Source of the DNA: Escherichia phage slur09
DNA: 64,000 nt
Sequence record: NC_028840.1
Strand: one strand, 5' to 3'
In this document: positions 1-64,000 of the stretch, in pieces
How the letters are laid out: each line of letters begins with the position of its first letter
Position numbering within the stretch: position 1 is the stretch's first letter
The notes under the pieces: model-generated
Seen by the model: only the letters and a program-made list of their open reading frames with translations
Database searches by the model: none
Told to the model about the DNA's origin: nothing
Translations under genes and position numbers: made by a program

Positions 1-3000
1 ACCGCAGCTAAAACTTCAGAAACTAATGCTAATAGTAGCAAAACTGCTGCGGCTGCTTCTGCTTCAGCAGCTAAAACATCAGAAACTAATGCCAGTGCTT
101 CGGCTGCTGCGGCTAAAACATCAGAAACTAATGCTAATAATAGTAAAAATGCTGCTGCTAATAGTGCTAATGCTGCTAAAGCATCAGAAACCAATGCTAA
201 AACATCAGAAACTAATGCGGCGGCATCTGCTACTAAAGCTGAAAATGTAGCTTCTGGTATGCGAGATTCTATAGGTCTTGGTTCATCACAACGTGAGTGT
301 ACTGATATTTCCGGCGATCCATCAGGATATATCGGATTTATGCGTATTAGGAGTAGCGCAAAAGGCTTCCCGTCGATCGCATCCGGTGAAAACAGTATTA
401 CAGGGTTTATTAGTCAGGTAGATGGAACTCCAGCGTATGCAGGTGTATTTCAGGGATGGGATACGTTCTCGCTTTATACTTATCGCTGGAATCCGACAAT
501 AGGTCCGCAATGGCAGCGCCATGCTCGCAAAAATGAAGTTGACAAACTTGTACAGCTTAATTCTGAGACCCAGCTGTTAAACCCAGGTGATAATGCTAAA
601 ATTATTATTACTAGTAATAAACTTTGGGGAGCTTATGATATAGAAAATAGATCATATATACCACTTGCAGTAGGACAAGGAGGTACTGGCGGTAGGTCAG
701 CTGCTGAAGCTAGAAATAATCTACAGCTAAACCGTTTTCAGCGTTCTAGTGATACAAGAACTATCATTTTATCTACAGACGTCCAGAAGGATGGTTGTTA
801 CTTACAGGTTGATGCTGATGGTCAATGGGGTGCGTTTAACCCTAAAATCGGTAAATGGCAAGCGCTTGCCATTCCGCAGGGTGGTACTGGGGCTAATGAT
901 ACCAGCACGGCACGCACAAATTTGCAGGTTATGTATGAGGCAAAAACTGGCCTTGATGAGAATACGAACTTAAACGATATAAAAGGTACTACAGCTGGTT
1001 TTTATTACCAACCAATGTCTGCCAATGCAAAGCCAGAACTAAATTACCCTATACAGCTTGCGGGTGCACTGAGGGTTTTAAAGGACGGGGCTAATGTTGG
1101 GTACTCATGTATTCAGACTTATTATGTATACAATAACCCAAAAATCTCATATAGCCGTGTATACAATGGTGGTTCTGACACATGGTCAGACTGGGTGAGA
1201 AACGTATCAACAGGAAGAATTGAAGAAGGAGAATCGACCACTTATGTTTATTCTGATTATTCTCCATTAGCACCTAGACTTCAAGTGGGAACATCTGGAT
1301 TGTGGGGCTGTCATAATGGATCATCATGGGTTCCATTATCTATTGGTCAAGGTGGCACAGGTGCAACTACACTTCAAGATGCAAAAACCAACTTACAGAT
1401 CCCTGAAGGTGGTTTAACTAAAGCCATGCTCTTGCAAGCTCCCAAAGGTGCAGAGGATGGTAAATACTACCCTGTCATAATCGACGCCTCAGGAATTGAA
1501 GGTAACGGAAACCTTACGTGCCCTATTGATATAAAAACAGCAGGACGCGCATCATCCGATCCGATGAATAGCAATACATTTAGTGGGTATTTTAGATGTG
1601 GTGGCTGGTCTGATACCAAAGATATAGCTTACGGCTCATTTATTACCTATGACAAAAATGAGCTTGGTATACTTTGTCTCAAGGTATCGCAGAAAGACTA
1701 TCCGCAATATGTAGCGTTTTATATTCACAAATCAGCTTTCCCGATATTATTGCAAACAGGCTATAAAGCGCGAGTTATTGTACCAACAGAAGATTATGTG
1801 ATCGGCACAAACGGCGTCAAATATAAATTTGGTGTATCAACGTCAACAGAGGGTAACGCCGAGAACTCTGTTAAAAATGCTCTCGATTTCACCGGTGGTG
1901 AAAGCGGGTTTTATAGCAACCTGCCGTTCCGGCAAGGCTACGCCTATAATGTGGCATTAACAAATGACCTGAATTTTGACAAAAATTTTACCTTCACTAC
2001 TCCTATATTTTTAAACAATGGCCAGATTAAAGCAACACAATCTTTCACCGCGTACGGTACGGATGTTTCAAATAGATCGTTTGTCTCTCAAAGATTACAA
2101 TCCGAAGGAGGTCAGGTTGTCGATCAAACCGAACTAAGGGCCGCTAACGGGTCAGGTGAGATCGTTGTTAGAGACGTAAACAATTCAGGTAATTCTAAAT
2201 GGTTTACTTTTAGTCTCGATGGAACTATGTCATCATACAATGGTATTGCTGTAACCGCGAGCCAAAACTGGGCAATACAACATAATGACAATGTAAATAA
2301 GTTTAAGCCAATAGCAGGGAGCGCAGGCAGTCCTGACGGAACAATGGTTGTTGGCGGATTCCATGCTCAATTTAGTGGTAATTACGCCACACAATTCGCC
2401 GGTCGCAACTCCAGTTTTTGGGCAAGAAGTTTTGAGGCTGGGGTTGATAAGGGATGGAAACGACTATTAACAGTAGACGATCTCAATTCATCTACTAATC
2501 TTACTGTTAACTCATTAACTACCATAAGTTCTGTAAAATCAGGAAGTGGCAATCTGACCATATTAGGTAGCACATCTGATAGCAGTTTAATGAATTGCAC
2601 TCTCCATGGGTATAACAGCGCCGGTTCAAGTCTTGCATGGACAATTGGAACGTCTGCATCTGAAAACAAGATGCTTACAATTAGGAACCTTCATAGCGAA
2701 GCAAAAGTATTACTAAACGGTGTAGATGGAGCAATTCAACTCAAAACAGGTACTGTTGGAGGAGCCGCTGCGCAAGCGATCACTATTAATAAGGATGAGG
2801 TCTACTCAACTGTTGATTTTGCCATTACAAAAGGAGGTAAGAGATTCTCTATACAAAACAGCGCCAACTCCGAACTACCATTCGCTATCAGGGTATGGGG
2901 CTCCAGCACTCGTCAAAACGTTTTTGAGGTTGGCACGTCTGCTGCGTATTTGTTCTATGCTCAAAAAACATCGCAGGGGCAACTGTTTGATGTAAATGGT

Positions 3001-3426
3001 AATATTAACTGTGTAACACTTAACCAGTCCTCGGACCGAAGACTTAAAGAGAATATCAATGTTATTTCTGACGCAACAGGAGCTATCAGAAAGATCAATG
3101 GATATACATACACCCTTAAAGATGGAGGTTCCAATAAGGCTGGTGTTATCGCCCAGGAAGTGATGGAAGCATTACCTGAAGCAGTAGGTTCATTTATCCG
3201 GTACGGTGAAGAACTTCCAGGCCCAACCGAAGATGGGAATACTTTGCGTGAAGAAGCATCATATCTTAACGTCGACTATTCCGCGCTTACTGGTCTTCTT
3301 GTTCAGGTGGCACGCGAAACAGATAACCGAGTCACCGAACTAGAATCAGAAGTATCTGATCTTAAAAAGCAACTTGCAGACCTAACTCTAGTAGTTAACT
3401 CTTTGTTAGCAAATAGGGCACAGTAA
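1..3426 (+). CDS. ltf: L-shaped tail fibre protein (pb1-like), 5'-partial, with C-terminal intramolecular chaperone (peptidase S74-like) domain
   Basis: Frame 1 is open from base 1 into the listed ORF 259..3426, so the start lies upstream of the window; N-terminal AAKTSETNA-type repeats; C-terminal SDRRLKENI...GYTYTLKDG...AQEVMEALPEAV motif typical of self-cleaving fibre chaperone domains. Confidence 0.85.
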   Translation, partial: TAAKTSETNANSSKTAAAASASAAKTSETNASASAAAAKTSETNANNSKNAAANSANAAKASETNAKTSETNAAASATKAENVASGMRDSIGLGSSQRECTDISGDPSGYIGFMRIRSSAKGFPSIASGENSITGFISQVDGTPAYAGVFQGWDTFSLYTYRWNPTIGPQWQRHARKNEVDKLVQLNSETQLLNPGDNAKIIITSNKLWGAYDIENRSYIPLAVGQGGTGGRSAAEARNNLQLNRFQRSSDTRTIILSTDVQKDGCYLQVDADGQWGAFNPKIGKWQALAIPQGGTGANDTSTARTNLQVMYEAKTGLDENTNLNDIKGTTAGFYYQPMSANAKPELNYPIQLAGALRVLKDGANVGYSCIQTYYVYNNPKISYSRVYNGGSDTWSDWVRNVSTGRIEEGESTTYVYSDYSPLAPRLQVGTSGLWGCHNGSSWVPLSIGQGGTGATTLQDAKTNLQIPEGGLTKAMLLQAPKGAEDGKYYPVIIDASGIEGNGNLTCPIDIKTAGRASSDPMNSNTFSGYFRCGGWSDTKDIAYGSFITYDKNELGILCLKVSQKDYPQYVAFYIHKSAFPILLQTGYKARVIVPTEDYVIGTNGVKYKFGVSTSTEGNAENSVKNALDFTGGESGFYSNLPFRQGYAYNVALTNDLNFDKNFTFTTPIFLNNGQIKATQSFTAYGTDVSNRSFVSQRLQSEGGQVVDQTELRAANGSGEIVVRDVNNSGNSKWFTFSLDGTMSSYNGIAVTASQNWAIQHNDNVNKFKPIAGSAGSPDGTMVVGGFHAQFSGNYATQFAGRNSSFWARSFEAGVDKGWKRLLTVDDLNSSTNLTVNSLTTISSVKSGSGNLTILGSTSDSSLMNCTLHGYNSAGSSLAWTIGTSASENKMLTIRNLHSEAKVLLNGVDGAIQLKTGTVGGAAAQAITINKDEVYSTVDFAITKGGKRFSIQNSANSELPFAIRVWGSSTRQNVFEVGTSAAYLFYAQKTSQGQLFDVNGNINCVTLNQSSDRRLKENINVISDATGAIRKINGYTYTLKDGGSNKAGVIAQEVMEALPEAVGSFIRYGEELPGPTEDGNTLREEASYLNVDYSALTGLLVQVARETDNRVTELESEVSDLKKQLADLTLVVNSLLANRAQ

Positions 3427-3433
3427 AAAGAAA

Positions 3434-3465
3434 CCCCAGTGGACAAAATCCACTGGGGTTTTTCT
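3434..3465 (+). terminator. Rho-independent terminator after ltf (hairpin CCCCAGTGG/CCACTGGGG plus T-run)
   Basis: GC hairpin followed by TTTTTCT directly after the ltf stop. Confidence 0.7.
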
Positions 3466-3466
3466 A

Positions 3467-3730
3467 TTATTCGCTTCTACAACCTTCTATAATACCAAGA
3501 TTATAAATAGTTAGTAGTATTTTTAAATGTTCATTATCAGTATTAGTACAAAGCTCTACAAAACCTTCAGGATCCCAGAAAGTAACATTACCTTCTTTAT
3601 CTGTTCTTAGCACAAATGTTTCTGATTCAGTAGTTTTAATCTGATAAGTTGACGTATTAGTATCAATACCTACCATATTAGGATCAGTAAAATTATTTGC
3701 TTCCTGAACTTCCAAATCCGCCTTCCCCAC
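3467..3730 (-). CDS. hypothetical small protein (true start may be the internal Met at 3676)
   Basis: ORF track; the longest ORF overlaps the dut stop, the internal ATG removes the overlap. Confidence 0.4.
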   Translation of the reverse strand: MGKADLEVQEANNFTDPNMVGIDTNTSTYQIKTTESETFVLRTDKEGNVTFWDPEGFVELCTNTDNEHLKILLTIYNLGIIEGCRSE

Positions 3731-4139
3731 GATTAGTCTCCCCTAGTTTGTCGACGATTTCAAAATTATGAGTTGAGTAGTGTGGTACTACTACTAGCTG
3801 ACAAAGTCTTTCAAAATTCTCCAGAGTTTGAATTTCAGAACCGTAGTTGAACAAGTTCATCTTAATAGTTCCACGATAGTCTGAGTCAATCACCCCTGCG
3901 GTGTTTGCAATCATCAGATGACGCTTACCTAAAGAACTACGAGGAACTACCAAACCGAACCAACCTCGCGGAATTTCTACCGCGACACCGGTGTCAATCA
4001 TAAGAGATTTGCCTGGTGCAATAGCACGTAAATCTGCAGCAGGGTTAGTACCAAAGAACGCTCTCAGATCCATACCTGCGGCATCTTCTGAACCAATCTT
4101 AGGCATACAATCTGGATGAGTTAACTTAATTTTAATCAT
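3693..4139 (-). CDS. dut: dUTP pyrophosphatase (dUTPase)
   Basis: 148 aa; AGMDLRA, GLVVPRSSLG, GVIDSDYRG and C-terminal GGFGSSG motifs of trimeric dUTPases. Confidence 0.9.
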   Translation of the reverse strand: MIKIKLTHPDCMPKIGSEDAAGMDLRAFFGTNPAADLRAIAPGKSLMIDTGVAVEIPRGWFGLVVPRSSLGKRHLMIANTAGVIDSDYRGTIKMNLFNYGSEIQTLENFERLCQLVVVPHYSTHNFEIVDKLGETNRGEGGFGSSGSK

Positions 4140-5011
4140 TGTTCTGCAATCTCCAAAATATCTTTTGTAAACTTATCTAATACATCTTGACCTACAGCAG
4201 CAATAGCATCCACACAGTAGGTAGGTAAATCAACCAGAATTAAATTTCGGTAAAGCAATTCTTCCGAAGCATTTAAATTCTGTATATATTTCTGTTTTCC
4301 AGGTAGTGGAAGCTGATCAATAATATCCAGAACGTTACCAAATTCACGAATAATGTTATACCCGCGTTTTGCCCCAATACCCTCAACACCACGGATATTA
4401 TCTCCTAAATCACCCATAATTGCTTTCAGAGAGATAAACTGCTCTACATCGTCAACATTATGATGCTCATACATATCACGAAGATGGTATTCACGACGTG
4501 TTGTGAAAGAGAAGCGAGATATTTTATCTGTTAATAAAGTATCCCAGTCACCGTCAGTAGAAATCAGCCAAACGTGATCATATAGATGCCCGATCAGCTT
4601 AACAATATAAGCTGCCATATCATCTGCTTCTACGCCACGAATAGTGAAGGTTGGGAATGTAGTTTCACATAGTTCGAAAGCATCTTTCAAATACTCGAAG
4701 AACTGCTCATCTAACGCTTTCTCCTCTTCCGTACGCTGTGAGTATTTCTCATCTCGGTTCCCTTTATACTCGGGGAGATGCTCTAGGCGGAATGCAGACT
4801 TCCCTTTATCTCCTAAAACTATTGTAGTTCTAGCAGAATAAGATTTTGCAAGAGACTGGATAGTGGAAACATAACTTGAGGCAAATGGTTTTTTACTATT
4901 GTTATGCTTGAAGCGAAAGCCTAAGTTAGTTCCATCGACAATCATTAGGTTACTACGGGAAGCCATTTCAGCTTCCTCTTCTTCAATAAATTTTCCCCAG
5001 GATTTACTCAT
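4136..5011 (-). CDS. flap endonuclease / 5'-3' exonuclease (T5 D15-like)
   Basis: 291 aa; N-terminal LMIVDGTNLGFR and helix-hairpin-helix GIGAKRG motifs of the FEN/T5 exonuclease family; start overlaps dut stop (ATGA). Confidence 0.9.
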   Translation of the reverse strand: MSKSWGKFIEEEEAEMASRSNLMIVDGTNLGFRFKHNNSKKPFASSYVSTIQSLAKSYSARTTIVLGDKGKSAFRLEHLPEYKGNRDEKYSQRTEEEKALDEQFFEYLKDAFELCETTFPTFTIRGVEADDMAAYIVKLIGHLYDHVWLISTDGDWDTLLTDKISRFSFTTRREYHLRDMYEHHNVDDVEQFISLKAIMGDLGDNIRGVEGIGAKRGYNIIREFGNVLDIIDQLPLPGKQKYIQNLNASEELLYRNLILVDLPTYCVDAIAAVGQDVLDKFTKDILEIAEQ

Positions 5012-5493
5012 TATTTAATTAAGTCCTCAACAGATGCATGATGTAGCCACGGCTCAAATAAACCAATTACGATTTCCATGTCTTTCTTATTTAACACCAT
5101 ATGGGTACGACTCATTAAGTTGTCAACCATCGGGTCTGAGCTATCCAAAGCTATTAACCACTGTCCTCTGTCTTTCTTGAATATTAATGCAGGTTTGGAG
5201 TTCATCTGCTCACCTTCACGTGAGCATTGCTGCCACCACTTCTCTAGAGTGGATTCACCAACATTAAATAAATTACTTGATAATGCGTCATCTTTATACC
5301 ACTTAACTTCGAAGCAGTATTTACTAATGTGTCCGCTTTGTGGTGGAAGGTAGATGTCACCTTTCAGTCCGTGGCTCTGGCCAAAAGCACCAGAGCCAGG
5401 AACACGTTCCCACTCAAGACCTGTACGCTCACGTAGAATATCTCTTACCTGATACTCACCTCGTTTACCTTTCTCTCTACTATCTACAGCCAT
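5011..5493 (-). CDS. putative PD-(D/E)xK-type nuclease (D14-like)
   Basis: 160 aa; GDIY...FEVKW arrangement resembles a D...ExK nuclease core; position between flap endonuclease and SbcC as in T5. Confidence 0.5.
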   Translation of the reverse strand: MAVDSREKGKRGEYQVRDILRERTGLEWERVPGSGAFGQSHGLKGDIYLPPQSGHISKYCFEVKWYKDDALSSNLFNVGESTLEKWWQQCSREGEQMNSKPALIFKKDRGQWLIALDSSDPMVDNLMSRTHMVLNKKDMEIVIGLFEPWLHHASVEDLIK

Positions 5494-5496
5494 GTT

Positions 5497-7335
5497 TTAT
5501 TCTAAGTAGGAAAATCCTTCTGCATCTTTTTTAACAGTAATCTTATGAGCTAATGGATGCGTATGCCCATGAGAAACAATGATAGAATTTAGACTTTCTT
5601 CCTCATTTAATAGTTCAACAAGAGTGTCAAGTCCTTTAGTATCAATAAAGCTAATTACTTCATCAAGGAATAGAAGATTAATATTAACTTTACTAATAGA
5701 TGTTAGTAGCATTCGAATAGCTAACAGAGTTGCTAGGTTGATTCGACTTTGCTGACCAGTAGAGCAATTCTCCATACTAGTACGATTTCCATCATTGAAG
5801 ATTACTACTTGTAATTTTGTTTCATCAAGTTCAAATCCAAGTGCGAACTTACCGCCAGTCATAATGGAAAGGTATTTATTGATAAGCTCTTCAAATACTT
5901 TCACACTATGCTCTAGTTTATATCCTACTAGATTCTTTAATGCAGCGATCAGAATATCGAGATCAGCAACAGCCTCTGATACCTCATCCAGTTTGGAAGT
6001 AATCTCAGACATTTCTGCCTCAGCTTTCTCAATCTGTTCTAGTTTCGCTTTATATTTTGCATTGGCTAATTCGACATTTGCATTATGCTCTTTGGCAATT
6101 GCAACCTTAGAACGGCCATCAGCGATTTCCTGTTCTAATTGTCGGATTTGCACCTGTAGGTTTTGCACATTGAGTTCTTCAAAAGAAGCATCACTCATTG
6201 AACTTTTGAACTCGTCTCTAGCTGCTAATGCTTTATCCAAAGCATCCTTTGCTCTAATATATGCAGTGTATTCAAGTTGTTCTTTCTTCAACTGTTCTAG
6301 CTTAGCTTCAAGAGATTGCTTCTCTTTGAACAGAGGATCATATTCTGTTCTAGCCATATCCATTGCTTTTTGAGCAGCCGTTGTATCCAGATGAGTACCG
6401 CAAGTAGGGCATTCAGTATTTGAAGCCTCTTGCTTGAACTTCTGATAACGTTTCTTAACTTCGCCTGCACGTGAGGTTACAATCGTTAGATCACGCGTAA
6501 CACTTGAGATCTCTTCGTTTTGGTCAATGGGCGCGGGCAAATTTTTGAAAGGCTCGAAAGATTGTTCGGCAACTTGTACAGCTTTGTCCAAATTACGCAA
6601 TTTAGTAATATTAGCCTCTTGAGACTTGGCTAATGCCGCCTTAATTTTCGATTCAGTAAGTTCTTGTGCTAATGGCTCTTCATCAAACTCTGGTACTTCT
6701 ACAGGTTCCTGCAAAGTTCCCAGATTATTCTTTCCATTAAGGATTTTCGTAATTACAGCCATTTGGCCCTGCAAATTATTTAAGGTATTTGCTATTTCTT
6801 TACGGTCAGCCTTAATAGTTTCTGACATTTCTTTGTACTGTTCTTGATTGAACAAGTTAACAAGAAAAGCCTTACGTGTTGCATCTGTTGCTTTTAGAAA
6901 GTCTAGATTGGAACCCACCGATTGATAAATCAGTTTGGTGAATGTTTGGAAGTCACCACCCATAATTTCTTCAATCATCTTGTATGTTTGGGTTGCCGTG
7001 TGTCCACTAATATCTTCCCCATTCTTAATAAGAGTTACTTTAGCAGTTGATTTAACTACTTTATGCAGTTCGTACTCATCTTCATCTTTCGAGAAGTAAG
7101 CGTGCATATCGTATTCTTTTTTCGGAGAAGACCAGGAGAACAGAGCATCCTTCTTAATACCACGTGAGTTCTTGTTATAAAACAATTCCTCGATAACCGT
7201 AGCGATGGTGGATTTTCCTAATCCATTGCCACCAATTAGTTGAGTAACTGGATTCTTATCGAAATGAATTACGATGTCCTTACCGTAAGACATAACGTTA
7301 CTAAATTTTAGTGTCTTAATTGTAATCTTTGACAT
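5497..7335 (-). CDS. SbcC/Rad50-like recombination nuclease ATPase subunit (D13-like)
   Basis: Walker A GGNGLGKST, long coiled-coil, CPTCG zinc hook, C-terminal signature/Walker B LLFLDE; start taken at the internal ATG (MSKITIKTL) to avoid overlap with the upstream gene; ORF track extends to 7416. Confidence 0.8.
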   Translation of the reverse strand: MSKITIKTLKFSNVMSYGKDIVIHFDKNPVTQLIGGNGLGKSTIATVIEELFYNKNSRGIKKDALFSWSSPKKEYDMHAYFSKDEDEYELHKVVKSTAKVTLIKNGEDISGHTATQTYKMIEEIMGGDFQTFTKLIYQSVGSNLDFLKATDATRKAFLVNLFNQEQYKEMSETIKADRKEIANTLNNLQGQMAVITKILNGKNNLGTLQEPVEVPEFDEEPLAQELTESKIKAALAKSQEANITKLRNLDKAVQVAEQSFEPFKNLPAPIDQNEEISSVTRDLTIVTSRAGEVKKRYQKFKQEASNTECPTCGTHLDTTAAQKAMDMARTEYDPLFKEKQSLEAKLEQLKKEQLEYTAYIRAKDALDKALAARDEFKSSMSDASFEELNVQNLQVQIRQLEQEIADGRSKVAIAKEHNANVELANAKYKAKLEQIEKAEAEMSEITSKLDEVSEAVADLDILIAALKNLVGYKLEHSVKVFEELINKYLSIMTGGKFALGFELDETKLQVVIFNDGNRTSMENCSTGQQSRINLATLLAIRMLLTSISKVNINLLFLDEVISFIDTKGLDTLVELLNEEESLNSIIVSHGHTHPLAHKITVKKDAEGFSYLE

Positions 7336-8293
7336 ATTTTGCAGCTCTAGCCAAGATTCTATCAATGTCGCCTTGAGATAGCTTCTCGACTTCACGGAAG
7401 TAAAGTTCAAGTTCACCTAACATATCAAGATCAACAAGATTTAACTTAGCGTCTTTAGTAACTCGATGGTTAATCTTCTTATCTAATAAATCAGAGTCTT
7501 TGATAGACTTTAATTGAACAACGTCACCAGTAACTTCATAGACTACACGATCATAATCACTAGGTTCCATCTCTTCACCAGCCCCGATTGTTTTACGAAT
7601 CAGTTGTGGTAAATCACCGAGTTCAATCCATTCTACTTTTAATGTGTCGGTATCAACGATAAAGCAACCATTTGTACCTTTTGTGCGTTCTCTATGAAAC
7701 GATGTAGTTAATGGAGACCCTGGGTAGAGAAGTCTAGTAGATCCGATAGTCTGGCTATTAGTATAAGAATGTAAATCGCCAGCAATTACAGTATCATAAC
7801 AGTTGTACTTAGTTAGATCAATTTCTGGTTTTACATGTGGAGGGATTTCACCACGAACATGCGTGAAACATAGTTTTGATTCAGATGGTTTCCACTTAGA
7901 TTTATGGATTTCATCATACGGAACAATATCAAATTCAGGGGAACGATATGGTTTGGTAATTACTTCCCACTTACCACTCGTTACCTTATTAATAACTCCT
8001 GCATAATGATATAGACATGAAATGGTTTTAGTTAACATTTCATGATTACCAGTAAAGATTTTGCCTGGATGGTCAAGTCTTGACATGAACTGTTCAAGCA
8101 GTTCTATTTCTTCTGACGACGGGTCGGCAACATCAAGTATATCACCACCAGCAATATGAAGATCACAGTTATGATTATGGAATATATCATTTAACCGTTC
8201 TCCTAGCATCAGGAAGCGACGCTTCTGCCATTCTTTGGGTATCTTATCTTGGCCCAGCTTAATATGATGATCAGCACTAAATAGTATTTTCAC
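7316..8293 (-). CDS. SbcD/Mre11-like nuclease (D12-like), calcineurin-type phosphoesterase
   Basis: 325 aa; N-terminal MKILFSADHH and GNHE metallophosphatase motifs. Confidence 0.85.
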   Translation of the reverse strand: MKILFSADHHIKLGQDKIPKEWQKRRFLMLGERLNDIFHNHNCDLHIAGGDILDVADPSSEEIELLEQFMSRLDHPGKIFTGNHEMLTKTISCLYHYAGVINKVTSGKWEVITKPYRSPEFDIVPYDEIHKSKWKPSESKLCFTHVRGEIPPHVKPEIDLTKYNCYDTVIAGDLHSYTNSQTIGSTRLLYPGSPLTTSFHRERTKGTNGCFIVDTDTLKVEWIELGDLPQLIRKTIGAGEEMEPSDYDRVVYEVTGDVVQLKSIKDSDLLDKKINHRVTKDAKLNLVDLDMLGELELYFREVEKLSQGDIDRILARAAKYVKDYN

Positions 8294-8753
8294 TTAATAG
8301 ACTATCATATACTGCATTTGCTACAGTCTCTGCTTCATGTATGGAATCTGTATATCCATAATGCTTACCTTTAATTTGAACAAAATATCTACCAGTTGAA
8401 TGTTTTAAGAAGACACCTTTTGGTAATTCTTTATTACTATTCTTGTTTCTATTCAACTGATTGCGTGACTTAGAAGAGTCTAGTAAATTATCTATGGCAT
8501 TATTTAATGGATTCCTATCCTTATGGTCAATTTCTTCTGGAATGTACCCATACACATATAAGAAAGCTAACTGATGTGCTTTATACCTTTTACTATCAAT
8601 TCGGATTTCCAATCTGATATAGTTATCAGATACCCGTACTTCCGTCCCTGCTATGGAGCCTTTCGATACTCTTCCTCTTGAGACTTTCCATCTAAATATA
8701 CCAGTTAGAGGATCATAGTCTAATAGCTCTTTAAGTCTATCTTGTGTAATCAT
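8277..8753 (-). CDS. HNH-family homing endonuclease
   Basis: 158 aa; N-terminus MITQDRLKELLDYDPLTGIFRWKV shared with ORFs 15805..16338 and 63464..64000; HKD/RNPLNN motif region. Confidence 0.7.
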   Translation of the reverse strand: MITQDRLKELLDYDPLTGIFRWKVSRGRVSKGSIAGTEVRVSDNYIRLEIRIDSKRYKAHQLAFLYVYGYIPEEIDHKDRNPLNNAIDNLLDSSKSRNQLNRNKNSNKELPKGVFLKHSTGRYFVQIKGKHYGYTDSIHEAETVANAVYDSLLSENTI

Positions 8754-8761
8754 AAAGATAT

Positions 8762-8786
8762 AAGAAAAGGGGCCGAAGCCCCTCTA
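8762..8786 (-). terminator. intrinsic terminator hairpin (GGGGC-CGAA-GCCCC)
   Basis: GC stem with tetraloop and T-run on the minus strand downstream of ORF 8791..9564. Confidence 0.5.
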
Positions 8787-8790
8787 TTTA

Positions 8791-9564
8791 TTAGTCGTCC
8801 AGATCGCTTGCAGCTTCTGTGTCAATACCTTTCTGGGAGCCTGCATTGCTATTACCAGATTTGGCATCGTCATCTTTATTCTCACGACCCTCCATGAAGG
8901 CTAGAATTGCTTCTTTCTGCTCTTCATAGGTAGGAACCGGATAGGTTTGTTCCAGAGAAGGAACTTTTTCGAACTTAATGATGTCGCCATCTTCATCACA
9001 CATAGCTTCACCGATCAGATCTACATCCGCAGCATATTGCTTAGATTCCGCGCTGTTAGGATCTTGCAGCTTAATCTGGAACTGCATAGCAGCAATCTGC
9101 TGTACATCATACTCAGTATCGAAACCTTTACCTTTTTTCTCGATAGAAATATCAATATCAAACGGAGTTGCCAAACTCAACTGCTTCATGATAGACTGGA
9201 TGCCTTTCAGAATAGTAGCCTTGACTTCCATTACTTTCAGTTTGTTATCAGAACGGTCGATAACAAAAGCGATATAGTTTTTCTTCGGTTTCAGCGGAAC
9301 ACGATTACCATCTTTATCCAGTTCTTTCTCGAAGAAGCCCATCTCATGAACCGGATCAGCTTTACCACGAACAAAGCTCTCTTTGTCACGGTTAAAACGG
9401 AGACATTCGAAAGGAGCTACGTTACCCTCTTTATTAGTCAGCCAATAGACATAACGTGGAAGAACACCAGAAACGATACGAACACGAGTGATACCGTTGT
9501 TGAACTTCAGGAATTCGATTTTATCGTTAGAACCGCCAGTAGTTTCGCCCCAAGACTTAGCCAT
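8791..9564 (-). CDS. putative single-stranded DNA-binding protein (D11-like), acidic C-terminal tail
   Basis: 257 aa; acidic C-terminus ...DTEAASDLDD typical of SSB tails; replication-module context. Confidence 0.45.
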   Translation of the reverse strand: MAKSWGETTGGSNDKIEFLKFNNGITRVRIVSGVLPRYVYWLTNKEGNVAPFECLRFNRDKESFVRGKADPVHEMGFFEKELDKDGNRVPLKPKKNYIAFVIDRSDNKLKVMEVKATILKGIQSIMKQLSLATPFDIDISIEKKGKGFDTEYDVQQIAAMQFQIKLQDPNSAESKQYAADVDLIGEAMCDEDGDIIKFEKVPSLEQTYPVPTYEEQKEAILAFMEGRENKDDDAKSGNSNAGSQKGIDTEAASDLDD

Positions 9565-9841
9565 ATTTTATTTCCTCTTTAAAGATTAATTTTGATTTGT
9601 TAATTGCGATTAGTGGGTTAGTGTCGATTACTAAACGTGGTATCCATACTGGAACATATTGCATGTCCAAACTAGGATCGTTTGTAAACTTGTATTCGGC
9701 ATAATTTCGTAGACTTAAAATTCCTAGATATTCTGCCAGTTGTCTATTAGACAATTTATTTGGATTATCAACTATTGTTGATTCATTCAAAATGAATGAG
9801 GAACCGACCAATAATTGGTGAGCATCAGGCTCTGTAAGCAT
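9557..9841 (-). CDS. hypothetical protein
   Basis: ORF track; preceded on the minus strand by tandem promoter-like repeats. Confidence 0.5.
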   Translation of the reverse strand: MLTEPDAHQLLVGSSFILNESTIVDNPNKLSNRQLAEYLGILSLRNYAEYKFTNDPSLDMQYVPVWIPRLVIDTNPLIAINKSKLIFKEEIKYG

Positions 9842-9948
9842 TCTTTTGAATAACTTAATAATTAGGTCGGAATTTCCTCTAGCTAGTAAGTATAGCTTTT
9901 CATAATCGAAGAATTTAATTTTTGTTTTCTCCTCGAATTTATGTATAT

Positions 9949-9978
9949 ATTATACTAGATTTCGAGAGAATTTAGCAA
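9949..9978 (-). promoter_or_regulatory. T5-type early promoter (minus strand), one of two tandem copies
   Basis: rc TTGCTA-N18-TATAAT; 25-bp motif TCTCAAATTTATGTATATATTATAC repeated at about 9931 and 10034. Confidence 0.55.
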
Positions 9979-10061
9979 CTAAAATTTTTATTTTTCTGCT
10001 TCGGACTTTCTTATCAATCCGAAACTTTCTCTCTCAAATTTATGTATATATTATACATCAT

Positions 10062-11414
10062 TTATGAGCTGTTGCCAAATGCAATTTTAGCTAATTGAAC
10101 TGCTTTCTCCGGAGTCATGGTAATAGTTTTCCACCCGTTGTTACGATATACTGCCATACGTCCAGAAGCCTGTCTTAGTCCAGTGCCCCCTTTCATAATT
10201 AGATCTACAACAATAGGGTCGAGTTTACCTTCAACAATACGTTGAACACGACCTGCAAGCTGTTCAATGAGAGACTCATTATTAATAAGACTTCCCATTA
10301 TTAAACAAGATAGCTCATTAAGGGAAATACCTTCAGAGAAGATACTCTGAGCTGCTGCAAGTACACAAGGTCCACCTTTTGCTATATCTTCCTGGATTTT
10401 TAATCGGTCATCTAAGGGGGTTGCCCCTATAATTTCATATGTTGTAACACCACGCTGTGCAAGAGCTTCTAGTACTGTTTGGATTAACTCTGTTCTATCG
10501 CTTACAATGAGTACTTTATGCCCCATATTCACGTATAAATGTGCTAGATTTATAATAGTCTCTCGATATTCAGGATGATTATATACATCGTTAGCACGTA
10601 ATGCCCATGGTACGTTTTGGTTCCCTGATAACTCAACAGGTACGGAGTACCTATGGATTGTAGGTGCAACAGTATTATTAACCGGTGGGCTAAAGATCTT
10701 ATATCCAAAGAAATCTTTGAACATAACTTGTAGACCATCTTTTCTTTTTAATGTTCCAGATAGTCCAATCTTATAGCGAGCACATGATATTTCTAGGAAG
10801 TTAGTGAAAGTTGTAGCCACACAATGGTGAACTTCATCAACTATAACAGTACCGAATACTTTAGAAAGATTATTCGCATGCTTATTCACTGTTTGAATAT
10901 TACTGACCACAATTGGTGGATCAATATTGTATTTCCCAGAACCTATGATACCAGGTTCAAACCCAAACCATTTACGAACTTCTGCTGCCCACATTTCACG
11001 AATGGATGTATTCGTACAGATTACCAAAGTTTTCTGGCCAAATTTATACGCAAGTGCAAGGGCTAGGATAGTTTTACCAAACCCAGGCTTACCATTAATA
11101 ATACAGGTATCATCGCACTCTTCATATATTGGGAGCTGGTCTTCTTCACGCAGCTTGAACTTAGGTTTTGGTATATCTACCGGAGCTAATGTACGTTTAT
11201 CTACTAATTCGTATTTTACTCCTTTAGCATCTAATAAATCCAGACGCGTGATAGGAATCCACTTAATCTCTTTAGCAACAACACCACTATTCTTATACAT
11301 AATAGGGTATTTACTAGTCATTGTCTCTATGTGATAGGTGGTTTGCTTACTACAATAATCCCAAAGTTCATCATCGGGCTTGAAATAGGCTTTATTAGAT
11401 ATAACAACCTTCAT
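10062..11414 (-). CDS. ATP-dependent DNA helicase (D10-like, SF2)
   Basis: 450 aa; Walker A GKPGFGKT, DEVHH box, helicase C-terminal motifs. Confidence 0.85.
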   Translation of the reverse strand: MKVVISNKAYFKPDDELWDYCSKQTTYHIETMTSKYPIMYKNSGVVAKEIKWIPITRLDLLDAKGVKYELVDKRTLAPVDIPKPKFKLREEDQLPIYEECDDTCIINGKPGFGKTILALALAYKFGQKTLVICTNTSIREMWAAEVRKWFGFEPGIIGSGKYNIDPPIVVSNIQTVNKHANNLSKVFGTVIVDEVHHCVATTFTNFLEISCARYKIGLSGTLKRKDGLQVMFKDFFGYKIFSPPVNNTVAPTIHRYSVPVELSGNQNVPWALRANDVYNHPEYRETIINLAHLYVNMGHKVLIVSDRTELIQTVLEALAQRGVTTYEIIGATPLDDRLKIQEDIAKGGPCVLAAAQSIFSEGISLNELSCLIMGSLINNESLIEQLAGRVQRIVEGKLDPIVVDLIMKGGTGLRQASGRMAVYRNNGWKTITMTPEKAVQLAKIAFGNSS

Positions 11415-11908
11415 AATTTTATTCTAAGTCTAGGAATTTCAGGCTCCTCTTGATGGACTTGATAAATAACAGGGCTATTATTTACCAGAATATAGCTTAT
11501 ATAAGCTGGAACATAGGATAATACAAATGGATATGGAACTTTAGCTACATAGCACTGGTATTTTCCGTTATAAATTCTAGCTGAATGCAAAACTTTAGAG
11601 GTAACAACATCATAGAACGTAGTTTTCTTCCAATTAATAAGATTTCCATCAGAATCTATAAATTGGCTACGCTTTGACCCAACTAATTGGGACAACATTG
11701 ATATTCTACCTCTAATAGGATAGAGCTTGTACGGTAATTCTTTCCGTTTCTCAAATAGAATAAGCCTACGTTGAGAAAACGTGCCAGGCAACTTCCTGTT
11801 ATCTAGCACATATTTATTATATCTTGTTGTAATTACGGAATAATCACCTTCTTGCTCAATTGATACAAACGCCCGTAACGCATAGACGGGCAATTTGAAA
11901 TCAAGCAC
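11411..11908 (-). CDS. hypothetical protein
   Basis: ORF track; start/stop overlaps with both neighbours (operon-like). Confidence 0.5.
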   Translation of the reverse strand: MLDFKLPVYALRAFVSIEQEGDYSVITTRYNKYVLDNRKLPGTFSQRRLILFEKRKELPYKLYPIRGRISMLSQLVGSKRSQFIDSDGNLINWKKTTFYDVVTSKVLHSARIYNGKYQCYVAKVPYPFVLSYVPAYISYILVNNSPVIYQVHQEEPEIPRLRIKL

Positions 11909-14468
11909 CGAGAATCCTTCTTACGTTATCCAAATCTTTACATACAGCAATAAACTTATCATCCTTGTATTTGCTATGATCTGGATGCTCTTTATCCATT
12001 GCAGCTAGTTTCTTATACTCGAAATCTGCATCAAGTAACACACCTTTGACATAACGAGTATATTCATCATCATCAATACAAGCGATTGATGGATGCTGCT
12101 TCTTCATCTTACCACAGGAATAGTCACGAGAACCTCCAGCCTCAGAATCAGAATCAATACCAATCGGACAGCCAGGAATACTGATACCACGGTCTTTCTG
12201 AATATTACGAATCAGGATTTCATTGTATTGGTCGATCAAATCCTCACGAACAATAGCAACTACGGAGTCATGAACCAGCATAACAATCTTCATCTCTTGT
12301 TCTAGGCCAAGAGAAATGATCTCATTATCTGCATCTACAGCACCTAAAAGTAGGCTATCAGAAGAAGCAGACTGAATGATTGCGTTAAATCCAGAACGAA
12401 TTTCTTCACCCTGAACACCACGGTCTTCGGAGTGGATATTATGCAGACGACGTTTACGACCAAAGTGACTGTAGATAAATCCATGATTCTTGATCTGATC
12501 ATGGCACTTATCAATCCAACGCTTAAGCTGCGGAAACTGACTGAAGTAAGTTTCAATGTACTCTTTAGCATCTGCAACAGTACACTCTACAAACGGTTCG
12601 CCTGTCTTAGCAGCCTGTTCCAGAAGAGCTTCGTTAACAGAATGAGCTACTTTAGCCGGGCCAGAACCGTACAAAATACCGAAGGTAATTGCCTTAGCAG
12701 CCTGACGCAGAGCTGGGAATAACTTTTTAACATCACGAGGCTCGCATTGGAGCTTAAATACCATGTGCGCGATGTTAGAATGGAAGTCCGGGTACTTATC
12801 AGGTTCATTTCTCATGTTGATAAATACCTGTTGCATATTTCTATCACCAGATAGAACAGCAGCATAATAAACTTCCGCAGTTGTTAAGTCCCACGCGATT
12901 ACACGATACCCTGGAGGAGCTACTACACAACCCTTGATAATAGATTCATCACGAGGTAACTGCTGCAGGTTCAGTTTACCAGAAGAACTCAGACGACCAG
13001 AAGTAGTCATGTGTTCGTGGAAACCAGTACGAATGCAACCATCAGCATCAATGCTCAGAAGAATCTTCTCAACATAAGTAGAGATCAGCTTAGTCAGCTT
13101 ACGAATCTCTAGCAGAGTCTTAGCAATTGGATGCTGCGTAGACAATTCGTTCAGAGCTTCTGCATCTGTAGAGTCTGCTCCAGTATCCGTCAATTTACCT
13201 GTTGGAGTTAAGCCAACATAATCAAACAGAAGAACACGGAGTTGTTTAACAGAGTTTGGGTTAAACGCTTCATTCTGATCTTTCTCTAGCTGAACTACTT
13301 CTGGATAAGTATACAGCTTCTCACGAGCTTTATTCAGATTATGGGTTAACTGGTACTGAGCTTCTTTTAAACGATCAATAGAAATTGGTACACCACGATC
13401 CTCAACACGCTGGAGAAATACACAACCAGGCATCAAAACATCATAATACAGACTGCAAAGTTTTTCGTTCTTCTCAATTTTTGGTAAGAAGAAGTTGTGC
13501 AAACGTATGGTGGCATCGGTATCTTTTGCAGCGTAAGGCCACATAATATCAAACGGAATTAAATCATAGGTGAAATCTTCTTTCTTGATTTTATGTGCTT
13601 TGCAGTAATCCTCTTTGAACTTATCTAGTTCGAAGTCATAGTCACCCATATCGGTGTACTTCATCGCTAGAGATTTCAAGCCATGAGTACCACGACGTTC
13701 ATCTAGAACATAGTGTTGCAACATGGTATCATGGAGCCTGCGTTCTTTATGCGCTTTATCAAAAGTAAGTCCCAGATGGTACTTATAAAAGTGCATATCA
13801 AACTTCAAGTTGTGAAAAACAATAGTGTGGTTTTCACTATCCAGAATTTTCTGGAGATAATATACCGCAACCTCTGTGAGGCAATCAGAATCTATATATA
13901 CACCCTGATACTCTTGGTGAGACATAGAAACACCGAGCAGATAACCATCTCGACAGTATAGTGCTGAGGTTTCGGAGTCGAATGCGACAGGTCCGATAAC
14001 CATATTATACACCATCTTGATATATTCTTCTGCCTCATCAGGGTCAGTAATAGGACGGTAATCACCAGCTTTTGCAATCTTCTCACGACCATTGATAATA
14101 TCGTGGATATTCTCTACTGTTGCATCAAAAACTGGTTTCATTTCAGGTTTAAAGTGTAACTGGGCTGGGCTGATACTCGCAATCCAGTTAGCATATCCAT
14201 TATATTCTACACGTTTACCGGTATAATCACCAATACCTTTCTTACCTGCAAAGTACAGGAAAGGTTCAGCACCTACTAGTATAACAAAATCATAATCATT
14301 CGGATCAAATGGGTTTTCTGGTGTTCCAATAGTAATGTGCTTTTTAAGCAAACGACCAGATAACTTCTCGTTACACATATGGAATACATCAACTTCCTCG
14401 CCGTATAGCTGGAAATGTTTATCATAACGAGTGTTGTTTAGAGCTTTATCAACTACTGCGATTTTCAA
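11901..14468 (-). CDS. DNA polymerase, family A, with 3'-5' exonuclease domain
   Basis: 855 aa; Pol A motifs (RRLHDTMLQHYVLDE..., KAITFGILYGSG, VHDSV) and exonuclease motifs. Confidence 0.92.
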   Translation of the reverse strand: MKIAVVDKALNNTRYDKHFQLYGEEVDVFHMCNEKLSGRLLKKHITIGTPENPFDPNDYDFVILVGAEPFLYFAGKKGIGDYTGKRVEYNGYANWIASISPAQLHFKPEMKPVFDATVENIHDIINGREKIAKAGDYRPITDPDEAEEYIKMVYNMVIGPVAFDSETSALYCRDGYLLGVSMSHQEYQGVYIDSDCLTEVAVYYLQKILDSENHTIVFHNLKFDMHFYKYHLGLTFDKAHKERRLHDTMLQHYVLDERRGTHGLKSLAMKYTDMGDYDFELDKFKEDYCKAHKIKKEDFTYDLIPFDIMWPYAAKDTDATIRLHNFFLPKIEKNEKLCSLYYDVLMPGCVFLQRVEDRGVPISIDRLKEAQYQLTHNLNKAREKLYTYPEVVQLEKDQNEAFNPNSVKQLRVLLFDYVGLTPTGKLTDTGADSTDAEALNELSTQHPIAKTLLEIRKLTKLISTYVEKILLSIDADGCIRTGFHEHMTTSGRLSSSGKLNLQQLPRDESIIKGCVVAPPGYRVIAWDLTTAEVYYAAVLSGDRNMQQVFINMRNEPDKYPDFHSNIAHMVFKLQCEPRDVKKLFPALRQAAKAITFGILYGSGPAKVAHSVNEALLEQAAKTGEPFVECTVADAKEYIETYFSQFPQLKRWIDKCHDQIKNHGFIYSHFGRKRRLHNIHSEDRGVQGEEIRSGFNAIIQSASSDSLLLGAVDADNEIISLGLEQEMKIVMLVHDSVVAIVREDLIDQYNEILIRNIQKDRGISIPGCPIGIDSDSEAGGSRDYSCGKMKKQHPSIACIDDDEYTRYVKGVLLDADFEYKKLAAMDKEHPDHSKYKDDKFIAVCKDLDNVRRILGA

Positions 14469-14529
14469 ATTTAATCTCCTCTTGGTAAGTAAGTATAACT
14501 TCAGTGTTTCTTCTCTAACTTACCAATAT

Positions 14530-14558
14530 ATTATATCAAAATATTGGGATAATAGCAA
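14530..14558 (-). promoter_or_regulatory. T5-type early promoter (minus strand) upstream of the DNA polymerase gene
   Basis: rc TTGCTA-N17-TATAAT. Confidence 0.55.
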
Positions 14559-14561
14559 ATA

Positions 14562-14891
14562 CTATTTATAGGTGTGAAGTAATTTACGCATTTCATTGCG
14601 CTGCTTTTCTAGTACCCGAAATTCTTCATCTATACGCAGAAAAGCATCTAGCGCTTTCATAGATTGCTCAGTATTTTCTACAACAGCCCAATCATATGTT
14701 AGGTATACCTCTTGACCTGTATCTTTTACTTTAAAGTAAATATAAGATGCAGGTAATTTAGGATCACCAAATAAATGGAAATTCTTTCGTTTATTAAGGG
14801 ACTCCAGTGTTGTAAACCGCTCTAGTTTAACCTCTTTGTGTGTTATACTATCATACACTGGAACATCCGCATAAATATATACATATTCCAT
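14562..14891 (-). CDS. hypothetical protein
   Basis: ORF track, 109 aa. Confidence 0.5.
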   Translation of the reverse strand: MEYVYIYADVPVYDSITHKEVKLERFTTLESLNKRKNFHLFGDPKLPASYIYFKVKDTGQEVYLTYDWAVVENTEQSMKALDAFLRIDEEFRVLEKQRNEMRKLLHTYK

Positions 14892-14917
14892 AGTAGCTCC
14901 TCAGTTATTTAGGACTA

Positions 14918-15808
14918 TTATACCAAATCTTTAAGCGATTCAGCAACTAAAATTTCAATACGTTTTGCTAACATATCAATTTCTTCTTTATTTAAGTCAC
15001 CTGGGTCTTTACCTTCAGGCAGAAGAAAGTTAGCAACTACAGGTGTTAAACGCGTTTTTGTACGAATTAGCTTAGCCAGTGCTTGTGCAGCTTTATTACC
15101 AGAAGCATCATTATCTAGTAAGATAACAACAACTTTAACACCAGCAATAATATACGGACTGAACTTATCTGCAATGTTGTCTGAAGTAAACTGATGTGTA
15201 CCAAAGCAACAAGAAGCATAGTCTATACCATTATCCTCTAGATTCAGCATATCAAAGATACCTTCAACTAGAATAAGAACTGGAGTATTATATCGTACAG
15301 GAAAAATTGGCGGTGAAACTTGTTTTGGTTTTACTAGGTATTTAGGAGGGGCAGAACTGTTTATAGAACGACCCAAAAATAGGATATTGCGTCCAACAGC
15401 ATCTGTGATTGGGAATACAATTCTGCCTTCCCAGTCTGCTTGGTGTTGGAAAGCAAAATATTTCTTCAAGGTCTTAGAACTTATACCTCGGAAATCACCT
15501 TCGAAAAGGTAAGCAGATTCAGGAATTGCAAGATTCGTAGATCCATTCCTAATCTCTGAAATCTTTTTACGTACCTGTGCTAGTCTTGGGGACTGTCGGT
15601 ACTGAGTCTCATTAAAATAATGGTAAATGCTCGGTATACCTTTACCGAAGCCACAACTCAAGCAGTGCATAATACCTGTTTCAGGATCAATACGCAAACT
15701 TGGGTGTTTATCGTCATGATCTGGATTGAGACAACAGATTAAAATATCTCCACCAGTATCTTTATACTCAATTCCCTTAAGATCAAGTAATTCTGTTATT
15801 CGACTCAT
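14918..15808 (-). CDS. DNA primase (CHC2 zinc finger plus Toprim)
   Basis: 296 aa; CLNPDHDDKHPSLRIDPETGIMHCLSCG zinc finger; Toprim-like acidic motifs (LVEGIFDMLNL, ILLDNDASG). Confidence 0.8.
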   Translation of the reverse strand: MSRITELLDLKGIEYKDTGGDILICCLNPDHDDKHPSLRIDPETGIMHCLSCGFGKGIPSIYHYFNETQYRQSPRLAQVRKKISEIRNGSTNLAIPESAYLFEGDFRGISSKTLKKYFAFQHQADWEGRIVFPITDAVGRNILFLGRSINSSAPPKYLVKPKQVSPPIFPVRYNTPVLILVEGIFDMLNLEDNGIDYASCCFGTHQFTSDNIADKFSPYIIAGVKVVVILLDNDASGNKAAQALAKLIRTKTRLTPVVANFLLPEGKDPGDLNKEEIDMLAKRIEILVAESLKDLV

Positions 15809-16338
15809 GAATTTAACTCCTCCAGTGAAGGATAATTAGATGTATCAAAAATTTCTATAACAGCACGTTCTCCATGTAACTTAGTCCTTAATATATTTGC
15901 TGAATTTACAGCTAGCTCTAGCTCTTCATGCTTAAATCTGCCACCATTTTTAAGAGTGCTATTAGAGTCTCTTACTTGAACTCTCCATCTTTGTTTTTCG
16001 GTATCCCAAGCAACTCCCAAATATCCAGACTTACTACATGCGGTTTTATTTCTACTATTTTCCTGAGCTGTGGCGTCTCTTAGATTACACCACCTATTAT
16101 CAAAAGGTATTCTGTTTACATGGTCTACTTTTTTCGGCAATGTATTTTCCATAAATAGAAAAGCCATCCGATGGGCTTTGTAATCCTTGCCATCTATACC
16201 AATAATTATATAACCGTTAGAGTCTTTTCTGGTTATTATACTACCAGCTTTCTGATTACCTCTAGATACTTTTCTAGTAAACTCCCCAGTTTCTGGGGAG
16301 TAATCAAATAACTCTTTTAGCCTTTCCTGTGTTATCAT
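15805..16338 (-). CDS. HNH-family homing endonuclease
   Basis: 177 aa; N-terminus MITQERLKELFDYSPETGEFTRKVS homologous to 8277..8753 and 63464..64000. Confidence 0.7.
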   Translation of the reverse strand: MITQERLKELFDYSPETGEFTRKVSRGNQKAGSIITRKDSNGYIIIGIDGKDYKAHRMAFLFMENTLPKKVDHVNRIPFDNRWCNLRDATAQENSRNKTACSKSGYLGVAWDTEKQRWRVQVRDSNSTLKNGGRFKHEELELAVNSANILRTKLHGERAVIEIFDTSNYPSLEELNS

Positions 16339-17807
16339 ATATCGCTGGCCTGTTCACCTGTTGAATTTTCAGCTTTGTCTTTCTTAGCACGTTTAGATTG
16401 AGCCGGCTTATCCTTCTCAATAGGGATAACGAACTCAGCTTCCATTTGAGATATATCTTCCATTGCTAGGTTGGTAGTGTTATCCATCCGCAGGGTTTCC
16501 CAGTTCATTTTAGGCATAAACTTCACGCTATCAGAAGAACGAGTCTTAACGAAGTCAAACATAATAGCACCTTGACCATTATCAGCTTTTGCAGCATTAA
16601 GATTAGCAGCCATGTCTGCGGAATCAAGAATCCCCTTTGACATACGTGTTCTACCATCTTGATCAATCTGGTAAGGAGCTACACCAGCCACGTTATGTTT
16701 CTGGCAGATAGATTTGAAAGACGAGCTAACAACCATCTGTTCTTTCCAGTCATACATATCAATGGTTTTAGAGTCTGGAAGTCGGGTTTGGTTAATATAG
16801 TCCAGTAAAGCTACTGTAACTTTATCCCCATATCTAGCAACTAATTTATTTAATTCTACGTCAACTGTTGTAATAGACAGCTCAGGGTCATAAACAATAA
16901 TCATAGGAGTATGTAGCTCATACCCTTCTATTAGCTTACTCTCCATATCGTAGAAATCACTCATCTTAGCCATTGTATACTGTTTAACGAAGTTATCGAA
17001 AAGCTCTTCACCACCGTTAAACATCCTAGCTCTAGTTCTGGCTAATCTCAACAGAGCTGCACCTTCTAGAGTATTATTACGCATTGCTAGTGCTGATACA
17101 CCAGCTAACATAGCTAGATTACGTCTAAATACTTCATGTTCTTTCATCTCAATTGAGAAGTATGGAGCAATATCTCCATTCAAATATTGCTGAACCTGTA
17201 TGTTTGAACAGATAATGGATTTACCAGTACCACGCCAACCACCAAGCAGTAACGTTTCTGTGCGAGCTAAACCAATTTGAGCGTCGAACTCATTACAAAT
17301 ACCAAGAGCGATTAAGTTCAGTTTGGTATCTTCTTCTCTCTGGAAAATACGCATGTTATCTGCGTTGAATACTTTTCCAGTATTCGTTACTTTCTCTTCT
17401 AATTTTAAGTGAAGGGAGGCAACTCGGTTAAGAATTTCTCCCTGATCCAGCATTGTTAAATCTTGAAGCACGTCTGTTTCTAGAAGCTTCAGGAATAAAT
17501 CCTGTGTATACTCGGCCTCTAGGACTTCAAGTGCCTGTTCCATGCTAACTTCTGGAATTTGAGTGTTAGCTAAAACGACTAGAGCTTGAGAAAGGCGGGC
17601 GTTCCTATTAGCCTCAAGCATCAGTGCGTCAATGGACGGCATTGTGTTATATTTTTTATAATAATTCTGGACGGCTTGGTAAATTGAGGAGAAAGCGTCA
17701 TTAAAATGATCTTTATGCAGTTTTGAGAATGTTTCCAATGCTATTTGCTTCTGTTCAGAAGCGAGAAGCATCTTCAACACTACAGCTTGCACGTTAAACA
17801 AGGTCAT
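16335..17807 (-). CDS. DnaB-like replicative helicase
   Basis: Walker A GGWRGTGKS; start set at the internal ATG preceded by AGGAGA RBS (ORF track extends to 17858). Confidence 0.75.
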   Translation of the reverse strand: MTLFNVQAVVLKMLLASEQKQIALETFSKLHKDHFNDAFSSIYQAVQNYYKKYNTMPSIDALMLEANRNARLSQALVVLANTQIPEVSMEQALEVLEAEYTQDLFLKLLETDVLQDLTMLDQGEILNRVASLHLKLEEKVTNTGKVFNADNMRIFQREEDTKLNLIALGICNEFDAQIGLARTETLLLGGWRGTGKSIICSNIQVQQYLNGDIAPYFSIEMKEHEVFRRNLAMLAGVSALAMRNNTLEGAALLRLARTRARMFNGGEELFDNFVKQYTMAKMSDFYDMESKLIEGYELHTPMIIVYDPELSITTVDVELNKLVARYGDKVTVALLDYINQTRLPDSKTIDMYDWKEQMVVSSSFKSICQKHNVAGVAPYQIDQDGRTRMSKGILDSADMAANLNAAKADNGQGAIMFDFVKTRSSDSVKFMPKMNWETLRMDNTTNLAMEDISQMEAEFVIPIEKDKPAQSKRAKKDKAENSTGEQASDI

Positions 17808-17889
17808 TCTCCTTTGCACGCTTTCGTGCCTTCTAAATGCAAAAAGGGGAAGGAGCATAGCCCCCTCCCCTTAGGTTTAATTTACCAGA

Positions 17890-18657
17890 TTATTCAGCAG
17901 CCGCAGCTTTTGCATCCAGTTTAGCACGCTTAGCGGCACCATCATAGTCCTTAGCAACCAGACCACGACGAGACAGCATAGATTTAACACCGCGCTCAGA
18001 TTTACCAGTTTTCTCAGCGATCTCAGCAACAGTCATGTTAACCAGATCCAGACCTTCTAACAGATCTTCACGAGTTTTAGCACTTGAGGTTTCCTGTACC
18101 GGCATAGCAGCGATACGACCTTCACGAAGCAAACTCAGAGCTTTACCACGGATCTGCTTAATATTGCGACCGAAGTGAGCAGCGATAGCTTCAATAGTAG
18201 CACCAGCAATAACCTGATTAACAAAATCAGTTTCTTCATCCGGAGTGAAGGAACGAACAGCAGCAGCTTTTTCAGTTGGTTTAACAGAAGCAGTCATTTC
18301 CAGACTCAGGATCTTACCCTGTACCTGTTTAGCACCGAACTGACCACCAGCTACAGCAGCAGCGATTTCAGCATAGGTATACTGACCAGCATGAGCGTTC
18401 AGGAAATCAACCAGTTCAGCTTCCTGCTCAGGAGTCCACGGGGATTTCTGTACTTCGTTAGCTTTCTGTACTTCAAAACCTTCTTTACGCAGTTTAGAGC
18501 CAACAGAGCGAGCAGTAACATCTTTGCCAGTTTCAGCAGCCAGTTCAGTAGCGATAGCAGCTACTTGTTCTTGAGAGATTACAGAAACACCCAGAGCAGT
18601 GGCTTTTGCTTTCAGAGACTCGGTTACACCTTCTACGTTCCAGTTCAGTTTAGACAT
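17890..18657 (-). CDS. putative DNA-binding protein (D5-like) with internal repeats
   Basis: 255 aa; Ala/Lys-rich with repeated ...IRGKALSLL... segments. Confidence 0.5.
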   Translation of the reverse strand: MSKLNWNVEGVTESLKAKATALGVSVISQEQVAAIATELAAETGKDVTARSVGSKLRKEGFEVQKANEVQKSPWTPEQEAELVDFLNAHAGQYTYAEIAAAVAGGQFGAKQVQGKILSLEMTASVKPTEKAAAVRSFTPDEETDFVNQVIAGATIEAIAAHFGRNIKQIRGKALSLLREGRIAAMPVQETSSAKTREDLLEGLDLVNMTVAEIAEKTGKSERGVKSMLSRRGLVAKDYDGAAKRAKLDAKAAAAE

Positions 18658-19432
18658 TATTATTTTTCTCCAATAGTTCTTTAATCGACAGGATTTCTAT
18701 CCCATTCATTTCGGCTTTCTTATAAGATGAGGAAGAACGTTTTGATTCATCCTCACAGATTAGGTATTTGACGTCTTTGGTAACGGATTTCTTAACCGTA
18801 TATCCTAGACCTTCTAAATAGTTTGTTGCATCCGTTCTATTTGCAAAACCTTGCAAAGATCCGGTAATACATACTGTGATTCCGTTTGGCTGGGCAACTA
18901 AATCATCAGTAATGATAATATTAGCTTTTGCACCTCTGATACCAGTTGAGAATTTCCACGGTAATTCGATAACATCCTTGCCTTGTGGGGAATTTAGCCA
19001 GGCTTTATAGTTTTCTCCAGCCTTGCCGTCAGCCTTCACATCGTGGAAGCTAGTGCAATTTTGGGATAATTTCTTTGCTGCAACCTCTCCAATTAGAGGG
19101 ATTCCTAAAGAACCGAGAACTGAACCAAAGTCAATGTCTCCGCGAACTTTAGTATTTAATTCGCTAATTAACTTAGCGGCAACCTTGCTACCCACGGCTC
19201 TAACCAAATCTTCTTCGGTTAGGTAAAATAGTTCTGAAATCTTCGTCAGCTCCAGCTTCTCAATAGTTTTTGGACCAAAGCCCTTTAACTTCATTTTTGT
19301 ACAGAAGTTCTCAATTAACTTACTTGATTGCGCTGGACAGTTGGACTTATTCCGACAGAATAATTGTCCGTTGACAAGATCTAGCTTAGAACCACAAGAG
19401 GGACATTGTGTTGGAATTTCGATTTTCATCAA
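18650..19432 (-). CDS. ligB: NAD-dependent DNA ligase, C-terminal subunit (Zn finger-HhH-BRCT)
   Basis: 260 aa; CPSCGSKLDLVNGQLFCRN...CP zinc finger followed by HhH and BRCT-like region. Confidence 0.85.
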   Translation of the reverse strand: MMKIEIPTQCPSCGSKLDLVNGQLFCRNKSNCPAQSSKLIENFCTKMKLKGFGPKTIEKLELTKISELFYLTEEDLVRAVGSKVAAKLISELNTKVRGDIDFGSVLGSLGIPLIGEVAAKKLSQNCTSFHDVKADGKAGENYKAWLNSPQGKDVIELPWKFSTGIRGAKANIIITDDLVAQPNGITVCITGSLQGFANRTDATNYLEGLGYTVKKSVTKDVKYLICEDESKRSSSSYKKAEMNGIEILSIKELLEKNNNV

Positions 19433-19459
19433 ATTTCTTCCTTATCAATTTATATAAAT

Positions 19460-19488
19460 ATTATAGCAAGTATTTAAGCATTTAGCAA
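19460..19488 (-). promoter_or_regulatory. T5-type promoter (minus strand) between the two ligase ORFs
   Basis: rc TTGCTA-N17-TATAAT in the roughly 200-bp spacer. Confidence 0.6.
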
Positions 19489-19631
19489 CTACAATTTTAA
19501 CTAACTTTGCTTACCCTCACCATAACTTTCTATCCCTCAACTGAATGATAATAGTATATACCTAAGCGGCGAAAATGTCAATAACCACTTTATAATTCCG
19601 ATATGGTAGATGGGTAGCAAAGGGTTATGTA

Positions 19632-20603
19632 TTAATCGTATACTCGCTCTACTATGCACGGGATTACACCACCAGCACGAATCACTCGAATCTGGCAACC
19701 GATCTCTAGATCAAGAGAGTTAATATAATCAACGTTATTAAGAGTCGCTTTAACAATTGTAGCATCATCAATAATTACCGGTTCGAAATAACCAACTGGA
19801 GTTACTTTACCAGAAGCCCCTACCTGCCATTCAACTTTAGTAAGAGTTGTAATCTCGCCTTCTTCATCCTCTTTAATAGCGAATGCTCCACGAGGGAATT
19901 TATTAGTCCAGCCTTCGCGGAAGAATTTGTTGTTATCATTAATACGAACAACTTTACCGTCCGTCGGAATCCATTTAAAGAAGGAACGCACATTAACAAC
20001 TGTTAAGAAGTTCTCATTCTCCAGCCAAAGCATATCTTTTAAATATGCTTCTGTAATACCTACAGATTCAGCAGAACACTGGATACCATATGCAACGAAG
20101 ATTAAACCACCTTCCCCGATACGTTGTACGAAATCATCGCTATCTTTTAGGTTAATAGCACCAGAGGCAAAGTTACGTTTATTTTCTACTTCTTTTGTAA
20201 TTAGAACTTCACCAGTGATTTGAGTAGGTATTTTTTGGGAAATCTTTTTAGGGATATTCAGCAATCTTACGTTGCTTGTGACATCATTTCCCAGAATACC
20301 ATTGCCACGAGTTAGTGCTTGAACAAATTCTCCATTAATATATAACAGAGAAATCGCACAACCATCTAACTTATCAGTTTCTACCTGACCTAATGGGTTG
20401 AATGGGGGTTTATCTCCACGATTATAATAAACTTTCTGTAAAGAATACATACGATATAGATGTGGAATATCACCCTTAGGTCCGATCTCTTCTTCTAATG
20501 GGAAGCGTTTTACCAGGCAATCATACTCCTCATCAGAGATTAAAGACATACCTTGATAATATGCTTCTTGACAGCGTTTAATAAAGTCTTTTACATTAGT
20601 CAT
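19632..20603 (-). CDS. ligA: NAD-dependent DNA ligase, N-terminal subunit (adenylation and OB domains)
   Basis: 323 aa; KLDG adenylation motif (ETDKLDGCAISLLY) and LigA-type adenylation domain. Confidence 0.85.
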   Translation of the reverse strand: MTNVKDFIKRCQEAYYQGMSLISDEEYDCLVKRFPLEEEIGPKGDIPHLYRMYSLQKVYYNRGDKPPFNPLGQVETDKLDGCAISLLYINGEFVQALTRGNGILGNDVTSNVRLLNIPKKISQKIPTQITGEVLITKEVENKRNFASGAINLKDSDDFVQRIGEGGLIFVAYGIQCSAESVGITEAYLKDMLWLENENFLTVVNVRSFFKWIPTDGKVVRINDNNKFFREGWTNKFPRGAFAIKEDEEGEITTLTKVEWQVGASGKVTPVGYFEPVIIDDATIVKATLNNVDYINSLDLEIGCQIRVIRAGGVIPCIVERVYD

Positions 20604-20634
20604 TTATTTATATCTCTCATCAATTTATATAAAT

Positions 20635-20663
20635 ATTATATAATAAAACTGAGTTGAAAGCAA
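20635..20663 (-). promoter_or_regulatory. T5-type promoter (minus strand) upstream of ligA
   Basis: rc TTGCTT-N17-TATAAT. Confidence 0.55.
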
Positions 20664-20690
20664 ATACATTTATAAAGAAAAAGCCAAGAA

Positions 20691-20999
20691 CTAGGCATTC
20701 TTGGCTTTGAGTTCTTCAGCTCGTTTCTGTACTTCATGTAAAACCTCAGATTCGCTAAGAATCTGTGTAAACGCATAGAAAAGCTGCGATGTTGTTTCTA
20801 GGGTGTAAGGAAAAGAGAAGCCAGATTTCGTTGGAAACCATTCATCATTAATATCAAGAAGCCAGTAACGAATACCCATGTATAGATTCCCACGAAATTC
20901 AGATACTGTTAGTCTTACTTGTTCTCCCTCCTTCTCCCAAAGTATGATGGACTGGTCATCAACGTGTCCTTCATAGTTTTGATTTACCTGTTCGCTCAT
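20691..20999 (-). CDS. hypothetical protein
   Basis: ORF track, 102 aa. Confidence 0.5.
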   Translation of the reverse strand: MSEQVNQNYEGHVDDQSIILWEKEGEQVRLTVSEFRGNLYMGIRYWLLDINDEWFPTKSGFSFPYTLETTSQLFYAFTQILSESEVLHEVQKRAEELKAKNA

Positions 21000-21018
21000 T
21001 TACATATCCCAAATACAC

Positions 21019-21039
21019 AAAAAGCCCCATATAGGGGCT
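21019..21039 (-). terminator. terminator-like hairpin (GCCCC-ATATA-GGGGC)
   Basis: GC stem-loop with T-run on the minus strand between ORFs. Confidence 0.45.
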
Positions 21040-21049
21040 AATTGGTTTC

Positions 21050-21346
21050 TTATCGGCCTACTGGAGAAGCACGATCTAACTCTGATTGGAGGCTAGTCAC
21101 ACGACGGACTTTTTCGACAGGAATAAAACGGAAGCTATCATTAGTACGAGAGAAGACAAGGATCTCATCATCTTTCGCTTTACGAATACGTTCACGTTTA
21201 ATACGCTCAGCCAGATATTTATCTTGGGCTGGATCAAATTCCATCGTACCCTGAAGGTACGTGGTTCCTTTCTGACGAAGTTTCTCGTAATGAAGATAAA
21301 ACTCACCAAATTTTTCACATTGTGCGATAATTTCAGCTTTGGTCAT
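21050..21346 (-). CDS. hypothetical protein
   Basis: ORF track, 98 aa. Confidence 0.5.
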   Translation of the reverse strand: MTKAEIIAQCEKFGEFYLHYEKLRQKGTTYLQGTMEFDPAQDKYLAERIKRERIRKAKDDEILVFSRTNDSFRFIPVEKVRRVTSLQSELDRASPVGR

Positions 21347-21382
21347 AACTGTAGTTCCTTTTGTTGGTGGATTTATCTAAAA

Positions 21383-21793
21383 TTACTTAGTGATAGCTCG
21401 GATTGCTTCTGCCAGATGAGCAGCCGCTTTACCGGTCAGTTTGTCGATAATTGCATCATCCAGAAAATCTGGGGCTAAGCCAGCATCAGAGAATGCTGAA
21501 CGAAGGTCGGCATGAGCTTGGGCTTTGGAAGTACGAGAACCACCAGAAGCCTTTTCTCCAGTAGATGCGCTAGATTTAGAAGCAGAGCCAGCAGCTTTCT
21601 TGATATATACACCTGCTTTGGTCAACTTCATACGAAAACCGTTCGGAGTTACACCATTTTCCTGAGCAATTTCGCTAACAATTTCCATGCTAACACCCGG
21701 ACGTTCATCCTCTGGGAATTGCTCCATACGAGCAACGTATTCGGAAGACATTTTTTCGAACAGTTCATCAGTCCACTGAGTTGGAGTAGTCAT
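21383..21793 (-). CDS. hypothetical protein
   Basis: ORF track, 136 aa. Confidence 0.5.
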   Translation of the reverse strand: MTTPTQWTDELFEKMSSEYVARMEQFPEDERPGVSMEIVSEIAQENGVTPNGFRMKLTKAGVYIKKAAGSASKSSASTGEKASGGSRTSKAQAHADLRSAFSDAGLAPDFLDDAIIDKLTGKAAAHLAEAIRAITK

Positions 21794-21850
21794 ATTTTAT
21801 ATTTCCTTAATTAAGAATTAAACAGAATAGTTCTTTCAAACTATGAGAAT

Positions 21851-21879
21851 ATTATATCAAGAATTATAGGATTAAGCAA
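21851..21879 (-). promoter_or_regulatory. T5-type promoter (minus strand)
   Basis: rc TTGCTT-N17-TATAAT. Confidence 0.55.
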
Positions 21880-21899
21880 CTGAAATTTTTCGGTAATTG

Positions 21900-22169
21900 C
21901 TACACATCTAGCTCAACAATCTCCCAATCATCCGCTAGAATTTCTTCTAAAGTTAACTCCACATCTTGCTTATGTGATCGTTTAAAATTTTCAAAAATAC
22001 CTGTGGGCAATGGTGCAAAACTTTTGATGGTATCATTGTCAACATTAAACTCAAAAAGAAGCATAAAGTTTTTATCGTTTTTCCAGCAATCTCGCTGGAG
22101 ATATTTTACGTCCCCAGCTTTCAGTAAATCTGTTAGTTTACTCACGGCGTTTTCCTTTTTCTTTATCAA
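21900..22169 (-). CDS. hypothetical protein
   Basis: ORF track, 89 aa. Confidence 0.45.
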   Translation of the reverse strand: MIKKKENAVSKLTDLLKAGDVKYLQRDCWKNDKNFMLLFEFNVDNDTIKSFAPLPTGIFENFKRSHKQDVELTLEEILADDWEIVELDV

Positions 22170-22842
22170 GTTTCAGGGCAGCCTTAACAGCTTCGTTAAT
22201 CAACGAAATTACTTCTTCACGAGTCCACTTGTATCCCAGAGATTTTACATCAACCCCTAGCTTTTCCAGATGTTTAACAGAAGCCAGCTCGTAATTCATA
22301 TAATGAACGTTCTGTTGTTTGCCTTCTGATAGAAGCCATACACGGTAACAACCAACAGGGTTATCCATTGCTTTTTTGATTTCACCAATACACTGGTATC
22401 CAGGAACCCAAACAAGCTCACCAACTGCAAATTCTTCTGCTACAGCATCATCAGGAATAATTGGAGGATTCAATGGATCTACAATATCGTTCAAACGAAG
22501 TAGAGCACCGTAGCGTTCCAGAACAGATTTAACCATTGCTACAGAGCGGTAATTACGATCAGCAATTTCTTCAAAAGAATCACCAGATAAATACTGCTCA
22601 ATAACGTTAGCTAACTCAATGCCTTCAATGAGTGTGCCACGTTTCTTTTTCTTCATTTCGGCAACTTGAATCTGGCGGTCTTGCCATTCTTCAATCATCC
22701 TTTCCATAGTTGGATTGGATGATACGCCGAGCATTTCACATGCTGCTTTCTTAGTACCACCGTTCTCCAGATGCTCTATAACCTTTTTAAAGACTTCATC
22801 CGGGATTTCATGGATGTGTTTCTTTCTACGAGAACCAGCCAT
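22138..22842 (-). CDS. putative DNA-binding protein (helix-turn-helix-like N-terminus)
   Basis: Start set at the internal ATG (MAGSRRKK) downstream of the minus-strand promoter at 22876-22904; ORF track extends to 22947. Confidence 0.5.
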   Translation of the reverse strand: MAGSRRKKHIHEIPDEVFKKVIEHLENGGTKKAACEMLGVSSNPTMERMIEEWQDRQIQVAEMKKKKRGTLIEGIELANVIEQYLSGDSFEEIADRNYRSVAMVKSVLERYGALLRLNDIVDPLNPPIIPDDAVAEEFAVGELVWVPGYQCIGEIKKAMDNPVGCYRVWLLSEGKQQNVHYMNYELASVKHLEKLGVDVKSLGYKWTREEVISLINEAVKAALKLDKEKGKRRE

Positions 22843-22875
22843 ATTTAAACTCCTCTCTCTCAAATTTATGAATCT

Positions 22876-22904
22876 ATTATACAGAAAAATTTTCCTGAAA
22901 GCAA
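22876..22904 (-). promoter_or_regulatory. T5-type promoter (minus strand)
   Basis: rc TTGCTT-N17-TATAAT. Confidence 0.55.
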
Positions 22905-22912
22905 ATAAATTT

Positions 22913-23155
22913 TTACGATTCCTTGAGCAAAGAAGCAAGTTCAGCATAGACTTTATCTAACTCAAAGCCGATGCGAAGAGACACGTTAGTTTTCCGTTGT
23001 TTAAGTAACCACTCGGATATGTTAGGGATGCCAGCTAATCTGTGTGGTACCACCCTACATAGCTTTTCCGAAGTGTCGTAAACAGGAACTTTACGTTCTT
23101 TTACTGGAAACTTCCTTGTCTCCCATTTTTTATTCTTCACTGTCATTTCTAGCAC
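22913..23155 (-). CDS. hypothetical protein
   Basis: ORF track, 80 aa. Confidence 0.4.
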   Translation of the reverse strand: MLEMTVKNKKWETRKFPVKERKVPVYDTSEKLCRVVPHRLAGIPNISEWLLKQRKTNVSLRIGFELDKVYAELASLLKES

Positions 23156-25919
23156 CTAGCTCTGCCATTGCTTCATCATGCATATGTTTCTCCTCATCAG
23201 TCATAAACTTATACGGGATTGGCATACACTCGATTTTACAGTAAGTTCTGTACCAGTCTACAATATTCTCCGTGTTCATATCCTTACCAATACCCATCAT
23301 ACCAAGATACATTCTGGCGTATTTTGGGTTAGCACTCTGACCTGTTTTAAGGAAGAAATCTTTCTTCTTACCTTTCAGAGCTTCTATGAATGGTTTGATA
23401 GTGACATTTGAACACTTCTTAATATCTTCCCAGAACATCTCGTGCATTTTATGGAAGAATGCGGCTCGATCATTCGGTTTATCCTTGATATACTGTTCAA
23501 CATGCTCAACTGTTACATCTTTAATAGACTCAAGATGATAATAGCGAACAAGAAGTAGTTTAGCTTCATACGCATCTGCATGGCGTGGAGCACAATAATC
23601 AGGGGTTGAATACAAAATGGCTTTGATTCGCTCTTCCGTATACTCTTTTCCCGCACCTTCGATAGTTCCCCAGCTTTCACTGAAAATATCAATAGTTGCA
23701 CCCTGATCAAGCAAGTAATAACGTAAAGTACTAGTATATTTTCTAGATTCCAGCTCCCTACGACGTGCGTATAATTGCTGTGCTAACTCCAGCCAACCTT
23801 CATCAATGTTATATTGCTCAGAACCTGCGGAGAATCCACTCGTAGATTTATCAATAAAATAATAAATGTTCTGGGCGCCACGGTCGCGCCTGATTGCTTG
23901 GAAACGCATGTTTGGCGCTTGGTTGCTGGTTCTAGTAATAACGAATACGTTATCAAAATAGTTGAAGTCAACACCACTAGTTACGGATGGACTACATAAT
24001 AAGCAATCAATTTGTTGATCAATTAGCTCATTAGTTGTGTAATCCAGAATACGTCGAATATCTACATCAGACGTAGAGTTTGAGTGGATTTCCTTAACTA
24101 ACGCACCCGTATTACGACGAAGTGCCATACCCTTCTCATTCAGTTCATCCGGCCCACAGTCAGATACTAGGATAGATTTCTCACCCATCTCTAGGGAAGT
24201 CTGAAGTGCAACCCAAATACTGGATTCATCAGGGAACTCATAAGCATGGGCTTTTGAGAGCATTTTACGATGATGATTGTAAAATGCAACCGGTTTATCA
24301 AAATCAATTAGAGAACCGTAGGCTTCAATAGTCTCAGCACTAATATCACCATCGGATAAGATTACAGTTTTAGCTGTCATGAGGATGTCACGTAGAACTT
24401 GAATACATTCGCGACGTTGTTTAACAACTGGGGCGAATAATAGATCATTCATTACAGCGTCACATTCATCAATAAAGATGGTGTCTATTTGACCAATAAA
24501 ACTTTTGAACTTATGCAAAGAGTGAATAGTTGTGGACATACGATCAATAGCTCCACGTTTAAAGTTGAGCATATCTACAGACTTATCATATTGTCCTGCG
24601 CTAAATTTCTTAGCGTTTGAAGATACCAGCGCCCTAGTATTTGTAACTGCTAAAAAGTTGCCAGGAAGAACACCTGCGTCCAGCCATTTAGTTACTGCCG
24701 TAGTTTTGCCAGTACCAAGACTTGCCTTAACAAATGTTATATGGCCTTTTGGGGGCACAATGTTAATCTTCAGGTATGGAACTTCTGGTGGAGAATCCAC
24801 TTCTAATTTCTTAAGAGGAACACCTTTCAGATTTAATGGAATCTCGCGTTTAGAATTATTAACAAACGCTTTGAGAGCCTGCTTACGACCGTTATTAAAG
24901 TAATCTTGAATATTACGACTGTTATCTTTAGTTGCAATATATTCAGATAAAGCGGGTTTAATCTCACGTTCTAGCCATGCGAAATCAACACCATCCTCTA
25001 ATGCTCTATGGTATAGTTTGGGGATAATACGCAAGTACACCCCATCCTCAGCTTCTTCCAATTCGCTGATGGTTTCTTCTACTTTATCAGACGCGATCTT
25101 TTTGCCTTTAATTTGGTCAAGTAAGGAATAGAATTCCTCTTTGAACTCCCCTCTAGTTGTTTCATAGTCAACCAGATTATTAGGCAAATTTACCTTCGAA
25201 CCTTTAACATACACCAGACGTGGCTTACTCTCCGCTTTAAACGGATCAACAATACCATCACTAAATAAAGGGTCGGCAAAATAGTGAAGCTGGACAGATG
25301 AATAATAAGCTAAGTCGGCAATATCAAAACCGAATTTTTGCTTACTACTATCATTGATAGACGTAAATAAGAACTTTAACTGACCTTGAGTTACCTTGAC
25401 GTTAGATTCTAGCATTAAGTGCATTCGGATACCTGGTTTTAGGCCAGCCGAAGACGATGCATGAGCAATAAACCCTGCATCAAGAGGAAACATGTCCTCA
25501 CTAATACTATTCAACATCTTAATAATGTGACGGGCCATACCTACAAGATTAAACTTGTCGTACCCACCGGTATCCAGGATACCATCCACGTCCATAGCAA
25601 TAATATTGCTAGGGTTGGATACATTAAAGTTACCTTTCTTACGTCGCACATTATTTTTAGGTGCAAGACATCGACCTCGCACCGCAACGATATGAGGGTC
25701 AGACGTTAAACGTCTCATAAGTGGTAACATTTCGGCAAGGCTTTGCGGGTCATGCTCTTCTATTACATCAAATTTGAAGGGCATAGAAGCTGGTTTACCT
25801 TCTGGATGCTCTTTCGAGAATCGCTTGGCAAAGGTATAATCTTCCGCTTTGATTTCTCGCCAAATACCTGTTGCTAAATCACGAGAAAATCCGGCGTGAC
25901 CTTGAAGAATAGAAAACAC
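23130..25919 (-). CDS. large replication-associated ATPase/helicase (D2-like, putative origin-binding)
   Basis: 929 aa; Walker A GTGKTTAV and Walker B-like FIDECD. Confidence 0.7.
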   Translation of the reverse strand: MFSILQGHAGFSRDLATGIWREIKAEDYTFAKRFSKEHPEGKPASMPFKFDVIEEHDPQSLAEMLPLMRRLTSDPHIVAVRGRCLAPKNNVRRKKGNFNVSNPSNIIAMDVDGILDTGGYDKFNLVGMARHIIKMLNSISEDMFPLDAGFIAHASSSAGLKPGIRMHLMLESNVKVTQGQLKFLFTSINDSSKQKFGFDIADLAYYSSVQLHYFADPLFSDGIVDPFKAESKPRLVYVKGSKVNLPNNLVDYETTRGEFKEEFYSLLDQIKGKKIASDKVEETISELEEAEDGVYLRIIPKLYHRALEDGVDFAWLEREIKPALSEYIATKDNSRNIQDYFNNGRKQALKAFVNNSKREIPLNLKGVPLKKLEVDSPPEVPYLKINIVPPKGHITFVKASLGTGKTTAVTKWLDAGVLPGNFLAVTNTRALVSSNAKKFSAGQYDKSVDMLNFKRGAIDRMSTTIHSLHKFKSFIGQIDTIFIDECDAVMNDLLFAPVVKQRRECIQVLRDILMTAKTVILSDGDISAETIEAYGSLIDFDKPVAFYNHHRKMLSKAHAYEFPDESSIWVALQTSLEMGEKSILVSDCGPDELNEKGMALRRNTGALVKEIHSNSTSDVDIRRILDYTTNELIDQQIDCLLCSPSVTSGVDFNYFDNVFVITRTSNQAPNMRFQAIRRDRGAQNIYYFIDKSTSGFSAGSEQYNIDEGWLELAQQLYARRRELESRKYTSTLRYYLLDQGATIDIFSESWGTIEGAGKEYTEERIKAILYSTPDYCAPRHADAYEAKLLLVRYYHLESIKDVTVEHVEQYIKDKPNDRAAFFHKMHEMFWEDIKKCSNVTIKPFIEALKGKKKDFFLKTGQSANPKYARMYLGMMGIGKDMNTENIVDWYRTYCKIECMPIPYKFMTDEEKHMHDEAMAELGARNDSEE

Positions 25920-26416
25920 AACAATACTCCTGTGTTGGTTAATCGAAATCTTTTCTTTAGGACTATTCAGAAAGAATAGAACAACTATTACTACTATTTA
26001 CGTAAACATCAATCATCATCAAGCAATATGAATAAGTTATCATATCTCAGTGCTGTGCTCTCTTCGCTCATATACAGAATAGAACCTAGGTCATTGGCCG
26101 CTAAGCCGATTCTATTTGTCCTCACTATCCTATTGGTAGGTGACTACTGTACGTGCCGCCATTCGCTGCTCTTTTCGTTCGCACCCCCATATAAAGCTCT
26201 GCCTATATAACGAGCTAAATATGCACGGTTTGGATTTACCTTTCCGAATTCAGGGTACACAGATCACTTAATTGAAGATTAACTAATGCAATATAAACAC
26301 TAGTAATAGTTAAAACAACCCTTAATGGGGCAGCCTAACTGTTCCGTATCGCGGATTGTAAACAAGAAAAATTAGCAAAATCAATTTTTACTAATGTCTC
26401 TCAATTCAATATAAAT

Positions 26417-26445
26417 ATTATATCAAGATTTTGGGCATCCTGCAA
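26417..26445 (-). promoter_or_regulatory. promoter-like element (minus strand), weaker -35 TTGCAG
   Basis: rc TTGCAG-N17-TATAAT in the 620-bp intergenic region. Confidence 0.4.
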
Positions 26446-26539
26446 GTAAAATTTTCCAGATGGTGCTATCATTGGTCTTGAGTACGGATAAAACCGAGCC
26501 AAAATGACTCGGTAATCAGAGTTCAGCTAATAAAAATCA

Positions 26540-26935
26540 TTAGTCATTTAATCCCGGAACATATATCCCAACACGGTTTAATTGTTCTTTAGCTTCTTTG
26601 AGAATATCTGGAGTGTACTCCCAAATATCATCTTCCACCTGTAAAAGATGGGGCGAACAACCATCATCCGGCACACGACATATGGCCAAACCACGTGGAT
26701 GGAACAAAGAGAAGTTTAGGGCAACAATCAATCCCATAGCAGACAATTCATTCCAATCCAATTCCCATCCCCCGGCGTATCCAGACAGGAAAACGCCAAT
26801 GCATGGATCATCTGTTTGCTGCTCAGGAAAAGTGAAGGAGGCTTGTCTTACCCCCCCCCCCAACCAACGTTGTAGCAGCTTCTCCGCACGTTTCACCAAA
26901 CTAGGATCAATCTGACGCCAATATACTTGTTCCAT
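26540..26935 (-). CDS. hypothetical protein, tandem paralog 1; contains an in-frame G11 homopolymer
   Basis: 131 aa; related to ORF 26945..27373 (shared ...CIG...GW.EL...MGL..ALN..LF.P...VPGL pattern). Confidence 0.5.
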   Translation of the reverse strand: MEQVYWRQIDPSLVKRAEKLLQRWLGGGVRQASFTFPEQQTDDPCIGVFLSGYAGGWELDWNELSAMGLIVALNFSLFHPRGLAICRVPDDGCSPHLLQVEDDIWEYTPDILKEAKEQLNRVGIYVPGLND

Positions 26936-26944
26936 TCTGCCTCC

Positions 26945-27373
26945 TTAAGCAGTTAAACCTGGGATCATATATCCGAAACGTCGAAGTTTTTGGATACCAT
27001 CATTCACTTCTTCTGGTGAGTAAGACCAACCGTAACGTTCATTAACTTGAAAACCAGGAGATTCACTAGTTTTATAGTTAACAACAAGGCGATGCTTAGC
27101 AGGCATAAACAGCTTATAGTTTAACGCAAAAACTAAGCCCATTTCGTCTAACTCTTTCCAGCCCACAATCTCTTCAAGACCATCCTCTACCTGCACAATT
27201 AAACCAATACAGGGGGCCTCATCAATATCATCTTTAAAAGCAAAGGAGATTTCGTTATTCTCACACCATATTTTCAAAGAGTTAATAGCCTCATTATATA
27301 GGCTAGCTGGGAGAGTACGCCAAAAGTTAACCAAAATTGGATTAGCTTCTTTAGAGAATACATTATTGAACAT
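26945..27373 (-). CDS. hypothetical protein, tandem paralog 2
   Basis: 142 aa; paralogous to 26540..26935. Confidence 0.5.
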   Translation of the reverse strand: MFNNVFSKEANPILVNFWRTLPASLYNEAINSLKIWCENNEISFAFKDDIDEAPCIGLIVQVEDGLEEIVGWKELDEMGLVFALNYKLFMPAKHRLVVNYKTSESPGFQVNERYGWSYSPEEVNDGIQKLRRFGYMIPGLTA

Positions 27374-27375
27374 AC

Positions 27376-27882
27376 TTACACCTTAAATTGTTGTAGAGCT
27401 TTACACATTTCAAGATCTGGACTAAATTCTAGCATATAGCTAACAGCTTTTAAATCTTGAAGATTTATCCCAGTCCTACCGTTGACTATAACCGTTGGAT
27501 ACTGATACATCATAGCACCCGCATCATCAAGCACACACCAATGTTTGAGCTTATGCTTTTCAACGAAGCGAAGAACAGAATTACCCCTAGATAATCCACC
27601 ACCAGTAAAATCCGTTGTACCAAGAAAACGATCGATAAGACCTAATCCGGTCATAATCTGAACGTTCTCCATCTCATTTCTGACAGAGAACCAAGATGAT
27701 ACTCCAACAATCATTATCGGAGAAGGACGAATAAAGTCCTGAAAAGCCTTGAGAAGCGGTTTGAAAACCCAGTCACTTCCAAAGAAAATCTTTTCATCAT
27801 CAGGTGCATGATGGTGGGAGATGCTCGAATTAAGCACCCCATCAATGTCTAGAAAAATAATTGGAGTATTACTTATTTCCAT
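27376..27882 (-). CDS. HAD-superfamily hydrolase-like protein
   Basis: 168 aa; N-terminal IIFLDIDGVLN motif. Confidence 0.5.
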   Translation of the reverse strand: MEISNTPIIFLDIDGVLNSSISHHHAPDDEKIFFGSDWVFKPLLKAFQDFIRPSPIMIVGVSSWFSVRNEMENVQIMTGLGLIDRFLGTTDFTGGGLSRGNSVLRFVEKHKLKHWCVLDDAGAMMYQYPTVIVNGRTGINLQDLKAVSYMLEFSPDLEMCKALQQFKV

Positions 27883-28051
27883 TTTTGTTCCTTTCTAAGA
27901 ACGTATCATACTCAACCGTATCAACATATATGACACCATAGTCATCGGATTTATAGTCCATTTCCCATAACTCACATCGATAGCACCAACTACCATCCGC
28001 CCATACAAATATATCATCGGGATGTGTATACACAGATTTAACTATAGACAT
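27869..28051 (-). CDS. hypothetical small protein
   Basis: ORF track, 60 aa, overlapping start/stop chain. Confidence 0.35.
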   Translation of the reverse strand: MSIVKSVYTHPDDIFVWADGSWCYRCELWEMDYKSDDYGVIYVDTVEYDTFLERNKNGNK

Positions 28052-28227
28052 ATCTGTTTCTCCTCATCTCCAGAGGATAACCATATGTTCTCTGTGGTAT
28101 AGATAATTTTATATGTGTATCCCAACCGTTCTCTTACACTAGGAAACCTGTAGGCAAACCTATAACACCAAGTGCCAGACTCAGTTATAAAAATATCCCA
28201 TTCATTATTTCTTGCTTCTCGACACAT
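28042..28227 (-). CDS. hypothetical small protein
   Basis: ORF track, 61 aa. Confidence 0.35.
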   Translation of the reverse strand: MCREARNNEWDIFITESGTWCYRFAYRFPSVRERLGYTYKIIYTTENIWLSSGDEEKQICL

Positions 28228-29023
28228 AAGGTCTACCCTCTAAATGAGCTTCTACACGAGCAATAAAATCAGGATCACTGAAAGCATCTACCGCACCTTT
28301 ACTCCAGTAAGGGATACCACGTTCTTCCAGCTGGTACATCTCATTACGAGTCATACCTTGATAGCCCAGTTCCGCCGCTAGGGCACTATCATAGTAGTTA
28401 ACAACCATAAGTTTCGCAGCAGTCAAATTAAGAACAGGAAATAATTCCCAGTAGAAGTTAATTACTTGGTTAGAGCAACCAACCACAACGATCATATCTT
28501 GACTGGTAATACCATCAAAAACATTGTACATTTCTGCGTATGTAGGAGCATGCTCTCCAAAGAAGATTACATTAGGTTTAACCCATTTATAATTATCTGG
28601 ATCAATAGAATTGTACCCTACATCAATAATCCGTTTATTGCTACTATTGTAGCTATCAGCTACAACAACCTCTTTTAAATATCCGTGAATGTGCAGAATG
28701 TCACTATGTGGAACGCCAGCACGCTCAATAAGGTCATCAACGTTGGTAGTCAAGTTTACTACTTGACCTGGATATTGTTTATACCATTCACCGATACGCA
28801 AATGTGCAAGATTGGGTTCAACAGTTTTTAGCTCTTCACGACGCTTGTTGTAAAACATATGGGTTTTATGATAAAAATTACCACGAAAGGCATGAATATT
28901 ACACACTTCTTCTAGATCATAATCATCCCATAATGCTTTACCATTAGCAGTATCAGTACGGAAGGCTCGTACACCACTTTCAACACTCAAACCTGCACCG
29001 CTAATAATAATTAATCTACGCAT
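28205..29023 (-). CDS. Sir2-family (sirtuin-like) NAD-dependent protein, no Zn ribbon
   Basis: 272 aa; SGAGLSVESGVRAFR, catalytic-type HIHGYL, VIFFGE and VVVGCS motifs; no CxxC pairs. Confidence 0.65.
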   Translation of the reverse strand: MRRLIIISGAGLSVESGVRAFRTDTANGKALWDDYDLEEVCNIHAFRGNFYHKTHMFYNKRREELKTVEPNLAHLRIGEWYKQYPGQVVNLTTNVDDLIERAGVPHSDILHIHGYLKEVVVADSYNSSNKRIIDVGYNSIDPDNYKWVKPNVIFFGEHAPTYAEMYNVFDGITSQDMIVVVGCSNQVINFYWELFPVLNLTAAKLMVVNYYDSALAAELGYQGMTRNEMYQLEERGIPYWSKGAVDAFSDPDFIARVEAHLEGRPYVSRSKK

Positions 29024-29237
29024 TTTTCACCTGTTCTCTGAAGTTTTGCCCAATACTGTCTAATAGCTCAGCTAATTCTTTATTGCCTTTCTCCATTAAG
29101 GTATTAGCAATAACTTCTAGCATAGTAGCACAGGATTCAACACCATCCTTATAGCCAGTTTCCCACTGCTGCATTAATGCATTTTCCAAAGCGGCATTTA
29201 AACCATTATCTGGTAGCATCGGCTTCGAGAATGCCAT
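29016..29237 (-). CDS. hypothetical protein
   Basis: ORF track, 73 aa. Confidence 0.4.
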   Translation of the reverse strand: MAFSKPMLPDNGLNAALENALMQQWETGYKDGVESCATMLEVIANTLMEKGNKELAELLDSIGQNFREQVKNA

Positions 29238-29430
29238 AAAGTTTCTCCTCTAGTTCCATAACACGATTTTCATAAGAGGCACGCAACTTTTCAATTGCCA
29301 GCGCACGCACTGTAACCTCATTAGAATTAATAGCTAATTGGGCCAGATCTTCTGTTTCCATACGTCCGTTGTAGATTAAGCGATATTTAAGGTGTTTCAC
29401 ATTCTTAGTCATTATTAAACTCCACTGCAA
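29206..29430 (-). CDS. hypothetical protein
   Basis: ORF track, 74 aa. Confidence 0.4.
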   Translation of the reverse strand: MQWSLIMTKNVKHLKYRLIYNGRMETEDLAQLAINSNEVTVRALAIEKLRASYENRVMELEEKLYGILEADATR

Positions 29431-29785
29431 CTGTTTCTAGGTCTTCATCAGAAAAATTAGAGTATACATCTTTAAGATATTGTTTAATGTCTTCAGTAAT
29501 ATCTTCGTATCCCTCAGGACTACGTTGGTATACTTTTAGTACTCTATTATAAACAAATTCAATATCATACTTTATTTCCCCCTCATCCTCGTCAAACAAG
29601 CAATCTGAGTTATACGGTGATACATCTAGATTTGTTTCTACCCAATCACCAATAATTGATGAATATCCAATACCCTCTAGATGGGAATAATCTCCAGTAG
29701 ATGCAAAAATAGCTTCCCTAAGATCGTCTACGCCAAGATGGAAATCACCACATGTAGACTCAACTATATAGGGCTTTAATTCCAT
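29405..29785 (-). CDS. hypothetical acidic protein
   Basis: ORF track, 126 aa. Confidence 0.45.
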   Translation of the reverse strand: MELKPYIVESTCGDFHLGVDDLREAIFASTGDYSHLEGIGYSSIIGDWVETNLDVSPYNSDCLFDEDEGEIKYDIEFVYNRVLKVYQRSPEGYEDITEDIKQYLKDVYSNFSDEDLETVAVEFNND

Positions 29786-29813
29786 ATCTTTCTCCTCTCA
29801 AATTTATAAATCT

Positions 29814-29842
29814 ATTATATATAAATTTTTGGCTGAAAGCAA
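29814..29842 (-). promoter_or_regulatory. T5-type promoter (minus strand)
   Basis: rc TTGCTT-N17-TATAAT. Confidence 0.55.
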
Positions 29843-29884
29843 ATAAAATAAAAGCCAGGTCGACTAGCAACCCGGCTGATTAGC

Positions 29885-31759
29885 TTATTTAGCTCGAATA
29901 TCCTGATGTTTCACCCTGCCCATCACCTCGTGCTGTTTGCCAGGGTTAAATGGACGAGCACCCGGATTTCCAAGATACCCACAAACTCGACGAGTTACTT
30001 CAAGAGTTTCGGGGTCATGATTACCACAGATAGGGCACTTAAATCCATCTTCGGATGCTATTGTTTCACCTAAGAATCCACATTTACCACAAGAATCCAC
30101 TGGAGTATTAATACCGAAGTAATGAACCTTACTAGCAGCATAATTAATAACCCATTCCAATGCATCTGGGAATCGTTTCATATCCGGTAATTCTACGTAG
30201 GAAATACACCCACCAGAAGCAATCGGAGTAAAGTTAGACTCATAATCAAATTTCACGTTAGGAGCAACTTTACGTTCCACATCAAGGTGGTGAGAGTTAG
30301 TGTAGTACCCTTTGGACAGAATATCTTCATGCTCCGGGAAATATTCACGGTCTAGACGACAAAAACGGTCACATAGGGATTCTGATGGTGTAGCATACAG
30401 GCTATAACCTAATTTAGTTTCTTCCTTCTTCTGATCGACTCTATCTCGCATGTACTGCAATACACGCTGAACAAACTTGATGCAGGTCTCGGACATTGTG
30501 TCTACATCTTTGCCAAACATGAACTGTAGCATTTCATGGCAACCAATATACCCTAGAGATACAGAAGCACGGTTATAGAAATGATCGAATACATACTCAT
30601 CAGGCCCTAAGCGTAATCCAAAGGCTCCTGACATATAGAGGATGGGTGCGGCTTTAGCTTGAATGTATTTTAAGCGATCAACTCTCCACTCCAATGCTTT
30701 TAACGCTGTATCCACACGTAGCTCAAGCAAATCAAAGAATAGATCAATATTCCCTTCAGCTTCGATAGCAATTCTAGGCAAGTTTACAGAAACAACACCT
30801 AAGTTATTACGGCCGGCAGTTTCACCATCTTCTGTAGCAGCTAGGAATGAACGGCAGCCCATAGAAACTTTGTAGTCTCCAGTAACTTCTACAACCTTGT
30901 CATAGCTGATATAATCTGGATACATACGTTCAGCAGTACATTTCATAGCTAACTTCTTGATGTCATAATTAACATCTCCTGGTTTCATATTTACACCATC
31001 ACGAAGTACAAATACCAGTTTCGGGAAGATAGCTGTACGTTTATTGATACCTAAGCCATCCATGCGTACTTTCAGTATTGCTTTCTGTACTAGACGTGCT
31101 TCCCAAGAAGTTCCTAGACCAAAACCAAAGGTAATAAATGGACTCTGACCATTAGAGTTGAACATGGTATTGATTTCATATTCTAAACCCTGACAAGCGT
31201 CATAGACTTCTTTTTCAGTCATCTCCGTAGCCATTACGGATGCTTTGGCTTCATCCTTAGTCCAACGTTTTGCAAACGCATGATTTTTATCATAGGATTT
31301 ACGAACATAAGGGGCTAATACTTCATCAAGGCGATCCACAGAAGTACCACCATACTGATGGGAGCTAACTTGAGTGATAATCTGAGCAGTAATAGCCGCC
31401 GCAGTAGTGATAGAATTTGGAGTGCTAATTTCAGCATTACCAACCTTCATACCATTCTTTAACATATCTTCCAGAGCTACCAGACAACAATTAGTCATGC
31501 CTAATGCAGCATAATCAGCATCATGGAAATGAATATCCCCAATCATATGAGCATTTCGAATCTGAATTGGCATTTCTTCTAGAATCAGATACTTACTCAA
31601 TTCGCCTGCAAGCATATCCCTTTGTGTAGGGAAACGTTCTGAGGGTTTATTGGCATTATTAAATAGCAGTTCTTCATCTGCTGACCCTTCGATAATCTCT
31701 TTGCAGTTTCTAATTAACGCCTGCATTTCTTTATATTTTAGTTCTTCATTACGATTCAT
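29885..31759 (-). CDS. nrdD: anaerobic ribonucleoside-triphosphate reductase (class III RNR)
   Basis: 624 aa; C-terminal glycyl-radical motif RVCGYLG and CxxC zinc site (CGKCG...CPICG). Confidence 0.92.
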   Translation of the reverse strand: MNRNEELKYKEMQALIRNCKEIIEGSADEELLFNNANKPSERFPTQRDMLAGELSKYLILEEMPIQIRNAHMIGDIHFHDADYAALGMTNCCLVALEDMLKNGMKVGNAEISTPNSITTAAAITAQIITQVSSHQYGGTSVDRLDEVLAPYVRKSYDKNHAFAKRWTKDEAKASVMATEMTEKEVYDACQGLEYEINTMFNSNGQSPFITFGFGLGTSWEARLVQKAILKVRMDGLGINKRTAIFPKLVFVLRDGVNMKPGDVNYDIKKLAMKCTAERMYPDYISYDKVVEVTGDYKVSMGCRSFLAATEDGETAGRNNLGVVSVNLPRIAIEAEGNIDLFFDLLELRVDTALKALEWRVDRLKYIQAKAAPILYMSGAFGLRLGPDEYVFDHFYNRASVSLGYIGCHEMLQFMFGKDVDTMSETCIKFVQRVLQYMRDRVDQKKEETKLGYSLYATPSESLCDRFCRLDREYFPEHEDILSKGYYTNSHHLDVERKVAPNVKFDYESNFTPIASGGCISYVELPDMKRFPDALEWVINYAASKVHYFGINTPVDSCGKCGFLGETIASEDGFKCPICGNHDPETLEVTRRVCGYLGNPGARPFNPGKQHEVMGRVKHQDIRAK

Positions 31760-31788
31760 TATACTCTCCTTCTCTAACTAAGACTACT

Positions 31789-31817
31789 ATTATAACTCAT
31801 TCGAGGGCGGATGTCAA
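31789..31817 (-). promoter_or_regulatory. consensus sigma70 promoter for nrdD (TTGACA-N17-TATAAT, minus strand)
   Basis: Perfect -35 and -10 hexamers with 17-bp spacer, about 30 bp upstream of the nrdD start; RBS AGGAG follows. Confidence 0.65.
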
Positions 31818-32009
31818 CAATATTTTACTGTAAAGTTCTGTAACATGATCTGAGTCAAAAAATTTTATTTGCCAACCTCTATTAAAAATCGTATAATCAC
31901 GCACTCGTGTATGCGATATAAAATGATTATCTAGTATCACACATCTCCCGTTAAAAGCAAGCAAATTTTTTATTTAAATGCAATATCATAGGCTTATTTA
32001 AAATTGTAG

Positions 32010-32038
32010 TTGCTTTTTACTGTATATATTGGTATAAT
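32010..32038 (+). promoter_or_regulatory. T5-type early promoter upstream of phoH
   Basis: TTGCTT-N17-TATAAT. Confidence 0.6.
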
Positions 32039-32111
32039 ATATTTGTAAGTTGATAAACAAGATCTTTTTGTTGATCCTCTGTTAGCGAAGTACACTATAG
32101 GAGTGTTATTT

Positions 32112-32864
32112 ATGGGAAAAGCACGTCAAAAAAGAGAGAACCGCAATGGTTCAAGAAAGCGTGGCAACAAATATGAGAATAACGTAATTCAGGCTGATTT
32201 TTCTAATGATTACGCTAACCCAGTTGCTAAATCCCTAGTAGGTAAAAACCGCGAGCAAAAATCATATATCAATATGATCAAGAACAACACAGTGACTGTG
32301 GGTATCGGTGAGCCAGGTACTGGTAAAACTTTTATTCCGTCCGTTCTTGCAGCTCAGGAACTCGTAGACATTCACTCAGATATTGAGCAAGTGATTCTCG
32401 TACGTCCTAATGAACCTCTAGGTAAGTCTCTTGGTATGCTTCCTGGTGATCTAGCGGAAAAGCTAGAGCCTTGGTTGGAGCCAATAGCTGATGGTATGAA
32501 ATGGGCCATCGGCGATCATGCATATAAAGGATATGTCGAACGTCAGAAAATTAAATTTTTGGCTATCGAACATGCTCGTGGCAGAACTTTCAACAACTCC
32601 TATGTAATTGTCGATGAAGCTCAGAATATTTCCGTTGAGGCAATGATTTGTCTCCTAACTCGTGTAGGACAAGACTGCCGTTTAATTATCTGCGGAGATA
32701 TAGCTCAGAAAGACATTAAAGGTGACTCAGGTCTAGCACTCCTTATGGAAGTCTATGAAAAATACGAAAATGCCCCATTCTCAATGATCGAATTGATTGA
32801 TAACGTTCGTTCTATTGAGTCTAAAGCATTCTATGATATTTTTAAAGACATGGGGAAGGTGTAA
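32112..32864 (+). CDS. phoH: PhoH-like ATPase
   Basis: Walker A GEPGTGKT, Walker B IVDEAQN; start at ATG 32112 after AGGAG RBS (ORF track starts at 32103). Confidence 0.85.
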   Translation: MGKARQKRENRNGSRKRGNKYENNVIQADFSNDYANPVAKSLVGKNREQKSYINMIKNNTVTVGIGEPGTGKTFIPSVLAAQELVDIHSDIEQVILVRPNEPLGKSLGMLPGDLAEKLEPWLEPIADGMKWAIGDHAYKGYVERQKIKFLAIEHARGRTFNNSYVIVDEAQNISVEAMICLLTRVGQDCRLIICGDIAQKDIKGDSGLALLMEVYEKYENAPFSMIELIDNVRSIESKAFYDIFKDMGKV

Positions 32865-32865
32865 T

Positions 32866-33087
32866 ATGGGAAACGTCGTTCATCTGAGCCGTAAAACTAA
32901 AATACATCGTACTTCACTGAGTGCTGCTAATATGATTACACGTAAGGAAGGGGAAGAAAGTCCTAAGACAACCCTAGCGTGGAAAATTGTAACCTCAAAT
33001 CCAAATAAACCATTCAACTATAACGAGCTGAGCACCTCCATAGATATTCTATTAAAAGAAGTAGCTAGAGCTAAAGTAATTGAATAA
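32866..33087 (+). CDS. hypothetical small protein
   Basis: ATG overlapping the phoH stop (TAATATG); longer ORF in track starts inside phoH. Confidence 0.4.
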   Translation: MGNVVHLSRKTKIHRTSLSAANMITRKEGEESPKTTLAWKIVTSNPNKPFNYNELSTSIDILLKEVARAKVIE

Positions 33088-33229
33088 GCTAAAAAGCTAG
33101 ACTGGTAGTATACAGGGCCTGGGTATGAAAATACTCGGGCCTTTTCTATCAGAAAATTTTATTTGCCTAATGACCGATAATAAAGTAGAATATTCCTTAA
33201 ATCCTGATAACTATAAAAAGGAAAGCCAA

Positions 33230-35560
33230 ATGAGCCATCGCATTGAAAAAGTAATTAAACGTGACGGTACTGTAGAAGACTTTGCTCCTGAAAAACTCAA
33301 TGGTTGGGCAGAGTATGGTTGCAAAACAGTTGATGTAAGTTGGTCAGCCATTACTATGGCTGCTCAAAAAACTCTGCCTAAAGGGGTTGTAGATTCCGAC
33401 ACTCTGATGGATGCATTAATTAAAGCTGCTGAAAGTCTTATCAAAGATAATCCAGCATATGATGTGCCGGCAAAGGAATTACGTCTTGCGCAAATGCGTA
33501 AACGCCTTTATGATTCTTTCGAACCACCTTCTCTACGCTTCTTCCATGACCATATGGTTAGCGTAGGTGCATGGGAAGACATGAGTGCATGGATTACCGA
33601 TGAGCAATTTGAAGCTCTGAATCAGGTTATCGACCATGATCGTGACCGTCTTTTTACTAGTGGTGGGCTAAAGCAGTTCTTTGATAAGTATTCCCGTCGT
33701 AACATAGCCACTGGTGAAATTTATGAAACTCCGCAGTTTGCCTACATGGGTATGGCAATGGCGATGCTATCTCAACCTAACTGGACAATTCTAGATGCAA
33801 TCGACCTCTACAACGCAATGTCACTCCACAAAATCAACGTTCCTACGCCGCCACTGGTTGGTCTGCGCTCTAGTGACCGTGGATTTGCTAGTTGCTGCCT
33901 CGTGGATTCCACTGACACGTTGGATTCAATCGACACCGCCGAGCACATCGTCTTCAAAATGGTCGCAGCCAGAGCGGGAATCGGGTATCATCTTGAAAGC
34001 CGATCAATTGCTGATCCGGTGCGAAATGGGGCATTCCCGCATTCCGGAAAACTGCCATATTATCGACACATTGACCGCTCAGTAAAGGCCAATACTCAGC
34101 AAACTCGTGGTGGTTCTGCCACAGTGTCTTATCCGTACTTCGACCCTGAAATCATTCAATTGATGCAGGTTAAGCAACAACGTGCTACAGATGAGAATAA
34201 AATCGATAAGATGGATTATTCTCTGAGCTTTAACAATCTTTTGTTAAAACGTTATCTTAAAAACGAAGATATTACGCTAATGTCATACTTCTATGCTCCA
34301 GAAGTTCATGAAGCGTTTTATAGTGATGACGAGGCTAAATTTGAAGAAATCTACGTGGCAGCGGAGAAACGTGTGGCATCTCTTACAAAGATCGACCACG
34401 AAGGAAAAACAGTTCCTGCAGCTCCTAAAGTCTCTGCAAAAGAAATTCTAGATACTTGGCTACGTATCCGAATGGAAACAGGACGTATGTATGCTCATCA
34501 CATTGGGGAATCTAATCGTCACGGTAACTTTCTTGATCCGATCCGTATGACAAACCTTTGTGTTGAAATTACTCAGCCTACACGCCCGTTCCATCATATC
34601 ACAGAGCTGTATAAGACAAAAGAGCAGCTTGATCAAATGAAGCCGGAGGATATTGGTGAAGTATCTCTGTGTAACTTAGGTGGTGTTGTACTTGGACGCA
34701 TGGAATCTCTGGCTGAGTGGGAAAAAACTTGCTACATCCTTCTGAAATTCGTTGATACAATTATTGAAATTCAGGATTATCCGTTCCCAACTATGGAATA
34801 TACGGCTAAGAAACGTCGTAATGTTGGTATTGGCCTGATGAACGCAGCAGGTGCAATGGCAGCAGAAGGTCTGGCTTATGAAGGTATTGAAGCCCGTAAC
34901 TGGATTCACCGTGAGGCTGAAAAACTGTCTTACTTCCTGCATAAAGCCTCTGTACGCCTAGCTAAAGAACAGGGTGCATGTGAGTGGTTTGATCGTACTA
35001 AACCGTCTAAAGGAATTCTGGTAATCGACACGTACAAGAAAACTGTTGATGAACTGGTATCCGTAGGTCTAGAAATGGATTGGGAGTCTCTGCGTGCAGA
35101 TATTCTGAAATATGGTATGCGTAACTCTGTTCTGACTGCTCAGATGCCAGGAGAAAGTTCTTCTGTTCTGCTAGGAGTTACTAACTCTATCGAACCGCCT
35201 CGTAAGATTGTATCTATCAAGGGTAGTGCAGTAAATAAAGTAATTGCAATTGCTCCAGGTGCAACCGATTGGGAAACGTTAATGAGCTATAAACTGGCTT
35301 ATGACATTGATAGGGTAGAGTATATTAAGTGGAATGCTGTTTACCAGAAGTTCCTGAATCAGTCTTCAAGCTTCCAGTCGTATTATGACTACTCTAAATT
35401 CGAGAATGAAATCATTCCAGGCCCAGTAGTAGTTCGTGACTTCATGATCGCTGTTAAGTATGGTATAAAAACTTGGTATTATGCTAATTTTAACACTGAA
35501 AATGGTGGTGGAGCTGGTGAAGAAGCAGTAGGTTGTGCATCAGGAGGCTGTCAGTTATAA
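33230..35560 (+). CDS. nrdA: ribonucleoside-diphosphate reductase alpha subunit (class Ia)
   Basis: ATP-cone N-terminus (MSHRIEKVIKRDGTVEDF), catalytic Cys motifs (NLCVEI, SLCNLG) and C-terminal Cys pair; start set at the internal ATG after AGGAAAG (ORF track starts at 33125). Confidence 0.9.
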   Translation: MSHRIEKVIKRDGTVEDFAPEKLNGWAEYGCKTVDVSWSAITMAAQKTLPKGVVDSDTLMDALIKAAESLIKDNPAYDVPAKELRLAQMRKRLYDSFEPPSLRFFHDHMVSVGAWEDMSAWITDEQFEALNQVIDHDRDRLFTSGGLKQFFDKYSRRNIATGEIYETPQFAYMGMAMAMLSQPNWTILDAIDLYNAMSLHKINVPTPPLVGLRSSDRGFASCCLVDSTDTLDSIDTAEHIVFKMVAARAGIGYHLESRSIADPVRNGAFPHSGKLPYYRHIDRSVKANTQQTRGGSATVSYPYFDPEIIQLMQVKQQRATDENKIDKMDYSLSFNNLLLKRYLKNEDITLMSYFYAPEVHEAFYSDDEAKFEEIYVAAEKRVASLTKIDHEGKTVPAAPKVSAKEILDTWLRIRMETGRMYAHHIGESNRHGNFLDPIRMTNLCVEITQPTRPFHHITELYKTKEQLDQMKPEDIGEVSLCNLGGVVLGRMESLAEWEKTCYILLKFVDTIIEIQDYPFPTMEYTAKKRRNVGIGLMNAAGAMAAEGLAYEGIEARNWIHREAEKLSYFLHKASVRLAKEQGACEWFDRTKPSKGILVIDTYKKTVDELVSVGLEMDWESLRADILKYGMRNSVLTAQMPGESSSVLLGVTNSIEPPRKIVSIKGSAVNKVIAIAPGATDWETLMSYKLAYDIDRVEYIKWNAVYQKFLNQSSSFQSYYDYSKFENEIIPGPVVVRDFMIAVKYGIKTWYYANFNTENGGGAGEEAVGCASGGCQL

Positions 35561-35568
35561 TAAAAACA

Positions 35569-35594
35569 AGGAGATCTTCGGGTCTCCTTTTTCT
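35569..35594 (+). terminator. Rho-independent terminator after nrdA
   Basis: Hairpin AGGAGATC-TTCG-GGTCTCCT plus T-run. Confidence 0.7.
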
Positions 35595-35606
35595 TTGAAA
35601 TTTTAC

Positions 35607-35635
35607 TTGCTAATCGCTACCAGATTTGCTATAAT
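35607..35635 (+). promoter_or_regulatory. T5-type promoter upstream of nrdB
   Basis: TTGCTA-N17-TATAAT. Confidence 0.6.
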
Positions 35636-35666
35636 ATTCCTGAAATAGTGAGAAAGAGGAAAATCA

Positions 35667-36812
35667 ATGACTACTTTACTAAACCTGAATTGGGATCATA
35701 CTAACGCTGACCTTTTCCTGGGAGATTCTCTCGGTATCGCAGATTATGTACGTGTAGCACATCCAGAACTAGAACGTCTGGCACTTCTGCAACGCTCTCA
35801 ATTTTGGACTGAAACTGAAATCAGTCTGGAAGCAGATAAGAAACAATGGCCTAATCTCCCACGGGAAATTCAGGAAATTACACTCCTGAACTTAGCATGG
35901 CAGACTCAAACAGATTCCTTTATCAGTCGTGCTCCTGAAGCAGCTATTATGCCGCTTGTAAGTCGTCCAGAATTGGAAGGTATGCTCAAGCAGTGGAGCT
36001 ACTTCGAAGATCTGCATAGTCGTGCTTATAGCAATATTATTCGTAATGTGCTAACTGATCCAGCAGAATTTATTGATTCTGTAACCAAAAACCAAGAAGC
36101 ATTCGCCCGTATCGCTGATTCTGTTGAACTATTCGATGAGCTATATCAGTTAGGTCAGTATTTCATCGCAGTACGCGATCATCGTGGCGACAATACATAT
36201 CCAGAAACTGAGTTCCCTGAAGTTAAACGTGAAACTCAGGCTAAGCTATTAGATGCTTACTTTGCGATCTACGGTCTGGAAGCAATGCAGTTTTACGCAT
36301 CCTTTGCATGTACCTTTGCATTAGCAGAGAACGATATTCTGCAAGGTATTGCTAAAAATCTGCAATTAATCGCTAAAGATGAAGCTCTGCACACTCAGAT
36401 GTCCAAAGCAATCATCCAGATTATGTTCCAGCAGTTTGACAAAGATCTGGTGGATGAAGCATTGGCTAAAGCACCAGCACAGCTCCTGAAAACTCTGAAA
36501 ACTGAAATTGAATGGGGTCATTTCATTTTCAAAGGTCGTAGTCTGATTGGTTTGAACGCAGAACTTCTAGAAGAGTACCTATATTTTGTGGGGCGTAATG
36601 CGTTTATGCACATTGGGGTAGAATGGCCTAGTCATTTACCAGTAATCACCAAAAACCCTATTCCGTGGATCATGAACTGGTTGGATACCACTTCTTTACA
36701 GCCTGCTCCACAAGAAATCCAGATTGGTGCAGCCTACCGTGTAGGTCAGGTAACTGAGACCTCTACGGATACTCTGAAAGATCTGGGCAATGAATTTGGA
36801 GATTTCTTATGA
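35667..36812 (+). CDS. nrdB: ribonucleoside-diphosphate reductase beta subunit
   Basis: 381 aa; di-iron ligand pattern (EALH, ENDILQ) and tyrosyl radical region. Confidence 0.9.
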   Translation: MTTLLNLNWDHTNADLFLGDSLGIADYVRVAHPELERLALLQRSQFWTETEISLEADKKQWPNLPREIQEITLLNLAWQTQTDSFISRAPEAAIMPLVSRPELEGMLKQWSYFEDLHSRAYSNIIRNVLTDPAEFIDSVTKNQEAFARIADSVELFDELYQLGQYFIAVRDHRGDNTYPETEFPEVKRETQAKLLDAYFAIYGLEAMQFYASFACTFALAENDILQGIAKNLQLIAKDEALHTQMSKAIIQIMFQQFDKDLVDEALAKAPAQLLKTLKTEIEWGHFIFKGRSLIGLNAELLEEYLYFVGRNAFMHIGVEWPSHLPVITKNPIPWIMNWLDTTSLQPAPQEIQIGAAYRVGQVTETSTDTLKDLGNEFGDFL

Positions 36813-37342
36813 TAACGGCATTATATGCAGTTGGGCCGAATGGGGAGTTCGGCCTCCGAGGTAAACTCCCCTGGGGTTCCTTCAAAGAAGAACTAGATGC
36901 TTTCTACTCCCAACTGGACGTGTTGAACCCAGATAACATCATCATTGGTGCGGGTACTTATTTAGCACTTCCAGAAGTTGTTCGGCAACGTATGATTGGA
37001 GAATCTGACCTCTTTATTCGTGCGGATCGTCCTCTGCCTGATGATATTAAACATGGTATCTATACCCCGATTTCAAAGATTGGGGATACATTACCTACTT
37101 TCTTAAAAGATCAGCAGACAGTGGTTTTAGGTGGCGCAACATTACTATACGAAATGTATATTCATGGACATATTGAAAGTGCTTTTGTATCCACAATCTT
37201 TAGTAATCAAAAACTAGAGGCAGATGTACATCTGGATAATATGATTCTAGATTACAACTATGAATCTACTCGTTTAGTTTACGCAACTGGCGCAAACAGT
37301 GATAACAGCCTGCGATTTGTACAGGAATTGGTTACTTATTAA
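36809..37342 (+). CDS. frd: dihydrofolate reductase
   Basis: 177 aa; position between nrdB and thyA, DHFR-like N-terminus (ITALYAVGPNGEFG); overlaps the nrdB stop (ATGA). Confidence 0.75.
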   Translation: MITALYAVGPNGEFGLRGKLPWGSFKEELDAFYSQLDVLNPDNIIIGAGTYLALPEVVRQRMIGESDLFIRADRPLPDDIKHGIYTPISKIGDTLPTFLKDQQTVVLGGATLLYEMYIHGHIESAFVSTIFSNQKLEADVHLDNMILDYNYESTRLVYATGANSDNSLRFVQELVTY

Positions 37343-38181
37343 TGCAACAATATTTAAAAATTCTAACAGATGTAATTCTACTAGGTGAACCACGTAACGA
37401 TCGTACAGGAACAGGCACAGTTTCAATTTTTGATTCCTATGCTAAGTTCGATTTACGTGAGGGATTCCCAGCTGTAACTACTAAACGTCTAGCTTGGAAA
37501 TCGGTAGTTGGAGAACTCTTATGGTTTTTATCTGGATCTACAAATCTCCATGATCTACGAGTATTCACATTTGGGCGTGACGAAGGACAGTGGACTATCT
37601 GGACTCCAAATTATGAAGACCAAGCCATAAGCATGGGTTATGACAGAGGTAATCTGGGGCCAGTATATGGTAAACAATGGCGCAACTTTGGTGGACGAGA
37701 TCAGATCCTAGAACTCATTGAGGGTCTCAAGAATAATCCACATGGTCGTAGACACCTAGTATCTGCATGGAACGTAGCTGAACTGGATAAGATGGCATTA
37801 CCACCATGTCACTATGGTTTCCAATGTTACGTAAGTAATGATGGATACTTAGATCTTAAATGGACACAACGTTCTGTAGACTGTTTTCTAGGTCTGCCTT
37901 TCAATATTGCTAGCTATGCTTTATTAACACATATCCTGGCAAAACTGACTGGATTAAAACCCCGTTATCTTATCTTTAGTGGGGGAGATACGCATATTTA
38001 TAGTGATCATATAGAGCAAGTAGAGGAGCAAATGAAACGTAAACCACGTCCTTTGCCAACTCTAGTAATGCCAGAATTTGTAGATCTCTATGATTTATTA
38101 GAGAATAATACTGCGGCTTGGTCCTTCCAACTTGAAGGATATGATCCACATCCAGCTCTTAAAGCTAAAATGTCCTCTTAA
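37342..38181 (+). CDS. thyA: thymidylate synthase
   Basis: 279 aa; active-site LPPCHYGFQCYV motif and DRTGTGT N-terminal motif. Confidence 0.92.
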   Translation: MQQYLKILTDVILLGEPRNDRTGTGTVSIFDSYAKFDLREGFPAVTTKRLAWKSVVGELLWFLSGSTNLHDLRVFTFGRDEGQWTIWTPNYEDQAISMGYDRGNLGPVYGKQWRNFGGRDQILELIEGLKNNPHGRRHLVSAWNVAELDKMALPPCHYGFQCYVSNDGYLDLKWTQRSVDCFLGLPFNIASYALLTHILAKLTGLKPRYLIFSGGDTHIYSDHIEQVEEQMKRKPRPLPTLVMPEFVDLYDLLENNTAAWSFQLEGYDPHPALKAKMSS

Positions 38182-38187
38182 CTTAAG

Positions 38188-38212
38188 TAGCCCTTCGGGG
38201 CTATTATATTTA
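38188..38212 (+). terminator. terminator hairpin after thyA (AGCCC-TTCG-GGGCT)
   Basis: GC stem with TTCG loop followed by T-rich tract. Confidence 0.6.
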
Positions 38213-38220
38213 AATTTCAT

Positions 38221-38249
38221 TTGCTTATTTAGTGAAATTTAAATATAAT
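38221..38249 (+). promoter_or_regulatory. T5-type promoter
   Basis: TTGCTT-N17-TATAAT. Confidence 0.6.
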
Positions 38250-38274
38250 ATATTTTATAAATTGGAGGTATATA

Positions 38275-38556
38275 ATGATCTCAGCCAAAGAAGCTCAAGA
38301 ACTTGCAGGATTAACAGAAGTACCCGCATTTCTAAAGTTTATAGAAGAAAAGATTGTAGAAGCTGCTAAGTCTGGAAATACAGAAGTAATTATTCGAGAT
38401 AATCCTTACGCTAGGTGGCTATATAATCCTAGAGAAATGCCAGGAGCAGCTAAATCGGTACTAAAAACCTTATCGGATAAGGGGTATCATCTCTCACAAT
38501 ACTACCGAGAAGCCGCCTTTGTAGACATGGGTCTTAAAATTAGTTGGGAGGTATAA
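38275..38556 (+). CDS. hypothetical protein
   Basis: ORF track, 93 aa, GGAGG RBS. Confidence 0.5.
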   Translation: MISAKEAQELAGLTEVPAFLKFIEEKIVEAAKSGNTEVIIRDNPYARWLYNPREMPGAAKSVLKTLSDKGYHLSQYYREAAFVDMGLKISWEV

Positions 38557-39032
38557 TGTCGGTTTTCCACATTTACACAGATGGTGCTTGTAAGTCTAAC
38601 CCAGGTCCAGGTGCTTGGGGTTTTATTGTCTATGATGATAACGACGATCGTTTAGGTTCTAAATCTGGTTATAGTCCTAAAACTACAAATAATGAGATGG
38701 AACTCACAGCTATTGTAGAAGCTCTACGTTGGTCTGTTAAAAAAGATAATAGACCAATTGCTATCTATACTGACTCTGCTTATTGCAAAAATGGCATGGA
38801 AAGTTGGATGTTTTCTTGGCAAAGGAAAGGCTGGAAGAAAGCAGATGGTGAAGCTCCTCTTAATCTAGAACTTTGGCAGGAAGCATTTAAATTAACACAG
38901 CAGTATATCAACTTTCATAATACTAACCCTACATTTATTAAGGTTAAAGGACATTCTGGTATTAGTGGTAATGAAGCTGTAGATGCCTTATGTAATACAG
39001 TTATTACTGAAGCTGAAATGGCTGAGATGTGA
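38556..39032 (+). CDS. rnh: ribonuclease H
   Basis: RNase H motifs (IYTDGAC, ELTAI, YTDSAY, GHSG...NE.VD); start at ATG after GGGAGG (ORF track starts at 38544). Confidence 0.85.
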   Translation: MSVFHIYTDGACKSNPGPGAWGFIVYDDNDDRLGSKSGYSPKTTNNEMELTAIVEALRWSVKKDNRPIAIYTDSAYCKNGMESWMFSWQRKGWKKADGEAPLNLELWQEAFKLTQQYINFHNTNPTFIKVKGHSGISGNEAVDALCNTVITEAEMAEM

Positions 39033-39052
39033 TAAATAAATTAAAAATTTTC

Positions 39053-39081
39053 TTGCTTAAAGCCCTCTAATTTAGTATAAT
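39053..39081 (+). promoter_or_regulatory. T5-type promoter, -10 region enclosed by an inverted repeat (AAGCCCTC / GAGGGCTT)
   Basis: TTGCTT-N17-TATAAT; 8-bp inverted repeat arms at about 39060 and 39092. Confidence 0.55.
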
Positions 39082-39108
39082 ATTCGTATTGAAAGTGAGG
39101 AGGGCTTT

Positions 39109-39393
39109 ATGCGGATTTATAACTCAAATTCATTAGGATTTAAACCATTGAGAAAACGTGCACAATCACCTCGTCAAATAAGAAAGGCTAATATTGGTGA
39201 GCCAGAAACACGTCTTCCACCCCCTCCAGAACAACGTTTAGTTTATCTGGACGAAGAATTAGCTGAACGCGAAAGAAAAGCTCAAGAAGAGATTGAGCGT
39301 AAGAAAATGTGTACTGCTCCAGCCTACTCCAAAGGGGCTTATCAGTATATCTATACAGCCGAGGAGGCTAAAGATGCGGGGCGTAAAAAATGA
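39109..39393 (+). CDS. hypothetical protein
   Basis: ORF track, 94 aa. Confidence 0.5.
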   Translation: MRIYNSNSLGFKPLRKRAQSPRQIRKANIGEPETRLPPPPEQRLVYLDEELAERERKAQEEIERKKMCTAPAYSKGAYQYIYTAEEAKDAGRKK

Positions 39394-39839
39394 AGATTAC
39401 TGAATTTAAAGGTGCTTATAGTTTCTTATCAAACTTTTATTTATCACCAATTACTTTCGAATATCTAAATGAAATATGGCATGCTGATACTGTAGAACAT
39501 GCTTTTCAGGCTATGAAATCCGACCAAAAAGATGATGTAGCTCATGTACTGCGCTCCCTAAATGCAGGTGTTGCCAAACGTAGAGGACGTAAATTAACTC
39601 TGCGCTCTGACTGGGATAAGGTAAAAGATGATGTAATGCTAGAGCTTTTACGGTTAAAGTTTGCAATCCCTGATTTGAGAGACAAACTGTTAGCAACAAA
39701 AAATGCAACTTTGATCGAAGGAAATACCTGGGGAGATACATATTGGGGTGTTTGCCGAGGCATCGGGGATAATACTTTAGGAGTTCTTTTGATGCAGGTA
39801 AGGTCTGAAATTAAAAGAAGCTTACAGTTAATAAATTAA
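39390..39839 (+). CDS. NADAR-domain (YbiA/DUF1768-like) protein
   Basis: 149 aa; YSFLSNFY, EHAFQAMK and GNTWGD...YWGV motifs resemble the NADAR family. Confidence 0.6.
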   Translation: MKITEFKGAYSFLSNFYLSPITFEYLNEIWHADTVEHAFQAMKSDQKDDVAHVLRSLNAGVAKRRGRKLTLRSDWDKVKDDVMLELLRLKFAIPDLRDKLLATKNATLIEGNTWGDTYWGVCRGIGDNTLGVLLMQVRSEIKRSLQLIN

Positions 39840-39847
39840 AAATTCAT

Positions 39848-39876
39848 TTGCTAAACGCTTCAAATTCTCGTATAAT
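39848..39876 (+). promoter_or_regulatory. T5-type promoter
   Basis: TTGCTA-N17-TATAAT with downstream CATAAATT. Confidence 0.65.
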
Positions 39877-39914
39877 ATACTTCATAAATTGATAAACAAA
39901 AAGGAAAACAAATA

Positions 39915-49194: not shown

Positions 49195-49383
49195 GTGGAA
49201 TTATACATAGTTTATGTTGTGTTTATTCAAGATAGAGAATACCCTGATGAATATAAACAAGGATATAGGTTAGCCAGAGCTACTTCTGAAGCCCAAGCTA
49301 TGGATAAGGTGGCAGATTATATGATTACAGTAGAAAACGTACACTATATCGACTACCTTGAAGCCTCAAAAGTAATTGACTAA
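49195..49383 (+). CDS. hypothetical small protein (GTG start)
   Basis: ORF-track ORF 49048..49383 overlaps two tRNAs at its 5' end; in-frame GTG after AGGGGA lies downstream of the tRNAs. Confidence 0.3.
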   Translation: MELYIVYVVFIQDREYPDEYKQGYRLARATSEAQAMDKVADYMITVENVHYIDYLEASKVID

Positions 49384-49392
49384 GGAGACTAT

Positions 49393-49578
49393 ATGTCTAA
49401 GTTTCAAGAACTCAAGCAAGAGCTAGAAGAGTGTGCCTGCCCTGAGTGTAGAGGAATTGGTGAAAGTTCTGATGCAGAAGCAGGAGATACTTTTTGCAAT
49501 ATCTGGGTTTGCCCAAATTGCAATGGTACAGGTATTAATCCTAACTGTGGTATTTCCCTAGATATTGAACGAGGATAA
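49393..49578 (+). CDS. hypothetical zinc-ribbon mini-protein
   Basis: 61 aa; CACPEC...CPNC. Confidence 0.45.
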   Translation: MSKFQELKQELEECACPECRGIGESSDAEAGDTFCNIWVCPNCNGTGINPNCGISLDIERG

Positions 49579-49679
49579 TACCTGTGAAACTAAAAGATTA
49601 TTATATTGGTTGGTTTGTGGGACTAGTAGTAGGATTTTCACTAGGCTATAATATGTATCAACTAATAAACTGATTACAT

Positions 49680-49756
49680 GGGGGTGTAATCGAATTGGCA
49701 TAGGTACTGGACTTAAAATTCAGGTTTTGTGGGTTCGAATCCCACCACCCCTACCA
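49680..49756 (+). tRNA. tRNA with Leu anticodon TAA on a short-variable-arm (type I) scaffold
   Basis: Acceptor GGGGGTG/CACCCCT, A73, D-loop AATTGGCAT, anticodon arm CTGGA-CTTAAAA-TTCAG, 5-nt variable loop, T-arm GTGGG-TTCGAAT-CCCAC. Confidence 0.6.
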
Positions 49757-49772
49757 AATTAAGGAAATAAGA

Positions 49773-49943
49773 TGTATAGACATCCACCTCCGCCAACACG
49801 TCGTTCTAGAGAAGTTATTCTCATGGAATTGACTAAAAACTTCAAGGCAACTCTTGAAGATAGAGATCTAGGCACGGATGAAGACATTGATTTTATTTGT
49901 AGACTATTAAAGATGAAACTGGAGAAACAACATGGCTAATCCT
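49773..49943 (+). CDS. hypothetical small protein (56 aa)
   Basis: ATG after AAGGAAATAAG; below ORF-track length cutoff; stop overlaps the next ORF start. Confidence 0.4.
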
Positions 49944-50138
49944 GAAATTACCGCACAACGTTTCATGCTTAAAGGCATGATTGCTGAGGCAGGTATAACT
50001 CAAGAGGTTGCAGATTTTCATAAGCAATTTCTTGACATTATAACTCTAGCTAAAGAGACTGGAGAAAAAGAACACGGAGCAGCAATTATGGCTATATCTC
50101 TTATTAGTCTAGACTTGGCTGAAGAGTCTGGAGTTTAG
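49932..50138 (+). CDS. hypothetical protein
   Basis: ORF track, 68 aa. Confidence 0.45.
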   Translation: MANPEITAQRFMLKGMIAEAGITQEVADFHKQFLDIITLAKETGEKEHGAAIMAISLISLDLAEESGV

Positions 50139-50168
50139 CTCCTCCAAACAGAATTTTTAAAAATGTAC

Positions 50169-50198
50169 TTGCCTTTTGCTTTAAATTTCTGGTATAAT
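50169..50198 (+). promoter_or_regulatory. T5-type promoter (TTGCCT -35)
   Basis: TTGCCT-N18-TATAAT. Confidence 0.5.
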
Positions 50199-50228
50199 AG
50201 TTATATAAATTGATGAAGGAGTTAACGA

Positions 50229-50504
50229 ATGCAAAATCGTGTTATAGCAACTGGTATTGAAAGTGCAATCTGTAAATCCTGGGAAGGCTGGGAAGGTGAG
50301 ATTGAATGGCTTTATTTCTACGATGTAGAACTTCTGCCGGAAGTTAAAACTAAATGTGTTGAAGCTGGCATGGCTCCAGATGCAAAAGCTGATATTGATA
50401 TTTCAATGTCTGAACTTAAAGGTCGTGTAATTACTGTTAGTGATGAGGGTGAAGAAGTTTTCGAACTTCCATTCTCCTTAACTGTCACTCCTAAGTTCGA
50501 CTAA
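50229..50504 (+). CDS. hypothetical protein
   Basis: ORF track, 91 aa. Confidence 0.5.
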   Translation: MQNRVIATGIESAICKSWEGWEGEIEWLYFYDVELLPEVKTKCVEAGMAPDAKADIDISMSELKGRVITVSDEGEEVFELPFSLTVTPKFD

Positions 50505-50527
50505 CTAATACAGCACTGAGCAAGTTC

Positions 50528-50567
50528 TTTAAAATTTGACTTGCTCAGTGCCATAAAACTTGATATA
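50528..50567 (+). terminator. long hairpin (13-bp stem GCACTGAGCAAGT/ACTTGCTCAGTGC) whose 3' arm overlaps the -35 of the next promoter
   Basis: Perfect 13-bp inverted repeat; TTGACT -35 lies inside the 3' arm; TATAAT follows 17-18 bp later. Confidence 0.55.
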
Positions 50568-50634
50568 ATATTTATCTAATTTGGAAACATATTTAAAAGT
50601 GTTTAAATGAGGCTTTTTGAATACTTCTAAATAT

Positions 50635-50722
50635 GGGCGTTTATTCCGTAAGTGGTAGCGGAGGGGATTGTAAATCCCTGGTCATTGCGACTCGAGTGGT
50701 TCGACTCCATTAACGCCCACCA
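50635..50722 (+). tRNA. tRNA-Tyr (anticodon GTA), long variable arm
   Basis: Acceptor GGGCGTT/AACGCCC, A73, anticodon arm GGGGA-TTGTAAA-TCCCT, long variable arm, encoded CCA. Confidence 0.75.
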
Positions 50723-50739
50723 AATTAAAGGTAAAGGAT

Positions 50740-51231
50740 ATGTATATTGATCGGATAATTCAAGAAGCTGCAAATAGGGGTATTATACAGTTGGGTTCAC
50801 CCGCTGATATAAACAAAGATCTAATATTAGAAAGCCTCACATTTGGTACAGCTAACTTTGGTCGCGATAGTAATCGTCGATATAGCTTGAAGTTATCTGC
50901 ACTATCTTTTATCAAGTATAACAAAAGTATTGGAGAAAAATCCAGCTGTGGTTTTATTTACGCAATAACTAACCCAGCTTGGGATAACTATGTAAAAATT
51001 GGTATGTCTTCTGATCCTAAAACAAGATTAGGAAATTACCAAACCTATTCTCCTTTACGTGATTATAAGTTAATACATTGGTCATTTTGGTTTAATGCTA
51101 GAGAAGCGGAGAAAATGCTTCATAATAGCTTTCCTGAACGGCTTAATGAATGGGTAGTGTTAGACAGAGGTGTAGACGAAATACTTTCCGAGTTTAACAA
51201 TCTATCCAATAAGCAATTTAAGTCCTGTTAG
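50740..51231 (+). CDS. T5orf172-domain protein (GIY-YIG-like, putative homing endonuclease family)
   Basis: 163 aa; GFIYAITNPAWDNYVKIGMS...RL.NYQTYSP motif shared with ORF 54257..54730. Confidence 0.6.
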   Translation: MYIDRIIQEAANRGIIQLGSPADINKDLILESLTFGTANFGRDSNRRYSLKLSALSFIKYNKSIGEKSSCGFIYAITNPAWDNYVKIGMSSDPKTRLGNYQTYSPLRDYKLIHWSFWFNAREAEKMLHNSFPERLNEWVVLDRGVDEILSEFNNLSNKQFKSC

Positions 51232-51298
51232 ACAAACTGGTAAAGTCACTACCCTTTCAAGGTAGGATTTGCGGGTTCGATCCCCGCACAGGACGCCA
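51222..51298 (+). tRNA. tRNA-Glu (anticodon TTC)
   Basis: Acceptor GTCCTGT/ACAGGAC, anticodon arm CTACC-CTTTCAA-GGTAG, T-arm GCGGG-TTCGATC-CCCGC; 5' end overlaps the last codons of ORF 50740..51231. Confidence 0.75.
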
Positions 51299-51306
51299 AT
51301 TTCTGC

Positions 51307-51383
51307 ATTCCTAGAGTGTTACTGGACAGCATGTCGGTCTCCAAAACCGTACGGTCTAGGTTCGAGTCCTAGTAGGTTTGCCA
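51307..51383 (+). tRNA. tRNA-Trp-like (anticodon CCA) with two U-U mismatches in the acceptor stem
   Basis: Anticodon arm CGGT-CTCCAAA-ACCG, T-arm CTAGG-TTCGAGT-CCTAG, acceptor ATTCCTA/TAGGTTT pairs 5 of 7. Confidence 0.45.
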
Positions 51384-51389
51384 AAATTT

Positions 51390-51464
51390 GCACCTTTAGC
51401 TGAGATGGATTAGCGCTTGCCTGAAGAGCTTGAGAGGTTCGTTCGATTCGAACAGGGTGCACCA
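51390..51464 (+). tRNA. tRNA-Phe (anticodon GAA)
   Basis: Acceptor GCACCTT/AGGGTGC, anticodon loop CTGAAGA, T-arm GTTCG-TTCGATT-CGAAC; anticodon stem has two U-U mismatches. Confidence 0.6.
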
Positions 51465-51481
51465 ATTTGAAGGAGCTGCTG

Positions 51482-51754
51482 ATGCATCCTGAAAACTTCT
51501 TTATTTACTGCGCTGATAAGTCGCTGAAACGTAGAATTAACAAAGTCTATCATTATCGTGCTAGTCAACAGCCTTATGTATATGCTTTTGACGGTGATCA
51601 CATTCCATTAGAACAATTATCCTGTGATTACATGATATTGAAGAACTTTGATGAGACAAAGATCTCAAGCGTTCATAATCGACAGAATCCATTAACGTGG
51701 AAATATAAGAAGAAAAAGAAAGGCATCAAATTCTTAAAAAATGTAGTTGCTTAG
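51482..51754 (+). CDS. hypothetical protein
   Basis: ATG after AAGGAG RBS (ORF track starts at 51467). Confidence 0.45.
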   Translation: MHPENFFIYCADKSLKRRINKVYHYRASQQPYVYAFDGDHIPLEQLSCDYMILKNFDETKISSVHNRQNPLTWKYKKKKKGIKFLKNVVA

Positions 51755-51775
51755 TTTCCAAAAGTTCTGTATAAT
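51747..51775 (+). promoter_or_regulatory. T5-type promoter
   Basis: TTGCTT-N17-TATAAT. Confidence 0.6.
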
Positions 51776-51804
51776 AATTACATAAATTGAACTGGAGAAG
51801 CAAC

Positions 51805-52029
51805 ATGACAGAACAAGAATTGAATGAACGTAAGCTGGTAATGCTTCGCTTACTAAATATTTTCTCTGGTATGGACGGTGGAATTGACTTTGTTCATCTA
51901 CGTTCTTTCGTAGAAGAAGCCGAAGGCGAATCTATCACTAAAATCCTTAAACACATGGGATTACTTTTAGATGCTGCTAATGTGGCTACTGAATATAAAC
52001 TAGAAGATCTACCGAAGCGTGTTAAATGA
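51805..52029 (+). CDS. hypothetical protein
   Basis: ATG after GGAGAAG (ORF track starts at 51787). Confidence 0.45.
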   Translation: MTEQELNERKLVMLRLLNIFSGMDGGIDFVHLRSFVEEAEGESITKILKHMGLLLDAANVATEYKLEDLPKRVK

Positions 52030-52217
52030 AACGATTAGTTAGATTTAAGTGTTGTGGTTCTGAACATATTTTCACATATCTTCGTGAATTTAAAATGTGT
52101 GATTGTGGTAAATCAGGCTATGACTCAGGAGACGGGTTCTACACCCGTACTCTAGGGAACTTCAATGATCTAGAATTTGAAGATCTCGAAAAACAAGATA
52201 AATCGACCGTTGGCTGA
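52026..52217 (+). CDS. hypothetical zinc-ribbon mini-protein
   Basis: 63 aa; CC...CDC pattern; 3' end overlaps the start of tRNA-Cys. Confidence 0.45.
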   Translation: MKRLVRFKCCGSEHIFTYLREFKMCDCGKSGYDSGDGFYTRTLGNFNDLEFEDLEKQDKSTVG

Positions 52218-52279
52218 ATGGCTTAGGCGAAGGATTGCAAATCCTTTTTATGTGAGTTCAAATCTCATGCGGTCGTCCA
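52204..52279 (+). tRNA. tRNA-Cys (anticodon GCA)
   Basis: Acceptor CGACCGT/GCGGTCG, anticodon arm AAGGA-TTGCAAA-TCCTT, T-arm GTGAG-TTCAAAT-CTCAT, encoded CCA. Confidence 0.75.
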
Positions 52280-52281
52280 AT

Positions 52282-52422
52282 TTGCTGAAAGAATTGTTAA
52301 ATCAATTCAGGCACGCGTAGGAACACTGTCTCCGTAATTGAAAGATGAGGCACGGTTTGGAGAGGTATGCTGCTACACGCTACGGTGCTAACTCCGTCTA
52401 GGTGAAAATCCTAGTCAGCAAT
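52282..52422 (+). ncRNA. tRNA-like RNA (about 141 nt) with 7-bp acceptor stem, D-like arm, T-arm and a roughly 59-nt insertion enclosed by an extended anticodon-type stem
   Basis: Perfect acceptor TTGCTGA/TCAGCAA; T-arm CTAGG-TGAAAAT-CCTAG; D-like hairpin GAATT...AATTC; 9-bp stem GCACGCGTAG/CTACGGTGC enclosing 52321-52379; no encoded CCA. Confidence 0.4.
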
Positions 52423-52431
52423 ATAAATTTA

Positions 52432-52514
52432 GGGTCGTTAGCCAAGCGGTTTGGCGGTGGACTGTTAATCCATGTCGAAAGACAACGTAGGTTCGAATCC
52501 TACACGGCCCGCCA
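52432..52514 (+). tRNA. tRNA with Asn anticodon GTT on a long-variable-arm (type II) scaffold
   Basis: Acceptor GGGTCGT/ACGGCCC, G73, D-arm GCCA/TGGC, anticodon arm GTGGA-CTGTTAA-TCCAT, 13-nt variable arm with GTC-GAAA-GAC hairpin, T-arm GTAGG-TTCGAAT-CCTAC. Confidence 0.6.
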
Positions 52515-52616
52515 AATTCTGTGTAGAGTTAAGTAAACCGGTAGCCAACCAGCTATCATTGCTGACATCGAATTCAGCCACAGATACCATTTTCATTAAT
52601 AACTGAGGAAACAAGC

Positions 52617-52802
52617 ATGTCCAAGAATGTAATTGCACAGTTAGAAGTTCATCGTGATAGCACTATCAACAATATTGAAGTTGAGAAGAAATACATCGAA
52701 GAACTTAAACATGATATACTAGTAAGTCTTAATCGTCTTAATGTACGAAAAGACTTTCTTAAAGAACTTAATGCAGCTATTGAAAAACTCAAAGCTGAGT
52801 AA
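52617..52802 (+). CDS. hypothetical protein
   Basis: ORF track, 61 aa. Confidence 0.45.
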   Translation: MSKNVIAQLEVHRDSTINNIEVEKKYIEELKHDILVSLNRLNVRKDFLKELNAAIEKLKAE

Positions 52803-52811
52803 ATGAATTAT

Positions 52812-52888
52812 GCGACCGGGGCTGGCTTGGTAATGGTACTCCCCTGTCACGGGAGAGAATGTGGGTTCGAATCCCATCGGTCGCGCCA
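52812..52888 (+). tRNA. tRNA-Asp (anticodon GTC)
   Basis: Acceptor GCGACCG/CGGTCGC, anticodon arm CTCCC-CTGTCAC-GGGAG, T-arm GTGGG-TTCGAAT-CCCAT, encoded CCA. Confidence 0.75.
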
Positions 52889-52914
52889 AACTAAACTAGC
52901 ACGAGAAATATGCT

Positions 52915-53262
52915 ATGATTAATGCTAAAGAAGAATTGTTACTTGCCCTAAAGAATACTAATTCTGAAGTTAAGTGTATTAAGATAGAATTCGGTTATTA
53001 TGGGGACAAAGAAGTTTGGGTATTACCCGTAGGTTATACAGAAAAAGATATTGAAGATTTTCTAAATAATCTAGACTTTAAATATGATTCTGGTTTCGGT
53101 GGACAATTGCTTTATGGTAACGTATGGTTTACTGATGGAACTTGGTTAGAACGTGGTGAATATGATGGTTCTGAATGGTGGGAATATAAGACTACACCAG
53201 CAATTCCAGAGGAATGTCGAACAATTAATGGTGAAGTAGATCATACATTACTATTAAATTAA
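52915..53262 (+). CDS. hypothetical protein
   Basis: ORF track, 115 aa. Confidence 0.5.
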   Translation: MINAKEELLLALKNTNSEVKCIKIEFGYYGDKEVWVLPVGYTEKDIEDFLNNLDFKYDSGFGGQLLYGNVWFTDGTWLERGEYDGSEWWEYKTTPAIPEECRTINGEVDHTLLLN

Positions 53263-53384
53263 CAAAATTTCAGTGCAGAACACGGAGCTAGCAATTCGGA
53301 AGTGCCGACTCATGATAGGCTGCCTATGTACTTGCGAAGCGGTCGTGTCCAAGACTCGGACTCTTGCACTGAAAACAATCAAAC

Positions 53385-53505
53385 ATTCTAGCGTGGTTGA
53401 TGGGGAAACCAGCTTGGCTAGGGCAGAAGCTCGTTCGATTCGAGTGAAAGAATGGTTCTCGTAAGTCCGCACAAGTGATAACAGGTTCGAGTCCTGTCTA
53501 GAATG
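53385..53505 (+). ncRNA. tRNA-like RNA (about 121 nt) with a roughly 53-nt insertion in the anticodon arm
   Basis: Perfect 7-bp acceptor ATTCTAG/CTAGAAT; D-arm TGGT/ACCA with GG-containing loop; anticodon-type stem CTTG/CAAG enclosing 53418-53470; T-arm ACAGG-TTCGAGT-CCTGT. Confidence 0.4.
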
Positions 53506-53514
53506 ACACTATAA

Positions 53515-53637
53515 AGTTTACTTATTATGTAGGTTCCGATAGATCGGCGGGTCTATTCTGGCATTTAAGAGAGGTCTCGCAAACTTCTTTGTCAGCCGTG
53601 GGGTTGATAGCCTCCAGGTGGCCTACACAATAAGTAA
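53515..53637 (+). repeat. 17-bp inverted repeat (TTTACTTATTATGTAGG / CCTACACAATAAGTAAA, one mismatch) flanking an 89-bp core
   Basis: Arms at 53515-53531 and 53621-53637 are reverse complements with a single mismatch; no ORF inside. Confidence 0.6.
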
Positions 53638-53654
53638 ATTTATTAAAAATTCAT

Positions 53655-53683
53655 TTGCTATTCTGCTTAATTATCTGTATAAT
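53655..53683 (+). promoter_or_regulatory. T5-type promoter
   Basis: TTGCTA-N17-TATAAT. Confidence 0.6.
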
Positions 53684-53715
53684 ATATTTTATAAAGTGAA
53701 GAGAAGGAAAGCAAA

Positions 53716-53913
53716 ATGAAAAAAGTTTTACTGCTGTCTGTATTCCTACTCACTGGTTGTTTTAAACTTGACTCAACCATTAATAAAGAGTATGAATTTG
53801 CTAAAAATTTCTGTGGCGGAGAGAGTAATATAAAGAATTTCTACATATATAGTACAATTCCTAGTACCGTTTATTGTGTAGACGGACGAATTATTAATAT
53901 TCCTCCACAATAA
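53716..53913 (+). CDS. small lipoprotein (lipobox LLTGC)
   Basis: 65 aa; MKKVLLLSVFLLTGC signal peptide with lipobox Cys. Confidence 0.55.
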   Translation: MKKVLLLSVFLLTGCFKLDSTINKEYEFAKNFCGGESNIKNFYIYSTIPSTVYCVDGRIINIPPQ

Positions 53914-53922
53914 AAGAATTAA

Positions 53923-53998
53923 CAGTGCGTAGCGCAGTTGGTAGCGTGGGAGCCTTGGATGCTTCGGGTCGCAGGTTCGAGTCCTGCCGCACTGACCA
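53923..53998 (+). tRNA. tRNA-Pro (anticodon TGG)
   Basis: Acceptor CAGTGCG/CGCACTG, D-arm GCGC/GCGT, anticodon arm GGAGC-CTTGGAT-GCTTC, T-arm GCAGG-TTCGAGT-CCTGC, encoded CCA. Confidence 0.8.
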
Positions 53999-54004
53999 AA
54001 CAAT

Positions 54005-54082
54005 TGCGGGTTAGATCTCTGGTAGAGATCGCTAGTCTCATAAGCTAGAAAGAGGTAGGTTCGATTCCTGCACCCGCTTCCA
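54005..54082 (+). tRNA. tRNA with CAT anticodon (Met/Ile2/initiator candidate), U1-U72 mismatch
   Basis: Acceptor TGCGGGT/ACCCGCT (first pair U-U), D-arm GATC/GATC, anticodon arm CTAGT-CTCATAA-GCTAG, T-arm GTAGG-TTCGATT-CCTGC. Confidence 0.6.
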
Positions 54083-54102
54083 TTTTAATAGAGGATTTCG
54101 AA

Positions 54103-54267
54103 ATGAAAGTATTTCGATTAGTAGTAAGTGACAAACGTTTAGGTAAGAATACCTCAAAATCCTTACTTGCTCATTATGGAAAAGACGAGAAAGAAGTAAT
54201 GGCGGAGTTTGGGATTAATCACCCTTACTTGAAAGTTCACTCTATTAAGGAAGTTTATGCTTATTAA
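54103..54267 (+). CDS. hypothetical small protein (54 aa)
   Basis: ATG shortly after the tRNA; below ORF-track cutoff; stop overlaps the start of ORF 54257. Confidence 0.35.
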   Translation: MKVFRLVVSDKRLGKNTSKSLLAHYGKDEKEVMAEFGINHPYLKVHSIKEVYAY

Positions 54268-54730
54268 CAAGGTGCTTCAAGCTCTAGATCTTCCAGAGCT
54301 CTTTACTATTACCGACTCCTTAATACATCGGTATATGGAAAAGTATAATGAAATCTCTGGTAAAAAAGGGAAACTAAAATCCTCAGAATTTAAGTTCTGT
54401 TATAGAATGGCAGCATTAAACCTCTTAAAGTATAAGAGGGAGCATAAAATTCCTATAACAGAAGGATTTGTCTATGTAATAGGTAATCCAGCATGGCCTG
54501 GACTATATAAGATAGGCATGACAGTAGATGTGAACGAAAGACTGTCTAGTTATCAAACATATTCGCCTTATCGTGATTACAAGTTATACCATTTCAGATT
54601 CTCCTCAGACAAGAGAAGAACTGAAAAAGCATTACATAACCTTCTGAAAGACTACAAAATATCAGGAGAATGGTTTGAAGTACCTCTGTTAGACGCCTTC
54701 AAACTATTAGTAGAAAATTTGGATTGCTAA
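54257..54730 (+). CDS. T5orf172-domain protein (GIY-YIG-like, putative homing endonuclease family)
   Basis: 157 aa; GFVYVIGNPAWPGLYKIGMT...RLSSYQTYSP motif, paralog of 50740..51231. Confidence 0.6.
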   Translation: MLINKVLQALDLPELFTITDSLIHRYMEKYNEISGKKGKLKSSEFKFCYRMAALNLLKYKREHKIPITEGFVYVIGNPAWPGLYKIGMTVDVNERLSSYQTYSPYRDYKLYHFRFSSDKRRTEKALHNLLKDYKISGEWFEVPLLDAFKLLVENLDC

Positions 54731-54798
54731 CTCAACTGGATAAGAGTACCGGACCTTTAATCCGTCAGTTCTGGGTTCGAATCCCAGGCAATCCACCA
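54721..54798 (+). tRNA. tRNA-Lys (anticodon TTT)
   Basis: Acceptor GGATTGC/GCAATCC, D-arm ACTC/GAGT, anticodon loop CCTTTAA, T-arm CTGGG-TTCGAAT-CCCAG, encoded CCA. Confidence 0.8.
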
Positions 54799-54816
54799 AT
54801 TTCAAGAAAAACTCAG

Positions 54817-54845
54817 TTGCTTGATGCTTAATTTCTTGTTATAAT
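54817..54845 (+). promoter_or_regulatory. T5-type promoter driving a 1.2-kb ORF-free tRNA/ncRNA transcript
   Basis: TTGCTT-N17-TATAAT; no ORF of 60 aa or more until 56023. Confidence 0.6.
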
Positions 54846-55083
54846 ATTTATATAAATTGATGAGGAGAAATCCTCATCATAGTTCACTAAGGTATTAGCT
54901 CGACCTAGGACTGGCTGCCAAAAAGCACGATCCCTTCTACTTGGGAGGAGTTCTAGATTAGTCCACTAGATTCAGTGGCAACTGAGTAGTGTATCGGGTT
55001 TGCGAGATGACGTAGTTCCTTCCGCTCGAAGCGAAGGTGCTGTAGTTACGCCGAGCTAATAGCCTTAGTAAACTAAAGAATTT

Positions 55084-55162
55084 GGGGAATGGGTCTGCAT
55101 GGAGTGGACACCTCGCTTGCACCGAGGACATCAGGACGGTTCGATTCCGTTATTCTCCACCA
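55084..55162 (+). tRNA. tRNA-Ala (anticodon TGC)
   Basis: Acceptor GGGGAAT/ATTCTCC (G3-U70 wobble), anticodon arm CCTCG-CTTGCAC-CGAGG, T-arm GACGG-TTCGATT-CCGTT, encoded CCA. Confidence 0.65.
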
Positions 55163-55167
55163 AATAC

Positions 55168-55244
55168 GCGTGATTGATGGAATTGGCATACATACCGTCC
55201 TTAGAAGTCGGGTTTTGAGGGTTCGAATCCCTTGTCACGCACCA
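55168..55244 (+). tRNA. tRNA with Leu anticodon TAG on a short-variable-arm (type I) scaffold
   Basis: Acceptor GCGTGAT/GTCACGC, A73, D-loop AATTGGCAT, anticodon arm CCGTC-CTTAGAA-GTCGG (one U-U), T-arm GAGGG-TTCGAAT-CCCTT; paralogous to the tRNA at 49680. Confidence 0.6.
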
Positions 55245-55356
55245 AATTTGATGGTCAGAGTAAATTAAACCTACTATCTCGGTTGAGCTGTTTTAATGGG
55301 TTCGAATCCCAGCGAGGCGTAACTGCCTGGTGTGATAGAGGCATCATCTTATTATT

Positions 55357-55447
55357 GGAAGAGCAAATCGAATTGGCGACGAAAACCGCTTGGAAAGTGG
55401 CTGACTGGTAAAACGGCTTGAGAGTTCAAATCTCTCCTCTTCCGCCA
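55357..55447 (+). tRNA. tRNA-Ser (anticodon GGA), long variable arm
   Basis: Acceptor GGAAGAG/CTCTTCC, G73, anticodon arm CCGC-TTGGAAA-GTGG, long variable arm, T-arm GAGAG-TTCAAAT-CTCTC, encoded CCA. Confidence 0.65.
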
Positions 55448-55459
55448 AACAATTTATAT

Positions 55460-55554
55460 GGTAGGTCAATCCAATGGCTGGCGCTGGACTCCGACTTGAA
55501 ATCGGTTGATCGTAGTGATACGGTGTAAGGGTTCGATCCCCTTACCTACCTCCA
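55460..55554 (+). tRNA. tRNA-Ser (anticodon TGA), long variable arm
   Basis: Acceptor GGTAGGT/ACCTACC, anticodon arm CCGA-CTTGAAA-TCGG, long variable arm, T-arm AAGGG-TTCGATC-CCCTT, encoded CCA. Confidence 0.65.
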
Positions 55555-55559
55555 AGTCT

Positions 55560-55691
55560 TGAAGTATGCCGGAATCGGTAGACGGGGCTGCCTAAAAGGT
55601 TTACAGGGAACATCCACTCCTTGCAACATACCTCATAAAGCGGCTGAGATAAATGGTCTATCTCGTGAAGGTTCAAGTCCTTCTGCTTCTT
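55560..55691 (+). ncRNA. tRNA-like RNA (about 132 nt): type II-like scaffold with a roughly 48-nt insertion in the anticodon arm
   Basis: Acceptor TGAAGTA/TGCTTCT (6 of 7 pairs, U1-U72), D-arm CCG-GAATCGGTAGA-CGG, anticodon-type stem GCTGC/GCGGC enclosing 55592-55639, variable hairpin GAGATA/TATCTC, T-arm GAAGG-TTCAAGT-CCTTC; no CCA. Confidence 0.35.
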
Positions 55692-55802
55692 GATACATCT
55701 ATGGCTCAAAGTGTAACGGTGCTATTTGATGCTCTTAGTAAGACTTTCCCGACATGCGTTCGGGAGTAAGCTGCTAAGGCTAGAGTAGAAGAGTTTCTGA
55801 GA

Positions 55803-55925
55803 GCCGCCACAATTGAAAATTCGTACTCGTCTTGAGCTGCGTGCAATAGGAGATAACTTGATTAGTATTCTAGAACATGCTAATTGAGGATGGTTTCGCT
55901 AACCCTGCGAGTTTTCAATTGTGGC
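55803..55925 (+). repeat. 14-bp perfect inverted repeat (GCCACAATTGAAAA / TTTTCAATTGTGGC, extendable to about 18 bp with one mismatch) flanking a 95-bp core; 3' arm overlaps the 5' end of tRNA-His
   Basis: Arms at 55803-55816 and 55912-55925 are exact reverse complements. Confidence 0.55.
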
Positions 55926-55997
55926 TATATCATAATTGGTTAATGATCCTGATTGTGAATCAGGCCTATGTGGATTCGAATTCCACTAGCCACCCCA
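55921..55997 (+). tRNA. tRNA-His (anticodon GTG)
   Basis: Acceptor GTGGCTA/TAGCCAC, anticodon arm CCTGA-TTGTGAA-TCAGG, T-arm GTGGA-TTCGAAT-TCCAC, encoded CCA. Confidence 0.8.
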
Positions 55998-56022
55998 AAT
56001 TAACTTAAATAGGAAATAAAAT

Positions 56023-56220
56023 ATGGCTGATTTCTGCAAACAATGCTCCATTGATATGTGGGGCAGAGATACTGGTGATCTTTCTGGTTTGATTACAGAA
56101 GCTGAGGTCAAAGAAGGTTATGGTGCAGTTGTGATTTGCGAAGGGTGCGGAGTTATTCGAGTAGATCATGAAGGCAAACGTTTAGAAGAACCGGAAAACT
56201 TAGGAGAAACAAATGAGTAA
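56023..56220 (+). CDS. hypothetical zinc-ribbon mini-protein
   Basis: 65 aa; CKQCS...CEGCG. Confidence 0.45.
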   Translation: MADFCKQCSIDMWGRDTGDLSGLITEAEVKEGYGAVVICEGCGVIRVDHEGKRLEEPENLGETNE

Positions 56221-56449
56221 TGCTTTAATTAGTGAAATTATGTTAACACGTCTTGCAGAACTGCAAACTCTTCGAGATGAATCTCAGAATAACTTATCCT
56301 ACCATAAACAAATGGTAGATACTCTTACTACTCGTATTGATACTTACGAGCGTGATATTGCAGCATTACAAGCTCTCTTCTCTGTATCAGCACCAGATAC
56401 GTTAGAACAGCCTGCTGTATCCCAGCCAGTAGAAACAGCGTCTAGTTAA
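56213..56449 (+). CDS. hypothetical protein
   Basis: ORF track, 78 aa. Confidence 0.45.
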   Translation: MSNALISEIMLTRLAELQTLRDESQNNLSYHKQMVDTLTTRIDTYERDIAALQALFSVSAPDTLEQPAVSQPVETASS

Positions 56450-56458
56450 TAGCATTCT

Positions 56459-56534
56459 TGGGATGTAGATCAATTGGCAGATCGTCGGCCCCTGACTCCG
56501 AAGGTTCCTGGTTCGATCCCAGGCACTCCAGCCA
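56459..56534 (+). tRNA. tRNA-Gln (anticodon CTG), non-canonical anticodon arm
   Basis: Acceptor TGGGATG/CACTCCA (one A-C mismatch), D-arm GATC/GATC, anticodon region TCGGC-CCCTGAC-TCCGA (C at position 33), T-arm CCTGG-TTCGATC-CCAGG, encoded CCA. Confidence 0.5.
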
Positions 56535-56540
56535 AATAAT

Positions 56541-56616
56541 TGGAGAGTAGTGTAACGGTTAGCACAACGGCCTTTGACTCCGTTAATGGTAGGTTCGATT
56601 CCTCCTTCTCCAGCCA
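56541..56616 (+). tRNA. tRNA-Gln (anticodon TTG)
   Basis: Acceptor TGGAGAG/TTCTCCA, anticodon arm ACGGC-CTTTGAC-TCCGT, T-loop TTCGATT, encoded CCA. Confidence 0.65.
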
Positions 56617-56624
56617 AATAATAA

Positions 56625-56700
56625 GCGGTTAAGCACACGGGTTGTGTCGCAGGCCTTCCAAGCCTCGCTGAGTAGGGTTCGATTCCCTCTAGCCGCTCCA
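56625..56700 (+). tRNA. tRNA-Gly (anticodon TCC)
   Basis: Acceptor GCGGTTA/TAGCCGC, D-arm CACA/TGTG, anticodon arm AGGC-CTTCCAA-GCCT, T-loop TTCGATT, encoded CCA. Confidence 0.7.
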
Positions 56701-56716
56701 ACTTTAAGGAAACATT

Positions 56717-56968
56717 ATGCACGTTTTTGAGTTTCGTAATAAAAGTACCGATAAACGGGTTATTGTTATTGGAGAAACATACCGAGCATACGAACAAACT
56801 GACGGCTCTGTTATCCTGAATGATGAGAAAGGAGGTTTTAGCTTTTATCCAGAAGAACCTTATGAAGAGTTTCGAAAACAATTTAACCTAGACTGGAGAA
56901 AGCATTTAAACACTGTTGCTTCATCTGTAGTATTGCCAACTACCAGTACTGTACTCTCTAATGGCTGA
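56717..56968 (+). CDS. hypothetical protein
   Basis: ORF track, 83 aa. Confidence 0.45.
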   Translation: MHVFEFRNKSTDKRVIVIGETYRAYEQTDGSVILNDEKGGFSFYPEEPYEEFRKQFNLDWRKHLNTVASSVVLPTTSTVLSNG

Positions 56969-57125
56969 TAACCTAAAAGTCAAGATCGATAAACAAAAGA
57001 AACGTGTAGAAGTAGAGATTGGTGAAGAACGTGTAGCCTTCACCTTTGAATTTCTACAACAAATGGCAATGACAGTTATGACTGATAAGTCCCCTGTTAT
57101 TGAAAAAGAAATCCCGTTGAAATAA
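56961..57125 (+). CDS. hypothetical small protein (54 aa)
   Basis: ATG overlapping the previous stop region; below ORF-track cutoff. Confidence 0.35.
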   Translation: MADNLKVKIDKQKKRVEVEIGEERVAFTFEFLQQMAMTVMTDKSPVIEKEIPLK

Positions 57126-57133
57126 CGGGTTCT

Positions 57134-57220
57134 GCTGGGTTGGCAGAATGGTTGAATGCACCTGATTTGTAATCAGGAGGAGTAATCCCGTTGCAGGTTC
57201 GAATCCTGTGCCCAGCACCA
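57134..57220 (+). tRNA. tRNA with Thr anticodon TGT on a long-variable-arm (type II, Leu-like) scaffold
   Basis: Acceptor GCTGGGT/GCCCAGC (G1-C72, C2-G71), A73, D-arm GCA-GAATGGTTGAA-TGC, anticodon arm CCTGA-TTTGTAA-TCAGG, 15-nt variable arm, T-arm GCAGG-TTCGAAT-CCTGT, encoded CCA. Confidence 0.6.
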
Positions 57221-57234
57221 ATTTAAGGACTATT

Positions 57235-57402
57235 ATGTTTAAATTATTAGTAGTTATCTGGTATAGTCAATCAAATAGAGCGAATACCTCCCACGTTATA
57301 GACTTTAATACTAAAAATGAAGCTGAAAAAGCATATGCTAATTTAATAGAACGTAATAAAGAATCTCGTAGTATAGTTTATGAAGTGACTAAACTTTATT
57401 AA
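57235..57402 (+). CDS. hypothetical small membrane-like protein
   Basis: ATG after AAGGA RBS; ORF-track version 57208..57402 overlaps the preceding tRNA. Confidence 0.45.
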   Translation: MFKLLVVIWYSQSNRANTSHVIDFNTKNEAEKAYANLIERNKESRSIVYEVTKLY

Positions 57403-57410
57403 AAATTCAT

Positions 57411-57439
57411 TTGCTTTCTCTCTTATTTATTGTTATAAT
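57411..57439 (+). promoter_or_regulatory. T5-type promoter
   Basis: TTGCTT-N17-TATAAT. Confidence 0.6.
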
Positions 57440-57469
57440 ATTTATATAAATTAATGAGAGGGAAGCCAA

Positions 57470-57763
57470 ATGAAACGTTATCTTTCTGTTGTGTTCCAAA
57501 CTGGTGGTCAACACTATACCTATGAATTTCCTGGCTCTTGGAAGATCAAAGAAGGTGATCAAGTAGTAGTGTTAACACCGCGTGAGGGTTTCAAGGTAGT
57601 AACGGTTAAGCAAGTATTTCCAAAAGATCATGAACCAGCTAAAGGCATTCGCTATAAGATGATTCATGGTGTAGTTCGTCAAGTACCACGAGCGGAAGTC
57701 GAAATCAAAGTAGATAAAGATGGTAAACTTAAATATACCTCTTGCTTAGACGAGTTGCTATAA
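57470..57763 (+). CDS. hypothetical protein
   Basis: ORF track, 97 aa. Confidence 0.5.
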   Translation: MKRYLSVVFQTGGQHYTYEFPGSWKIKEGDQVVVLTPREGFKVVTVKQVFPKDHEPAKGIRYKMIHGVVRQVPRAEVEIKVDKDGKLKYTSCLDELL

Positions 57764-57969
57764 TGAGGATTACTTTCACAGAAAAGATCATGAGTAATGG
57801 TGTTATGATCATTACCGCATGGGATGGTAATCAGTGGTGTAGTGTTTCAGGTATTAAGCCTGAAGAACAAACACTAGAAAATATCTCAAAGATTAAGCGA
57901 AGAATGGCAGAACGTGCACGACTTCCAGGTGCACCTAGAAATGGCAAACGTTCTGCTGTAAAATGTTAA
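57763..57969 (+). CDS. hypothetical protein
   Basis: ATG overlapping the upstream stop (TAATG); ORF track starts at 57742. Confidence 0.45.
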   Translation: MRITFTEKIMSNGVMIITAWDGNQWCSVSGIKPEEQTLENISKIKRRMAERARLPGAPRNGKRSAVKC

Positions 57970-57970
57970 T

Positions 57971-58047
57971 GCTTCGGTAGCTTAGCGATCTAAAGCACTC
58001 GGCCGATAACCGAGAGATCGGGGGTTTAAATCCCTCCCGGAGTACCA
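57971..58047 (+). tRNA. tRNA-Ile (anticodon GAT)
   Basis: Acceptor GCTTCGG/CCGGAGT (two G-U), D-arm GCTT/AAGC, anticodon arm CTCGG-CCGATAA-CCGAG (C at position 33), T-arm GGGGG-TTTAAAT-CCCTC, encoded CCA. Confidence 0.65.
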
Positions 58048-58143
58048 AATTTAGGAACTAAGACTATGCGTCCAGGAAAGTTTAAAAAAGCTAATTGGTC
58101 TAAAGAGTATAAAGAATACTTACTTAGTCTAGTAAAACATAAT

Positions 58144-58219
58144 AGTTAGTTGGCAGAGTGGTTATGCACCTCCTTCATACGGAGCGACTACAGTGGTTCA
58201 AATCCACTACTAACTACCA
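58144..58219 (+). tRNA. tRNA with CAT anticodon (Met/initiator/Ile2 candidate)
   Basis: Acceptor AGTTAGT/ACTAACT, anticodon arm CTCC-TTCATAC-GGAG, T-arm AGTGG-TTCAAAT-CCACT, encoded CCA. Confidence 0.65.
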
Positions 58220-58256
58220 TTAAAAGAGCTAGAGATAGCCAAATTTAGGAGCAGCT

Positions 58257-58451
58257 ATGTTAACAATTAAAATAATGTCAGCCAAGAATGGGGAGCAGAT
58301 TCATACAGGCAAAAGTGTAAGCTTTAATCCTAGAAATAAAAGATTGGCTATAGTTGGAGTAGACCAAGCCATCTTTTTAAAAGAAGATGAAGTAGCATAT
58401 GTCATGAACCAAACTGGTAAGACAGTTTCCGTATACTATGGAAAAGTATAA
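58257..58451 (+). CDS. hypothetical protein
   Basis: ORF track, 64 aa. Confidence 0.45.
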   Translation: MLTIKIMSAKNGEQIHTGKSVSFNPRNKRLAIVGVDQAIFLKEDEVAYVMNQTGKTVSVYYGKV

Positions 58452-58637
58452 AGAATAAAAAGATCAGGCCTTTGTGCCAGATCTCTATGTTTATTAAGCT
58501 GAATGGGACTATCAATCCACGAGCCGGACTACGAGCGATTATCGGGTATTCACTTAATAAATAGCCTGCCTCCCAGTTTTTATCTTGCTTCTGGGTTAAC
58601 AAAAAGCTGAGCCAAATTCTAACATCGGGGAGATCTA

Positions 58638-59006
58638 ATGAAAGCGTATCAAAATATTAAATCTGGCGTAATTAACCTTGTTCATGAAAATCAGATTATT
58701 CAGCTATACTCCGACAACGGTGAACTTAAACAGAAAGTTCTAGTTGAAGATCTAGAAGGTATCACACCACAATTCGATCCCGAAGCCTTCCGTGAAGTCA
58801 AAGTGGAAGTCGCCCCTCAAATTGAAGGTGGTCAACACCTAAATGTCAATGTGTTAAGTCGTGATCAGCTTTTGGATGCACAGAAACATCCTGAAAAATA
58901 CCCTCAATTAACTATCCGTGTTTCAGGATACGCTGTACGTTTTAATGCACTGACGCGTGAACAACAGAACGACGTTATTAGTCGTACATTTACTCAGGCG
59001 ATGTAA
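58638..59006 (+). CDS. hypothetical protein
   Basis: ORF track, 122 aa. Confidence 0.5.
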
Positions 59007-59087
59007 TGGGGTTTGGGTACGATTTCTCCGAACTACGTGAGGTAGTCGAGCAAACTCCATTTATCTCCCAAGTTTTAGGAGAAATGT

Positions 59088-59402
59088 GTGGATCGAGCAT
59101 TAAGACGCCATCACCGGCAACGTGTGAAGAACAACCGCAGGAAGTATTGGACAGTCTTCCCACATGAAGAAAGCCCTAAGCGGTTAGGTATTATCACTAC
59201 TACTCCTTGCATCTGTTCTTGTTGGATGTGTGGGAACCCTCGCAAGTACTATAAGAATAGTAAAGCAGGCATGAAAATTTCGGAGATTAGAAAAATGGAA
59301 GCAATGATTATGGGCATCTCAAATGATGAATTTGATGGCTTTGTAGGATTCGGAGAAGGAATCAGTTCAGGCTGTTTCGAAGATGAACGCCCCGATCTGT
59401 GA
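59088..59402 (+). CDS. hypothetical Cys-rich basic protein
   Basis: 104 aa; basic N-terminus and CICSCWMCGNP cluster. Confidence 0.45.
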   Translation: MDRALRRHHRQRVKNNRRKYWTVFPHEESPKRLGIITTTPCICSCWMCGNPRKYYKNSKAGMKISEIRKMEAMIMGISNDEFDGFVGFGEGISSGCFEDERPDL

Positions 59403-59411
59403 TTAATAACA

Positions 59412-59447
59412 AACCCCAGCTATTGAATAAGTAGTCTGGGGTTTTTC
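59412..59447 (+). terminator. Rho-independent terminator (ACCCCAG ... CTGGGGT plus T-run)
   Basis: GC stem followed by TTTTTCT. Confidence 0.65.
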
Positions 59448-59523
59448 TGTATATAGGTAAATAGTTTATGTATAATAAAATTCATCCACATTAGGTTAAT
59501 TTAAAAGACTTAATGGAGGTAAT

Positions 59524-59871
59524 ATGAGCCGTACTTATCGTAAACAATCTGGTGATCAGTGGTGGAAGTCTAAAGAACAATTCTCTCAAGAATATTCTTT
59601 CCTTAAAGAAAATGGCTACTGGATTCGTGTTATTTATGCTAAATCCTGGGATGATGTAGAACAGGAAATGAAGGAAGCAACCATTCGTAATGAGAAAAAG
59701 GATGGTTATAACTGGAATTCTATTAGTAAGAATGTTAAGTGGCATTCTAATAAAATGGTTCGTCAAGGGAATCGTCAAGAACTCCACCGCGTGATGAAAG
59801 ATCCAGAAAATTACGACTATAATCGCGATCATGACATGCGTAAGCGTGGATTATGGTGGTGCTATGACTAA
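59524..59871 (+). CDS. hypothetical protein
   Basis: ORF track, 115 aa. Confidence 0.5.
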   Translation: MSRTYRKQSGDQWWKSKEQFSQEYSFLKENGYWIRVIYAKSWDDVEQEMKEATIRNEKKDGYNWNSISKNVKWHSNKMVRQGNRQELHRVMKDPENYDYNRDHDMRKRGLWWCYD

Positions 59872-59888
59872 ATTCTGAAATAATTCAT

Positions 59889-59917
59889 TTGCTAAACCTC
59901 TCTTTTCTTGATATAAT
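59889..59917 (+). promoter_or_regulatory. T5-type promoter
   Basis: TTGCTA-N17-TATAAT. Confidence 0.6.
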
Positions 59918-59947
59918 ATATTTATAAATTGATGAGAGAGGTTTGAA

Positions 59948-60229
59948 ATGAAAAATCGCCTAGACTGTGCTGTTCATGTTCTTGAACATGATGTTGCGGG
60001 AACCTGTATGTCTTACCACGAAGCAGGTCGTTTAATTAAAGAACGTGTGGCAGATGTGTGCGGATTGAAGATTACTGCTGAGGAAGCTGATGATCTTTTA
60101 GGTCAAGCACTGGAGAAAACCGAAATGTTCCTCTGCGATTCTTGTTCTTGGTGGTGTGAAGCTCACGAACGTTCTTTCAACGATTATGATGTATGTCGTG
60201 ATTGTAGTGGGGAGGATGAAGATGAATAA
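59948..60229 (+). CDS. hypothetical Cys-rich acidic protein
   Basis: 93 aa; CDSCSWWC...CRDCSG. Confidence 0.45.
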   Translation: MKNRLDCAVHVLEHDVAGTCMSYHEAGRLIKERVADVCGLKITAEEADDLLGQALEKTEMFLCDSCSWWCEAHERSFNDYDVCRDCSGEDEDE

Positions 60230-60521
60230 GTTTATTATTGCACTGATGATCTCCACAGTTAGTTTCGGTTCTCTGGCATCTACCAAAGTTTCTATGAAAA
60301 ATGGTAATGTTAAAGTTCAACAGAATGGCATTATTACCGAGTATGGTAAAGTTCGTGATGTTAAGGAACGTAATGGTAAAGTAGAAATATATACTAATAA
60401 AAACTTCTCTACTCCAGCCGTTACTATTAGTAAACATGGTGAAATAACTACTCAACGTACTAATAGCTCTAGTTCTTTTACTTGTCGTTATGATTGCGAC
60501 TTTGAAGGTGAAGATGAATAA
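60222..60521 (+). CDS. hypothetical secreted protein (signal peptide)
   Basis: ATG overlapping the upstream stop after GGGGAGGA; N-terminus MNKFIIALMISTVSFGSLAS; ORF track starts at 60156. Confidence 0.5.
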   Translation: MNKFIIALMISTVSFGSLASTKVSMKNGNVKVQQNGIITEYGKVRDVKERNGKVEIYTNKNFSTPAVTISKHGEITTQRTNSSSSFTCRYDCDFEGEDE

Positions 60522-60933
60522 TTTAGACCCTAGAATTAAATTTGCAATTACAGAAATCCAAGATCAAATTGATGAGGACTTCACTGTTTGGTCAAGGTCT
60601 GGTAATGGAGAATATTGCCAGCTTTATAGCATGAAAATGGGTATCTCAATTGAGCTTAATATCAACTCTGAAGGTAGAGTAGAAGCCCAACCCATGTTCA
60701 GTGTTCCAGGCTTCTCTGGATTTGTTTCAGGTATAAAATTGTGTCTACCAAATAACCATCTTCATCGAGTTATTTGTCAGCTAGAGACTATCAAGCATTT
60801 CTTGCCAGAAGATAACATTAATGACTACTACCACGAAGTTGTAGCAGCTCATATGATGAAAGAATGTAAACGTCGGAGAGAAGAACGTGAAAAGGCTAAA
60901 CATCAACAGCACGGTGCAGATTCCAGCAACTAA
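60514..60933 (+). CDS. hypothetical protein
   Basis: ATG overlapping the upstream stop (ATGAATAA); ORF track starts at 60490. Confidence 0.5.
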   Translation: MNNLDPRIKFAITEIQDQIDEDFTVWSRSGNGEYCQLYSMKMGISIELNINSEGRVEAQPMFSVPGFSGFVSGIKLCLPNNHLHRVICQLETIKHFLPEDNINDYYHEVVAAHMMKECKRRREEREKAKHQQHGADSSN

Positions 60934-61183
60934 GGATATTTTAACATTCCTACGTAGTGAGAATACCCAGTTTTGGCATGACTATATTCAGGAAAATAAA
61001 AATAATCCAGATGTAGTTGCTTTTGCCAAGAAACGTATTGGGGAGTATAAAGATCCAGAGATTAAAGATGGGATGATTACTATGCAGTTATGGATAGCTA
61101 TGAAAACCTTTGGACCCACTATGAGTCTAGGATTTACTCCACTGTTTACTGATATTCTAATTAATGAAAAGGATCTGAAATGA
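60887..61183 (+). CDS. hypothetical protein (overlaps upstream gene by 47 nt)
   Basis: ORF track; no alternative in-frame start downstream of the upstream stop. Confidence 0.4.
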   Translation: MKRLNINSTVQIPATKDILTFLRSENTQFWHDYIQENKNNPDVVAFAKKRIGEYKDPEIKDGMITMQLWIAMKTFGPTMSLGFTPLFTDILINEKDLK

Positions 61184-61464
61184 TTATCTCTCCCTTTGCT
61201 CTTTGGTTCGTCATCGGGTCTGTGGTTGCTATTTACAGCTTGATTGATGATCTATATATTTCTAAGAATAAAGATGTAATATTATACGTTATACATAAAA
61301 CCCGACCATTAGACCTACCACCTCTTGATGATAAAACATTACTCAGGTGTGCTAGATCTATGATATTTATTATGGATATTCTTTTAGGGCCAGCATCTGT
61401 ACTTTTCTTTTATAGAAAAACTCGTAATATGAAAAAGTTTAAAGCTGAAATGCGGAATATTTAA
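61180..61464 (+). CDS. hypothetical membrane protein
   Basis: 94 aa; hydrophobic N-terminus. Confidence 0.45.
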   Translation: MIISPFALWFVIGSVVAIYSLIDDLYISKNKDVILYVIHKTRPLDLPPLDDKTLLRCARSMIFIMDILLGPASVLFFYRKTRNMKKFKAEMRNI

Positions 61465-61574
61465 AGAACTCGCGTAGGACCGAGTTGCGTCACCTGCAAC
61501 TGTTACGGATAAGGGAGTCGTGCCCCTTAGTGCGGTAAGTGGTGAGGTGGCTGCTAGCCATAACTGGAGATGAT

Positions 61575-61919
61575 ATGACTATATTACTAATTCTTGTTAC
61601 AACTTGGTTTTTAATTGGTGCTGGATATGCGATAGCTATTATTAGACATTTGGACGAATATTCTGCTGAATGGTTTGTTAAGTATCTACGTATTGATGAT
61701 CAGGAACATGAATTTAAGGATGAAAAGCAGAAAAAGGCAGTAGAGAAAATGACAGGCAAAGAATGTTTATTCTACATGCGTATTGTAGGATTCTTTGGGT
61801 TATTAATTGCTGGCCCAATTGGTTCTACTATTGCTCCGTACAAAGAAACAGTTGCTGACATCAAATTATGGAGAAATTCAGGGGTACTACGCAAAGCTAG
61901 AGAAACTAATATCACATAA
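61575..61919 (+). CDS. hypothetical membrane protein
   Basis: ATG after GGAG (ORF track starts at 61539); two hydrophobic segments. Confidence 0.45.
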   Translation: MTILLILVTTWFLIGAGYAIAIIRHLDEYSAEWFVKYLRIDDQEHEFKDEKQKKAVEKMTGKECLFYMRIVGFFGLLIAGPIGSTIAPYKETVADIKLWRNSGVLRKARETNIT

Positions 61920-61962
61920 GATTGACACTAAGTCAACTTACTAGCAAAAGCAAATAATGACA

Positions 61963-61999
61963 AAGCCCAGCCTGCACTTTTGCGACTGGGCTATTTTTG
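61963..61999 (+). terminator. Rho-independent terminator (AGCCCAG ... CTGGGCT plus T-run)
   Basis: Stem-loop followed by ATTTTTGT. Confidence 0.6.
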
Positions 62000-62013
62000 T
62001 AATAAAATTTTAG

Positions 62014-62042
62014 TTGCATAGATGCCCGAACTTTTGTATAAT
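62014..62042 (+). promoter_or_regulatory. T5-type promoter (TTGCAT -35)
   Basis: TTGCAT-N17-TATAAT. Confidence 0.55.
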
Positions 62043-62073
62043 ATATTCATAGATTGAGGCAAGAGGATTAAAT

Positions 62074-62772
62074 ATGAGGATTATTTCTAAATTCGCAGAT
62101 GTATATGATTTGCAGAACAGTTTGTTTGATCCCGATCGTGTTTGGGAGCGTAAAACTGAAGAGCTACTGGTTAAAGTAACTGATGATGCAGAAAAGAACA
62201 TCGTGCATAGTCGCCAGGTATTTCGTGAAGATTCACTATCTTTCCGTGGCGACTTCGAATACTTTGTAAATCCATTGTTCGTTGCAGGTGAAGTTTACTG
62301 GTTACACGAGCTGTACTGCTGGCATCCAGAGTTTAGCTTCAAAACGTTCGACCTCGACACTATGTTCGATAAAATGGAAGAGATGGGATTGCATGCTCGC
62401 TCTTACTTAATGGATAAGAGTCGTGGAGATGTTCGTGAAACAATGCGTGATTTGCTCGTTGAAGCAAAACCTAAAGCAGAACGTATCTTGTCCGAACTGC
62501 GTGTACCGATTGCATATGTGAAAGGTATCAAGAAGAACGATAACGATGATGTCCGTAACTTCGTGATTCAGACTAACATTCGTTTCCATCAGTCAGGTAT
62601 TCCGTGGCAGGAAATTGAAAGTAACTTATACCGTTTACACCAAGTTCTCGAACAGTATATCTTCGGTGTACTAGGAACTGGTGAGCCTGATATGATTAAA
62701 GTATCAGATAAAGATAGGTTAGCAGCGCATGGATTTGATACAAAAACTTCTTTCAGGAATATGGCACGGTAA
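62074..62772 (+). CDS. hypothetical protein
   Basis: ORF track, 232 aa. Confidence 0.5.
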   Translation: MRIISKFADVYDLQNSLFDPDRVWERKTEELLVKVTDDAEKNIVHSRQVFREDSLSFRGDFEYFVNPLFVAGEVYWLHELYCWHPEFSFKTFDLDTMFDKMEEMGLHARSYLMDKSRGDVRETMRDLLVEAKPKAERILSELRVPIAYVKGIKKNDNDDVRNFVIQTNIRFHQSGIPWQEIESNLYRLHQVLEQYIFGVLGTGEPDMIKVSDKDRLAAHGFDTKTSFRNMAR

Positions 62773-63157
62773 GTGGTATATCCTGGGAGCAGGTCTAGCG
62801 ATAGGCATCGGGTTCGGTGCTTATCACTTAGTTAATAAGGTTGAGACTCTAGCAGGTGATCTTGCAGTAGCTACTAAAAAGATTTCTTCTCTAGAGACTT
62901 CCCTTAATAAGGTGAAAGCTGAAAGCGAACTTCGTGAGACTAGAATGAATCAGTATTTCACGATGAATAATATTTCGCAAGCAGATCTAGACAAAAAGAT
63001 TAAGCAGTTAGACAAAGCTCTTAGTCGCCAAGATATTATAGCTGCAAAGCCTGGATTGGTAACATTAATTGCTAAAAAGCAGAATAAAGAGTTCGAGGAA
63101 AGATTAGCGTGTTTAACTGGAAACTTGGAATACTGCTCGCAGCCGCAATCACAATAA
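62729..63157 (+). CDS. hypothetical membrane-anchored coiled-coil protein (overlaps upstream gene)
   Basis: ORF track; N-terminal hydrophobic segment. Confidence 0.4.
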   Translation: MDLIQKLLSGIWHGKWYILGAGLAIGIGFGAYHLVNKVETLAGDLAVATKKISSLETSLNKVKAESELRETRMNQYFTMNNISQADLDKKIKQLDKALSRQDIIAAKPGLVTLIAKKQNKEFEERLACLTGNLEYCSQPQSQ

Positions 63158-63462
63158 CAGGCTGTGCAGAAGAAATAAAACCAGAGCCATCTCATGAGTT
63201 AAAGCAAGCTCATGTAGACTGGCCTAAAGGACTTCAACCTTGTAGCTTTGACTTTAAGTTTGAAAAGAAACTAGCTACAAATGGAGAAGATGGCGTAGTA
63301 GTTGTTGTACCATATAAAGATTGGAATGCAAAAGCAAAATGTGAGGAAGCAGTTTACTCTTACATTTCACGACTGACTGGTATGGTTTGCTTCTATCGCC
63401 AAGATTTACAAGAAAAACGTTGCTTAGTTTACTATCCACCAATTAACAATAGGAAAGATTAA
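63109..63462 (+). CDS. putative lipoprotein (lipobox ITGC)
   Basis: 117 aa; MFNWKLGILLAAAITITGC signal/lipobox. Confidence 0.5.
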   Translation: MFNWKLGILLAAAITITGCAEEIKPEPSHELKQAHVDWPKGLQPCSFDFKFEKKLATNGEDGVVVVVPYKDWNAKAKCEEAVYSYISRLTGMVCFYRQDLQEKRCLVYYPPINNRKD

Positions 63463-63463
63463 T

Positions 63464-64000
63464 GTGGTGACACAAGAAAGATTAAAGGAATTACTTGAAT
63501 ATACCCCTGATACTGGATTATTTACTAGATTAGTGAGTGTTGGTAATCAAAAAGCGGGTAATATTGCAGGTACACTTAGGAAAGATGGGTATATACAAAT
63601 AAAGGTAGATGGAAAACCTTACCTAGCACATCAGCTAGCATTCCTTTATATGGAGGGCTATTTTCCTGAGATGGTGGATCACATAAACCGCGTAGGTGGT
63701 GACAATCGTTGGCTAAATCTTAGAGAGTCCAATAACCAAGAAAACCAGAGAAATAAAGCTGCCAGAAGTAAATCTGGTTATCTAGGAGTTAGCTGGAAGA
63801 AACGTGACCAGAAGTGGGAAGTAAACGTTGCTAATTCTAAGGGTAATAATATATACGGAGGTCACTTTGATTACCTATATCTAGGATCCGCCGTTAAAAG
63901 AGCCAATGAACTTCGTTTACAATTGCACGGTGAAAATGCTGTTATAGAAACTTTTGATTCTACAAAATCTTTACCAACTTTAGAGGAACTTAATAAATGA
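63464..64000 (+). CDS. HNH-family homing endonuclease
   Basis: 178 aa; N-terminus MVTQERLKELLEYTPDTGLFTRLVS homologous to 8277..8753 and 15805..16338; ends with a stop at the window edge. Confidence 0.7.
   Translation: MVTQERLKELLEYTPDTGLFTRLVSVGNQKAGNIAGTLRKDGYIQIKVDGKPYLAHQLAFLYMEGYFPEMVDHINRVGGDNRWLNLRESNNQENQRNKAARSKSGYLGVSWKKRDQKWEVNVANSKGNNIYGGHFDYLYLGSAVKRANELRLQLHGENAVIETFDSTKSLPTLEELNK

What the first reader, a model, noticed from the sequence alone, without database searches (positions are those of the whole stretch)
49393..60229. Several zinc-ribbon or Cys-rich mini-proteins interspersed with tRNAs
ORFs 49393..49578, 52026..52217, 56023..56220, 59088..59402 and 59948..60229 are 60-105 aa and carry paired CxxC-like motifs. 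Small zinc-binding early proteins of phages often inhibit host enzymes such as RNA polymerase, nucleases or defence proteins.
Basis: inference. Interest (0 to 1): 0.35.

Follow-up and report, generated by a model that had tools for sequence, protein, structure and literature searches.

The report
Five unrelated small cysteine-cluster phage proteins
The five short reading frames are real, conserved genes of a T5-like phage that each carry a conserved cysteine cluster (probably a zinc site), but they are five unrelated accessory proteins of unknown function already catalogued as "hypothetical", not a tRNA-linked system.

Summary
The window is the tRNA-rich early region of a T5-like phage (Tequintavirus). 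All five ORFs exist and are real genes: pN/pS is 0.11-0.31, each has a plausible start signal, and each matches a PHROG family at E below 1e-30.

They hold 7.3% Cys against 1.15% in 27 neighbouring ORFs, and the clustered cysteines are the most conserved columns. They share no similarity with each other.

- **ORF1:** a DnaJ/anti-TRAP-type 2x CxxCxGxG finger. Its "antitermination protein Q" label rests only on lambda Q's zinc finger.
- **ORF2:** borderline Pfam DUF7695 (CC...CxC).
- **ORF3 (T5.062):** a C4 protein family found in 834 phage records. The AF2 model has pLDDT 88.5, with no PDB or Pfam match.
- **ORF4 (T5.055):** an Arg-rich helix plus an invariant CSCWMCGN motif. The family is also in at least 244 bacterial species genomes.
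- **ORF5 (T5.053):** a C-terminal CxxC...CxxC, found only in T5-like phages.

Only ORF1-3 lie among tRNAs, and ORF3 relatives elsewhere are mostly tRNA-free.

- **Published data:** ORF1/2 positions fall in the deletable T5 st0 segment. Knock-down of T5.053 and T5.055 has no effect, while T5.062 is "Semi-Fit".
- **Not shown:** zinc binding and any inhibitor role.

The parts
49393..49578 (+). ORF1, 61 aa, acidic (pI 4.1). It has two CxxCxGxG knuckles (C16/C19 and C40/C43) plus a conserved C35. Family phrog_6060, mislabelled 'anti-termination protein Q-like'. GGAG at 49384-49387.
   Evidence: Sub-threshold DnaJ_CXXCXGXG and Anti-TRAP Pfam hits. Only lambda Q residues 118-151 align. Found in 293 phage records, essentially all T5-like by name and genome size. 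Absent from T5 and SP15.
52026..52217 (+). ORF2, 63 aa. C9-C10...C25-x-C27. Family phrog_7042, borderline Pfam DUF7695. The start overlaps the upstream stop (ATGA). The last 14 nt, including the stop codon, lie inside tRNA-Cys (52204-52279).
56023..56220 (+). ORF3, 65 aa, acidic (pI 4.3), orthologue of T5.062. C4 site (C5, C8, C39, C42). Family phrog_2210 with consensus MADFCKQCS...CEGCG. Starts 25 nt after tRNA-His. AGGA at 56011-56014. Overlaps the next ORF (56213-56449) by 8 nt.
   Evidence: CRISPRi-ART 'Semi-Fit'.
59088..59402 (+). ORF4, 104 aa, orthologue of T5.055, with a GTG start and AGGAG at 59077-59081. The N-terminal helix is Arg-rich (RALRRHHRQRVKNNRRK; residues 1-60 have pI 10.5). 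It is followed by the invariant CSCWMCGNPRK motif and an acidic tail (pI 4.1). Family phrog_4499.
   Evidence: AF2 model poor, pLDDT 55.
59948..60229 (+). ORF5, 93 aa, acidic (pI 4.4), orthologue of T5.053. C63-x2-C66-x3-C70...C83-x2-C86 plus C20, all conserved. Family phrog_2855.
59889..59917 (+). Sigma-70-type promoter-like site, TTGCTA-17-TATAAT with TG, upstream of ORF5. It matches the position of the promoter annotated upstream of T5.053.

Best explanation
These are five independent, genuinely coding accessory genes of a T5-like phage. They are transcribed with the tRNA genes from early promoters. Each encodes a protein too small to have a large hydrophobic core, and each is most likely held together by a metal (zinc) site made from its conserved Cys/His cluster.

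None carries a match to an enzyme family, so they most likely work as small binding modules.
- ORF1, ORF3 and ORF5 are strongly acidic. They are more likely to bind proteins (host or phage) than nucleic acid.
- ORF4 has an arginine-rich N-terminal helix and most likely binds RNA or DNA.
- ORF2 is undetermined.

They do not form a system with each other or with the tRNAs. The tRNA neighbourhood is just the variable accessory region of T5-like genomes, where small genes, tRNAs and homing-endonuclease genes come and go.

**Shown:** coding status, conservation of the Cys clusters, family spread, lack of linkage, dispensability or weak fitness effect.
**Inferred:** zinc binding, binder role, targets.
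For: Source: T5-like, 96-97% identity to Tequintavirus genomes.

Coding: purifying selection, PHROG membership, start signals. Substitutions in the ORF4 N-terminus fall on its third codon positions.

Cys clusters: enriched and invariant.

Independence: no similarity among the five. Their spreads differ:
- ORF1: 293 phage records.
- ORF2: 295.
- ORF5: 517.
- ORF3: 834, including Felixounavirus, 135-140-kb coliphages and Pseudomonas phage Lana; also 566 clusters at 50% identity.
- ORF4 motif: 143 IMG/VR loci and 244 bacterial species genomes.

No tRNA link: 24 of 35 non-T5 ORF3 loci have no tRNA within 10 kb, and there is no conserved neighbour.

Charge.

Accessory status:
- T5 and SP15 lack ORF1 and ORF2.
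- The T5 st0 8.5-kb deletion spans their positions.
- T5.053 and T5.055 are 'Not Fit' and T5.062 is 'Semi-Fit' on knock-down.

The ORF3 fold is confidently predicted as a compact helix plus beta-hairpin domain.
Against: - Zinc binding is not demonstrated for any of the five.
- ORF4 has only three invariant Cys, and the HH pair is present in only 18 of 30 family members. A canonical four-ligand site is therefore unproven. Its AF2 model is poor.
- No structure was obtained for ORF1, ORF2 or ORF5.
- Acidic or basic charge is weak evidence for the binding partner.
- The 'Semi-Fit' call for T5.062 (p 0.055) comes from a data set whose authors warn of low precision. It could reflect effects on the polycistronic tRNA transcript.
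Confidence: 0.65

Rival explanations
1. At least one of the five is a dedicated inhibitor of a host defence system or host enzyme. A small zinc-stabilised protein would bind and block its target, as anti-TRAP does for TRAP or the 52-aa zinc-ribbon protein Enki does for AbiH and a retron.
For: - The surrounding region is an experimentally supported counter-defence island. Deleting about 8 kb lowers plating on retrons Eco2/Eco7 and AVAST 2.
- Rad (ORF75) is the 189-aa Toprim protein at window 48411-48980, directly upstream.
- ORF1 and ORF2 are patchy among relatives and sit in the T5 st0 deletable segment. This is typical of counter-defence genes.
- There is a precedent for a small zinc-ribbon anti-defence protein.
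- ORF1 homologues score sub-threshold against Anti-TRAP.
Against: - The mapped determinants are other genes (ORF71-73, ORF75, tRNA-Tyr).
- Only SP15 fragments F6 and F8 rescued phage from Eco2/Eco7. SP15 lacks ORF1 and ORF2 altogether.
- No hit to any characterised inhibitor.
- ORF3 and ORF4 families are too broadly spread, across many phyla for ORF4, to target one narrow defence system.
Confidence: 0.3
2. ORF4 (and possibly ORF1) is a nucleic-acid-binding regulator. An arginine-rich helix plus a Cys knuckle would bind RNA or DNA to control transcription, antitermination or RNA processing.
For: - The ORF4 N-terminal 22 residues carry 9 K/R (pI 12), with R3, A4, R7 and R12 nearly invariant.
- In some prophages the family sits between a Q-like gene (phrog_79) and the holin/endolysin/spanin cassette.
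- In some Betaproteobacteria it lies near RtcB and an ORF that reads like an HD-domain protein; neither ORF was profile-scanned.
- ORF1's finger aligns with lambda Q's zinc finger.
Against: - No match to any DNA- or RNA-binding family.
- No conserved neighbour across 80 bacterial loci.
- ORF1 is 61 aa against 207 aa for Q. It lacks everything but the finger, has no Pfam Q hit, and is acidic.
- T5.055 knock-down has no effect.
Confidence: 0.25
3. The Cys clusters are not zinc sites. They bind another cofactor (Fe-S, Fe) or act as redox-active thiols.
For: - ORF4's conserved CxCxxC has only three invariant Cys.
- ORF5 has six conserved Cys and ORF1 five, more than one C4 site needs.
Against: - Spacings in ORF1 (2x CxxCxGxG), ORF3 (CxxC...CxxC) and ORF5 (CxxC-x16-CxxC) are classic structural-zinc patterns.
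- No radical-SAM or ferredoxin-type motif or family hit.
Confidence: 0.1
4. Some or all of the ORFs are chance reading frames, and the Cys motifs are coincidence.
For: - The ORFs are very short.
- Residue shuffles with the same Cys count often give as many C-x(1-4)-C pairs. P is about 0.55-0.59 for four of the five.
- Some annotators truncate ORF4 to 58 aa.
Against: - pN/pS is 0.11-0.31.
- Orthologues occur in hundreds of genomes.
- Cys columns are invariant at 32-50% identity.
- Start signals are conserved.
Confidence: 0.02

Closest known systems
DnaJ-type CxxCxGxG zinc finger as a stand-alone mini-protein (anti-TRAP / RtpA, Pfam PF15777; DnaJ central domain PF00684); also the zinc finger inside lambda Q
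   Same: ORF1 has two CxxCxGxG repeats at the spacing of one DnaJ-type zinc centre and is about the size of anti-TRAP (53 aa). ORF1 and its homologues hit PF00684 and PF15777 at E 1.7e-4 to 2e-2. The repeats align with lambda Q C118/C121/C144/C147.
   Different: All scores are below the curated cut-offs (16-22 bits against 32-33). There is no homology outside the knuckles. ORF1 lacks about 150 residues of Q. Apart from one weak partial hit it is found only in T5-like phages.
Pfam DUF7695
   Same: ORF2 and three divergent homologues match positions 7-52 of the 58-position model at E 1.9e-5 to 5.7e-4.
   Different: Scores are 20-24.7 bits against a cut-off of 25. The family has no known function, so membership explains nothing.
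T5 hypothetical proteins T5.062, T5.055, T5.053 and PHROGs 2210, 4499, 2855, 7042, 6060
   Same: Direct orthologues and family members.
   Different: None. These are uncharacterised database families. T5 itself lacks ORF1 and ORF2.
Small zinc-ribbon phage anti-defence proteins (e.g. Enki, 52 aa, inhibits AbiH and a retron; bioRxiv 10.1101/2024.06.14.598830)
   Same: Similar size, a predicted zinc ribbon, and a phage accessory-gene location.
   Different: No sequence comparison with Enki was possible, and no activity is known for any of the five. This is a resemblance of kind only.
Arginine-rich-motif RNA binders (lambda/P22 N) and zinc-knuckle nucleic-acid binders
   Same: ORF4 starts with an Arg-rich helix (RALRRHHRQRVKNNRRK) followed by a Cys knuckle.
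   Different: No homology and no nut/boxB context. This resemblance comes from my own knowledge and was not tested.

Membership tests
Lambda-type antitermination protein Q (label carried by ORF1 / phrog_6060) | Match to a Q family profile (Pfam Phage_antitermQ / Antiterm) | tested here: not met
   No Q family among the Pfam hits at E up to 1, nor in NCBIfam.
Lambda-type antitermination protein Q (label carried by ORF1 / phrog_6060) | Full-length Q architecture (about 150-210 aa: the zinc finger plus the remaining ~170 residues of Q) | tested here: not met
   ORF1 is 61 aa. Only lambda Q residues 118-151 align, at 26% identity and pairwise E 0.006.
Lambda-type antitermination protein Q (label carried by ORF1 / phrog_6060) | Position directly upstream of a late operon with a qut site | tested here: not met
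   ORF1 lies between a 62-aa ORF and tRNA-Leu inside the early tRNA cluster.
DnaJ-type CxxCxGxG zinc finger / anti-TRAP | Two CxxCxGxG repeats | tested here: met
   CPECRGIG and CPNCNGTG. C16, C19, C40 and C43 are invariant in 13 distinct orthologues.
DnaJ-type CxxCxGxG zinc finger / anti-TRAP | Score above the Pfam gathering threshold (PF00684 32.7 bits; PF15777 32 bits) | tested here: not met
   16.4 and 15.2 bits for ORF1. The best homologues reach 22.2 and 20.0 bits.
DnaJ-type CxxCxGxG zinc finger / anti-TRAP | Binds zinc; binds TRAP or an unfolded client protein | not testable with these tools
   Needs metal analysis and binding assays.
Pfam DUF7695 (ORF2) | Score at or above the gathering threshold (25 bits) | tested here: inconclusive
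   21.5 bits for ORF2. Homologues score 20.0, 20.9 and 24.7 bits, all over the same profile region.
C4 zinc ribbon (ORF3) | Two CxxC pairs, conserved | tested here: met
   C5, C8, C39 and C42 are invariant in 83 sequences, making up 4 of the 7 invariant columns.
C4 zinc ribbon (ORF3) | Classical ribbon fold (two beta-hairpin knuckles) with a structural match to known ribbons | tested here: not met
   In the AF2 model (pLDDT 88.5), C5/C8 sit at the start of a helix and C39/C42 in a hairpin. There is no PDB match better than E 3. BFVD matches only uncharacterised homologues.
C4 zinc ribbon (ORF3) | Zinc bound | not testable with these tools
   Needs metal analysis.
TraR/DksA-type C4 zinc finger (considered for ORF5) | Match to Pfam zf-dskA_traR | tested here: not met
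   There are no zinc-finger family hits for ORF5 at E up to 1, nor for a divergent homologue.
Published counter-defence determinants of the T5/SP15 tRNA-rich region (Rad/ORF75, ORF71-73, tRNA-Tyr) | Identity with one of the mapped genes | tested here: not met
   By CDS order in NC_048627, ORF75 is the 189-aa 'DNA primase' (window 48411-48980). ORF71-73 correspond to window 50229-50504, 49932-50138 and 49772-49939. None is one of the five.
PHROG families 6060, 7042, 2210, 4499, 2855 | Significant full-length profile match | tested here: met
   E values are 1.1e-33, 3.5e-36, 2.5e-37, 1.3e-40 and 2.9e-31.

The most novel reading that the evidence does not exclude
ORF3 (T5.062 family, MADFCKQCS...CEGCG) could be a broadly conserved host-takeover or counter-defence factor shared by unrelated virulent phages. 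These include T5-like phages, Felix O1-like phages, 135-140-kb coliphages, Pseudomonas phage Lana and Burkholderia phage BcepSauron. Its compact zinc fold has no solved relative, and it is one of only three hypothetical T5 genes with a knock-down fitness effect. ORF4 (the CSCWMCGN family, found in phages and in at least 244 bacterial species across many phyla) could separately be an undescribed class of small Arg-rich RNA- or DNA-binding metalloprotein.
Probability: 0.2. Interest if true: 0.55.

Novelty: new member of a known kind. Interest (0 to 1): 0.27.

Why it matters
Taken together, the five ORFs are ordinary: small Cys-cluster accessory proteins are common in large virulent phages, and these are already catalogued as hypothetical.

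Three modest points of value remain:
1. The widely propagated name "antitermination protein Q" for ORF1's family is unsupported and should be dropped.
2. ORF3 and ORF4 belong to large families with sharply defined motifs, no Pfam model, and (for ORF3) no structural relative and a hint of a fitness effect in T5. They are reasonable targets for functional work.
3. The genes sit beside proven counter-defence genes (Rad, tRNA-Tyr), so deletion mutants tested on defence panels could be informative.

Tried and rejected
- **Sequence and profile searches of all five:** Pfam, NCBIfam and PDB sequences gave nothing above threshold.
- **ORF3 fold search:** no PDB match. BFVD gave only uncharacterised homologues.
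- **ORF4 structure:** AF2 was too poor to use, pLDDT 55.
- **Fused domains:** longer ORF3-family members (144-244 aa) carried no informative domain.
- **Functional link between ORF3 and tRNAs:** rejected.
- **Conserved neighbours:** none found for ORF3 or for ORF4 in bacteria. Only lineage-specific contexts appeared.
- **Paralogy among the five:** rejected.
- **Shuffle test of C-x(1-4)-C counts:** uninformative given the high Cys content.
- **ORF1 as Q:** rejected.
- **ORF2 as T5.070:** my first guess was wrong. T5 has no ORF2 homologue, and T5.070 is phrog_34563.
- **Identity with published anti-retron ORFs:** rejected.
- **Literature:** a search for the T5 locus tags found no papers. Two transposon-mutagenesis preprints do not cover T5-like phages.


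Full report
**Source and setting.** The window matches Tequintavirus (T5-like, Demerecviridae) genomes at about 96-97% identity over 82-91% of the queried stretches. It runs in reverse orientation relative to T5 NC_005859. The finding lies in the tRNA-rich early region: ARAGORN finds 21 tRNAs, 20 of them between 49002 and 58219, and Rfam agrees. Annotated relatives list the same small ORFs as 'hypothetical protein'.

**Observation.** All five ORFs exist as described. They are real genes on three counts.
- Pooled pN/pS against orthologues in 12-66 related loci is 0.19 (ORF1), 0.31 (ORF2), 0.25 (ORF3), 0.11 (ORF4) and 0.15 (ORF5).
- Each matches one PHROG family end to end at E 1e-31 to 1e-41.
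- Each has a credible start. ORF5 also has a TTGCTA-17-TGaTATAAT promoter-like site where T5 has an annotated promoter.

For ORF4, some pipelines call only the last 58 aa. However, among 29 loci the substitutions in the first 80 nt fall on ORF4's third codon positions, and the AGGAG-6-GTG start is conserved. The long form is therefore the gene, as in T5.055.

**More than chance?** The five hold 7.3% Cys against 1.15% in 27 neighbouring + strand ORFs (the selection was post hoc). More telling, the clustered Cys are the most conserved columns.
- Only ORF1, ORF3 and ORF5 have paired CxxC. ORF2 is CC...CxC. ORF4 has one cluster, of which CxCxxC is invariant.
- Only ORF1-3 lie among tRNAs.
- The five share no similarity with each other.

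**ORF1 (49393-49578).** It has two CxxCxGxG knuckles, the DnaJ / anti-TRAP type of zinc centre. Pfam hits are sub-threshold but consistent across homologues. It occurs in 293 phage records, essentially all T5-like by name and genome size; one weak partial hit lies in an 89,965-bp Salmonella phage record. It is absent from T5, where the HNH gene hegA occupies the site, and from SP15. Its common name, 'antitermination protein Q', rests only on lambda Q's zinc finger: 34 residues align at 26% identity. There is no Q profile hit, and ORF1 has less than a third of Q's length. I reject membership in Q.

**ORF2 (52026-52217).** It is a borderline DUF7695 match, at 21.5-24.7 bits against a cut-off of 25. 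It occurs in 295 phage records, mostly Demerecviridae. T5 has no homologue. Its stop codon (52215-52217) lies inside tRNA-Cys, which starts at 52204. By inference from the known action of RNase P, 5' maturation of the tRNA would cut off the stop codon of that mRNA copy.

**ORF3 (56023-56220) = T5.062.** This is the most widespread of the five.
- It is in 834 phage records, including Felixounavirus, 135-140-kb coliphages and Pseudomonas phage Lana.
- It is in 63 IMG/VR loci.
- It matches 566 clusters at 50% identity in 1.84 billion representatives.

C5, C8, C39 and C42 are invariant. Most non-T5 members carry an extra C-terminal G-x-C-x-S-x-D-C...H motif that T5-like members lack.

AF2 gives a confident compact model with pLDDT 88.5. 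It has no PDB relative, and its only BFVD matches are uncharacterised homologues in Felix O1, Providencia phage PSTCR5, Pseudomonas phage Lana and Burkholderia phage BcepSauron. No Pfam family fits, longer members carry no informative fusion, there is no conserved neighbour, and there is no tRNA association outside T5-like phages.

**ORF4 (59088-59402) = T5.055.** It has a basic Arg-rich N-terminal helix, an invariant CSCWMCGN-x-R motif and an acidic tail. The N-terminal 55-70 residues define a large family:
- 143 IMG/VR loci.
- At least 244 GTDB species genomes from Proteobacteria, Acidobacteriota, Bacteroidota, Desulfobacterota, Nitrospirota, Planctomycetota and others.

Only three Cys are invariant, and the HH pair is present in 18 of 30 members, so the metal site is uncertain. 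Genomic contexts are lineage-specific. In some prophages the gene sits between a Q-like gene and the lysis cassette. In some Betaproteobacteria it lies next to a 105-aa basic protein and near ORFs that by eye look like an HD-domain protein and RtcB; those two were not profile-scanned. The AF2 model was poor.

**ORF5 (59948-60229) = T5.053.** It is in 517 phage records: Tequintavirus and Epseptimavirus plus about 110-kb Klebsiella phages. C20, C63, C66, C70, C83 and C86 are invariant down to 32% identity. No family or structure match was found.

**Experimental literature.**
- Azam et al. (bioRxiv 10.1101/2023.03.15.532788; Nat Commun 2024, PMC11555353) showed that an ~8-kb tRNA-rich region of T5 and SP15 is spontaneously deletable.
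- They also showed that it carries counter-defence determinants: ORF75/Rad, tRNA-Tyr and ORF71-73.
- Mapping by gene order in SP15 places all of these on other ORFs. Rad is the Toprim protein at window 48411-48980.
- The T5 st0 record shows an 8.5-kb deletion joining T5.068 to T5.081. This corresponds to roughly window 44.5-52.7 kb. It covers the ORF1 and ORF2 positions but not ORF3-5.
- In the CRISPRi-ART T5 screen (PMC11879866 supplements), T5.053 and T5.055 are 'Not Fit'.
- T5.062 is 'Semi-Fit' in the same screen, at -1.42 with p 0.055. The authors caution about precision for this class in T5.

**Mechanism.** The best-supported reading is five independent accessory mini-proteins, each stabilised by a Cys (or Cys/His) metal site and acting as a binding module. 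Charge suggests protein partners for ORF1, ORF3 and ORF5 and nucleic acid for ORF4. The steps from 'conserved Cys cluster' to 'zinc', and from 'small acidic protein' to 'inhibitor', are inferences. An anti-defence role for one or more is plausible from the neighbourhood and from precedents such as Enki, but it is unsupported by any direct result.

**Verdict.** This is an ordinary feature of a large virulent phage. Its useful by-products are a mis-annotation to correct (ORF1 is not Q) and two large uncharacterised families (ORF3, ORF4) worth experimental follow-up.

Noticed in passing
window 48411-48980 (+): A 189-aa Toprim-domain protein (Pfam Toprim_2), annotated 'DNA primase' in relatives. 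By gene order it corresponds to SP15 ORF75, 'Rad', the published anti-retron protein (T5.076). It lies directly upstream of the finding.
   Followed up: partly
window 52204-52217: ORF2's last 14 nt, including its stop codon, lie inside the 5' end of tRNA-Cys, and the same overlap is annotated in relatives. RNase P maturation of the tRNA should leave that mRNA copy without a stop codon, so translating ORF2 and maturing tRNA-Cys from one transcript may be mutually exclusive.
   Followed up: no
window 50740-51231 and 54257-54730 (+): Two paralogous T5orf172/MUG113 (GIY-YIG-like) ORFs, 44% identical over 88 aa, sit inside the tRNA cluster. Each overlaps the downstream tRNA (Glu, Lys) by 10 nt. Both are absent at these sites in T5_ev212, so they look like mobile insertions.
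   Followed up: partly
window 59006-59167 (+), overlapping ORF4 59088-59167: A 53-aa ORF annotated in relatives (phrog_31464) overlaps the ORF4 start in the -1 frame. In Yersinia phage phiR2-01 and Salmonella phage UTK0009, its N-terminal part is fused in frame to the ORF4 homologue as one 121-aa protein. Substitution patterns favour ORF4's frame in the overlap.
   Followed up: partly
window 49097-49171 (+): Rfam finds a tRNA here (40.3 bits) that ARAGORN missed. Relatives annotate it as tRNA-Met / Ile2 (CAU).
   Followed up: no
alignment A2 (ORF3 family); window 56170-56220: Most non-T5 members of the ORF3 family carry an additional C-terminal G-x-C-x-S-x-D-C...H motif, possibly a second metal site. 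T5-like members, including this window, have lost it.
   Followed up: partly
L167, L169, L173, L176, L181, L185 (Betaproteobacteria), around position 4000: ORF4-family genes sit directly after a conserved 105-aa Arg-rich protein (MARTFRRKRERHEYYW...). In several loci they also lie within 1-3 kb of ORFs that by eye look like an HD-domain protein and RtcB RNA ligase (neither was profile-scanned). In L167 a 1007-aa ORF lies upstream. This may be a lineage-specific RNA-repair or defence island.
   Followed up: partly
window 58638-59006 (+): A 122-aa glycyl-radical domain protein (GrcA-like 'autonomous glycyl radical cofactor', T5.056) lies immediately upstream of the ORF4 locus.
   Followed up: no

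What the first reader, a model, noticed from the sequence alone, without database searches (positions are those of the whole stretch)
49680..49756. Leu-anticodon tRNAs with short variable arms (paralog at 55168-55244)
Two paralogous tRNAs of 74-77 nt with a shared AATTGGCAT D-loop and A73 have anticodons UAA and UAG, which read Leu codons UUA and CUA, but only a 5-nt variable loop. All bacterial tRNA-Leu are type II. Together with the type II Asn/Thr-anticodon tRNAs this points to an unusual phage tRNA repertoire. UUA is likely a preferred codon in this AT-rich genome.
Basis: partly seen in the sequence, partly recalled or inferred. Interest (0 to 1): 0.55.

Follow-up and report, generated by a model that had tools for sequence, protein, structure and literature searches.

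The report
Short-arm leucine tRNAs of T5-like phage
Two working leucine tRNA genes in a T5-like phage lack the long extra arm that leucine tRNAs normally carry, and the same short-arm form turns out to be common across phages and mobile bacterial tRNA gene arrays.

Summary
ARAGORN and Rfam both call tRNA-Leu(UAA) at 49680-49756 and tRNA-Leu(UAG) at 55168-55244. Each is 77 nt with an encoded CCA, a 5-nt variable loop (GUUUU), a 3-bp D stem and A73.

The window is a T5-like phage (Tequintavirus). Both genes are routinely annotated tRNA-Leu. GenBank AJ604531 notes that the identical UAA gene becomes an effective amber suppressor when its anticodon is changed to CUA.

Both tRNAs keep the D arm and core of E. 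coli tRNALeu (U8, G13, A14, A15, G18G19, A20a, A22, U48, A73) and lack only the arm, which published work says E. coli LeuRS does not need. Phage ORFs use CUA 3.8-fold and UUA 2.2-fold more than an E. coli sample.

The form is not T5-specific. A pattern scan found it in at least 120 viral contigs and at least 120 bacterial contigs, the latter mostly in dense tRNA arrays. All 20 base pairs covary, U48 is invariant and A73 is present in 97%. Short and long pairs up to 96% identical outside the arm show recent arm loss or gain.

The genes are known. The breadth of the short-arm family seems under-recognised. Leucine charging is inferred, not shown.

The parts
49680..49756 (+). tRNA-Leu(UAA), 77 nt with encoded CCA, short (type I) variable loop; reads UUA/UUG
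   Evidence: ARAGORN; Rfam 57.4 bits; layout; 100% identical to tRNAL2 of GenBank AJ604531, which carries the amber-suppressor note
49689..49705 (+). D arm of Leu(UAA): 3-bp stem AUC/GGU and loop G13-AAUUGGCAU-A22, the same layout as E. coli tRNALeu
   Evidence: Compared with leuZ, leuW, leuQ, leuX and leuU read; layout
49714..49716 (+). Anticodon UAA
49724..49728 (+). 5-nt variable loop GUUUU; its last base is U48, the partner of A15
   Evidence: U48 is invariant in the 115-sequence family alignment
49753..49753 (+). Discriminator A73, followed by the encoded CCA at 49754-49756
   Evidence: A73 is present in 160 of 165 family members
55168..55244 (+). tRNA-Leu(UAG), 77 nt with encoded CCA, short variable loop; reads CUA (and probably other CUN codons); lies 5 nt downstream of tRNA-Ala(UGC)
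   Evidence: ARAGORN; Rfam 47.5 bits; annotated tRNAL1 'codon recognized: CUA' in AJ604531; 129 phage records are at least 99% identical
55177..55193 (+). D arm of Leu(UAG): stem AUG/CAU and loop GAAUUGGCAUA
55202..55204 (+). Anticodon UAG, in the loop C32-U33-UAG-A37-A38
55212..55216 (+). 5-nt variable loop GUUUU
55241..55241 (+). Discriminator A73, followed by the encoded CCA at 55242-55244

Best explanation
These are two functional phage leucine tRNAs. One reads UUA/UUG (anticodon UAA) and the other reads CUA and probably other CUN codons (anticodon UAG). They are bacterial-type tRNALeu molecules that have lost the hairpin of the long variable arm and kept everything else.

They are transcribed within the T5 tRNA cluster, processed, and charged with leucine by the host LeuRS. 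That enzyme reads A73 and the D-loop/T-loop/15:48 core, not the anticodon and not the arm. The tRNAs then add decoding capacity for the two Leu codons that this AT-rich phage uses far more than its host does.

Shown here: the genes, the cloverleaf, the retained identity nucleotides, the codon bias and the family-wide selection. Taken from a database record: in vivo activity of the anticodon-swapped UAA tRNA. Inferred: that the amino acid is leucine, that host LeuRS is the charging enzyme, and that codon supply is the benefit.
For: 1. Two independent tRNA finders call both genes.

2. The D arm matches all five E. coli tRNALeu genes position for position: 3-bp stem, R13, A14, A15, U16, Y17, G18, G19, N20, A20a, N21, A22. 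U8, U48, A73 and a G1:C/U72 pair are also shared.

3. The review PMC9976931 states that E. coli leucine identity rests on A73, A15-U48, G18G19 and A20a. It states that neither the anticodon nor the long arm is needed, and that variants lacking the arm stay active.

4. In 115 diverse family members, 98.9% of stem cells are paired against 35-45% when partners are slid. All 20 pairs show double changes, with 909 such cells.

5. U8 and U48 are invariant and A73 is present in 160 of 165 members, although the search pattern did not impose any of them.

6. In the same loci, Ser and Tyr tRNAs keep their long arms: 95 of 96 and 49 of 51, and 38 of 39 and 21 of 22. Bacterial SerRS and TyrRS use the long arm in recognition (established knowledge, partly in PMC9976931), so only the tRNA whose synthetase ignores the arm has lost it.

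7. Short-arm and long-arm tRNA-Leu(UAG) pairs are 96%, 93% and 88% identical outside the variable region.

8. GenBank AJ604531 notes that the identical UAA gene becomes an 'effective amber suppressor' when given a CUA anticodon. That implies processing, anticodon-independent charging and ribosomal use in E. coli.

9. The UAA gene is at least 99% identical in 291 phage records and the UAG gene in 129.

10. CUA occurs at 16.7 per 1000 codons in the phage against 4.4 in the E. coli sample. UUA occurs at 21.5 against 10.0.
Against: - No aminoacylation result for these tRNAs was found in the literature I could search.
- PMC6614811 reports that E. coli LeuRS could not charge the type I tRNALeu(CAA) of S. 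coelicolor, and describes the enzyme as charging only type II tRNALeu. Arm-less substrates are therefore not automatically accepted. That tRNA has C48 rather than U48, so it is not the same test.
- The suppressor note does not say which amino acid is inserted.
- The UAG tRNA has a U.U mismatch in its anticodon stem and A37 where E. coli leuW has G37.
- Codon enrichment is a correlation. PMC10264068 reports, for the phage it analysed, no difference in codon frequency between codons with and without a phage tRNA.
Confidence: 0.85

Rival explanations
1. Counter-defence or replacement role. The main benefit is not codon supply. Instead the phage copies keep leucine decoding going when host tRNALeu is cleaved, modified or depleted during infection. 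Loss of the arm and the altered anticodon loop (C32, A37, A38) would make the phage copies poor substrates for the host enzymes involved. This can coexist with the best explanation.
For: - Phage tRNAs are known to rescue infection from tRNA-targeting systems such as PARIS, Retron-Eco7 and PrrC (abstracts and discussion text).
- Some toxins select serine tRNAs (MenT3, abstract), and human SLFN11 cleaves type II tRNAs (title cited).
- Arm loss recurs in several lineages.
- Arm loss is concentrated in mobile tRNA sets.
- The anticodon loop differs from E. coli leuW and leuZ at positions 32, 37 and 38.
Against: - I found no bacterial system shown to target tRNALeu through its long arm.
- Ser and Tyr tRNAs in the same phages keep their arms.
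- Simple relaxed constraint would also explain repeated loss, because LeuRS does not need the arm.
Confidence: 0.15
2. The tRNAs are charged with an amino acid other than leucine, so the phage recodes UUA or CUA.
For: The body is atypical for tRNALeu, and E. coli LeuRS failed on another type I tRNALeu.
Against: - Neither tRNA has G3:U70, the Ala determinant. They have G3-C70.
- Neither has a long arm for SerRS.
- Most other synthetases read the anticodon, which here specifies Leu.
- The full E. coli Leu identity set is present and conserved family-wide.
- The near-identical long-arm relatives are ordinary tRNALeu.
Confidence: 0.03
3. They are decayed or non-functional tRNA-like sequences (pseudogenes), or RNAs with a role outside translation.
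For: - The T5 tRNA region contains several tRNA-like stable RNAs of unknown function.
- The UAG tRNA has a stem mismatch and a lower Rfam score.
Against: - The genes are near-identical in hundreds of genomes.
- Orthologous variants show compensatory changes and the family shows strong covariation.
- The CCA end is encoded.
- The UAA gene has suppressor activity.
Confidence: 0.02

Closest known systems
E. coli tRNALeu isoacceptors (leuZ UAA, leuW UAG, leuQPV CAG, leuX CAA, leuU GAG)
   Same: Same anticodons for UAA and UAG. Same D-arm layout (3-bp stem, R13, AAUYGG, A20a, A22), U8, U48, A73, G1:C/U72, and C2-G71 in the UAG tRNA.
   Different: The host genes are 85-87 nt with a 13-15 nt variable arm, while the phage genes have 5 nt. 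The phage anticodon loops have C32 instead of U32, and the UAG tRNA has A37/A38 instead of G37/U38. The phage T loop is UUCGAAU against the host's UUCAAGU or UUCGAGU.
Streptomyces coelicolor type I tRNALeu(CAA) (Fan et al. 2019, PMC6614811)
   Same: A bacterial-world tRNALeu with a 5-nt variable loop that coexists with type II tRNALeu and one LeuRS.
   Different: Its variable loop is ACAGC (C48). A73 is not an identity element for its LeuRS. E. coli LeuRS did not charge it. The phage tRNAs carry the E. coli-type set (A15:U48, A73). I did not test homology between the two.
Animal mitochondrial tRNALeu(UUR/CUN)
   Same: Short variable loop; identity rests mainly on A73 and A14 (PMC9976931).
   Different: The mitochondrial tRNAs are charged by a dedicated mitochondrial LeuRS and have loose, AT-rich structures. 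The phage tRNAs have canonical D/T loops (G18G19, UUCGA) and must use a bacterial LeuRS.
Engineered minimal E. coli tRNALeu lacking the variable arm (work cited as ref. 53 in PMC9976931)
   Same: Arm-less molecules that remain LeuRS substrates as long as A73 and the D/T-loop tertiary contacts are intact.
   Different: Those are laboratory constructs. The phage tRNAs are natural, conserved genes.
Long horizontally transferred tRNA gene arrays in bacteria ('L-arrays', PMC8421152; tRNA array units, PMC4758250)
   Same: The bacterial hits for the short-arm Leu form sit in arrays of this kind, with up to 31 tRNAs in 8 kb. Like the T5 cluster, some of these arrays are accompanied by homing endonucleases (HNH genes).
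   Different: The main texts of those papers, searched, do not mention the short-arm Leu form. The window is a virulent phage genome, not a chromosomal array.

Membership tests
tRNA (Rfam RF00005) | Covariance-model score above the curated threshold | tested here: met
   57.4 and 47.5 bits against a gathering score of 29; ARAGORN agrees
tRNA (Rfam RF00005) | Cloverleaf supported by compensatory changes in relatives | tested here: met
   98.9% of cells paired; all 20 pairs show double changes; slid controls give 35-45%
Bacterial (E. coli-type) tRNALeu | Leu anticodon (NAA or NAG) | tested here: met
   UAA and UAG
Bacterial (E. coli-type) tRNALeu | Discriminator A73 | tested here: met
   A73 in both genes and in 160 of 165 family members
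Bacterial (E. coli-type) tRNALeu | Core determinants: U8:A14, A15:U48, G18G19 placed four nucleotides after position 13, and A20a | tested here: met
   All are present in both genes. U8 and U48 are invariant in the family without being imposed by the pattern. The list of determinants comes from PMC9976931.
Bacterial (E. coli-type) tRNALeu | Long (type II) variable arm of more than 10 nt | tested here: not met
   The variable loop is 5 nt (GUUUU) in both genes. E. coli tRNALeu genes are 85-87 nt.
Bacterial (E. coli-type) tRNALeu | Leucylation by the host LeuRS | not testable with these tools
   Only indirect evidence: the suppressor note in AJ604531
Type I tRNALeu (mitochondrial / S. coelicolor kind) | Leu anticodon with a short (4-5 nt) variable loop | tested here: met
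Type I tRNALeu (mitochondrial / S. coelicolor kind) | Common descent with those tRNAs | not tested
   No S. coelicolor or mitochondrial sequences were compared. The near-identical long-arm relatives instead point to independent derivation from phage type II tRNALeu.
Phage and mobile-array short-arm tRNALeu group (delimited here) | Layout 7-2-3-11-3-1-5-7-5-5-5-7-5-7-1 with D loop GAAUUGGNANA, U48 and A73 | tested here: met
   Both window genes match the pattern and align without gaps with 113 members

The most novel reading that the evidence does not exclude
Loss of the long arm from tRNALeu is a recurrent, selected adaptation of phages and mobile tRNA arrays rather than neutral decay. It would produce a leucine tRNA that the host LeuRS still charges but that escapes host factors which recognise type II tRNAs by their arm, such as tRNA-targeting defence nucleases, nucleotidyltransferase toxins or some processing/modification enzymes. 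As a corollary, enterobacterial LeuRS would have natural type I substrates, contrary to what the LeuRS literature I read assumes.
Probability: 0.12. Interest if true: 0.75.

Novelty: new variant of a known kind. Interest (0 to 1): 0.5.

Why it matters
[quoted passage not shown] A 2019 LeuRS study treats S. coelicolor as the only prokaryotic case where one LeuRS serves both types, and describes E. coli LeuRS as charging only type II.

The T5 genes, together with the large family found here, suggest that enterobacterial and many other bacterial LeuRS enzymes routinely meet natural arm-less tRNALeu brought in by phages and mobile arrays. This gives three things:
- a ready natural test set for what LeuRS needs from its tRNA;
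- a simple explanation of why Leu, but not Ser or Tyr, can lose the arm;
- candidate compact tRNALeu scaffolds.

It also warns annotators not to discard short tRNA-Leu calls in viral contigs. For this window itself the result is modest, because the two genes are known, annotated T5-group tRNAs.

Tried and rejected
- Single-sequence MFE folding did not give the cloverleaf, with z-scores near -1.3. I set it aside as uninformative for tRNAs and used family covariation instead.
- The promoter/terminator scan of 48800-55500 found no more sites than shuffled sequence, so I make no claim about transcription units from it.
None found a paper describing T5 or any phage tRNALeu as short-armed. The library lacks most older subscription papers on T5 tRNAs, so prior description cannot be excluded.
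- The papers on non-canonical tRNAs and tRNA arrays do not mention the feature in their main text.
- The bacterial Schlafen paper does not show specificity for type II tRNAs, so it does not support the counter-defence idea directly.
It was replaced by two patterns. About 50 hits of each were not in recognisable tRNAs and were excluded.
- Searches failed for technical reasons.
- I considered Ala, Ser, Tyr or His identity and rejected each: there is no G3:U70, no long arm, no G34/U35 and no G-1.

Full report
**What is in the window.** ARAGORN finds 21 tRNA genes between 45.4 and 58.2 kb, all on the + strand. They include tRNA-Leu(UAA) at 49680-49756 and tRNA-Leu(UAG) at 55168-55244. Rfam's tRNA model scores these two at 57.4 and 47.5 bits against a threshold of 29. 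The region is 96-97% identical to T5-like phages of Salmonella and E. coli (Tequintavirus, Demerecviridae). Records such as T5_ev212 annotate both genes as tRNA-Leu.

**Anatomy.** Both genes are 77 nt with an encoded CCA:

- UAA: GGGGGUG UA AUC GAAUUGGCAUA GGU A CUGGA CUUAAAA UUCAG GUUUU GUGGG UUCGAAU CCCAC CACCCCU A CCA
- UAG: GCGUGAU UG AUG GAAUUGGCAUA CAU A CCGUC CUUAGAA GUCGG GUUUU GAGGG UUCGAAU CCCUU GUCACGC A CCA

The UAG tRNA has one U.U mismatch at 30:40. A T5-like variant, phage SpoonbillGilly, has G.U there and compensatory changes in three other stems. The two genes share 52 of 74 positions.

**Comparison with the host's leucine tRNAs.** I read all five E. coli K-12 tRNALeu species. 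They are 85-87 nt. They share with the phage tRNAs a 3-bp D stem, an unpaired R13/A22, the loop AAUYGGNAN, U8, a terminal U48 in the variable region, A73 and G1 paired with C or U72. The phage tRNAs are therefore bacterial-type tRNALeu without the arm hairpin. They are not ordinary type I tRNAs that happen to carry a Leu anticodon.

A 2023 review (PMC9976931) summarises that E. coli leucine identity depends on A73, the A15-U48 pair, G18G19 and A20a. It says identity does not depend on the anticodon or the long arm, and that variants lacking the arm remain active. Every listed determinant is present in both phage tRNAs.

**Evidence of function.** GenBank AJ604531 (Bacteriophage 5 tRNA gene region) contains a gene 100% identical to the window's UAA tRNA. 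Its note reads: 'codon recognized: UUA; replacement of the anticodon with CUA sequence converts this tRNA into effective amber suppressor'. This implies that the molecule is processed, charged independently of its anticodon and used by E. coli ribosomes. That behaviour fits LeuRS, although the inserted amino acid is not stated. The UAG gene is annotated there as tRNAL1, 'codon recognized: CUA'. The UAA gene is at least 99% identical in 291 phage records and the UAG gene in 129.

**Codon usage.** I compared 47 window ORFs of at least 120 codons (13,869 codons) with ORFs called the same way in 50 kb of E. coli K-12.

| Codon | Phage (per 1000) | E. coli sample (per 1000) | Ratio |
|---|---|---|---|
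| CUA | 16.7 | 4.4 | 3.8 |
| UUA | 21.5 | 10.0 | 2.2 |
| CUG | 17.4 | 56.4 | 0.3 |

UUA is the commonest Leu codon in the phage, at 24% of Leu codons. The two phage tRNAs match the two most enriched Leu codons.

**The form is widespread.** I built a pattern from the Leu-type D loop, a UAA/UAG anticodon, and a spacing to the T loop that only a 5-nt variable loop allows. It matches just the two genes in the window.

Contig sizes ranged from 4 to 343 kb and came from many metagenomes.
- ARAGORN found 1,683 tRNAs in those loci, including 184 short tRNA-Leu (156 distinct sequences; anticodons UAG > UAA > CAA > GAG) and 60 long ones.
- In one-genome-per-species bacterial assemblies the same pattern again hit at least 120 contigs. 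Of these, 104 had an ARAGORN short tRNA-Leu.
- The bacterial hits are nearly always in dense tRNA arrays, with up to 31 tRNAs in 8 kb. They occur in Acidobacteriota MAGs and in isolates of Chryseobacterium, Tenacibaculum, Aliikangiella, Microbulbifer, Nostoc and Calothrix.
- Cultured coliphages outside the T5 group also have the form. Felixounavirus Alf5 has three short tRNA-Leu genes (UAG, CAA, UAA).

**Selection on the family.** I aligned 115 sequences, none more than 88% identical to another. They align without gaps.

- With the cloverleaf imposed, 98.9% of cells are paired, against 35-45% when partners are slid by 1-3 columns.
- All 20 pairs show changes on both sides, with 909 such cells.
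- No shuffle out of 500 reached the observed covariation score.
- U8 and U48 are invariant and A73 is present in 160 of 165 members. None of these positions was specified by the search pattern.

**How common it is.** Two class-neutral scans required only U8, the D loop, the anticodon and A37, with no constraint on arm length. After restricting to hits with a recognisable T loop, they gave 7 short against 54 long for UAA, and 40 short against 27 long for UAG. In this sample the short form is the majority for the UAG isoacceptor in viral contigs. The sample is conditional on one D-loop type and on the first part of the database scanned.

**Origin.** Some short and long tRNA-Leu(UAG) genes from different contigs are 96%, 93% and 88% identical once the variable region is removed. 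One example has ...CCAG-UAUUU-CCGAG... against ...CCAG-UGCGCAAGCAU-CCGAG.... The arm has therefore been lost or gained recently, and more than once.

In the same loci Ser and Tyr tRNAs almost always keep their arms: 95 of 96 and 49 of 51, and 38 of 39 and 21 of 22. This fits established knowledge, partly summarised in PMC9976931, that bacterial SerRS and TyrRS use the arm whereas LeuRS does not.

**What remains uncertain.** I found no direct leucylation data for these tRNAs.

- Fan et al. 2019 (PMC6614811) showed that S. coelicolor has a type I tRNALeu(CAA) and that E. coli LeuRS could not charge it. They describe E. coli LeuRS as charging only type II tRNALeu, and they do not mention phages.
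- That tRNA has C48, and its own LeuRS does not rely on A73 as an identity element. It is therefore a different case, but it shows that arm-less substrates are not automatically accepted.
- Why arm loss is so frequent in phage and array tRNAs is open. Relaxed constraint is the simplest reading. Escape from arm-dependent host factors is possible but unsupported.

**Known or new.** The two genes are known T5-group tRNAs with long-standing annotation. Short-arm tRNALeu as a kind is known from animal mitochondria and S. coelicolor. I could not find, within ten searches of the held library, any recognition that phage and mobile-array tRNALeu are commonly short-armed while keeping the E. coli-type identity set. 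Older T5 papers are not in the library, so the short arm of the T5 tRNAs may well have been noted in the 1980s.

**Verdict.** I rate this a new variant of a known kind, of moderate interest.

Noticed in passing
window 57134-57220 (+): tRNA with a Thr anticodon (UGU) and a type II-like body: 87 nt, 15-nt variable arm (GGA-GUAA-UCC), 3-bp D stem with loop GAAUGGUUGAA, and A73. Its acceptor stem (GCUGGGU) resembles E. coli tRNAThr as I recall it from memory; that comparison was not tested here. AJ604531 notes that a CUA-anticodon version is an 'effective amber suppressor', which is unexpected if ThrRS needs the anticodon.
   Followed up: partly
window 52432-52514 (+): tRNA-Asn(GUU) of 83 nt with a 13-nt variable region (GUC-GAAA-GAC plus AAC), a normal 4-bp D stem and G73. 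It looks like a type I tRNA with an inserted mini-hairpin. Its CUA derivative is noted as an amber suppressor.
   Followed up: partly
window 55357-55447 and 55460-55554 (+): Two serine tRNAs (GGA and UGA anticodons) are missed by default ARAGORN and by Rfam at the gathering threshold. ARAGORN finds them at a lowered threshold (-ps90). The first is identical to tRNAS2 of phage 5. BLAST did not align window 55453-55553 to phage 5, where tRNAS1 and ORF trn 2.14 lie.
   Followed up: partly
window 49097-49171 (+): tRNA with a CAU anticodon found by Rfam (40.3 bits) but not by ARAGORN. The corresponding gene in AJ604531 is annotated tRNA-Ile (tRNAI2), while T5_ev212 calls it tRNA-Met.
   Followed up: no
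window 44817-44888 (+): Weak Rfam tRNA hit (35.5 bits) about 500 nt upstream of tRNA-Arg(UCU). By position it falls within the counterpart of the 785-nt 'RNAX, stable RNA with unknown functions' annotated in phage 5.
   Followed up: no
window 55290-55320 (+): A tRNA 3'-half-like remnant (GGGTTCGAATCCC with flanking complementarity) in the spacer between tRNA-Leu(UAG) and tRNA-Ser(GGA).
   Followed up: no
window 50635-50722 and 55084-55162 (+): tRNA-Tyr(GUA) and tRNA-Ala(UGC) are called by ARAGORN but do not reach Rfam's gathering score, so they diverge from the consensus tRNA.
   Followed up: no
window 55199-55206 (+): The phage tRNA-Leu(UAG) has A37 and C32, whereas E. coli leuW has G37 and U32. 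A37 also predominates in the short-arm UAG family (CUUAGAA in 74 of 165). G37 is the m1G site in CUN-reading tRNALeu (from established knowledge). So the phage tRNA may not depend on that modification.
   Followed up: no
loci L007-L126 and L248-L451 (viral contigs): A number of tRNAs with Ile anticodons, mostly UAU, are 80 nt or longer (17 and 6 cases). This recalls the long-arm 'allo-tRNA' UAU species described in PMC5389517.
   Followed up: no
loci L127-L246 (bacterial genome contigs), e.g. L129, L137, L182, L192: Dense tRNA arrays of 18-23 tRNAs in 8 kb in chromosome-sized contigs of diverse bacteria carry one to four short-arm tRNA-Leu genes alongside long-arm Ser and Tyr tRNAs. Whether these arrays are prophage-borne was not checked.
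   Followed up: partly

What the first reader, a model, noticed from the sequence alone, without database searches (positions are those of the whole stretch)
51307..51464. Recurrent U-U mismatches in tRNA stems
U-U mismatches sit at equivalent stem positions in several tRNAs: the acceptor stem of the Trp-like tRNA (51307-51383), the anticodon stem of tRNA-Phe (51390-51464), position 1-72 of the CAT tRNA at 54005 and of the tRNA-like element at 55560, and the anticodon stem of the UAG tRNA. The recurrence suggests either a tolerated phage-specific feature or degeneration of some genes, and the same pattern could affect recognition by host nucleases or synthetases.
Basis: seen in the sequence. 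Interest (0 to 1): 0.4.

Follow-up and report, generated by a model that had tools for sequence, protein, structure and literature searches.

The report
Conserved U·U pairs in T5-phage tRNAs
The window is the tRNA gene cluster of a T5-like phage. The U-opposite-U positions in several tRNA stems are real and are kept across related phages, so they are retained features of working, already catalogued tRNAs and not decay; why they are kept is untested.

Summary
ARAGORN, Rfam and covariation all give the same register. U·U sits at Trp 2·71, 3·70 and 27·43, Phe 28·42 and 29·41, the CAU tRNA at 54005 (1·72), Leu(UAG) 30·40, and the tRNA-like RNA1 at 55560 (1·72).

The window is a T5-like phage (Demerecviridae). 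These genes match ones already annotated in phage T5 and Salmonella phage 5: three are identical and Phe differs by one base.

Mismatches are enriched and skewed. The window has 13 in 357 stem pairs, 7 of them U·U and 12 pyrimidine·pyrimidine. A sample of 23 E. coli tRNAs has 5 in 391, mostly A·C.

- **Trp:** 2·71 and 3·70 stay unpaired in all 10 distinct homologues, while the four neighbouring acceptor pairs and four T-stem pairs change by compensatory substitutions.
- **Phe:** the tandem U·U persists on eight acceptor/T-stem backgrounds.
- **Trp function:** the identical gene is annotated as convertible to an amber suppressor.

The 1·72 U·U of the CAU tRNA is the bacterial initiator hallmark. 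It occurs with G2-C71, C3-G70 and A11-U24.

The reason the internal U·U pairs are kept is unknown. Escape from defence nucleases that nick tRNA stems is plausible but is only an inference.

Overall these are known objects with a modestly interesting pattern that I did not find described.

The parts
51307..51383 (+). tRNA-Trp(CCA), 77 nt with encoded CCA. It has U2·U71 (51308·51378), U3·U70 (51309·51377), U27·U43 (51334·51350) and G8 in place of U8.
   Evidence: ARAGORN. Rfam 36.3 bits. 100% identical to the phage 5 tRNA-Trp that is annotated as convertible to an amber suppressor. Covariation supports the fold.
51390..51464 (+). tRNA-Phe(GAA), 75 nt, with tandem U28·U42 (51417·51431) and U29·U41 (51418·51430) in the anticodon stem.
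   Evidence: ARAGORN. Rfam 45.8 bits. The tandem mismatch is retained in 9 of 11 distinct T5-family homologues and sits on 8 acceptor/T-stem backgrounds in viral contigs.
54005..54082 (+). Initiator-type tRNA(CAU), 78 nt. It has U1·U72 (54005·54078), G2-C71, C3-G70, A11-U24 and U73. It lacks the three G-C pairs at the base of the anticodon stem.
   Evidence: ARAGORN. 100% identical to the genes annotated 'initiator tRNA fMet' in T5 and phage 5. The 1·72 opposition is kept as UU, CU or UC in relatives. Compared with E. coli metZ.
55168..55244 (+). tRNA-Leu(UAG), 77 nt, class-I shape with a 5-nt variable loop, and U30·U40 (55198·55208).
   Evidence: ARAGORN. Rfam 47.5 bits. Identical in phage 5. 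The U·U is kept in L011, which has compensatory acceptor-stem changes. In the wider scaffold family U·U is a minority state, 5 of 112 distinct sequences.
55560..55690 (+). T5 'RNA1', a tRNA-like stable RNA. Its acceptor-like stem pairs 55560-55566 with 55684-55690, with U55560 opposite U55690. It has a T arm, no CCA and a large internal insertion.
   Evidence: 98.7% identical to the stretch of phage 5 (L016 10407-10563) that holds annotated rna1, and 86.6% to the corresponding T5 stretch. Compensatory changes at two acceptor-like pairs between the window and T5. Fold.
54721..54798 (+). tRNA-Lys(UUU) with C27·U43 (54749·54765) and C33.
56459..56616 (+). tRNA-Gln(CUG) and tRNA-Gln(UUG). Both have C31·U39. 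Gln(CUG) also has A5·C68, and Gln(UUG) also has U50·C64.
58144..58219 (+). Elongator-type tRNA-Met(CAU) with C27·C43; this position is C·U in some relatives.

Best explanation
These are working tRNA genes, plus one tRNA-like RNA, of the T5-family tRNA cluster. The U·U and other pyrimidine·pyrimidine oppositions are inherited, retained features. They are not folding errors and not decay. They fall into three classes.

(1) The U1·U72 of the CAU tRNA is the unpaired 1·72 end that marks bacterial initiator tRNA. Here it occurs with G2-C71, C3-G70 and A11-U24. From established knowledge of E. coli tRNAfMet, that set directs formylation and keeps the tRNA away from EF-Tu and peptidyl-tRNA hydrolase.

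(2) Internal U·U pairs lie inside helices whose other pairs evolve by compensatory change: tandem at Trp 2·71/3·70, tandem at Phe 28·42/29·41, and single at Leu(UAG) 30·40. The positions are constrained to stay U, or at least pyrimidine, and unpaired. From general RNA knowledge, U·U forms a two-hydrogen-bond wobble-like pair that fits an A-form helix. The cloverleaf therefore survives but is weaker, by about 4.4-4.7 kcal/mol per tandem in the nearest-neighbour model, and it presents a different groove and backbone.

(3) Y·Y at the ends of the anticodon stem (27·43 and 31·39) in Trp, Lys, Met and both Gln. These are positions that tolerate non-pairs in tRNAs generally.

Most likely selective reason for class 2 (inferred, about 0.3): changed recognition by proteins that read tRNA stems, above all escape from defence nucleases that nick double-stranded stems. 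The phage copy would then replace a host tRNA that is being destroyed.

Shown: presence, register, enrichment and conservation; that the Trp gene works rests on a GenBank annotation note. Inferred: the physical behaviour of the U·U pairs and the selective driver.
For: Identity of the region: T5-like phage, 97.6% identical to Escherichia phage vB_EcoS_ESCO30 over 2 kb, with 506 phage records matching. Curated annotations exist in AJ604531 and NC_005859.

Register: ARAGORN and Rfam agree, and covariation controls support it.

Trp: 10 distinct homologues were recovered from five virus groups and from metagenomes. 2·71 is always U·U and 3·70 is U·U or C·U. By contrast 4·69 takes C-G, G-C and U-A; 5·68 takes C-G and A-U; 6·67 takes U-A, C-G and U·G; 7·66 takes A-U and C-G; and four T-stem pairs covary. 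A single U-to-A change would restore a pair, yet none was found.

Function: the identical gene is annotated 'replacement of the anticodon with CUA converts this tRNA into amber suppressor'.

Phe: the tandem mismatch is unpaired in 9 of 11 T5-family sequences. In Proteus phages it is U·U plus A·C, so the non-pairing is kept with different bases. UU/UU sits on 8 acceptor/T backgrounds with 4 different acceptor stems.

Initiator: 1·72 is UU, CU or UC in four genera. The acceptor positions 2-6 and A11-U24 match E. coli metZ. T5 is reported to encode a formylmethionine tRNA (title of Chen et al. 1975, as cited in PMC4810235).

Spectrum: 12 of 13 mismatches are Y·Y, which arise only by transversion. 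The E. coli sample has 4 A·C/C·A out of 5. The family-wide set of 278 distinct tRNAs has U·U as 38% of 201 mismatches.

Plausibility of the driver: retron Eco2 nicks double-stranded acceptor stems in C-rich 3' strands, and E. coli tRNA-Trp is among its in vitro substrates (PMC12916289). The phage Trp 3' acceptor strand has no C against 5 in E. coli, the largest gap of any isoacceptor compared. AriB nicks the anticodon stem between positions 40 and 41, and T5 tRNAs that resist it carry substitutions there (PMC12409363 and PMC11464382). The Phe and Leu U·U pairs lie at positions 40-42.
Against: No experiment links any of these mismatches to nuclease resistance. The known T5 escapes from AriB use base-pair substitutions, not mismatches. 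No defence nuclease specific for tRNA-Phe or tRNA-Leu(UAG) turned up in my literature searches.

Eco2 was reported to cut T5 tRNA-Asp, His and Gln in vivo, and nothing was said about phage Trp.

Fully paired Phe variants exist in sister phages such as atrejo and SB9, and on 12 other backgrounds, so the mismatch is not required for this tRNA family. Leu(UAG) 30·40 is G-C in 100 of 112 distinct scaffold members.

The homologues are related, so conservation counts are not independent events, and the Trp sample is only 10 distinct sequences.

The Trp cloverleaf is predicted to be less stable than an alternative fold (-9.2 against -16.5 kcal/mol). T5 itself carries a different 71-nt Trp gene annotated as not convertible to a suppressor.

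The initiator-type tRNA lacks the three G-C anticodon-stem pairs and has U73 instead of A73.
Confidence: 0.6

Rival explanations
1. Near-neutral tolerance. An AT-rich phage genome under weak constraint accumulates transversions. Only the least harmful mismatches, U·U and other pyrimidine·pyrimidine, survive. They persist by inertia without giving any benefit.
For: Window G+C is 39.4%. The spectrum fits a tolerance filter, with Y·Y common and purine·purine rare. Paired and mismatched Phe variants both exist in nature. The Leu U·U is a minority state. Phage tRNAs are thermodynamically weak overall.
Against: At Trp 2·71/3·70, three of the four bases are invariant, and the one change (U to C) keeps the non-pair. 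The adjacent four acceptor pairs all changed on both sides. A one-step repair is available but was never seen. In Proteus phages the Phe non-pair is kept with different bases, U·U plus A·C.
Confidence: 0.25
2. Tuning of aminoacylation identity or translation-factor binding. The mismatches would act as determinants or anti-determinants for synthetases, for example by removing the G2-C71 and G3-C70 that GlnRS reads on a Trp-like acceptor stem. Or they would tune affinity for EF-Tu, RNase P or modification enzymes.
For: A1-U72, G73 and the whole anticodon arm apart from 27·43 match E. coli tRNA-Trp, while pairs 2-7 are remodelled. From established knowledge, E. coli tRNA-Trp with a CUA anticodon is mischarged by GlnRS. 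A natural CUA-anticodon copy of this scaffold exists in L012.
Against: No kinetic data exist. The idea does not explain the anticodon-stem mismatches of Phe and Leu, since LeuRS does not read the anticodon stem. It is a separate ad hoc story for each tRNA.
Confidence: 0.15
3. Degenerating pseudogenes. Some of these tRNA genes are decaying and no longer function.
For: tRNAscan-based annotations label several orthologues 'Pseudo' or omit them, as in phiR2-01 and many records with no feature over Trp and Phe. Bit scores are low (Trp 36.3). T5 Phe is annotated as not convertible to an amber suppressor.
Against: The genes are conserved with compensatory evolution. All encode CCA. The identical Trp is annotated as convertible to a suppressor. 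Failure of a Phe-to-CUA construct is expected anyway, because the anticodon is a PheRS identity element (established knowledge). Random decay should produce A·C and purine·purine mismatches, which are nearly absent.
Confidence: 0.04
4. Folding artefact. The U·U oppositions come from a hand fold that is off by one register.
For: Minimum-free-energy folding of the single sequences does not return the cloverleaf for Trp and Leu(UAG), and gives a shifted anticodon hairpin for Phe.
Against: Two independent tRNA finders give the same register. Sliding the 3' partners by 1-3 columns drops pairing to 30-49% and removes the covariation. The alternative Phe hairpin is not conserved in the paired variants.
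Confidence: 0.01

Closest known systems
Annotated tRNA gene region of phage T5 (NC_005859) and Salmonella phage 5 (AJ604531), curated by the T5 tRNA group
   Same: Same gene order and same molecules. Trp, the CAU 'fMet' tRNA and Leu(UAG) are 100% identical to the phage 5 genes, and Phe differs by one T-loop base. RNA1 is 98.7% identical to the phage 5 copy and 86.6% to the T5 copy.
   Different: The window has a T5orf172-type ORF inserted between tRNA-Tyr and tRNA-Glu, and a diverged Ser(UGA)-like gene. T5 itself has a different 71-nt Trp gene and a class-II Leu(UAG) in the same slots. The annotations do not mention the mismatches.
E. coli initiator tRNAfMet (metZ/W/V)
   Same: Unpaired 1·72, G2-C71, C3-G70, G4-C69, G5-C68, G6-C67, A11-U24 and a CAU anticodon.
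   Different: U·U instead of C·A at 1·72, and U73 instead of A73. Only one (G30-C40) of the three consecutive G-C pairs at 29-31/39-41 is present.
T5 tRNA-Lys, Thr and Asn as decoy-resistant substitutes for host tRNAs cut by the PARIS nuclease AriB
   Same: These are phage-encoded isoacceptors from the same gene cluster whose stems differ from the host tRNA at the site where a Toprim nuclease nicks a double-stranded stem (PMC11464382, PMC12409363).
   Different: Those cases use Watson-Crick pair swaps and were shown by experiment. Here the change is a non-pair, the tRNAs are Trp, Phe and Leu, and no nuclease has been tested.
Mismatch-rich organellar tRNAs
   Same: Stems with U·U and other non-canonical oppositions that still work (general knowledge, not tested here).
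   Different: Organellar mismatches are often scattered, lineage-variable or corrected by editing. Here specific positions are fixed across genera, in otherwise canonical tRNAs with an encoded CCA.

Membership tests
tRNA (Rfam RF00005) | Covariance-model score above the family gathering score | tested here: met
   Trp 36.3 bits, Phe 45.8, CAU tRNA 43.6, Leu(UAG) 47.5, against a gathering score of 29, with full-length model matches.
tRNA (Rfam RF00005) | Cloverleaf supported by compensatory base changes among homologues | tested here: met
   Trp has 9 of 21 pairs and Phe 8 of 21 pairs with changes on both sides. None of 500 shuffles reached the observed score, and slid registers fail.
tRNA (Rfam RF00005) | Expressed, processed, charged and active on the ribosome | not testable with these tools
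   The only evidence is a GenBank note: the identical Trp gene of phage 5 becomes an amber suppressor when given a CUA anticodon. There are no data for Phe or Leu(UAG) of this sequence.
Bacterial initiator tRNA (tRNAfMet) | No Watson-Crick pair at 1·72 | tested here: met
   U1·U72 in the window. Relatives have UU, CU or UC; Sugarland and FBKp34 have U-A.
Bacterial initiator tRNA (tRNAfMet) | G2-C71 and C3-G70 (formylase determinants) and A11-U24 | tested here: met
   Read from the sequence. They match E. coli metZ.
Bacterial initiator tRNA (tRNAfMet) | Three consecutive G-C pairs at 29-31/39-41 of the anticodon stem | tested here: not met
   The stem is C-G, U-A, A-U, G-C, U·G, so only G30-C40 is present.
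Bacterial initiator tRNA (tRNAfMet) | Formylation of the charged tRNA | not testable with these tools
   T5 and phage 5 annotate the identical gene as initiator. Chen et al. 1975 is cited by title only, and the paper is not held.
Nuclease-evading phage tRNA (as T5 tRNA-Lys against AriB) | The host isoacceptor is a substrate of a defence tRNase | not testable with these tools
   Literature only. E. coli tRNA-Trp is among the in vitro substrates of retron Eco2 (PMC12916289). I found nothing for Phe or Leu(UAG).
Nuclease-evading phage tRNA (as T5 tRNA-Lys against AriB) | The phage copy differs from the host tRNA at or next to the cleavage site | tested here: inconclusive
   The Trp 3' acceptor strand is UAGGUUU (no C, two non-pairs) against CGCCCCU in E. 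coli. The Phe and Leu U·U pairs lie at 40-42, next to the AriB 40|41 site. No nuclease is known to act on these particular tRNAs at those sites.
Nuclease-evading phage tRNA (as T5 tRNA-Lys against AriB) | The phage tRNA resists cleavage and rescues infection | not testable with these tools
   This needs cleavage assays and phage genetics.
tRNA pseudogene | Loss of constraint: mismatches vary among relatives and there is no compensatory evolution | tested here: not met
   Searches show the opposite.

The most novel reading that the evidence does not exclude
Fixed non-Watson-Crick pairs in tRNA stems are a second, structural route by which phage tRNAs escape host immunity. The examples are the tandem U·U at Trp 2·71/3·70, the tandem at Phe 28·42/29·41 and U30·U40 in Leu(UAG). 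By breaking the regular duplex at the nick site they would make the phage tRNA a poor substrate for Toprim-type nucleases that cut double-stranded stems (retron Eco2-like in the acceptor stem, AriB-like at 40|41). The synthetase, EF-Tu and the ribosome would still accept the tRNA. If so, conserved stem mismatches in phage tRNAs could be used to predict which host tRNAs, and which sites, are attacked by defence systems not yet described.
Probability: 0.2. Interest if true: 0.65.

Novelty: already known. Interest (0 to 1): 0.35.

Why it matters
Three reasons.

First, annotation pipelines treat these genes as pseudogenes or miss them. Many phage records have no feature over Trp and Phe, and phiR2-01 labels five tRNAs 'Pseudo'. 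Inventories of phage tRNA sets, and codon-usage arguments built on them, are therefore biased. Conservation shows that the genes should be kept.

Second, a working tRNA-Trp has two adjacent U·U oppositions next to the acceptor end, and its predicted cloverleaf is 7 kcal/mol less stable than a competing fold. That makes it a useful natural test case for how much stem pairing TrpRS, RNase P, EF-Tu and the ribosome really need.

Third, if the mismatches are a response to stem-nicking defence nucleases, they would point to the targets of immune systems. That field is moving quickly, and T5 tRNAs are already the main experimental model in it.

Tried and rejected
(1) Register error. Rejected by ARAGORN, Rfam and the slid-partner controls.

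(2) Single-sequence thermodynamic folding as a check. It does not return the cloverleaf for Trp or Leu(UAG), and it gives a shifted anticodon hairpin for Phe that would present CUG. The shifted hairpin is not conserved in the paired relatives, so I dropped it.

(3) A general depletion of C in the 3' acceptor strand of phage tRNAs, as a signature of Eco2 evasion. The mean is 2.9 against 3.6 in E. coli, which is no more than the G+C difference explains. Only Trp is an outlier, at 0 against 5.

(4) Overlapping coding or promoter constraints on the DNA as the reason for conservation. No ORF overlaps Trp or Phe. The T5orf172 ORF ends 10 nt into tRNA-Glu, and the next ORF starts after Phe.

(5) A bacterial origin for the Trp scaffold. 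There is no exact-core match in the genome collection.

(6) Literature on U·U pairs in T5 tRNAs. Four full-text searches and seven papers read gave nothing on stem mismatches. The 1975 PNAS paper on T5 fMet tRNA is not held, and the 1980s T5 tRNA sequence papers are outside the library, so prior description cannot be excluded.

(7) My first coordinates for the My1 Trp gene were wrong and picked up its Phe gene. I corrected this by BLAST.

(8) My first indexing of the Leu(UAG) scan was off by one. I corrected it.
Full report
**What the region is.** ARAGORN finds 21 tRNA genes on the + strand between 45.4 and 58.2 kb, every one followed by an encoded CCA. Rfam finds the same genes and a few more tRNA-like matches. 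A 2-kb stretch around the finding is 97.6% identical to Escherichia phage vB_EcoS_ESCO30 and matches 506 phage records, nearly all T5-like (Demerecviridae) phages of Salmonella, Escherichia, Klebsiella and Proteus. Two curated records cover the same cluster: the 'Bacteriophage 5 tRNA gene region' (AJ604531) and phage T5 (NC_005859). They annotate each tRNA, several 'tRNA-like' or 'stable' RNAs, promoters, and the result of anticodon-to-CUA suppressor tests. The window's Trp, CAU 'fMet' and Leu(UAG) genes are 100% identical to the phage 5 genes, and Phe differs at one T-loop base. The objects themselves are therefore already catalogued.

**Checking the observation.**
- Trp has U2·U71, U3·U70 and U27·U43.
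- Phe has U28·U42 and U29·U41.
- The CAU tRNA at 54005 has U1·U72.
- Leu(UAG) has U30·U40.
- The 'element at 55560' is T5 'RNA1', annotated as a tRNA-like stable RNA of unknown function. Its acceptor-like strands are 55560-55566 and 55684-55690, and they begin with U opposite U.

The mismatches are not at 'equivalent' positions, apart from the two 1·72 cases.

I counted the 7 acceptor, 5 anticodon-stem and 5 T-stem pairs of all 21 tRNAs. Of 357 pairs, 13 are neither Watson-Crick nor G·U. They comprise 7 U·U, 3 C·U, 1 U·C, 1 C·C and 1 A·C. From stem base composition U·U should be about 7% of such oppositions and pyrimidine·pyrimidine about 44%. The observed 7 of 13 and 12 of 13 give binomial p of about 1e-5 and 4e-4.

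The same bias holds across 278 distinct tRNAs from the Demerecviridae loci I collected. There are 201 mismatches in 4726 pairs, of which 76 are U·U and 139 are Y·Y. Those sequences are related, so they are not independent.

As a host control I read 23 distinct E. coli K-12 tRNAs from nine small regions. They have 5 mismatches in 391 pairs: three A·C, one C·A (the initiator 1·72) and one U·U. The phage set therefore has about three times the rate and a different spectrum. Y·Y mismatches can arise from a Watson-Crick pair only by transversion. Random decay under the usual transition bias would give mainly A·C, so the spectrum already argues for a filter.

Two independent detectors give identical coordinates. 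On an alignment of seven distinct Trp homologues, the cloverleaf pairs 86% of cells, against 35-46% when the 3' partners are slid by 1-3 columns. Nine of 21 pairs have changes on both sides. For eleven Phe homologues the figures are 92% against 30-49%, with eight such pairs.

Minimum-free-energy folding of single sequences does not recover the cloverleaf for Trp or Leu(UAG). For Phe it offers a shifted anticodon hairpin. That alternative is not conserved in relatives with paired stems, so the comparative evidence takes precedence.

I collected the cluster from T5, phage 5, Sugarland and KpGranit (Klebsiella), PM135 and Stubb (Proteus), My1 (Pectobacterium), atrejo, S113, GSW6, SB9, phiR2-01, an unrelated Klebsiella myovirus (FBKp34) and 15 IMG/VR contigs. 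I then scanned IMG/VR and metagenomes with patterns that leave the stems free.

*Trp.* All 10 distinct homologues have U2·U71. Position 3·70 is U·U or C·U and never a pair, and 27·43 is U·U or C·U. In the same molecules 4·69 appears as C-G, G-C and U-A. Position 5·68 appears as C-G and A-U, 6·67 as U-A, C-G and U·G, and 7·66 as A-U and C-G. Four T-stem pairs also covary. A single U-to-A change would make a pair, and none was found. Proteus phages carry a different, ordinary Trp gene (G2-C71, G3·U70). T5, S113 and atrejo carry a third type of 71 nt. The scaffold core has no exact match in 185,579 bacterial and archaeal genomes.

*Phe.* The tandem mismatch is present in 9 of 11 T5-family sequences. 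In My1 and the Epseptimavirus copies it persists alongside compensatory T-stem changes. In Proteus phages it is U28·U42 plus A29·C41, so the non-pairing is kept with different bases. In the wider scan UU/UU sits on eight acceptor/T-stem backgrounds with four different acceptor stems. Other members have U·C/U·U, C·U/U·U or A-U/U·U, and twelve backgrounds are fully paired. Both states are therefore viable, and the mismatched state is long-lived.

*Leu(UAG).* The U30·U40 is identical in phage 5 and several IMG/VR contigs. It is also kept in a 146-kb contig (L011) that has two compensatory acceptor-stem changes. Across 112 distinct members of this scaffold, 30·40 is G-C in 100, C-G in 7 and U·U in 5. 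It is a feature of one clade.

*CAU tRNA.* Position 1·72 is U·U in most relatives, C·U in one contig and U·C in another. It is U·U in My1 and the Proteus phages despite changes elsewhere, and U-A in Sugarland and FBKp34.

*RNA1.* U1·U72 is invariant, while two acceptor-like pairs change on both sides between the window and T5.

**What the pieces are.** The 1·72 case has a specific meaning. Compared with E. coli metZ, the phage CAU tRNA shares G2-C71, C3-G70, G4-C69, G5-C68 and G6-C67. It also shares A11-U24, which in E. coli distinguishes the initiator from elongators. The phage's other CAU tRNA at 58144 has C11-G24. From established knowledge, an unpaired 1·72 with G2-C71 and C3-G70 is what methionyl-tRNA formyltransferase reads, and it is what excludes the initiator from EF-Tu and peptidyl-tRNA hydrolase. 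T5 and phage 5 annotate the identical gene as initiator. [quoted passage not shown] Two initiator features are not met: the three G-C pairs of the anticodon stem and A73. I therefore file it as initiator-type and not as a proven initiator.

The Y·Y oppositions at 27·43 and 31·39 (Trp, Lys, Met, both Gln) sit at the two ends of the anticodon stem, where tRNAs in general tolerate non-pairs. I attach no special meaning to them.

The internal mismatches of Trp, Phe and Leu(UAG) are the real curiosity. The Trp gene works by the only evidence available. The identical phage 5 gene is annotated 'replacement of the anticodon with CUA sequence converts this tRNA into amber suppressor', and one IMG/VR genome carries the same scaffold with a natural CUA anticodon. 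T5 Phe is annotated as not convertible. That result is uninformative, because the anticodon is a PheRS identity element (established knowledge).

In the nearest-neighbour model each tandem U·U costs 4.4-4.7 kcal/mol relative to a U-A repaired stem. The Trp cloverleaf scores -9.2 kcal/mol, against -16.5 for a competing fold and -27.8 for E. coli tRNA-Trp.

**How it most likely works.** Shown here: the positions are retained as non-pairs inside helices that otherwise keep pairing. The function of the Trp gene rests on the GenBank annotation note alone. Inferred from general RNA knowledge: U·U forms a two-hydrogen-bond pair that stays stacked in an A-form helix. The tRNA shape needed by RNase P, synthetase, EF-Tu and the ribosome is kept, while local helix geometry, stability and the bases on display all change.

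The selective reason is not shown. The reading I consider most likely, at about 0.3, is altered recognition by stem-reading proteins, in particular defence nucleases.
- T5 tRNAs are the main model for this. T5 tRNA-Lys, Thr and Asn resist the PARIS Toprim nuclease AriB, which nicks the anticodon stem between positions 40 and 41, because they differ around that site (PMC11464382; PMC12409363).
- T5 tRNA-Tyr counters retron Eco7 (PMC11555353; stated in PMC10644984).
- Retron Eco2 nicks double-stranded acceptor stems in C-rich 3' strands, and E. coli tRNA-Trp is among its in vitro substrates (PMC12916289).

The phage Trp keeps A1-U72, G73 and the E. coli anticodon arm but remodels pairs 2-7. Its 3' strand reads UAGGUUU, with no C and two non-pairs, against CGCCCCU in E. 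coli. That is the largest difference of any isoacceptor compared. The Phe and Leu U·U pairs lie at positions 40-42.

This is circumstantial. The known escapes use Watson-Crick swaps, no nuclease for Phe or Leu(UAG) is known to me, and paired Phe variants do well in sister phages.

**Rivals.**
- Near-neutral tolerance under AT pressure (0.25). It fits the spectrum and the coexistence of paired variants. It does not fit the invariance of Trp U2, U70 and U71 beside four covarying pairs.
- Identity or factor tuning (0.15), for example loss of the GlnRS determinants G2-C71 and G3-C70.
- Pseudogene decay (0.04).
- Register error (0.01).

**Comparison with what is known, and novelty.** The genes are known and annotated, and some have been tested genetically. 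I found no statement about conserved U·U pairs in the accessible literature. However, the original T5 tRNA sequence papers of the 1980s are not in the library and may well describe them. I therefore rate the finding 'already known' as an object. The modest additions are the family-wide conservation and covariation evidence and the link to stem-nicking nucleases. A specialist would find the functional Trp with a tandem U·U at 2·71/3·70 mildly surprising. Nothing here opens a long-standing question by itself. Interest is 0.35.

Noticed in passing
window 54721-54798, 56459-56534, 57971-58047: tRNA-Lys(UUU), tRNA-Gln(CUG) and tRNA-Ile(GAU) have C at position 33 in place of the near-universal U33. 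C33 is present in 7 of 11 distinct Ile(GAU) relatives. tRNA-Lys is the PARIS/AriB and PrrC target isoacceptor.
   Followed up: partly
window 49680-49756 and 55168-55244: Both 'Leu' tRNAs (UAA and UAG) are 77 nt with a 5-nt variable loop. That is a class-I shape, unlike the bacterial class-II tRNA-Leu, although they keep a Leu-like 11-nt D loop and A73. T5 has an 85-nt class-II Leu(UAG) in the same slot. The short form is widespread: 99 of 112 distinct viral-contig members of the scaffold have the 5-nt loop.
   Followed up: partly
window 57134-57220 and 52432-52514: tRNA-Thr(UGU) is 87 nt with an extra stem in the variable region, and tRNA-Asn(GUU) has a 12-nt variable loop. Both are isoacceptors reported as AriB targets. 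The T5 Thr gene is 75 nt.
   Followed up: no
L012 2294-2370 (IMGVR_UViG_2974654585_000001); L021 and L028 upstream of tRNA-Arg: One T5-like genome carries the Trp scaffold with anticodon CUA, a natural amber-suppressor form. atrejo and SB9 carry a tRNA with anticodon UCA, which is opal-suppressor-like.
   Followed up: no
window 49097-49171, 44817-44888, 55357-55447, 55460-55550, 56624-56697: tRNA or tRNA-like genes that ARAGORN misses. They are a CAU tRNA matching the slot annotated tRNA-Ile2 (Rfam 40.3 bits, with C27·A43), a 35.5-bit tRNA match upstream of tRNA-Arg, Ser(GGA), a diverged Ser(UGA)-like gene with U73, and a weak match after Gln(UUG), where relatives have Gly(UCC).
   Followed up: partly
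L022, L023, L024, L025, L020, L026 (Phe genes): In many Phe homologues the T loop reads AUCGUUA instead of UUCGAUU. The conserved T54-A58 tertiary pair appears swapped to A54-U58.
   Followed up: no
window 51314: tRNA-Trp has G8 instead of the near-universal U8, invariant in all seven aligned homologues. The D loop begins with U where A14 is expected, so the usual U8-A14 tertiary pair is absent.
   Followed up: no
window 50740-51231 (+): A 163-aa ORF with a T5orf172/MUG113 (GIY-YIG-related) domain is inserted between tRNA-Tyr and tRNA-Glu. It ends 10 nt inside tRNA-Glu. Phage 5 has only a 7-nt spacer at this point.
   Followed up: partly
L017 11178-11248 (T5), L022, L021: In the Trp slot, T5, S113 and atrejo hold a different 71-nt CCA-anticodon gene with a reduced D arm. 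By my hand reading (not computed) it has an acceptor stem with U1 opposite U72. T5 annotates it as not convertible to an amber suppressor.
   Followed up: no
phage records: Many GenBank records of T5-like phages have no feature over Trp and Phe, or label orthologues 'tRNA-Pseudo'. Routine pipelines therefore under-call this tRNA set.
   Followed up: no

What the first reader, a model, noticed from the sequence alone, without database searches (positions are those of the whole stretch)
52282..52422. tRNA-like RNA with a 59-nt insertion in its anticodon arm
A perfect 7-bp acceptor stem (TTGCTGA/TCAGCAA) and a 5-bp T-arm bracket about 141 nt. The segment also has a D-like hairpin and a 9-bp anticodon-type stem enclosing 59 nt of further structure. 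It sits directly between tRNA-Cys and the GTT tRNA, on the same strand and presumably in the same transcript. It is too short for a group I intron and too long for a canonical tRNA. It could be a new structured phage ncRNA, a tRNA carrying a small insertion (ribozyme or protein-spliced intron-like), or a decoy substrate for a tRNA-targeting enzyme.
Basis: seen in the sequence. Interest (0 to 1): 0.8.

Follow-up and report, generated by a model that had tools for sequence, protein, structure and literature searches.

The report
Unannotated tRNA-shaped phage RNA gene
A 141-base gene in the tRNA cluster of this T5-like phage makes a conserved, tRNA-shaped RNA whose anticodon loop is replaced by a 70-base folded domain; it is a new family of the "tRNA-like stable RNAs" long known in phage tRNA clusters, whose function is still unknown.

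Summary
Window 52282-52422 (+) has a 7-bp acceptor stem, a D-like hairpin, a 10-pair stem with one bulged G that encloses exactly 59 nt, and a 5-bp T arm. It lies 2 nt after tRNA-Cys and 9 nt before tRNA-Asn.

It is a real RNA gene. Homologs occur in about 220 phage records from three groups: T5-like Markadamsvirinae, Klebsiella Sugarlandvirus and Klebsiella Mydovirus. They always sit inside tRNA arrays, and conservation stops at the acceptor-stem ends. Across 11 distinct sequences, 98.7% of pair cells are standard pairs and 16 of 42 pairs carry compensatory double changes; slid controls give at most 2.

The enclosed region is a conserved three-way junction (Pa/Pb/Pc). Pb carries a GNRA loop, and the Pc loop probably forms a pseudoknot with the variable region. 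ARAGORN (intron and tmRNA modes) and Rfam 15 do not recognise the element. ARAGORN does call it a tRNA once nt 34-103 are replaced by a 7-nt loop.

It is not a decoding tRNA, an intron-bearing tRNA, a tmRNA or a known ribozyme. It resembles the T5/BF23 RNA1 and RNA2 and the T4 RNAC and RNAD in kind, but shares no sequence or model homology with them. T5 and BF23 lack it.

The function is inferred only: a tRNA mimic, matured by the tRNA-processing machinery, that engages a tRNA-binding factor.

The parts
52282..52422 (+). whole tRNA-shaped RNA gene (141 nt; element positions 1-141 = window 52282-52422)
   Evidence: Conserved block ends exactly at the acceptor-stem ends in four clades with different flanks; CM R1 scores 136-175 bits on all homologs
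52282..52288 (+). acceptor stem, 5' strand (TTGCTGA); pairs with 52415-52421
   Evidence: 7/7 pairs, 4 with compensatory double changes (TTGCTGA/TCAGCAA, TTACTGA/TCAGTAA, TTGTCTA/TAGACAA)
52291..52308 (+). D-like hairpin: 6-bp stem GAATTG/CAATTC with 6-nt loop TTAAAT (no GG)
   Evidence: 5 of 6 pairs with double changes, 100% paired
52310..52320 (+). Pa 5' strand (anticodon-stem analogue, 10 pairs, bulged G52315); pairs with 52380-52389
   Evidence: 100% paired; 2 pairs with double changes (C-G to G-C, A-U to U.G in Mydovirus); NBEco001 C to T gives G.U
52328..52351 (+). Pb hairpin (GTCTC/GAGGC) with 14-nt loop containing GNRA tetraloop GAAA at 52340-52343 closed by U.G
   Evidence: 3 of 5 pairs with double changes; GAAA in clades A/B/D versus GAGA in clade C; L026 G to A turns U.G into U-A
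52353..52372 (+). Pc hairpin (CGGT/GCTG) with 12-nt purine-rich loop TTGGAGAGGTAT; the window has a private C to T at 52371 (G-C to G.U)
   Evidence: Predicted by RNAalifold; stem invariant apart from the window's wobble-preserving change
52358..52362 (+). candidate pseudoknot strand (TGGAG) pairing with CTCCG at 52392-52396 in the variable region
   Evidence: One compensatory change (A-U to G-C), one U.G to C-G, one pair broken (U.U) in clade C; 94.5% paired. Moderate support only
52373..52379 (+). junction J(c/a) CTACACG, unpaired and almost invariant
   Evidence: Invariant in 11 sequences; one G to A variant in phage atrejo
52380..52389 (+). Pa 3' strand (CTACG-GTGCT)
52390..52397 (+). 8-nt variable-region analogue AACTCCGT (contains the pseudoknot partner)
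52398..52414 (+). T arm: CTAGG/CCTAG with invariant non-canonical 7-nt loop TGAAAAT (U54 and A58 equivalents kept; G and A replace psi55 and C56)
   Evidence: 5/5 pairs, one compensatory A-U to U-A; loop invariant
52415..52422 (+). acceptor 3' strand TCAGCAA plus discriminator-position T; no CCA encoded (followed by ATA)
52204..52279 (+). upstream tRNA-Cys(GCA), ends in CCA 2 nt before the element
52432..52514 (+). downstream tRNA-Asn(GTT), starts 9 nt after the element

Best explanation
The interval is a gene for a non-decoding, tRNA-shaped structured RNA that is transcribed within the phage tRNA operon.

Shown:
- The RNA folds into a tRNA scaffold: a 7-bp acceptor stem, a D-like hairpin, a 5-bp anticodon-stem equivalent, an 8-nt variable region, and a 5-bp T stem with a 7-nt T-type loop.
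- In place of the anticodon loop the stem continues, with one bulged G, into a conserved 59-nt three-way junction. Pb carries a GNRA tetraloop. Pc carries a purine-rich loop that probably pairs with the variable region.
- The fold is under purifying selection in three phage groups.
- The gene is an optional cassette: present, absent, or replaced by an ORF in otherwise collinear genomes.

Inferred from established tRNA-processing knowledge:
- The acceptor/T-arm minihelix, placed 2-3 nt after the CCA of the preceding tRNA, makes RNase P cut at 52282.
- The CCA-less 3' end is trimmed by RNase BN/Z or exonucleases, and CCA may be added by the host enzyme. This would give a stable RNA of about 141-144 nt, like T4 RNAC and RNAD and T5 RNA1 and RNA2.

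Inferred, and weakest:
- The RNA has no anticodon, no G3:U70 and no encoded CCA, so it does not take part in decoding.
- Instead it would present a tRNA-like body plus a specific folded domain to a tRNA-recognising factor of enterobacterial hosts or of the phage. The most plausible role is as a pseudo-substrate that titrates or blocks a tRNA-directed nuclease or toxin.
For: - Anatomy.
- Strand and context: tRNAs flank it on the same strand with 2-nt and 9-nt spacers. No terminator-like site lies on the + strand between 51400 and 53000, and no convincing ORF covers the element.
- Structure: RNAalifold finds the same six helices. Pair counts are 98.7% paired, with 16 pairs changed on both sides, against at most 2 in slid controls and 0/500 shuffles. 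Further variants carry only wobble-preserving or loop changes. Conserved G.U pairs fit the + strand only.
- tRNA shape: ARAGORN calls a tRNA at default settings once nt 34-103 are replaced by a 7-nt loop. The family model weakly hits a genuine tRNA-Ile.
- Distribution: 218-225 phage records, always in tRNA arrays directly after a tRNA's CCA: after Cys in T5-like phages, after Asn in Sugarlandvirus, after Ser in Mydovirus.
- Phage-only: absent from E. coli genomes, plasmids and 100,044 species genomes.
- Optional cassette: a clean indel of about 146 bp compared with Epseptimavirus phages oselot and CRW-SP6. T5 and BF23 carry a T5orf172/MUG113-domain ORF at the same site.
- Same kind known: the BF23 and T5 records annotate RNA1, RNA2 and RNA3 as tRNA-like RNAs with unknown functions. 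RNA1 and RNA2 fold as tRNA scaffolds with enlarged anticodon arms. T4 RNAC and RNAD are real RNAs of unknown role.
- Background for the decoy idea: phage tRNA loci act as counter-defence against tRNA-cleaving systems (PMC11464382 abstract; PMC13096335 abstract).
Against: - There is no expression, processing or stability data for this RNA; literature searches found none.
- The covariation rests on about four lineages, so the number of independent events is small. Pc and the lower half of Pa are invariant and therefore uninformative.
- The pseudoknot has one pair that breaks in clade C.
- The single-sequence fold is not unusually stable (z = -1.72), and in clade A the proposed nested fold lies about 3 kcal/mol above the MFE.
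- Nothing identifies a binding partner. No conserved neighbouring protein gene exists.
- A stoichiometric decoy against a catalytic enzyme is intrinsically a weak strategy.
- The element is dispensable: T5, BF23 and many Epseptimavirus phages lack it.
Confidence: 0.55

Rival explanations
1. It acts only in cis, as a processing or punctuation element. The tRNA-like shape recruits RNase P and 3' nucleases to separate and stabilise neighbouring tRNAs or small mRNAs in the polycistronic transcript, and the released RNA has no function of its own.
For: - Spacers to the flanking tRNAs are tight at 2 nt and 9 nt.
- Small ORFs run into tRNAs throughout this region.
- The cassette is optional.
Against: - A punctuation signal needs only the acceptor/T-arm minihelix.
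- Here the 59-nt inner domain is the most conserved part. It has invariant junctions, a conserved GNRA loop and compensatory changes in Pb and Pa.
- In phages with the empty site, tRNA-Cys and tRNA-Asn sit 7-8 nt apart and need no extra signal.
Confidence: 0.15
2. It is a functional tRNA interrupted by a small intron or self-cleaving insert that is removed to give a decoding tRNA.
For: - The insert sits where the anticodon loop should be.
- The scaffold passes ARAGORN once the insert is replaced by a 7-nt loop.
Against: - ARAGORN intron mode (0-3000 nt) finds nothing.
- No group I or II intron or ribozyme family matches at E<=10.
- 59-70 nt is far below any self-splicing intron.
- The bases flanking the stem (GCGUAGG... 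and ...CUACG) cannot form a loop with a U33-type anticodon.
- No CCA is encoded, although the phage tRNAs read here (Cys, Asn, Asp, Pro, Met) all encode one.
- The T loop and D loop are non-canonical and invariant.
Confidence: 0.04
3. It is a miniature tmRNA-like or peptide-coding RNA. An SD-like GGAGAGG is followed by ATG at 52367 and a 12-codon frame that ends at the TGA in the T loop (52403-52405).
For: - The frame and the stop position are kept in the Mydovirus clade: MPLHATVLTPSR* in the family consensus, MLLHATVLTPSR* in this window, MPLHATGLTLSW* in Mydovirus (sequences).
- An SD-like run is present in all clades.
- The general layout, a tRNA-like domain plus long helix plus pseudoknot, recalls tmRNA.
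Against: - ARAGORN tmRNA mode finds nothing, and Rfam gives no tmRNA hit.
- There is no G3:U70 and no CCA.
- The SD-to-ATG spacing is only 1-4 nt.
- Three of the four codons that differ between clades are non-conservative replacements, and every nucleotide difference falls on a covarying RNA pair.
- A 12-codon open frame is expected by chance in about half of cases.
Confidence: 0.03
4. It is a decaying tRNA pseudogene or a spacer with fortuitous hairpins and has no function.
For: - The element is dispensable, and the site is variable.
- The fold z-score is weak.
- The scaffold shows no similarity above shuffled controls to any of the phage's own tRNAs.
Against: - Sequences are 75-89% identical across three phage groups, with differences concentrated in compensated stem positions.
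- Conservation ends exactly at the stem ends, while the flanks are unrelated.
Confidence: 0.03
5. It is a ligand-sensing or catalytic RNA (a riboswitch-like aptamer or a new ribozyme) built on a tRNA scaffold.
For: - It has a compact three-way junction with invariant unpaired junction nucleotides, a bulged G, a GNRA loop and a probable pseudoknot.
- The T-loop sequence GGTGAAAATCC also turned up in a non-homologous metagenome sequence (L027). From memory, not tested, this motif also occurs in cobalamin riboswitches.
Against: - No Rfam riboswitch or ribozyme family matches.
- No downstream gene is placed to be regulated.
- The hammerhead junction layout does not fit: junction lengths are 7/1/7 and the core motifs are missing.
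Confidence: 0.05

Closest known systems
T5/BF23 RNA1 (144 nt) and RNA2 (125 nt), annotated 'tRNA-like RNA with unknown functions' (GenBank AY543070, NC_042564)
   Same: - Encoded in the same tRNA gene region, on the tRNA strand and between tRNAs.
- They have a tRNA-like acceptor stem and T arm with a greatly enlarged anticodon arm.
- Similar length; function unknown.
- Homologs of both are also present in this window, at 55558-55702 and 53384-53507.
   Different: - No sequence similarity, and the family covariance model does not hit them.
- RNA1 and RNA2 keep canonical GTTCRAATC T loops, and RNA2 keeps a GG D loop. This element has the invariant loop TGAAAAT and a GG-less D loop.
- The inner domains have different architectures.
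- T5 and BF23 lack this element altogether.
T4 species 1 and species 2 RNAs (rnaC 139 nt, rnaD 119 nt)
   Same: - Small stable RNAs encoded at the end of a phage tRNA cluster, next to a homing-endonuclease gene.
- rnaC has a tRNA-type T arm.
- Their roles were still reported as unknown in 2010 and 2022.
   Different: No sequence or model homology; a different fold; a different phage family.
Canonical tRNA (Rfam RF00005)
   Same: - 7-bp acceptor stem, 2-nt connector, D arm, 5-bp anticodon-stem equivalent, variable region, 5-bp T stem with a 7-nt loop that keeps the U54 and A58 equivalents, and one unpaired 3' base.
- ARAGORN accepts the scaffold after the loop replacement.
   Different: - No anticodon loop: 70 nt take its place.
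- No encoded CCA.
- The T loop has G and A in place of psi55 and C56; the D loop has UU and no GG; the D stem is 6 bp; the first pairs are U1:A72 and U2:A71.
- Not detected by Rfam tRNA or ARAGORN.
tmRNA tRNA-like domain
   Same: An acceptor/T-arm module whose anticodon arm is replaced by a long helix leading to a pseudoknotted domain. An SD-like run and a short frame lie inside.
   Different: - 141 nt, against typically more than 300 nt for bacterial tmRNAs (from memory).
- No G3:U70 and no CCA; a real D hairpin is present.
- ARAGORN tmRNA mode and Rfam are negative.
Bacterial Y-RNA-like YrlA (tRNA-mimicking module)
   Same: A non-coding RNA that contains a tRNA-like module fused to another functional domain (from memory of Chen et al. 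2014; not re-read).
   Different: - In YrlA the RNA termini form the Ro-binding stem and the tRNA-like part is internal; here the termini form the acceptor stem.
- No Rfam match at E<=10 to any family on the + strand.

Membership tests
Canonical decoding tRNA | 7-bp acceptor stem, 5-bp T stem with 7-nt loop, D arm, in cloverleaf order | tested here: met
   Sequence; covariation in each helix; ARAGORN accepts the scaffold after nt 34-103 are replaced by a loop
Canonical decoding tRNA | 7-nt anticodon loop on a 5-bp stem | tested here: not met
   The stem continues past a bulged G into a 59-nt three-way junction; ARAGORN and Rfam tRNA give no call
Canonical decoding tRNA | Conserved T loop (T-psi-C-R-A) and D-loop GG forming the elbow | tested here: not met
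   T loop is invariant TGAAAAT; D loop is TTAAAT, TTTAAT or T(C/T)AAT without GG
Canonical decoding tRNA | 3' CCA (encoded in the phage tRNAs read here) and aminoacylation | tested here: not met
   The acceptor stem is followed by T-ATA, T-ACA or T-AAT in the four clades. Post-transcriptional CCA addition and charging cannot be tested here
Intron-containing tRNA (bacterial group I type) | Self-splicing intron core in the anticodon loop; exons join to give a normal anticodon loop | tested here: not met
   ARAGORN -i (0-3000 nt) negative; no Intron_gpI or gpII hit at E<=10; the insert is only 59-70 nt
tmRNA | Alanine identity pair G3:U70, 3' CCA, tag reading frame, recognition by tmRNA models | tested here: not met
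   G3:C70 or A3:U70; no CCA; ARAGORN -m and Rfam negative. A 12-codon frame exists, but its variation follows RNA pairing
T5/BF23 tRNA-like RNAs (RNA1, RNA2, RNA3) | Encoded in the tRNA gene region on the tRNA strand, with a tRNA-like acceptor stem and T arm | tested here: met
T5/BF23 tRNA-like RNAs (RNA1, RNA2, RNA3) | Sequence or structure homology to RNA1, RNA2 or RNA3 | tested here: not met
   blastn gives no match; CM R1 gives no hit to T5 or BF23 regions apart from a weak tRNA-Ile hit
T5/BF23 tRNA-like RNAs (RNA1, RNA2, RNA3) | Detected as a discrete stable RNA in infected cells | not testable with these tools
   No expression data found
T4 RNAC/RNAD (species 1 and 2 RNAs) | Homology to rnaC or rnaD | tested here: not met
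   Alignment shows no meaningful similarity; CM R1 gives no hit in the T4 tRNA region
Known self-cleaving ribozymes, riboswitches and other Rfam families | Match to a curated covariance model | tested here: not met
   Only chance-level hits (E >= 0.17, far below gathering scores), mostly on the opposite strand

The most novel reading that the evidence does not exclude
The RNA could be an RNA-based counter-defence factor. In this reading it is a tRNA-scaffolded pseudo-substrate, matured for free by the host tRNA-processing machinery. Its folded domain in place of the anticodon lets it bind a tRNA-directed immune nuclease or toxin of Enterobacteriaceae without being cleaved, and so block it. That would also give the first function for the decades-old class of tRNA-like 'stable RNAs' in phage tRNA clusters. 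A more exotic variant is that the SD-like loop plus AUG and the tRNA body together engage the 30S subunit.
Probability: 0.15. Interest if true: 0.85.

Novelty: new variant of a known kind. Interest (0 to 1): 0.55.

Why it matters
Phage tRNA clusters have been known since the 1970s-80s to encode extra tRNA-like stable RNAs: T4 RNAC and RNAD, and T5 RNA1, RNA2 and RNA3. Sources seen here still call their functions unknown.

This element adds a well-defined family, absent from Rfam 15 and not annotated as an RNA in any phage record inspected here. It has several useful properties:
- strong covariation support;
- a compact inner domain (three-way junction, GNRA loop, probable pseudoknot);
- an elbow in which the T-loop and D-loop sequences both differ from the tRNA consensus;
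- a natural presence/absence polymorphism among nearly collinear T5-like phages, including laboratory phages such as HildyBeyeler and IrisVonRoten (present) versus IrmaTschudi, T5 and BF23 (absent).

That polymorphism makes the old question directly testable with isogenic comparisons. This is timely, because phage tRNA loci are now recognised as counter-defence modules against tRNA-cleaving immune systems.

On the practical side, about 220 phage genomes carry this RNA gene without an RNA annotation, and in some it is wrongly covered by 'hypothetical protein' calls.

Tried and rejected
- **ARAGORN with intron, pseudogene-threshold and tmRNA options:** no call on the native sequence.
- **Rfam 15 at E<=10, on 551 nt and on the element alone:** only chance hits. 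HIV-1_SL3 and ssNA-helicase fall on the minus strand, and a miRNA model is far below threshold.
- **Homology to T5/BF23 RNA1, RNA2, RNA3, RNAI, RNAIII, RNAIV, RNA2H and to T4 rnaC and rnaD:** none by blastn, MAFFT or covariance model.
- **Search for distant relatives:**
  - blastn from the most divergent (Mydovirus) copy found the same set of phages.
  - Two motif scans of IMG/VR gave the same phages plus two chance hits, L031 and L032.
  - One metagenome scan gave 5 true copies and one non-homologous chance hit, L027.
  - The GTDB genome scan gave nothing.
  - E. coli genomes and plasmids gave nothing.
  - The covariance model found nothing in the tRNA arrays of Providencia PSTCR5, Aeromonas TS3 or Phapecoctavirus AV125.
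- **Derivation from one of the phage's own tRNAs:** similarity is not above shuffled controls.
- **The clade-A MFE pairing of UCUCCG with UGGAGA:** rejected, because clade B breaks it, whereas Pb (GUCUC/GAGGC versus GCCAC/GUGGC versus UCCCC/GGGGA) covaries.
- **Other candidate pairings:** GGCA with UGCC, the Pb internal loop with J(c/a), and the Pb loop AAUUG with the D stem are not conserved between clades (hand inspection).
- **Hammerhead-like reading of GAAAGAUGAG:** the junction layout (7/1/7 nt) and core motifs do not fit.
- **Literature searches** for this RNA, or for any tRNA-like RNA of T5-like phages, returned nothing relevant.
Full report
**Context.** The window is a T5-like phage (Tequintavirus). 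The tested region is 99.8% identical to Escherichia phage vB_EcoS_ESCO30. ARAGORN finds 21 tRNAs on the + strand between 45.4 and 58.2 kb, including tRNA-Cys at 52204-52279 and tRNA-Asn(GTT) at 52432-52514. The finding covers the 152-nt gap between those two genes.

**Observation.**
- Acceptor stem: TTGCTGA (52282-52288) pairs with TCAGCAA (52415-52421), followed by one unpaired T.
- D-like hairpin: GAATTG / TTAAAT / CAATTC.
- Long stem: GGCAC-(G)-CGTAG pairs with CTACG-GTGCT, enclosing exactly 59 nt.
- T arm: CTAGG / TGAAAAT / CCTAG.

On its own the sequence is not an unusually good folder (z = -1.72, 14 of 200 shuffles as good). The case therefore rests on comparison.

**Homologs and distribution.**
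- blastn finds the element in 218 phage records. Most are Escherichia, Salmonella, Shigella or Citrobacter T5-like phages at 96-99% identity.
- More distant copies occur in Enterobacter phage KKP_3711 and Klebsiella Sugarlandvirus at 87-89%.
- Klebsiella Mydovirus, in the unrelated myovirus subfamily Vequintavirinae, carries copies at about 75%.
- In every case the element lies inside a tRNA array on the tRNA strand, starting 2-3 nt after the CCA of a tRNA. The neighbours differ: Cys-X-Asn, Asn-X-Cys, Ser-X-Ser. Similarity starts and stops at the acceptor-stem ends.
- No record inspected here annotates it as an RNA. A few lay a 'hypothetical protein' or, in one case, a 'DNA ligase' call over it.
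- It is absent from 5,426 complete E. coli genomes, from PLSDB plasmids, and from one genome each of 100,044 prokaryotic species.
- Motif scans of IMG/VR and JGI metagenomes returned only the same phage types plus chance hits.

The family is therefore real but narrow: lytic phages of Enterobacteriaceae.

**Structure.**
- RNAalifold on a plain MAFFT alignment of 11 distinct sequences predicts the acceptor stem, the D-like hairpin, the long stem (Pa, with the bulged G), two inner hairpins (Pb, Pc) and the T arm. Thirteen of its 33 pairs are kept through double changes.
- I built a covariance model (R1) and realigned the sequences to it (A5). I then counted pairs for the hand-refined structure including a candidate pseudoknot.
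  - 98.7% of 460 cells are standard pairs.
  - 16 of 42 pairs have changes on both sides. No shuffle out of 500 reaches the observed values.
  - Sliding the 3' partners by 1-3 columns drops pairing to 26-44% and double changes to at most 2.
  - That alignment is fitted to the model, which favours the structure. The unfitted RNAalifold result agrees with it.
- By helix, pairs with compensatory changes are: acceptor 4 of 7, D-like hairpin 5 of 6, Pa 2 of 10 (the rest invariant), Pb 3 of 5, T stem 1 of 5, Pc 0 of 4.
  - Pc is invariant except for this window's private C-to-T at 52371, which turns a G-C pair into G.U.
- Six further natural variants carry only wobble-preserving stem changes or loop changes.
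- Several conserved G.U pairs would be A-C mismatches on the other strand, so the + strand is the functional one.
- The pseudoknot (52358-52362 with 52392-52396) has one compensatory change, one U.G-to-C-G change and one pair broken in Mydovirus. I rate it probable, not shown.
- The Pb loop carries a GNRA tetraloop closed by U.G (GAAA, replaced by GAGA in Mydovirus), which suggests a tertiary contact.
- The junction CTACACG, the T loop TGAAAAT and the bulged G are essentially invariant.
- The caveat is that only about four lineages contribute, so the number of independent substitution events is modest.

**Is it a tRNA?** The scaffold is tRNA-shaped. When nt 34-103 are replaced by a 7-nt loop, ARAGORN calls a tRNA at default stringency, and the family model weakly hits a true tRNA-Ile. 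The native RNA, however, fails the defining features of a decoding tRNA.
- It has no anticodon loop.
- It encodes no CCA, whereas the phage tRNAs read here encode one.
- Its T loop has G and A where psi55 and C56 belong, and its D loop has UU and no GG. I read this as a swapped but still complementary elbow; that is inference only.
- It is not recognised by ARAGORN in intron or tmRNA modes, or by Rfam.
- The scaffold is no closer than shuffled controls to any of the phage's own tRNAs.

The rival classes also fail.
- Intron: too short for self-splicing, no intron model matches, and no anticodon loop can be reconstituted.
- tmRNA: no G3:U70 and no CCA, and the tmRNA searches by ARAGORN and Rfam are negative. 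An SD-like GGAGAGG followed by ATG opens a 12-codon frame that ends at the TGA in the T loop. The frame is kept in Mydovirus, but every nucleotide difference falls on a covarying RNA pair and 3 of the 4 changed codons are non-conservative. I treat the frame as a by-product of RNA conservation.

**What kind of thing it is.**
- The curated GenBank records for T5 and for the BF23 tRNA region annotate a set of extra RNAs among the tRNA genes.
  - RNA1 (144 nt), RNA2 (125 nt) and RNA3 (74 nt) are 'tRNA-like RNA with unknown functions'.
  - RNAI, RNAIII, RNAIV, RNA2H and RNAX are 'stable RNA with unknown functions'.
- T4 likewise has RNAC and RNAD next to its tRNA genes. Their roles were still described as unknown in 2010 and 2022.
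- This window contains homologs of all seven of the shorter BF23 RNAs.
- RNA1 and RNA2 fold as tRNA scaffolds with enlarged anticodon arms, the same general design as the present element.
- The present element nevertheless has no sequence similarity to any of them, and its covariance model does not hit them or the T4 RNAs.
- T5 and BF23 do not carry it. At the same site they have a 172-aa ORF with a T5orf172/MUG113 domain. Epseptimavirus phages oselot and CRW-SP6 have an empty site, CCA-AATTTT-A-GGG.

The Cys-Asn spacer is thus a three-state hotspot, and the RNA is an optional cassette of about 146 bp.

**Mechanism.**
- Shown: a conserved, covarying, tRNA-shaped fold with a specific inner domain; same-strand placement in a tRNA operon with no + strand terminator-like site in the scanned 51400-53000 interval; and optional presence.
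- Inferred from textbook tRNA processing:
  - RNase P should cleave at 52282, because the acceptor/T-arm minihelix is intact and sits 2 nt after the previous CCA.
  - The CCA-less 3' end would be matured by RNase BN/Z or exonucleases, possibly followed by CCA addition. Some T4 tRNA precursors are matured this way (from memory).
  - The result would be a stable RNA of about 141-144 nt.
- Inferred and weakest: with no anticodon and no recognisable aminoacylation identity, the RNA most likely acts as a tRNA mimic. Its body and inner domain would bind a tRNA-recognising factor.
  - Phage tRNA loci are now known to counter tRNA-cleaving defences (PARIS, Septu, Retron-Eco7; abstracts, and text). A pseudo-substrate or inhibitor role is therefore the most attractive specific guess.
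  - Nothing here tests it. I give that specific function about 0.15-0.3.
- A purely cis-acting punctuation role is the main ordinary rival (0.15). It is weakened because the inner domain, not the minihelix, is the best-conserved part, and because empty-site phages process Cys and Asn without it.

**Verdict.** It is a new, unannotated family within a long-known but functionally unsolved kind: tRNA-like stable RNAs of phage tRNA clusters. It differs from the known examples in sequence, in its inner domain and in its non-canonical elbow loops. Interest is moderate (0.55). The category is not new, but the candidate is clean and well supported by covariation, and natural knock-outs among laboratory phages make it experimentally tractable.

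Noticed in passing
window 52517-52589; 53384-53507; 53527-53629; 54893-55064; 55558-55702; 55703-55809; 55814-55919: These intervals are homologs (87-100% identity) of the BF23/T5 RNAs annotated as having unknown function: rna3, rna2, rnaIV, rna2H, rna1, rnaI and rnaIII. None is in Rfam 15, and tRNA finders do not report them. rna3 starts 2 nt after tRNA-Asn and ends in ACCA.
   Followed up: partly
window 53268-53375: This interval of about 105 nt upstream of rna2 is closed by a perfect 10-bp inverted repeat (TTTCAGTGCA...TGCACTGAAA). It is conserved in T5 (L001, about 2930-3035) and unannotated in T5 and BF23. It may be another small RNA, but the fold z-score is only -1.55.
   Followed up: partly
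window 44817-44888, 49097-49171, 55460-55550, 56624-56697: The Rfam tRNA and tRNA-Sec models hit four further tRNA-like genes that ARAGORN did not report. The phage therefore has about 25 tRNA-type genes in this window.
   Followed up: no
window 52432-52514: tRNA-Asn(GTT) is 83 nt long with an unusually long 11-nt variable loop. T5 itself has a different, 78-nt tRNA-Asn at this position.
   Followed up: no
L001 1604-2122 (T5 T5.069) and L030 6749-7267 (BF23 ORF trn 2.8): In T5 and BF23 the Cys-Asn spacer holds a 172-aa ORF with a T5orf172/MUG113 domain that overlaps the 5' end of tRNA-Asn. The same spacer is empty in some Epseptimavirus phages. The site is therefore a three-state insertion hotspot.
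   Followed up: partly
window 52371: This window carries a private C-to-T substitution (GTATGC[T]GCTAC). Every other copy examined has C. The change converts a G-C pair of helix Pc into G.U.
   Followed up: yes
window 52367-52405: A 12-codon frame (ATG...TGA, MLLHATVLTPSR*) preceded by the SD-like GGAGAGG lies inside the RNA and is kept in the Mydovirus clade. Its variation follows RNA pairing, so it is probably not coding.
   Followed up: partly
phage records MG065692 (Campylobacter phage C13), PP355768 (Klebsiella phage AM_K6, 261 kb, 'Straboviridae'), and Listeria-labelled records: These records carry T5-like or Sugarlandvirus tRNA regions, including this element. They are probably mislabelled hosts or chimeric assemblies.
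   Followed up: no
L029 463-531 (Enterobacter phage KKP_3711): The tRNA-Cys(GCA)-like gene just upstream of the element is not annotated in that record. Its T loop reads GGTTAAAATCC rather than the usual GTTCRAATC.
   Followed up: no
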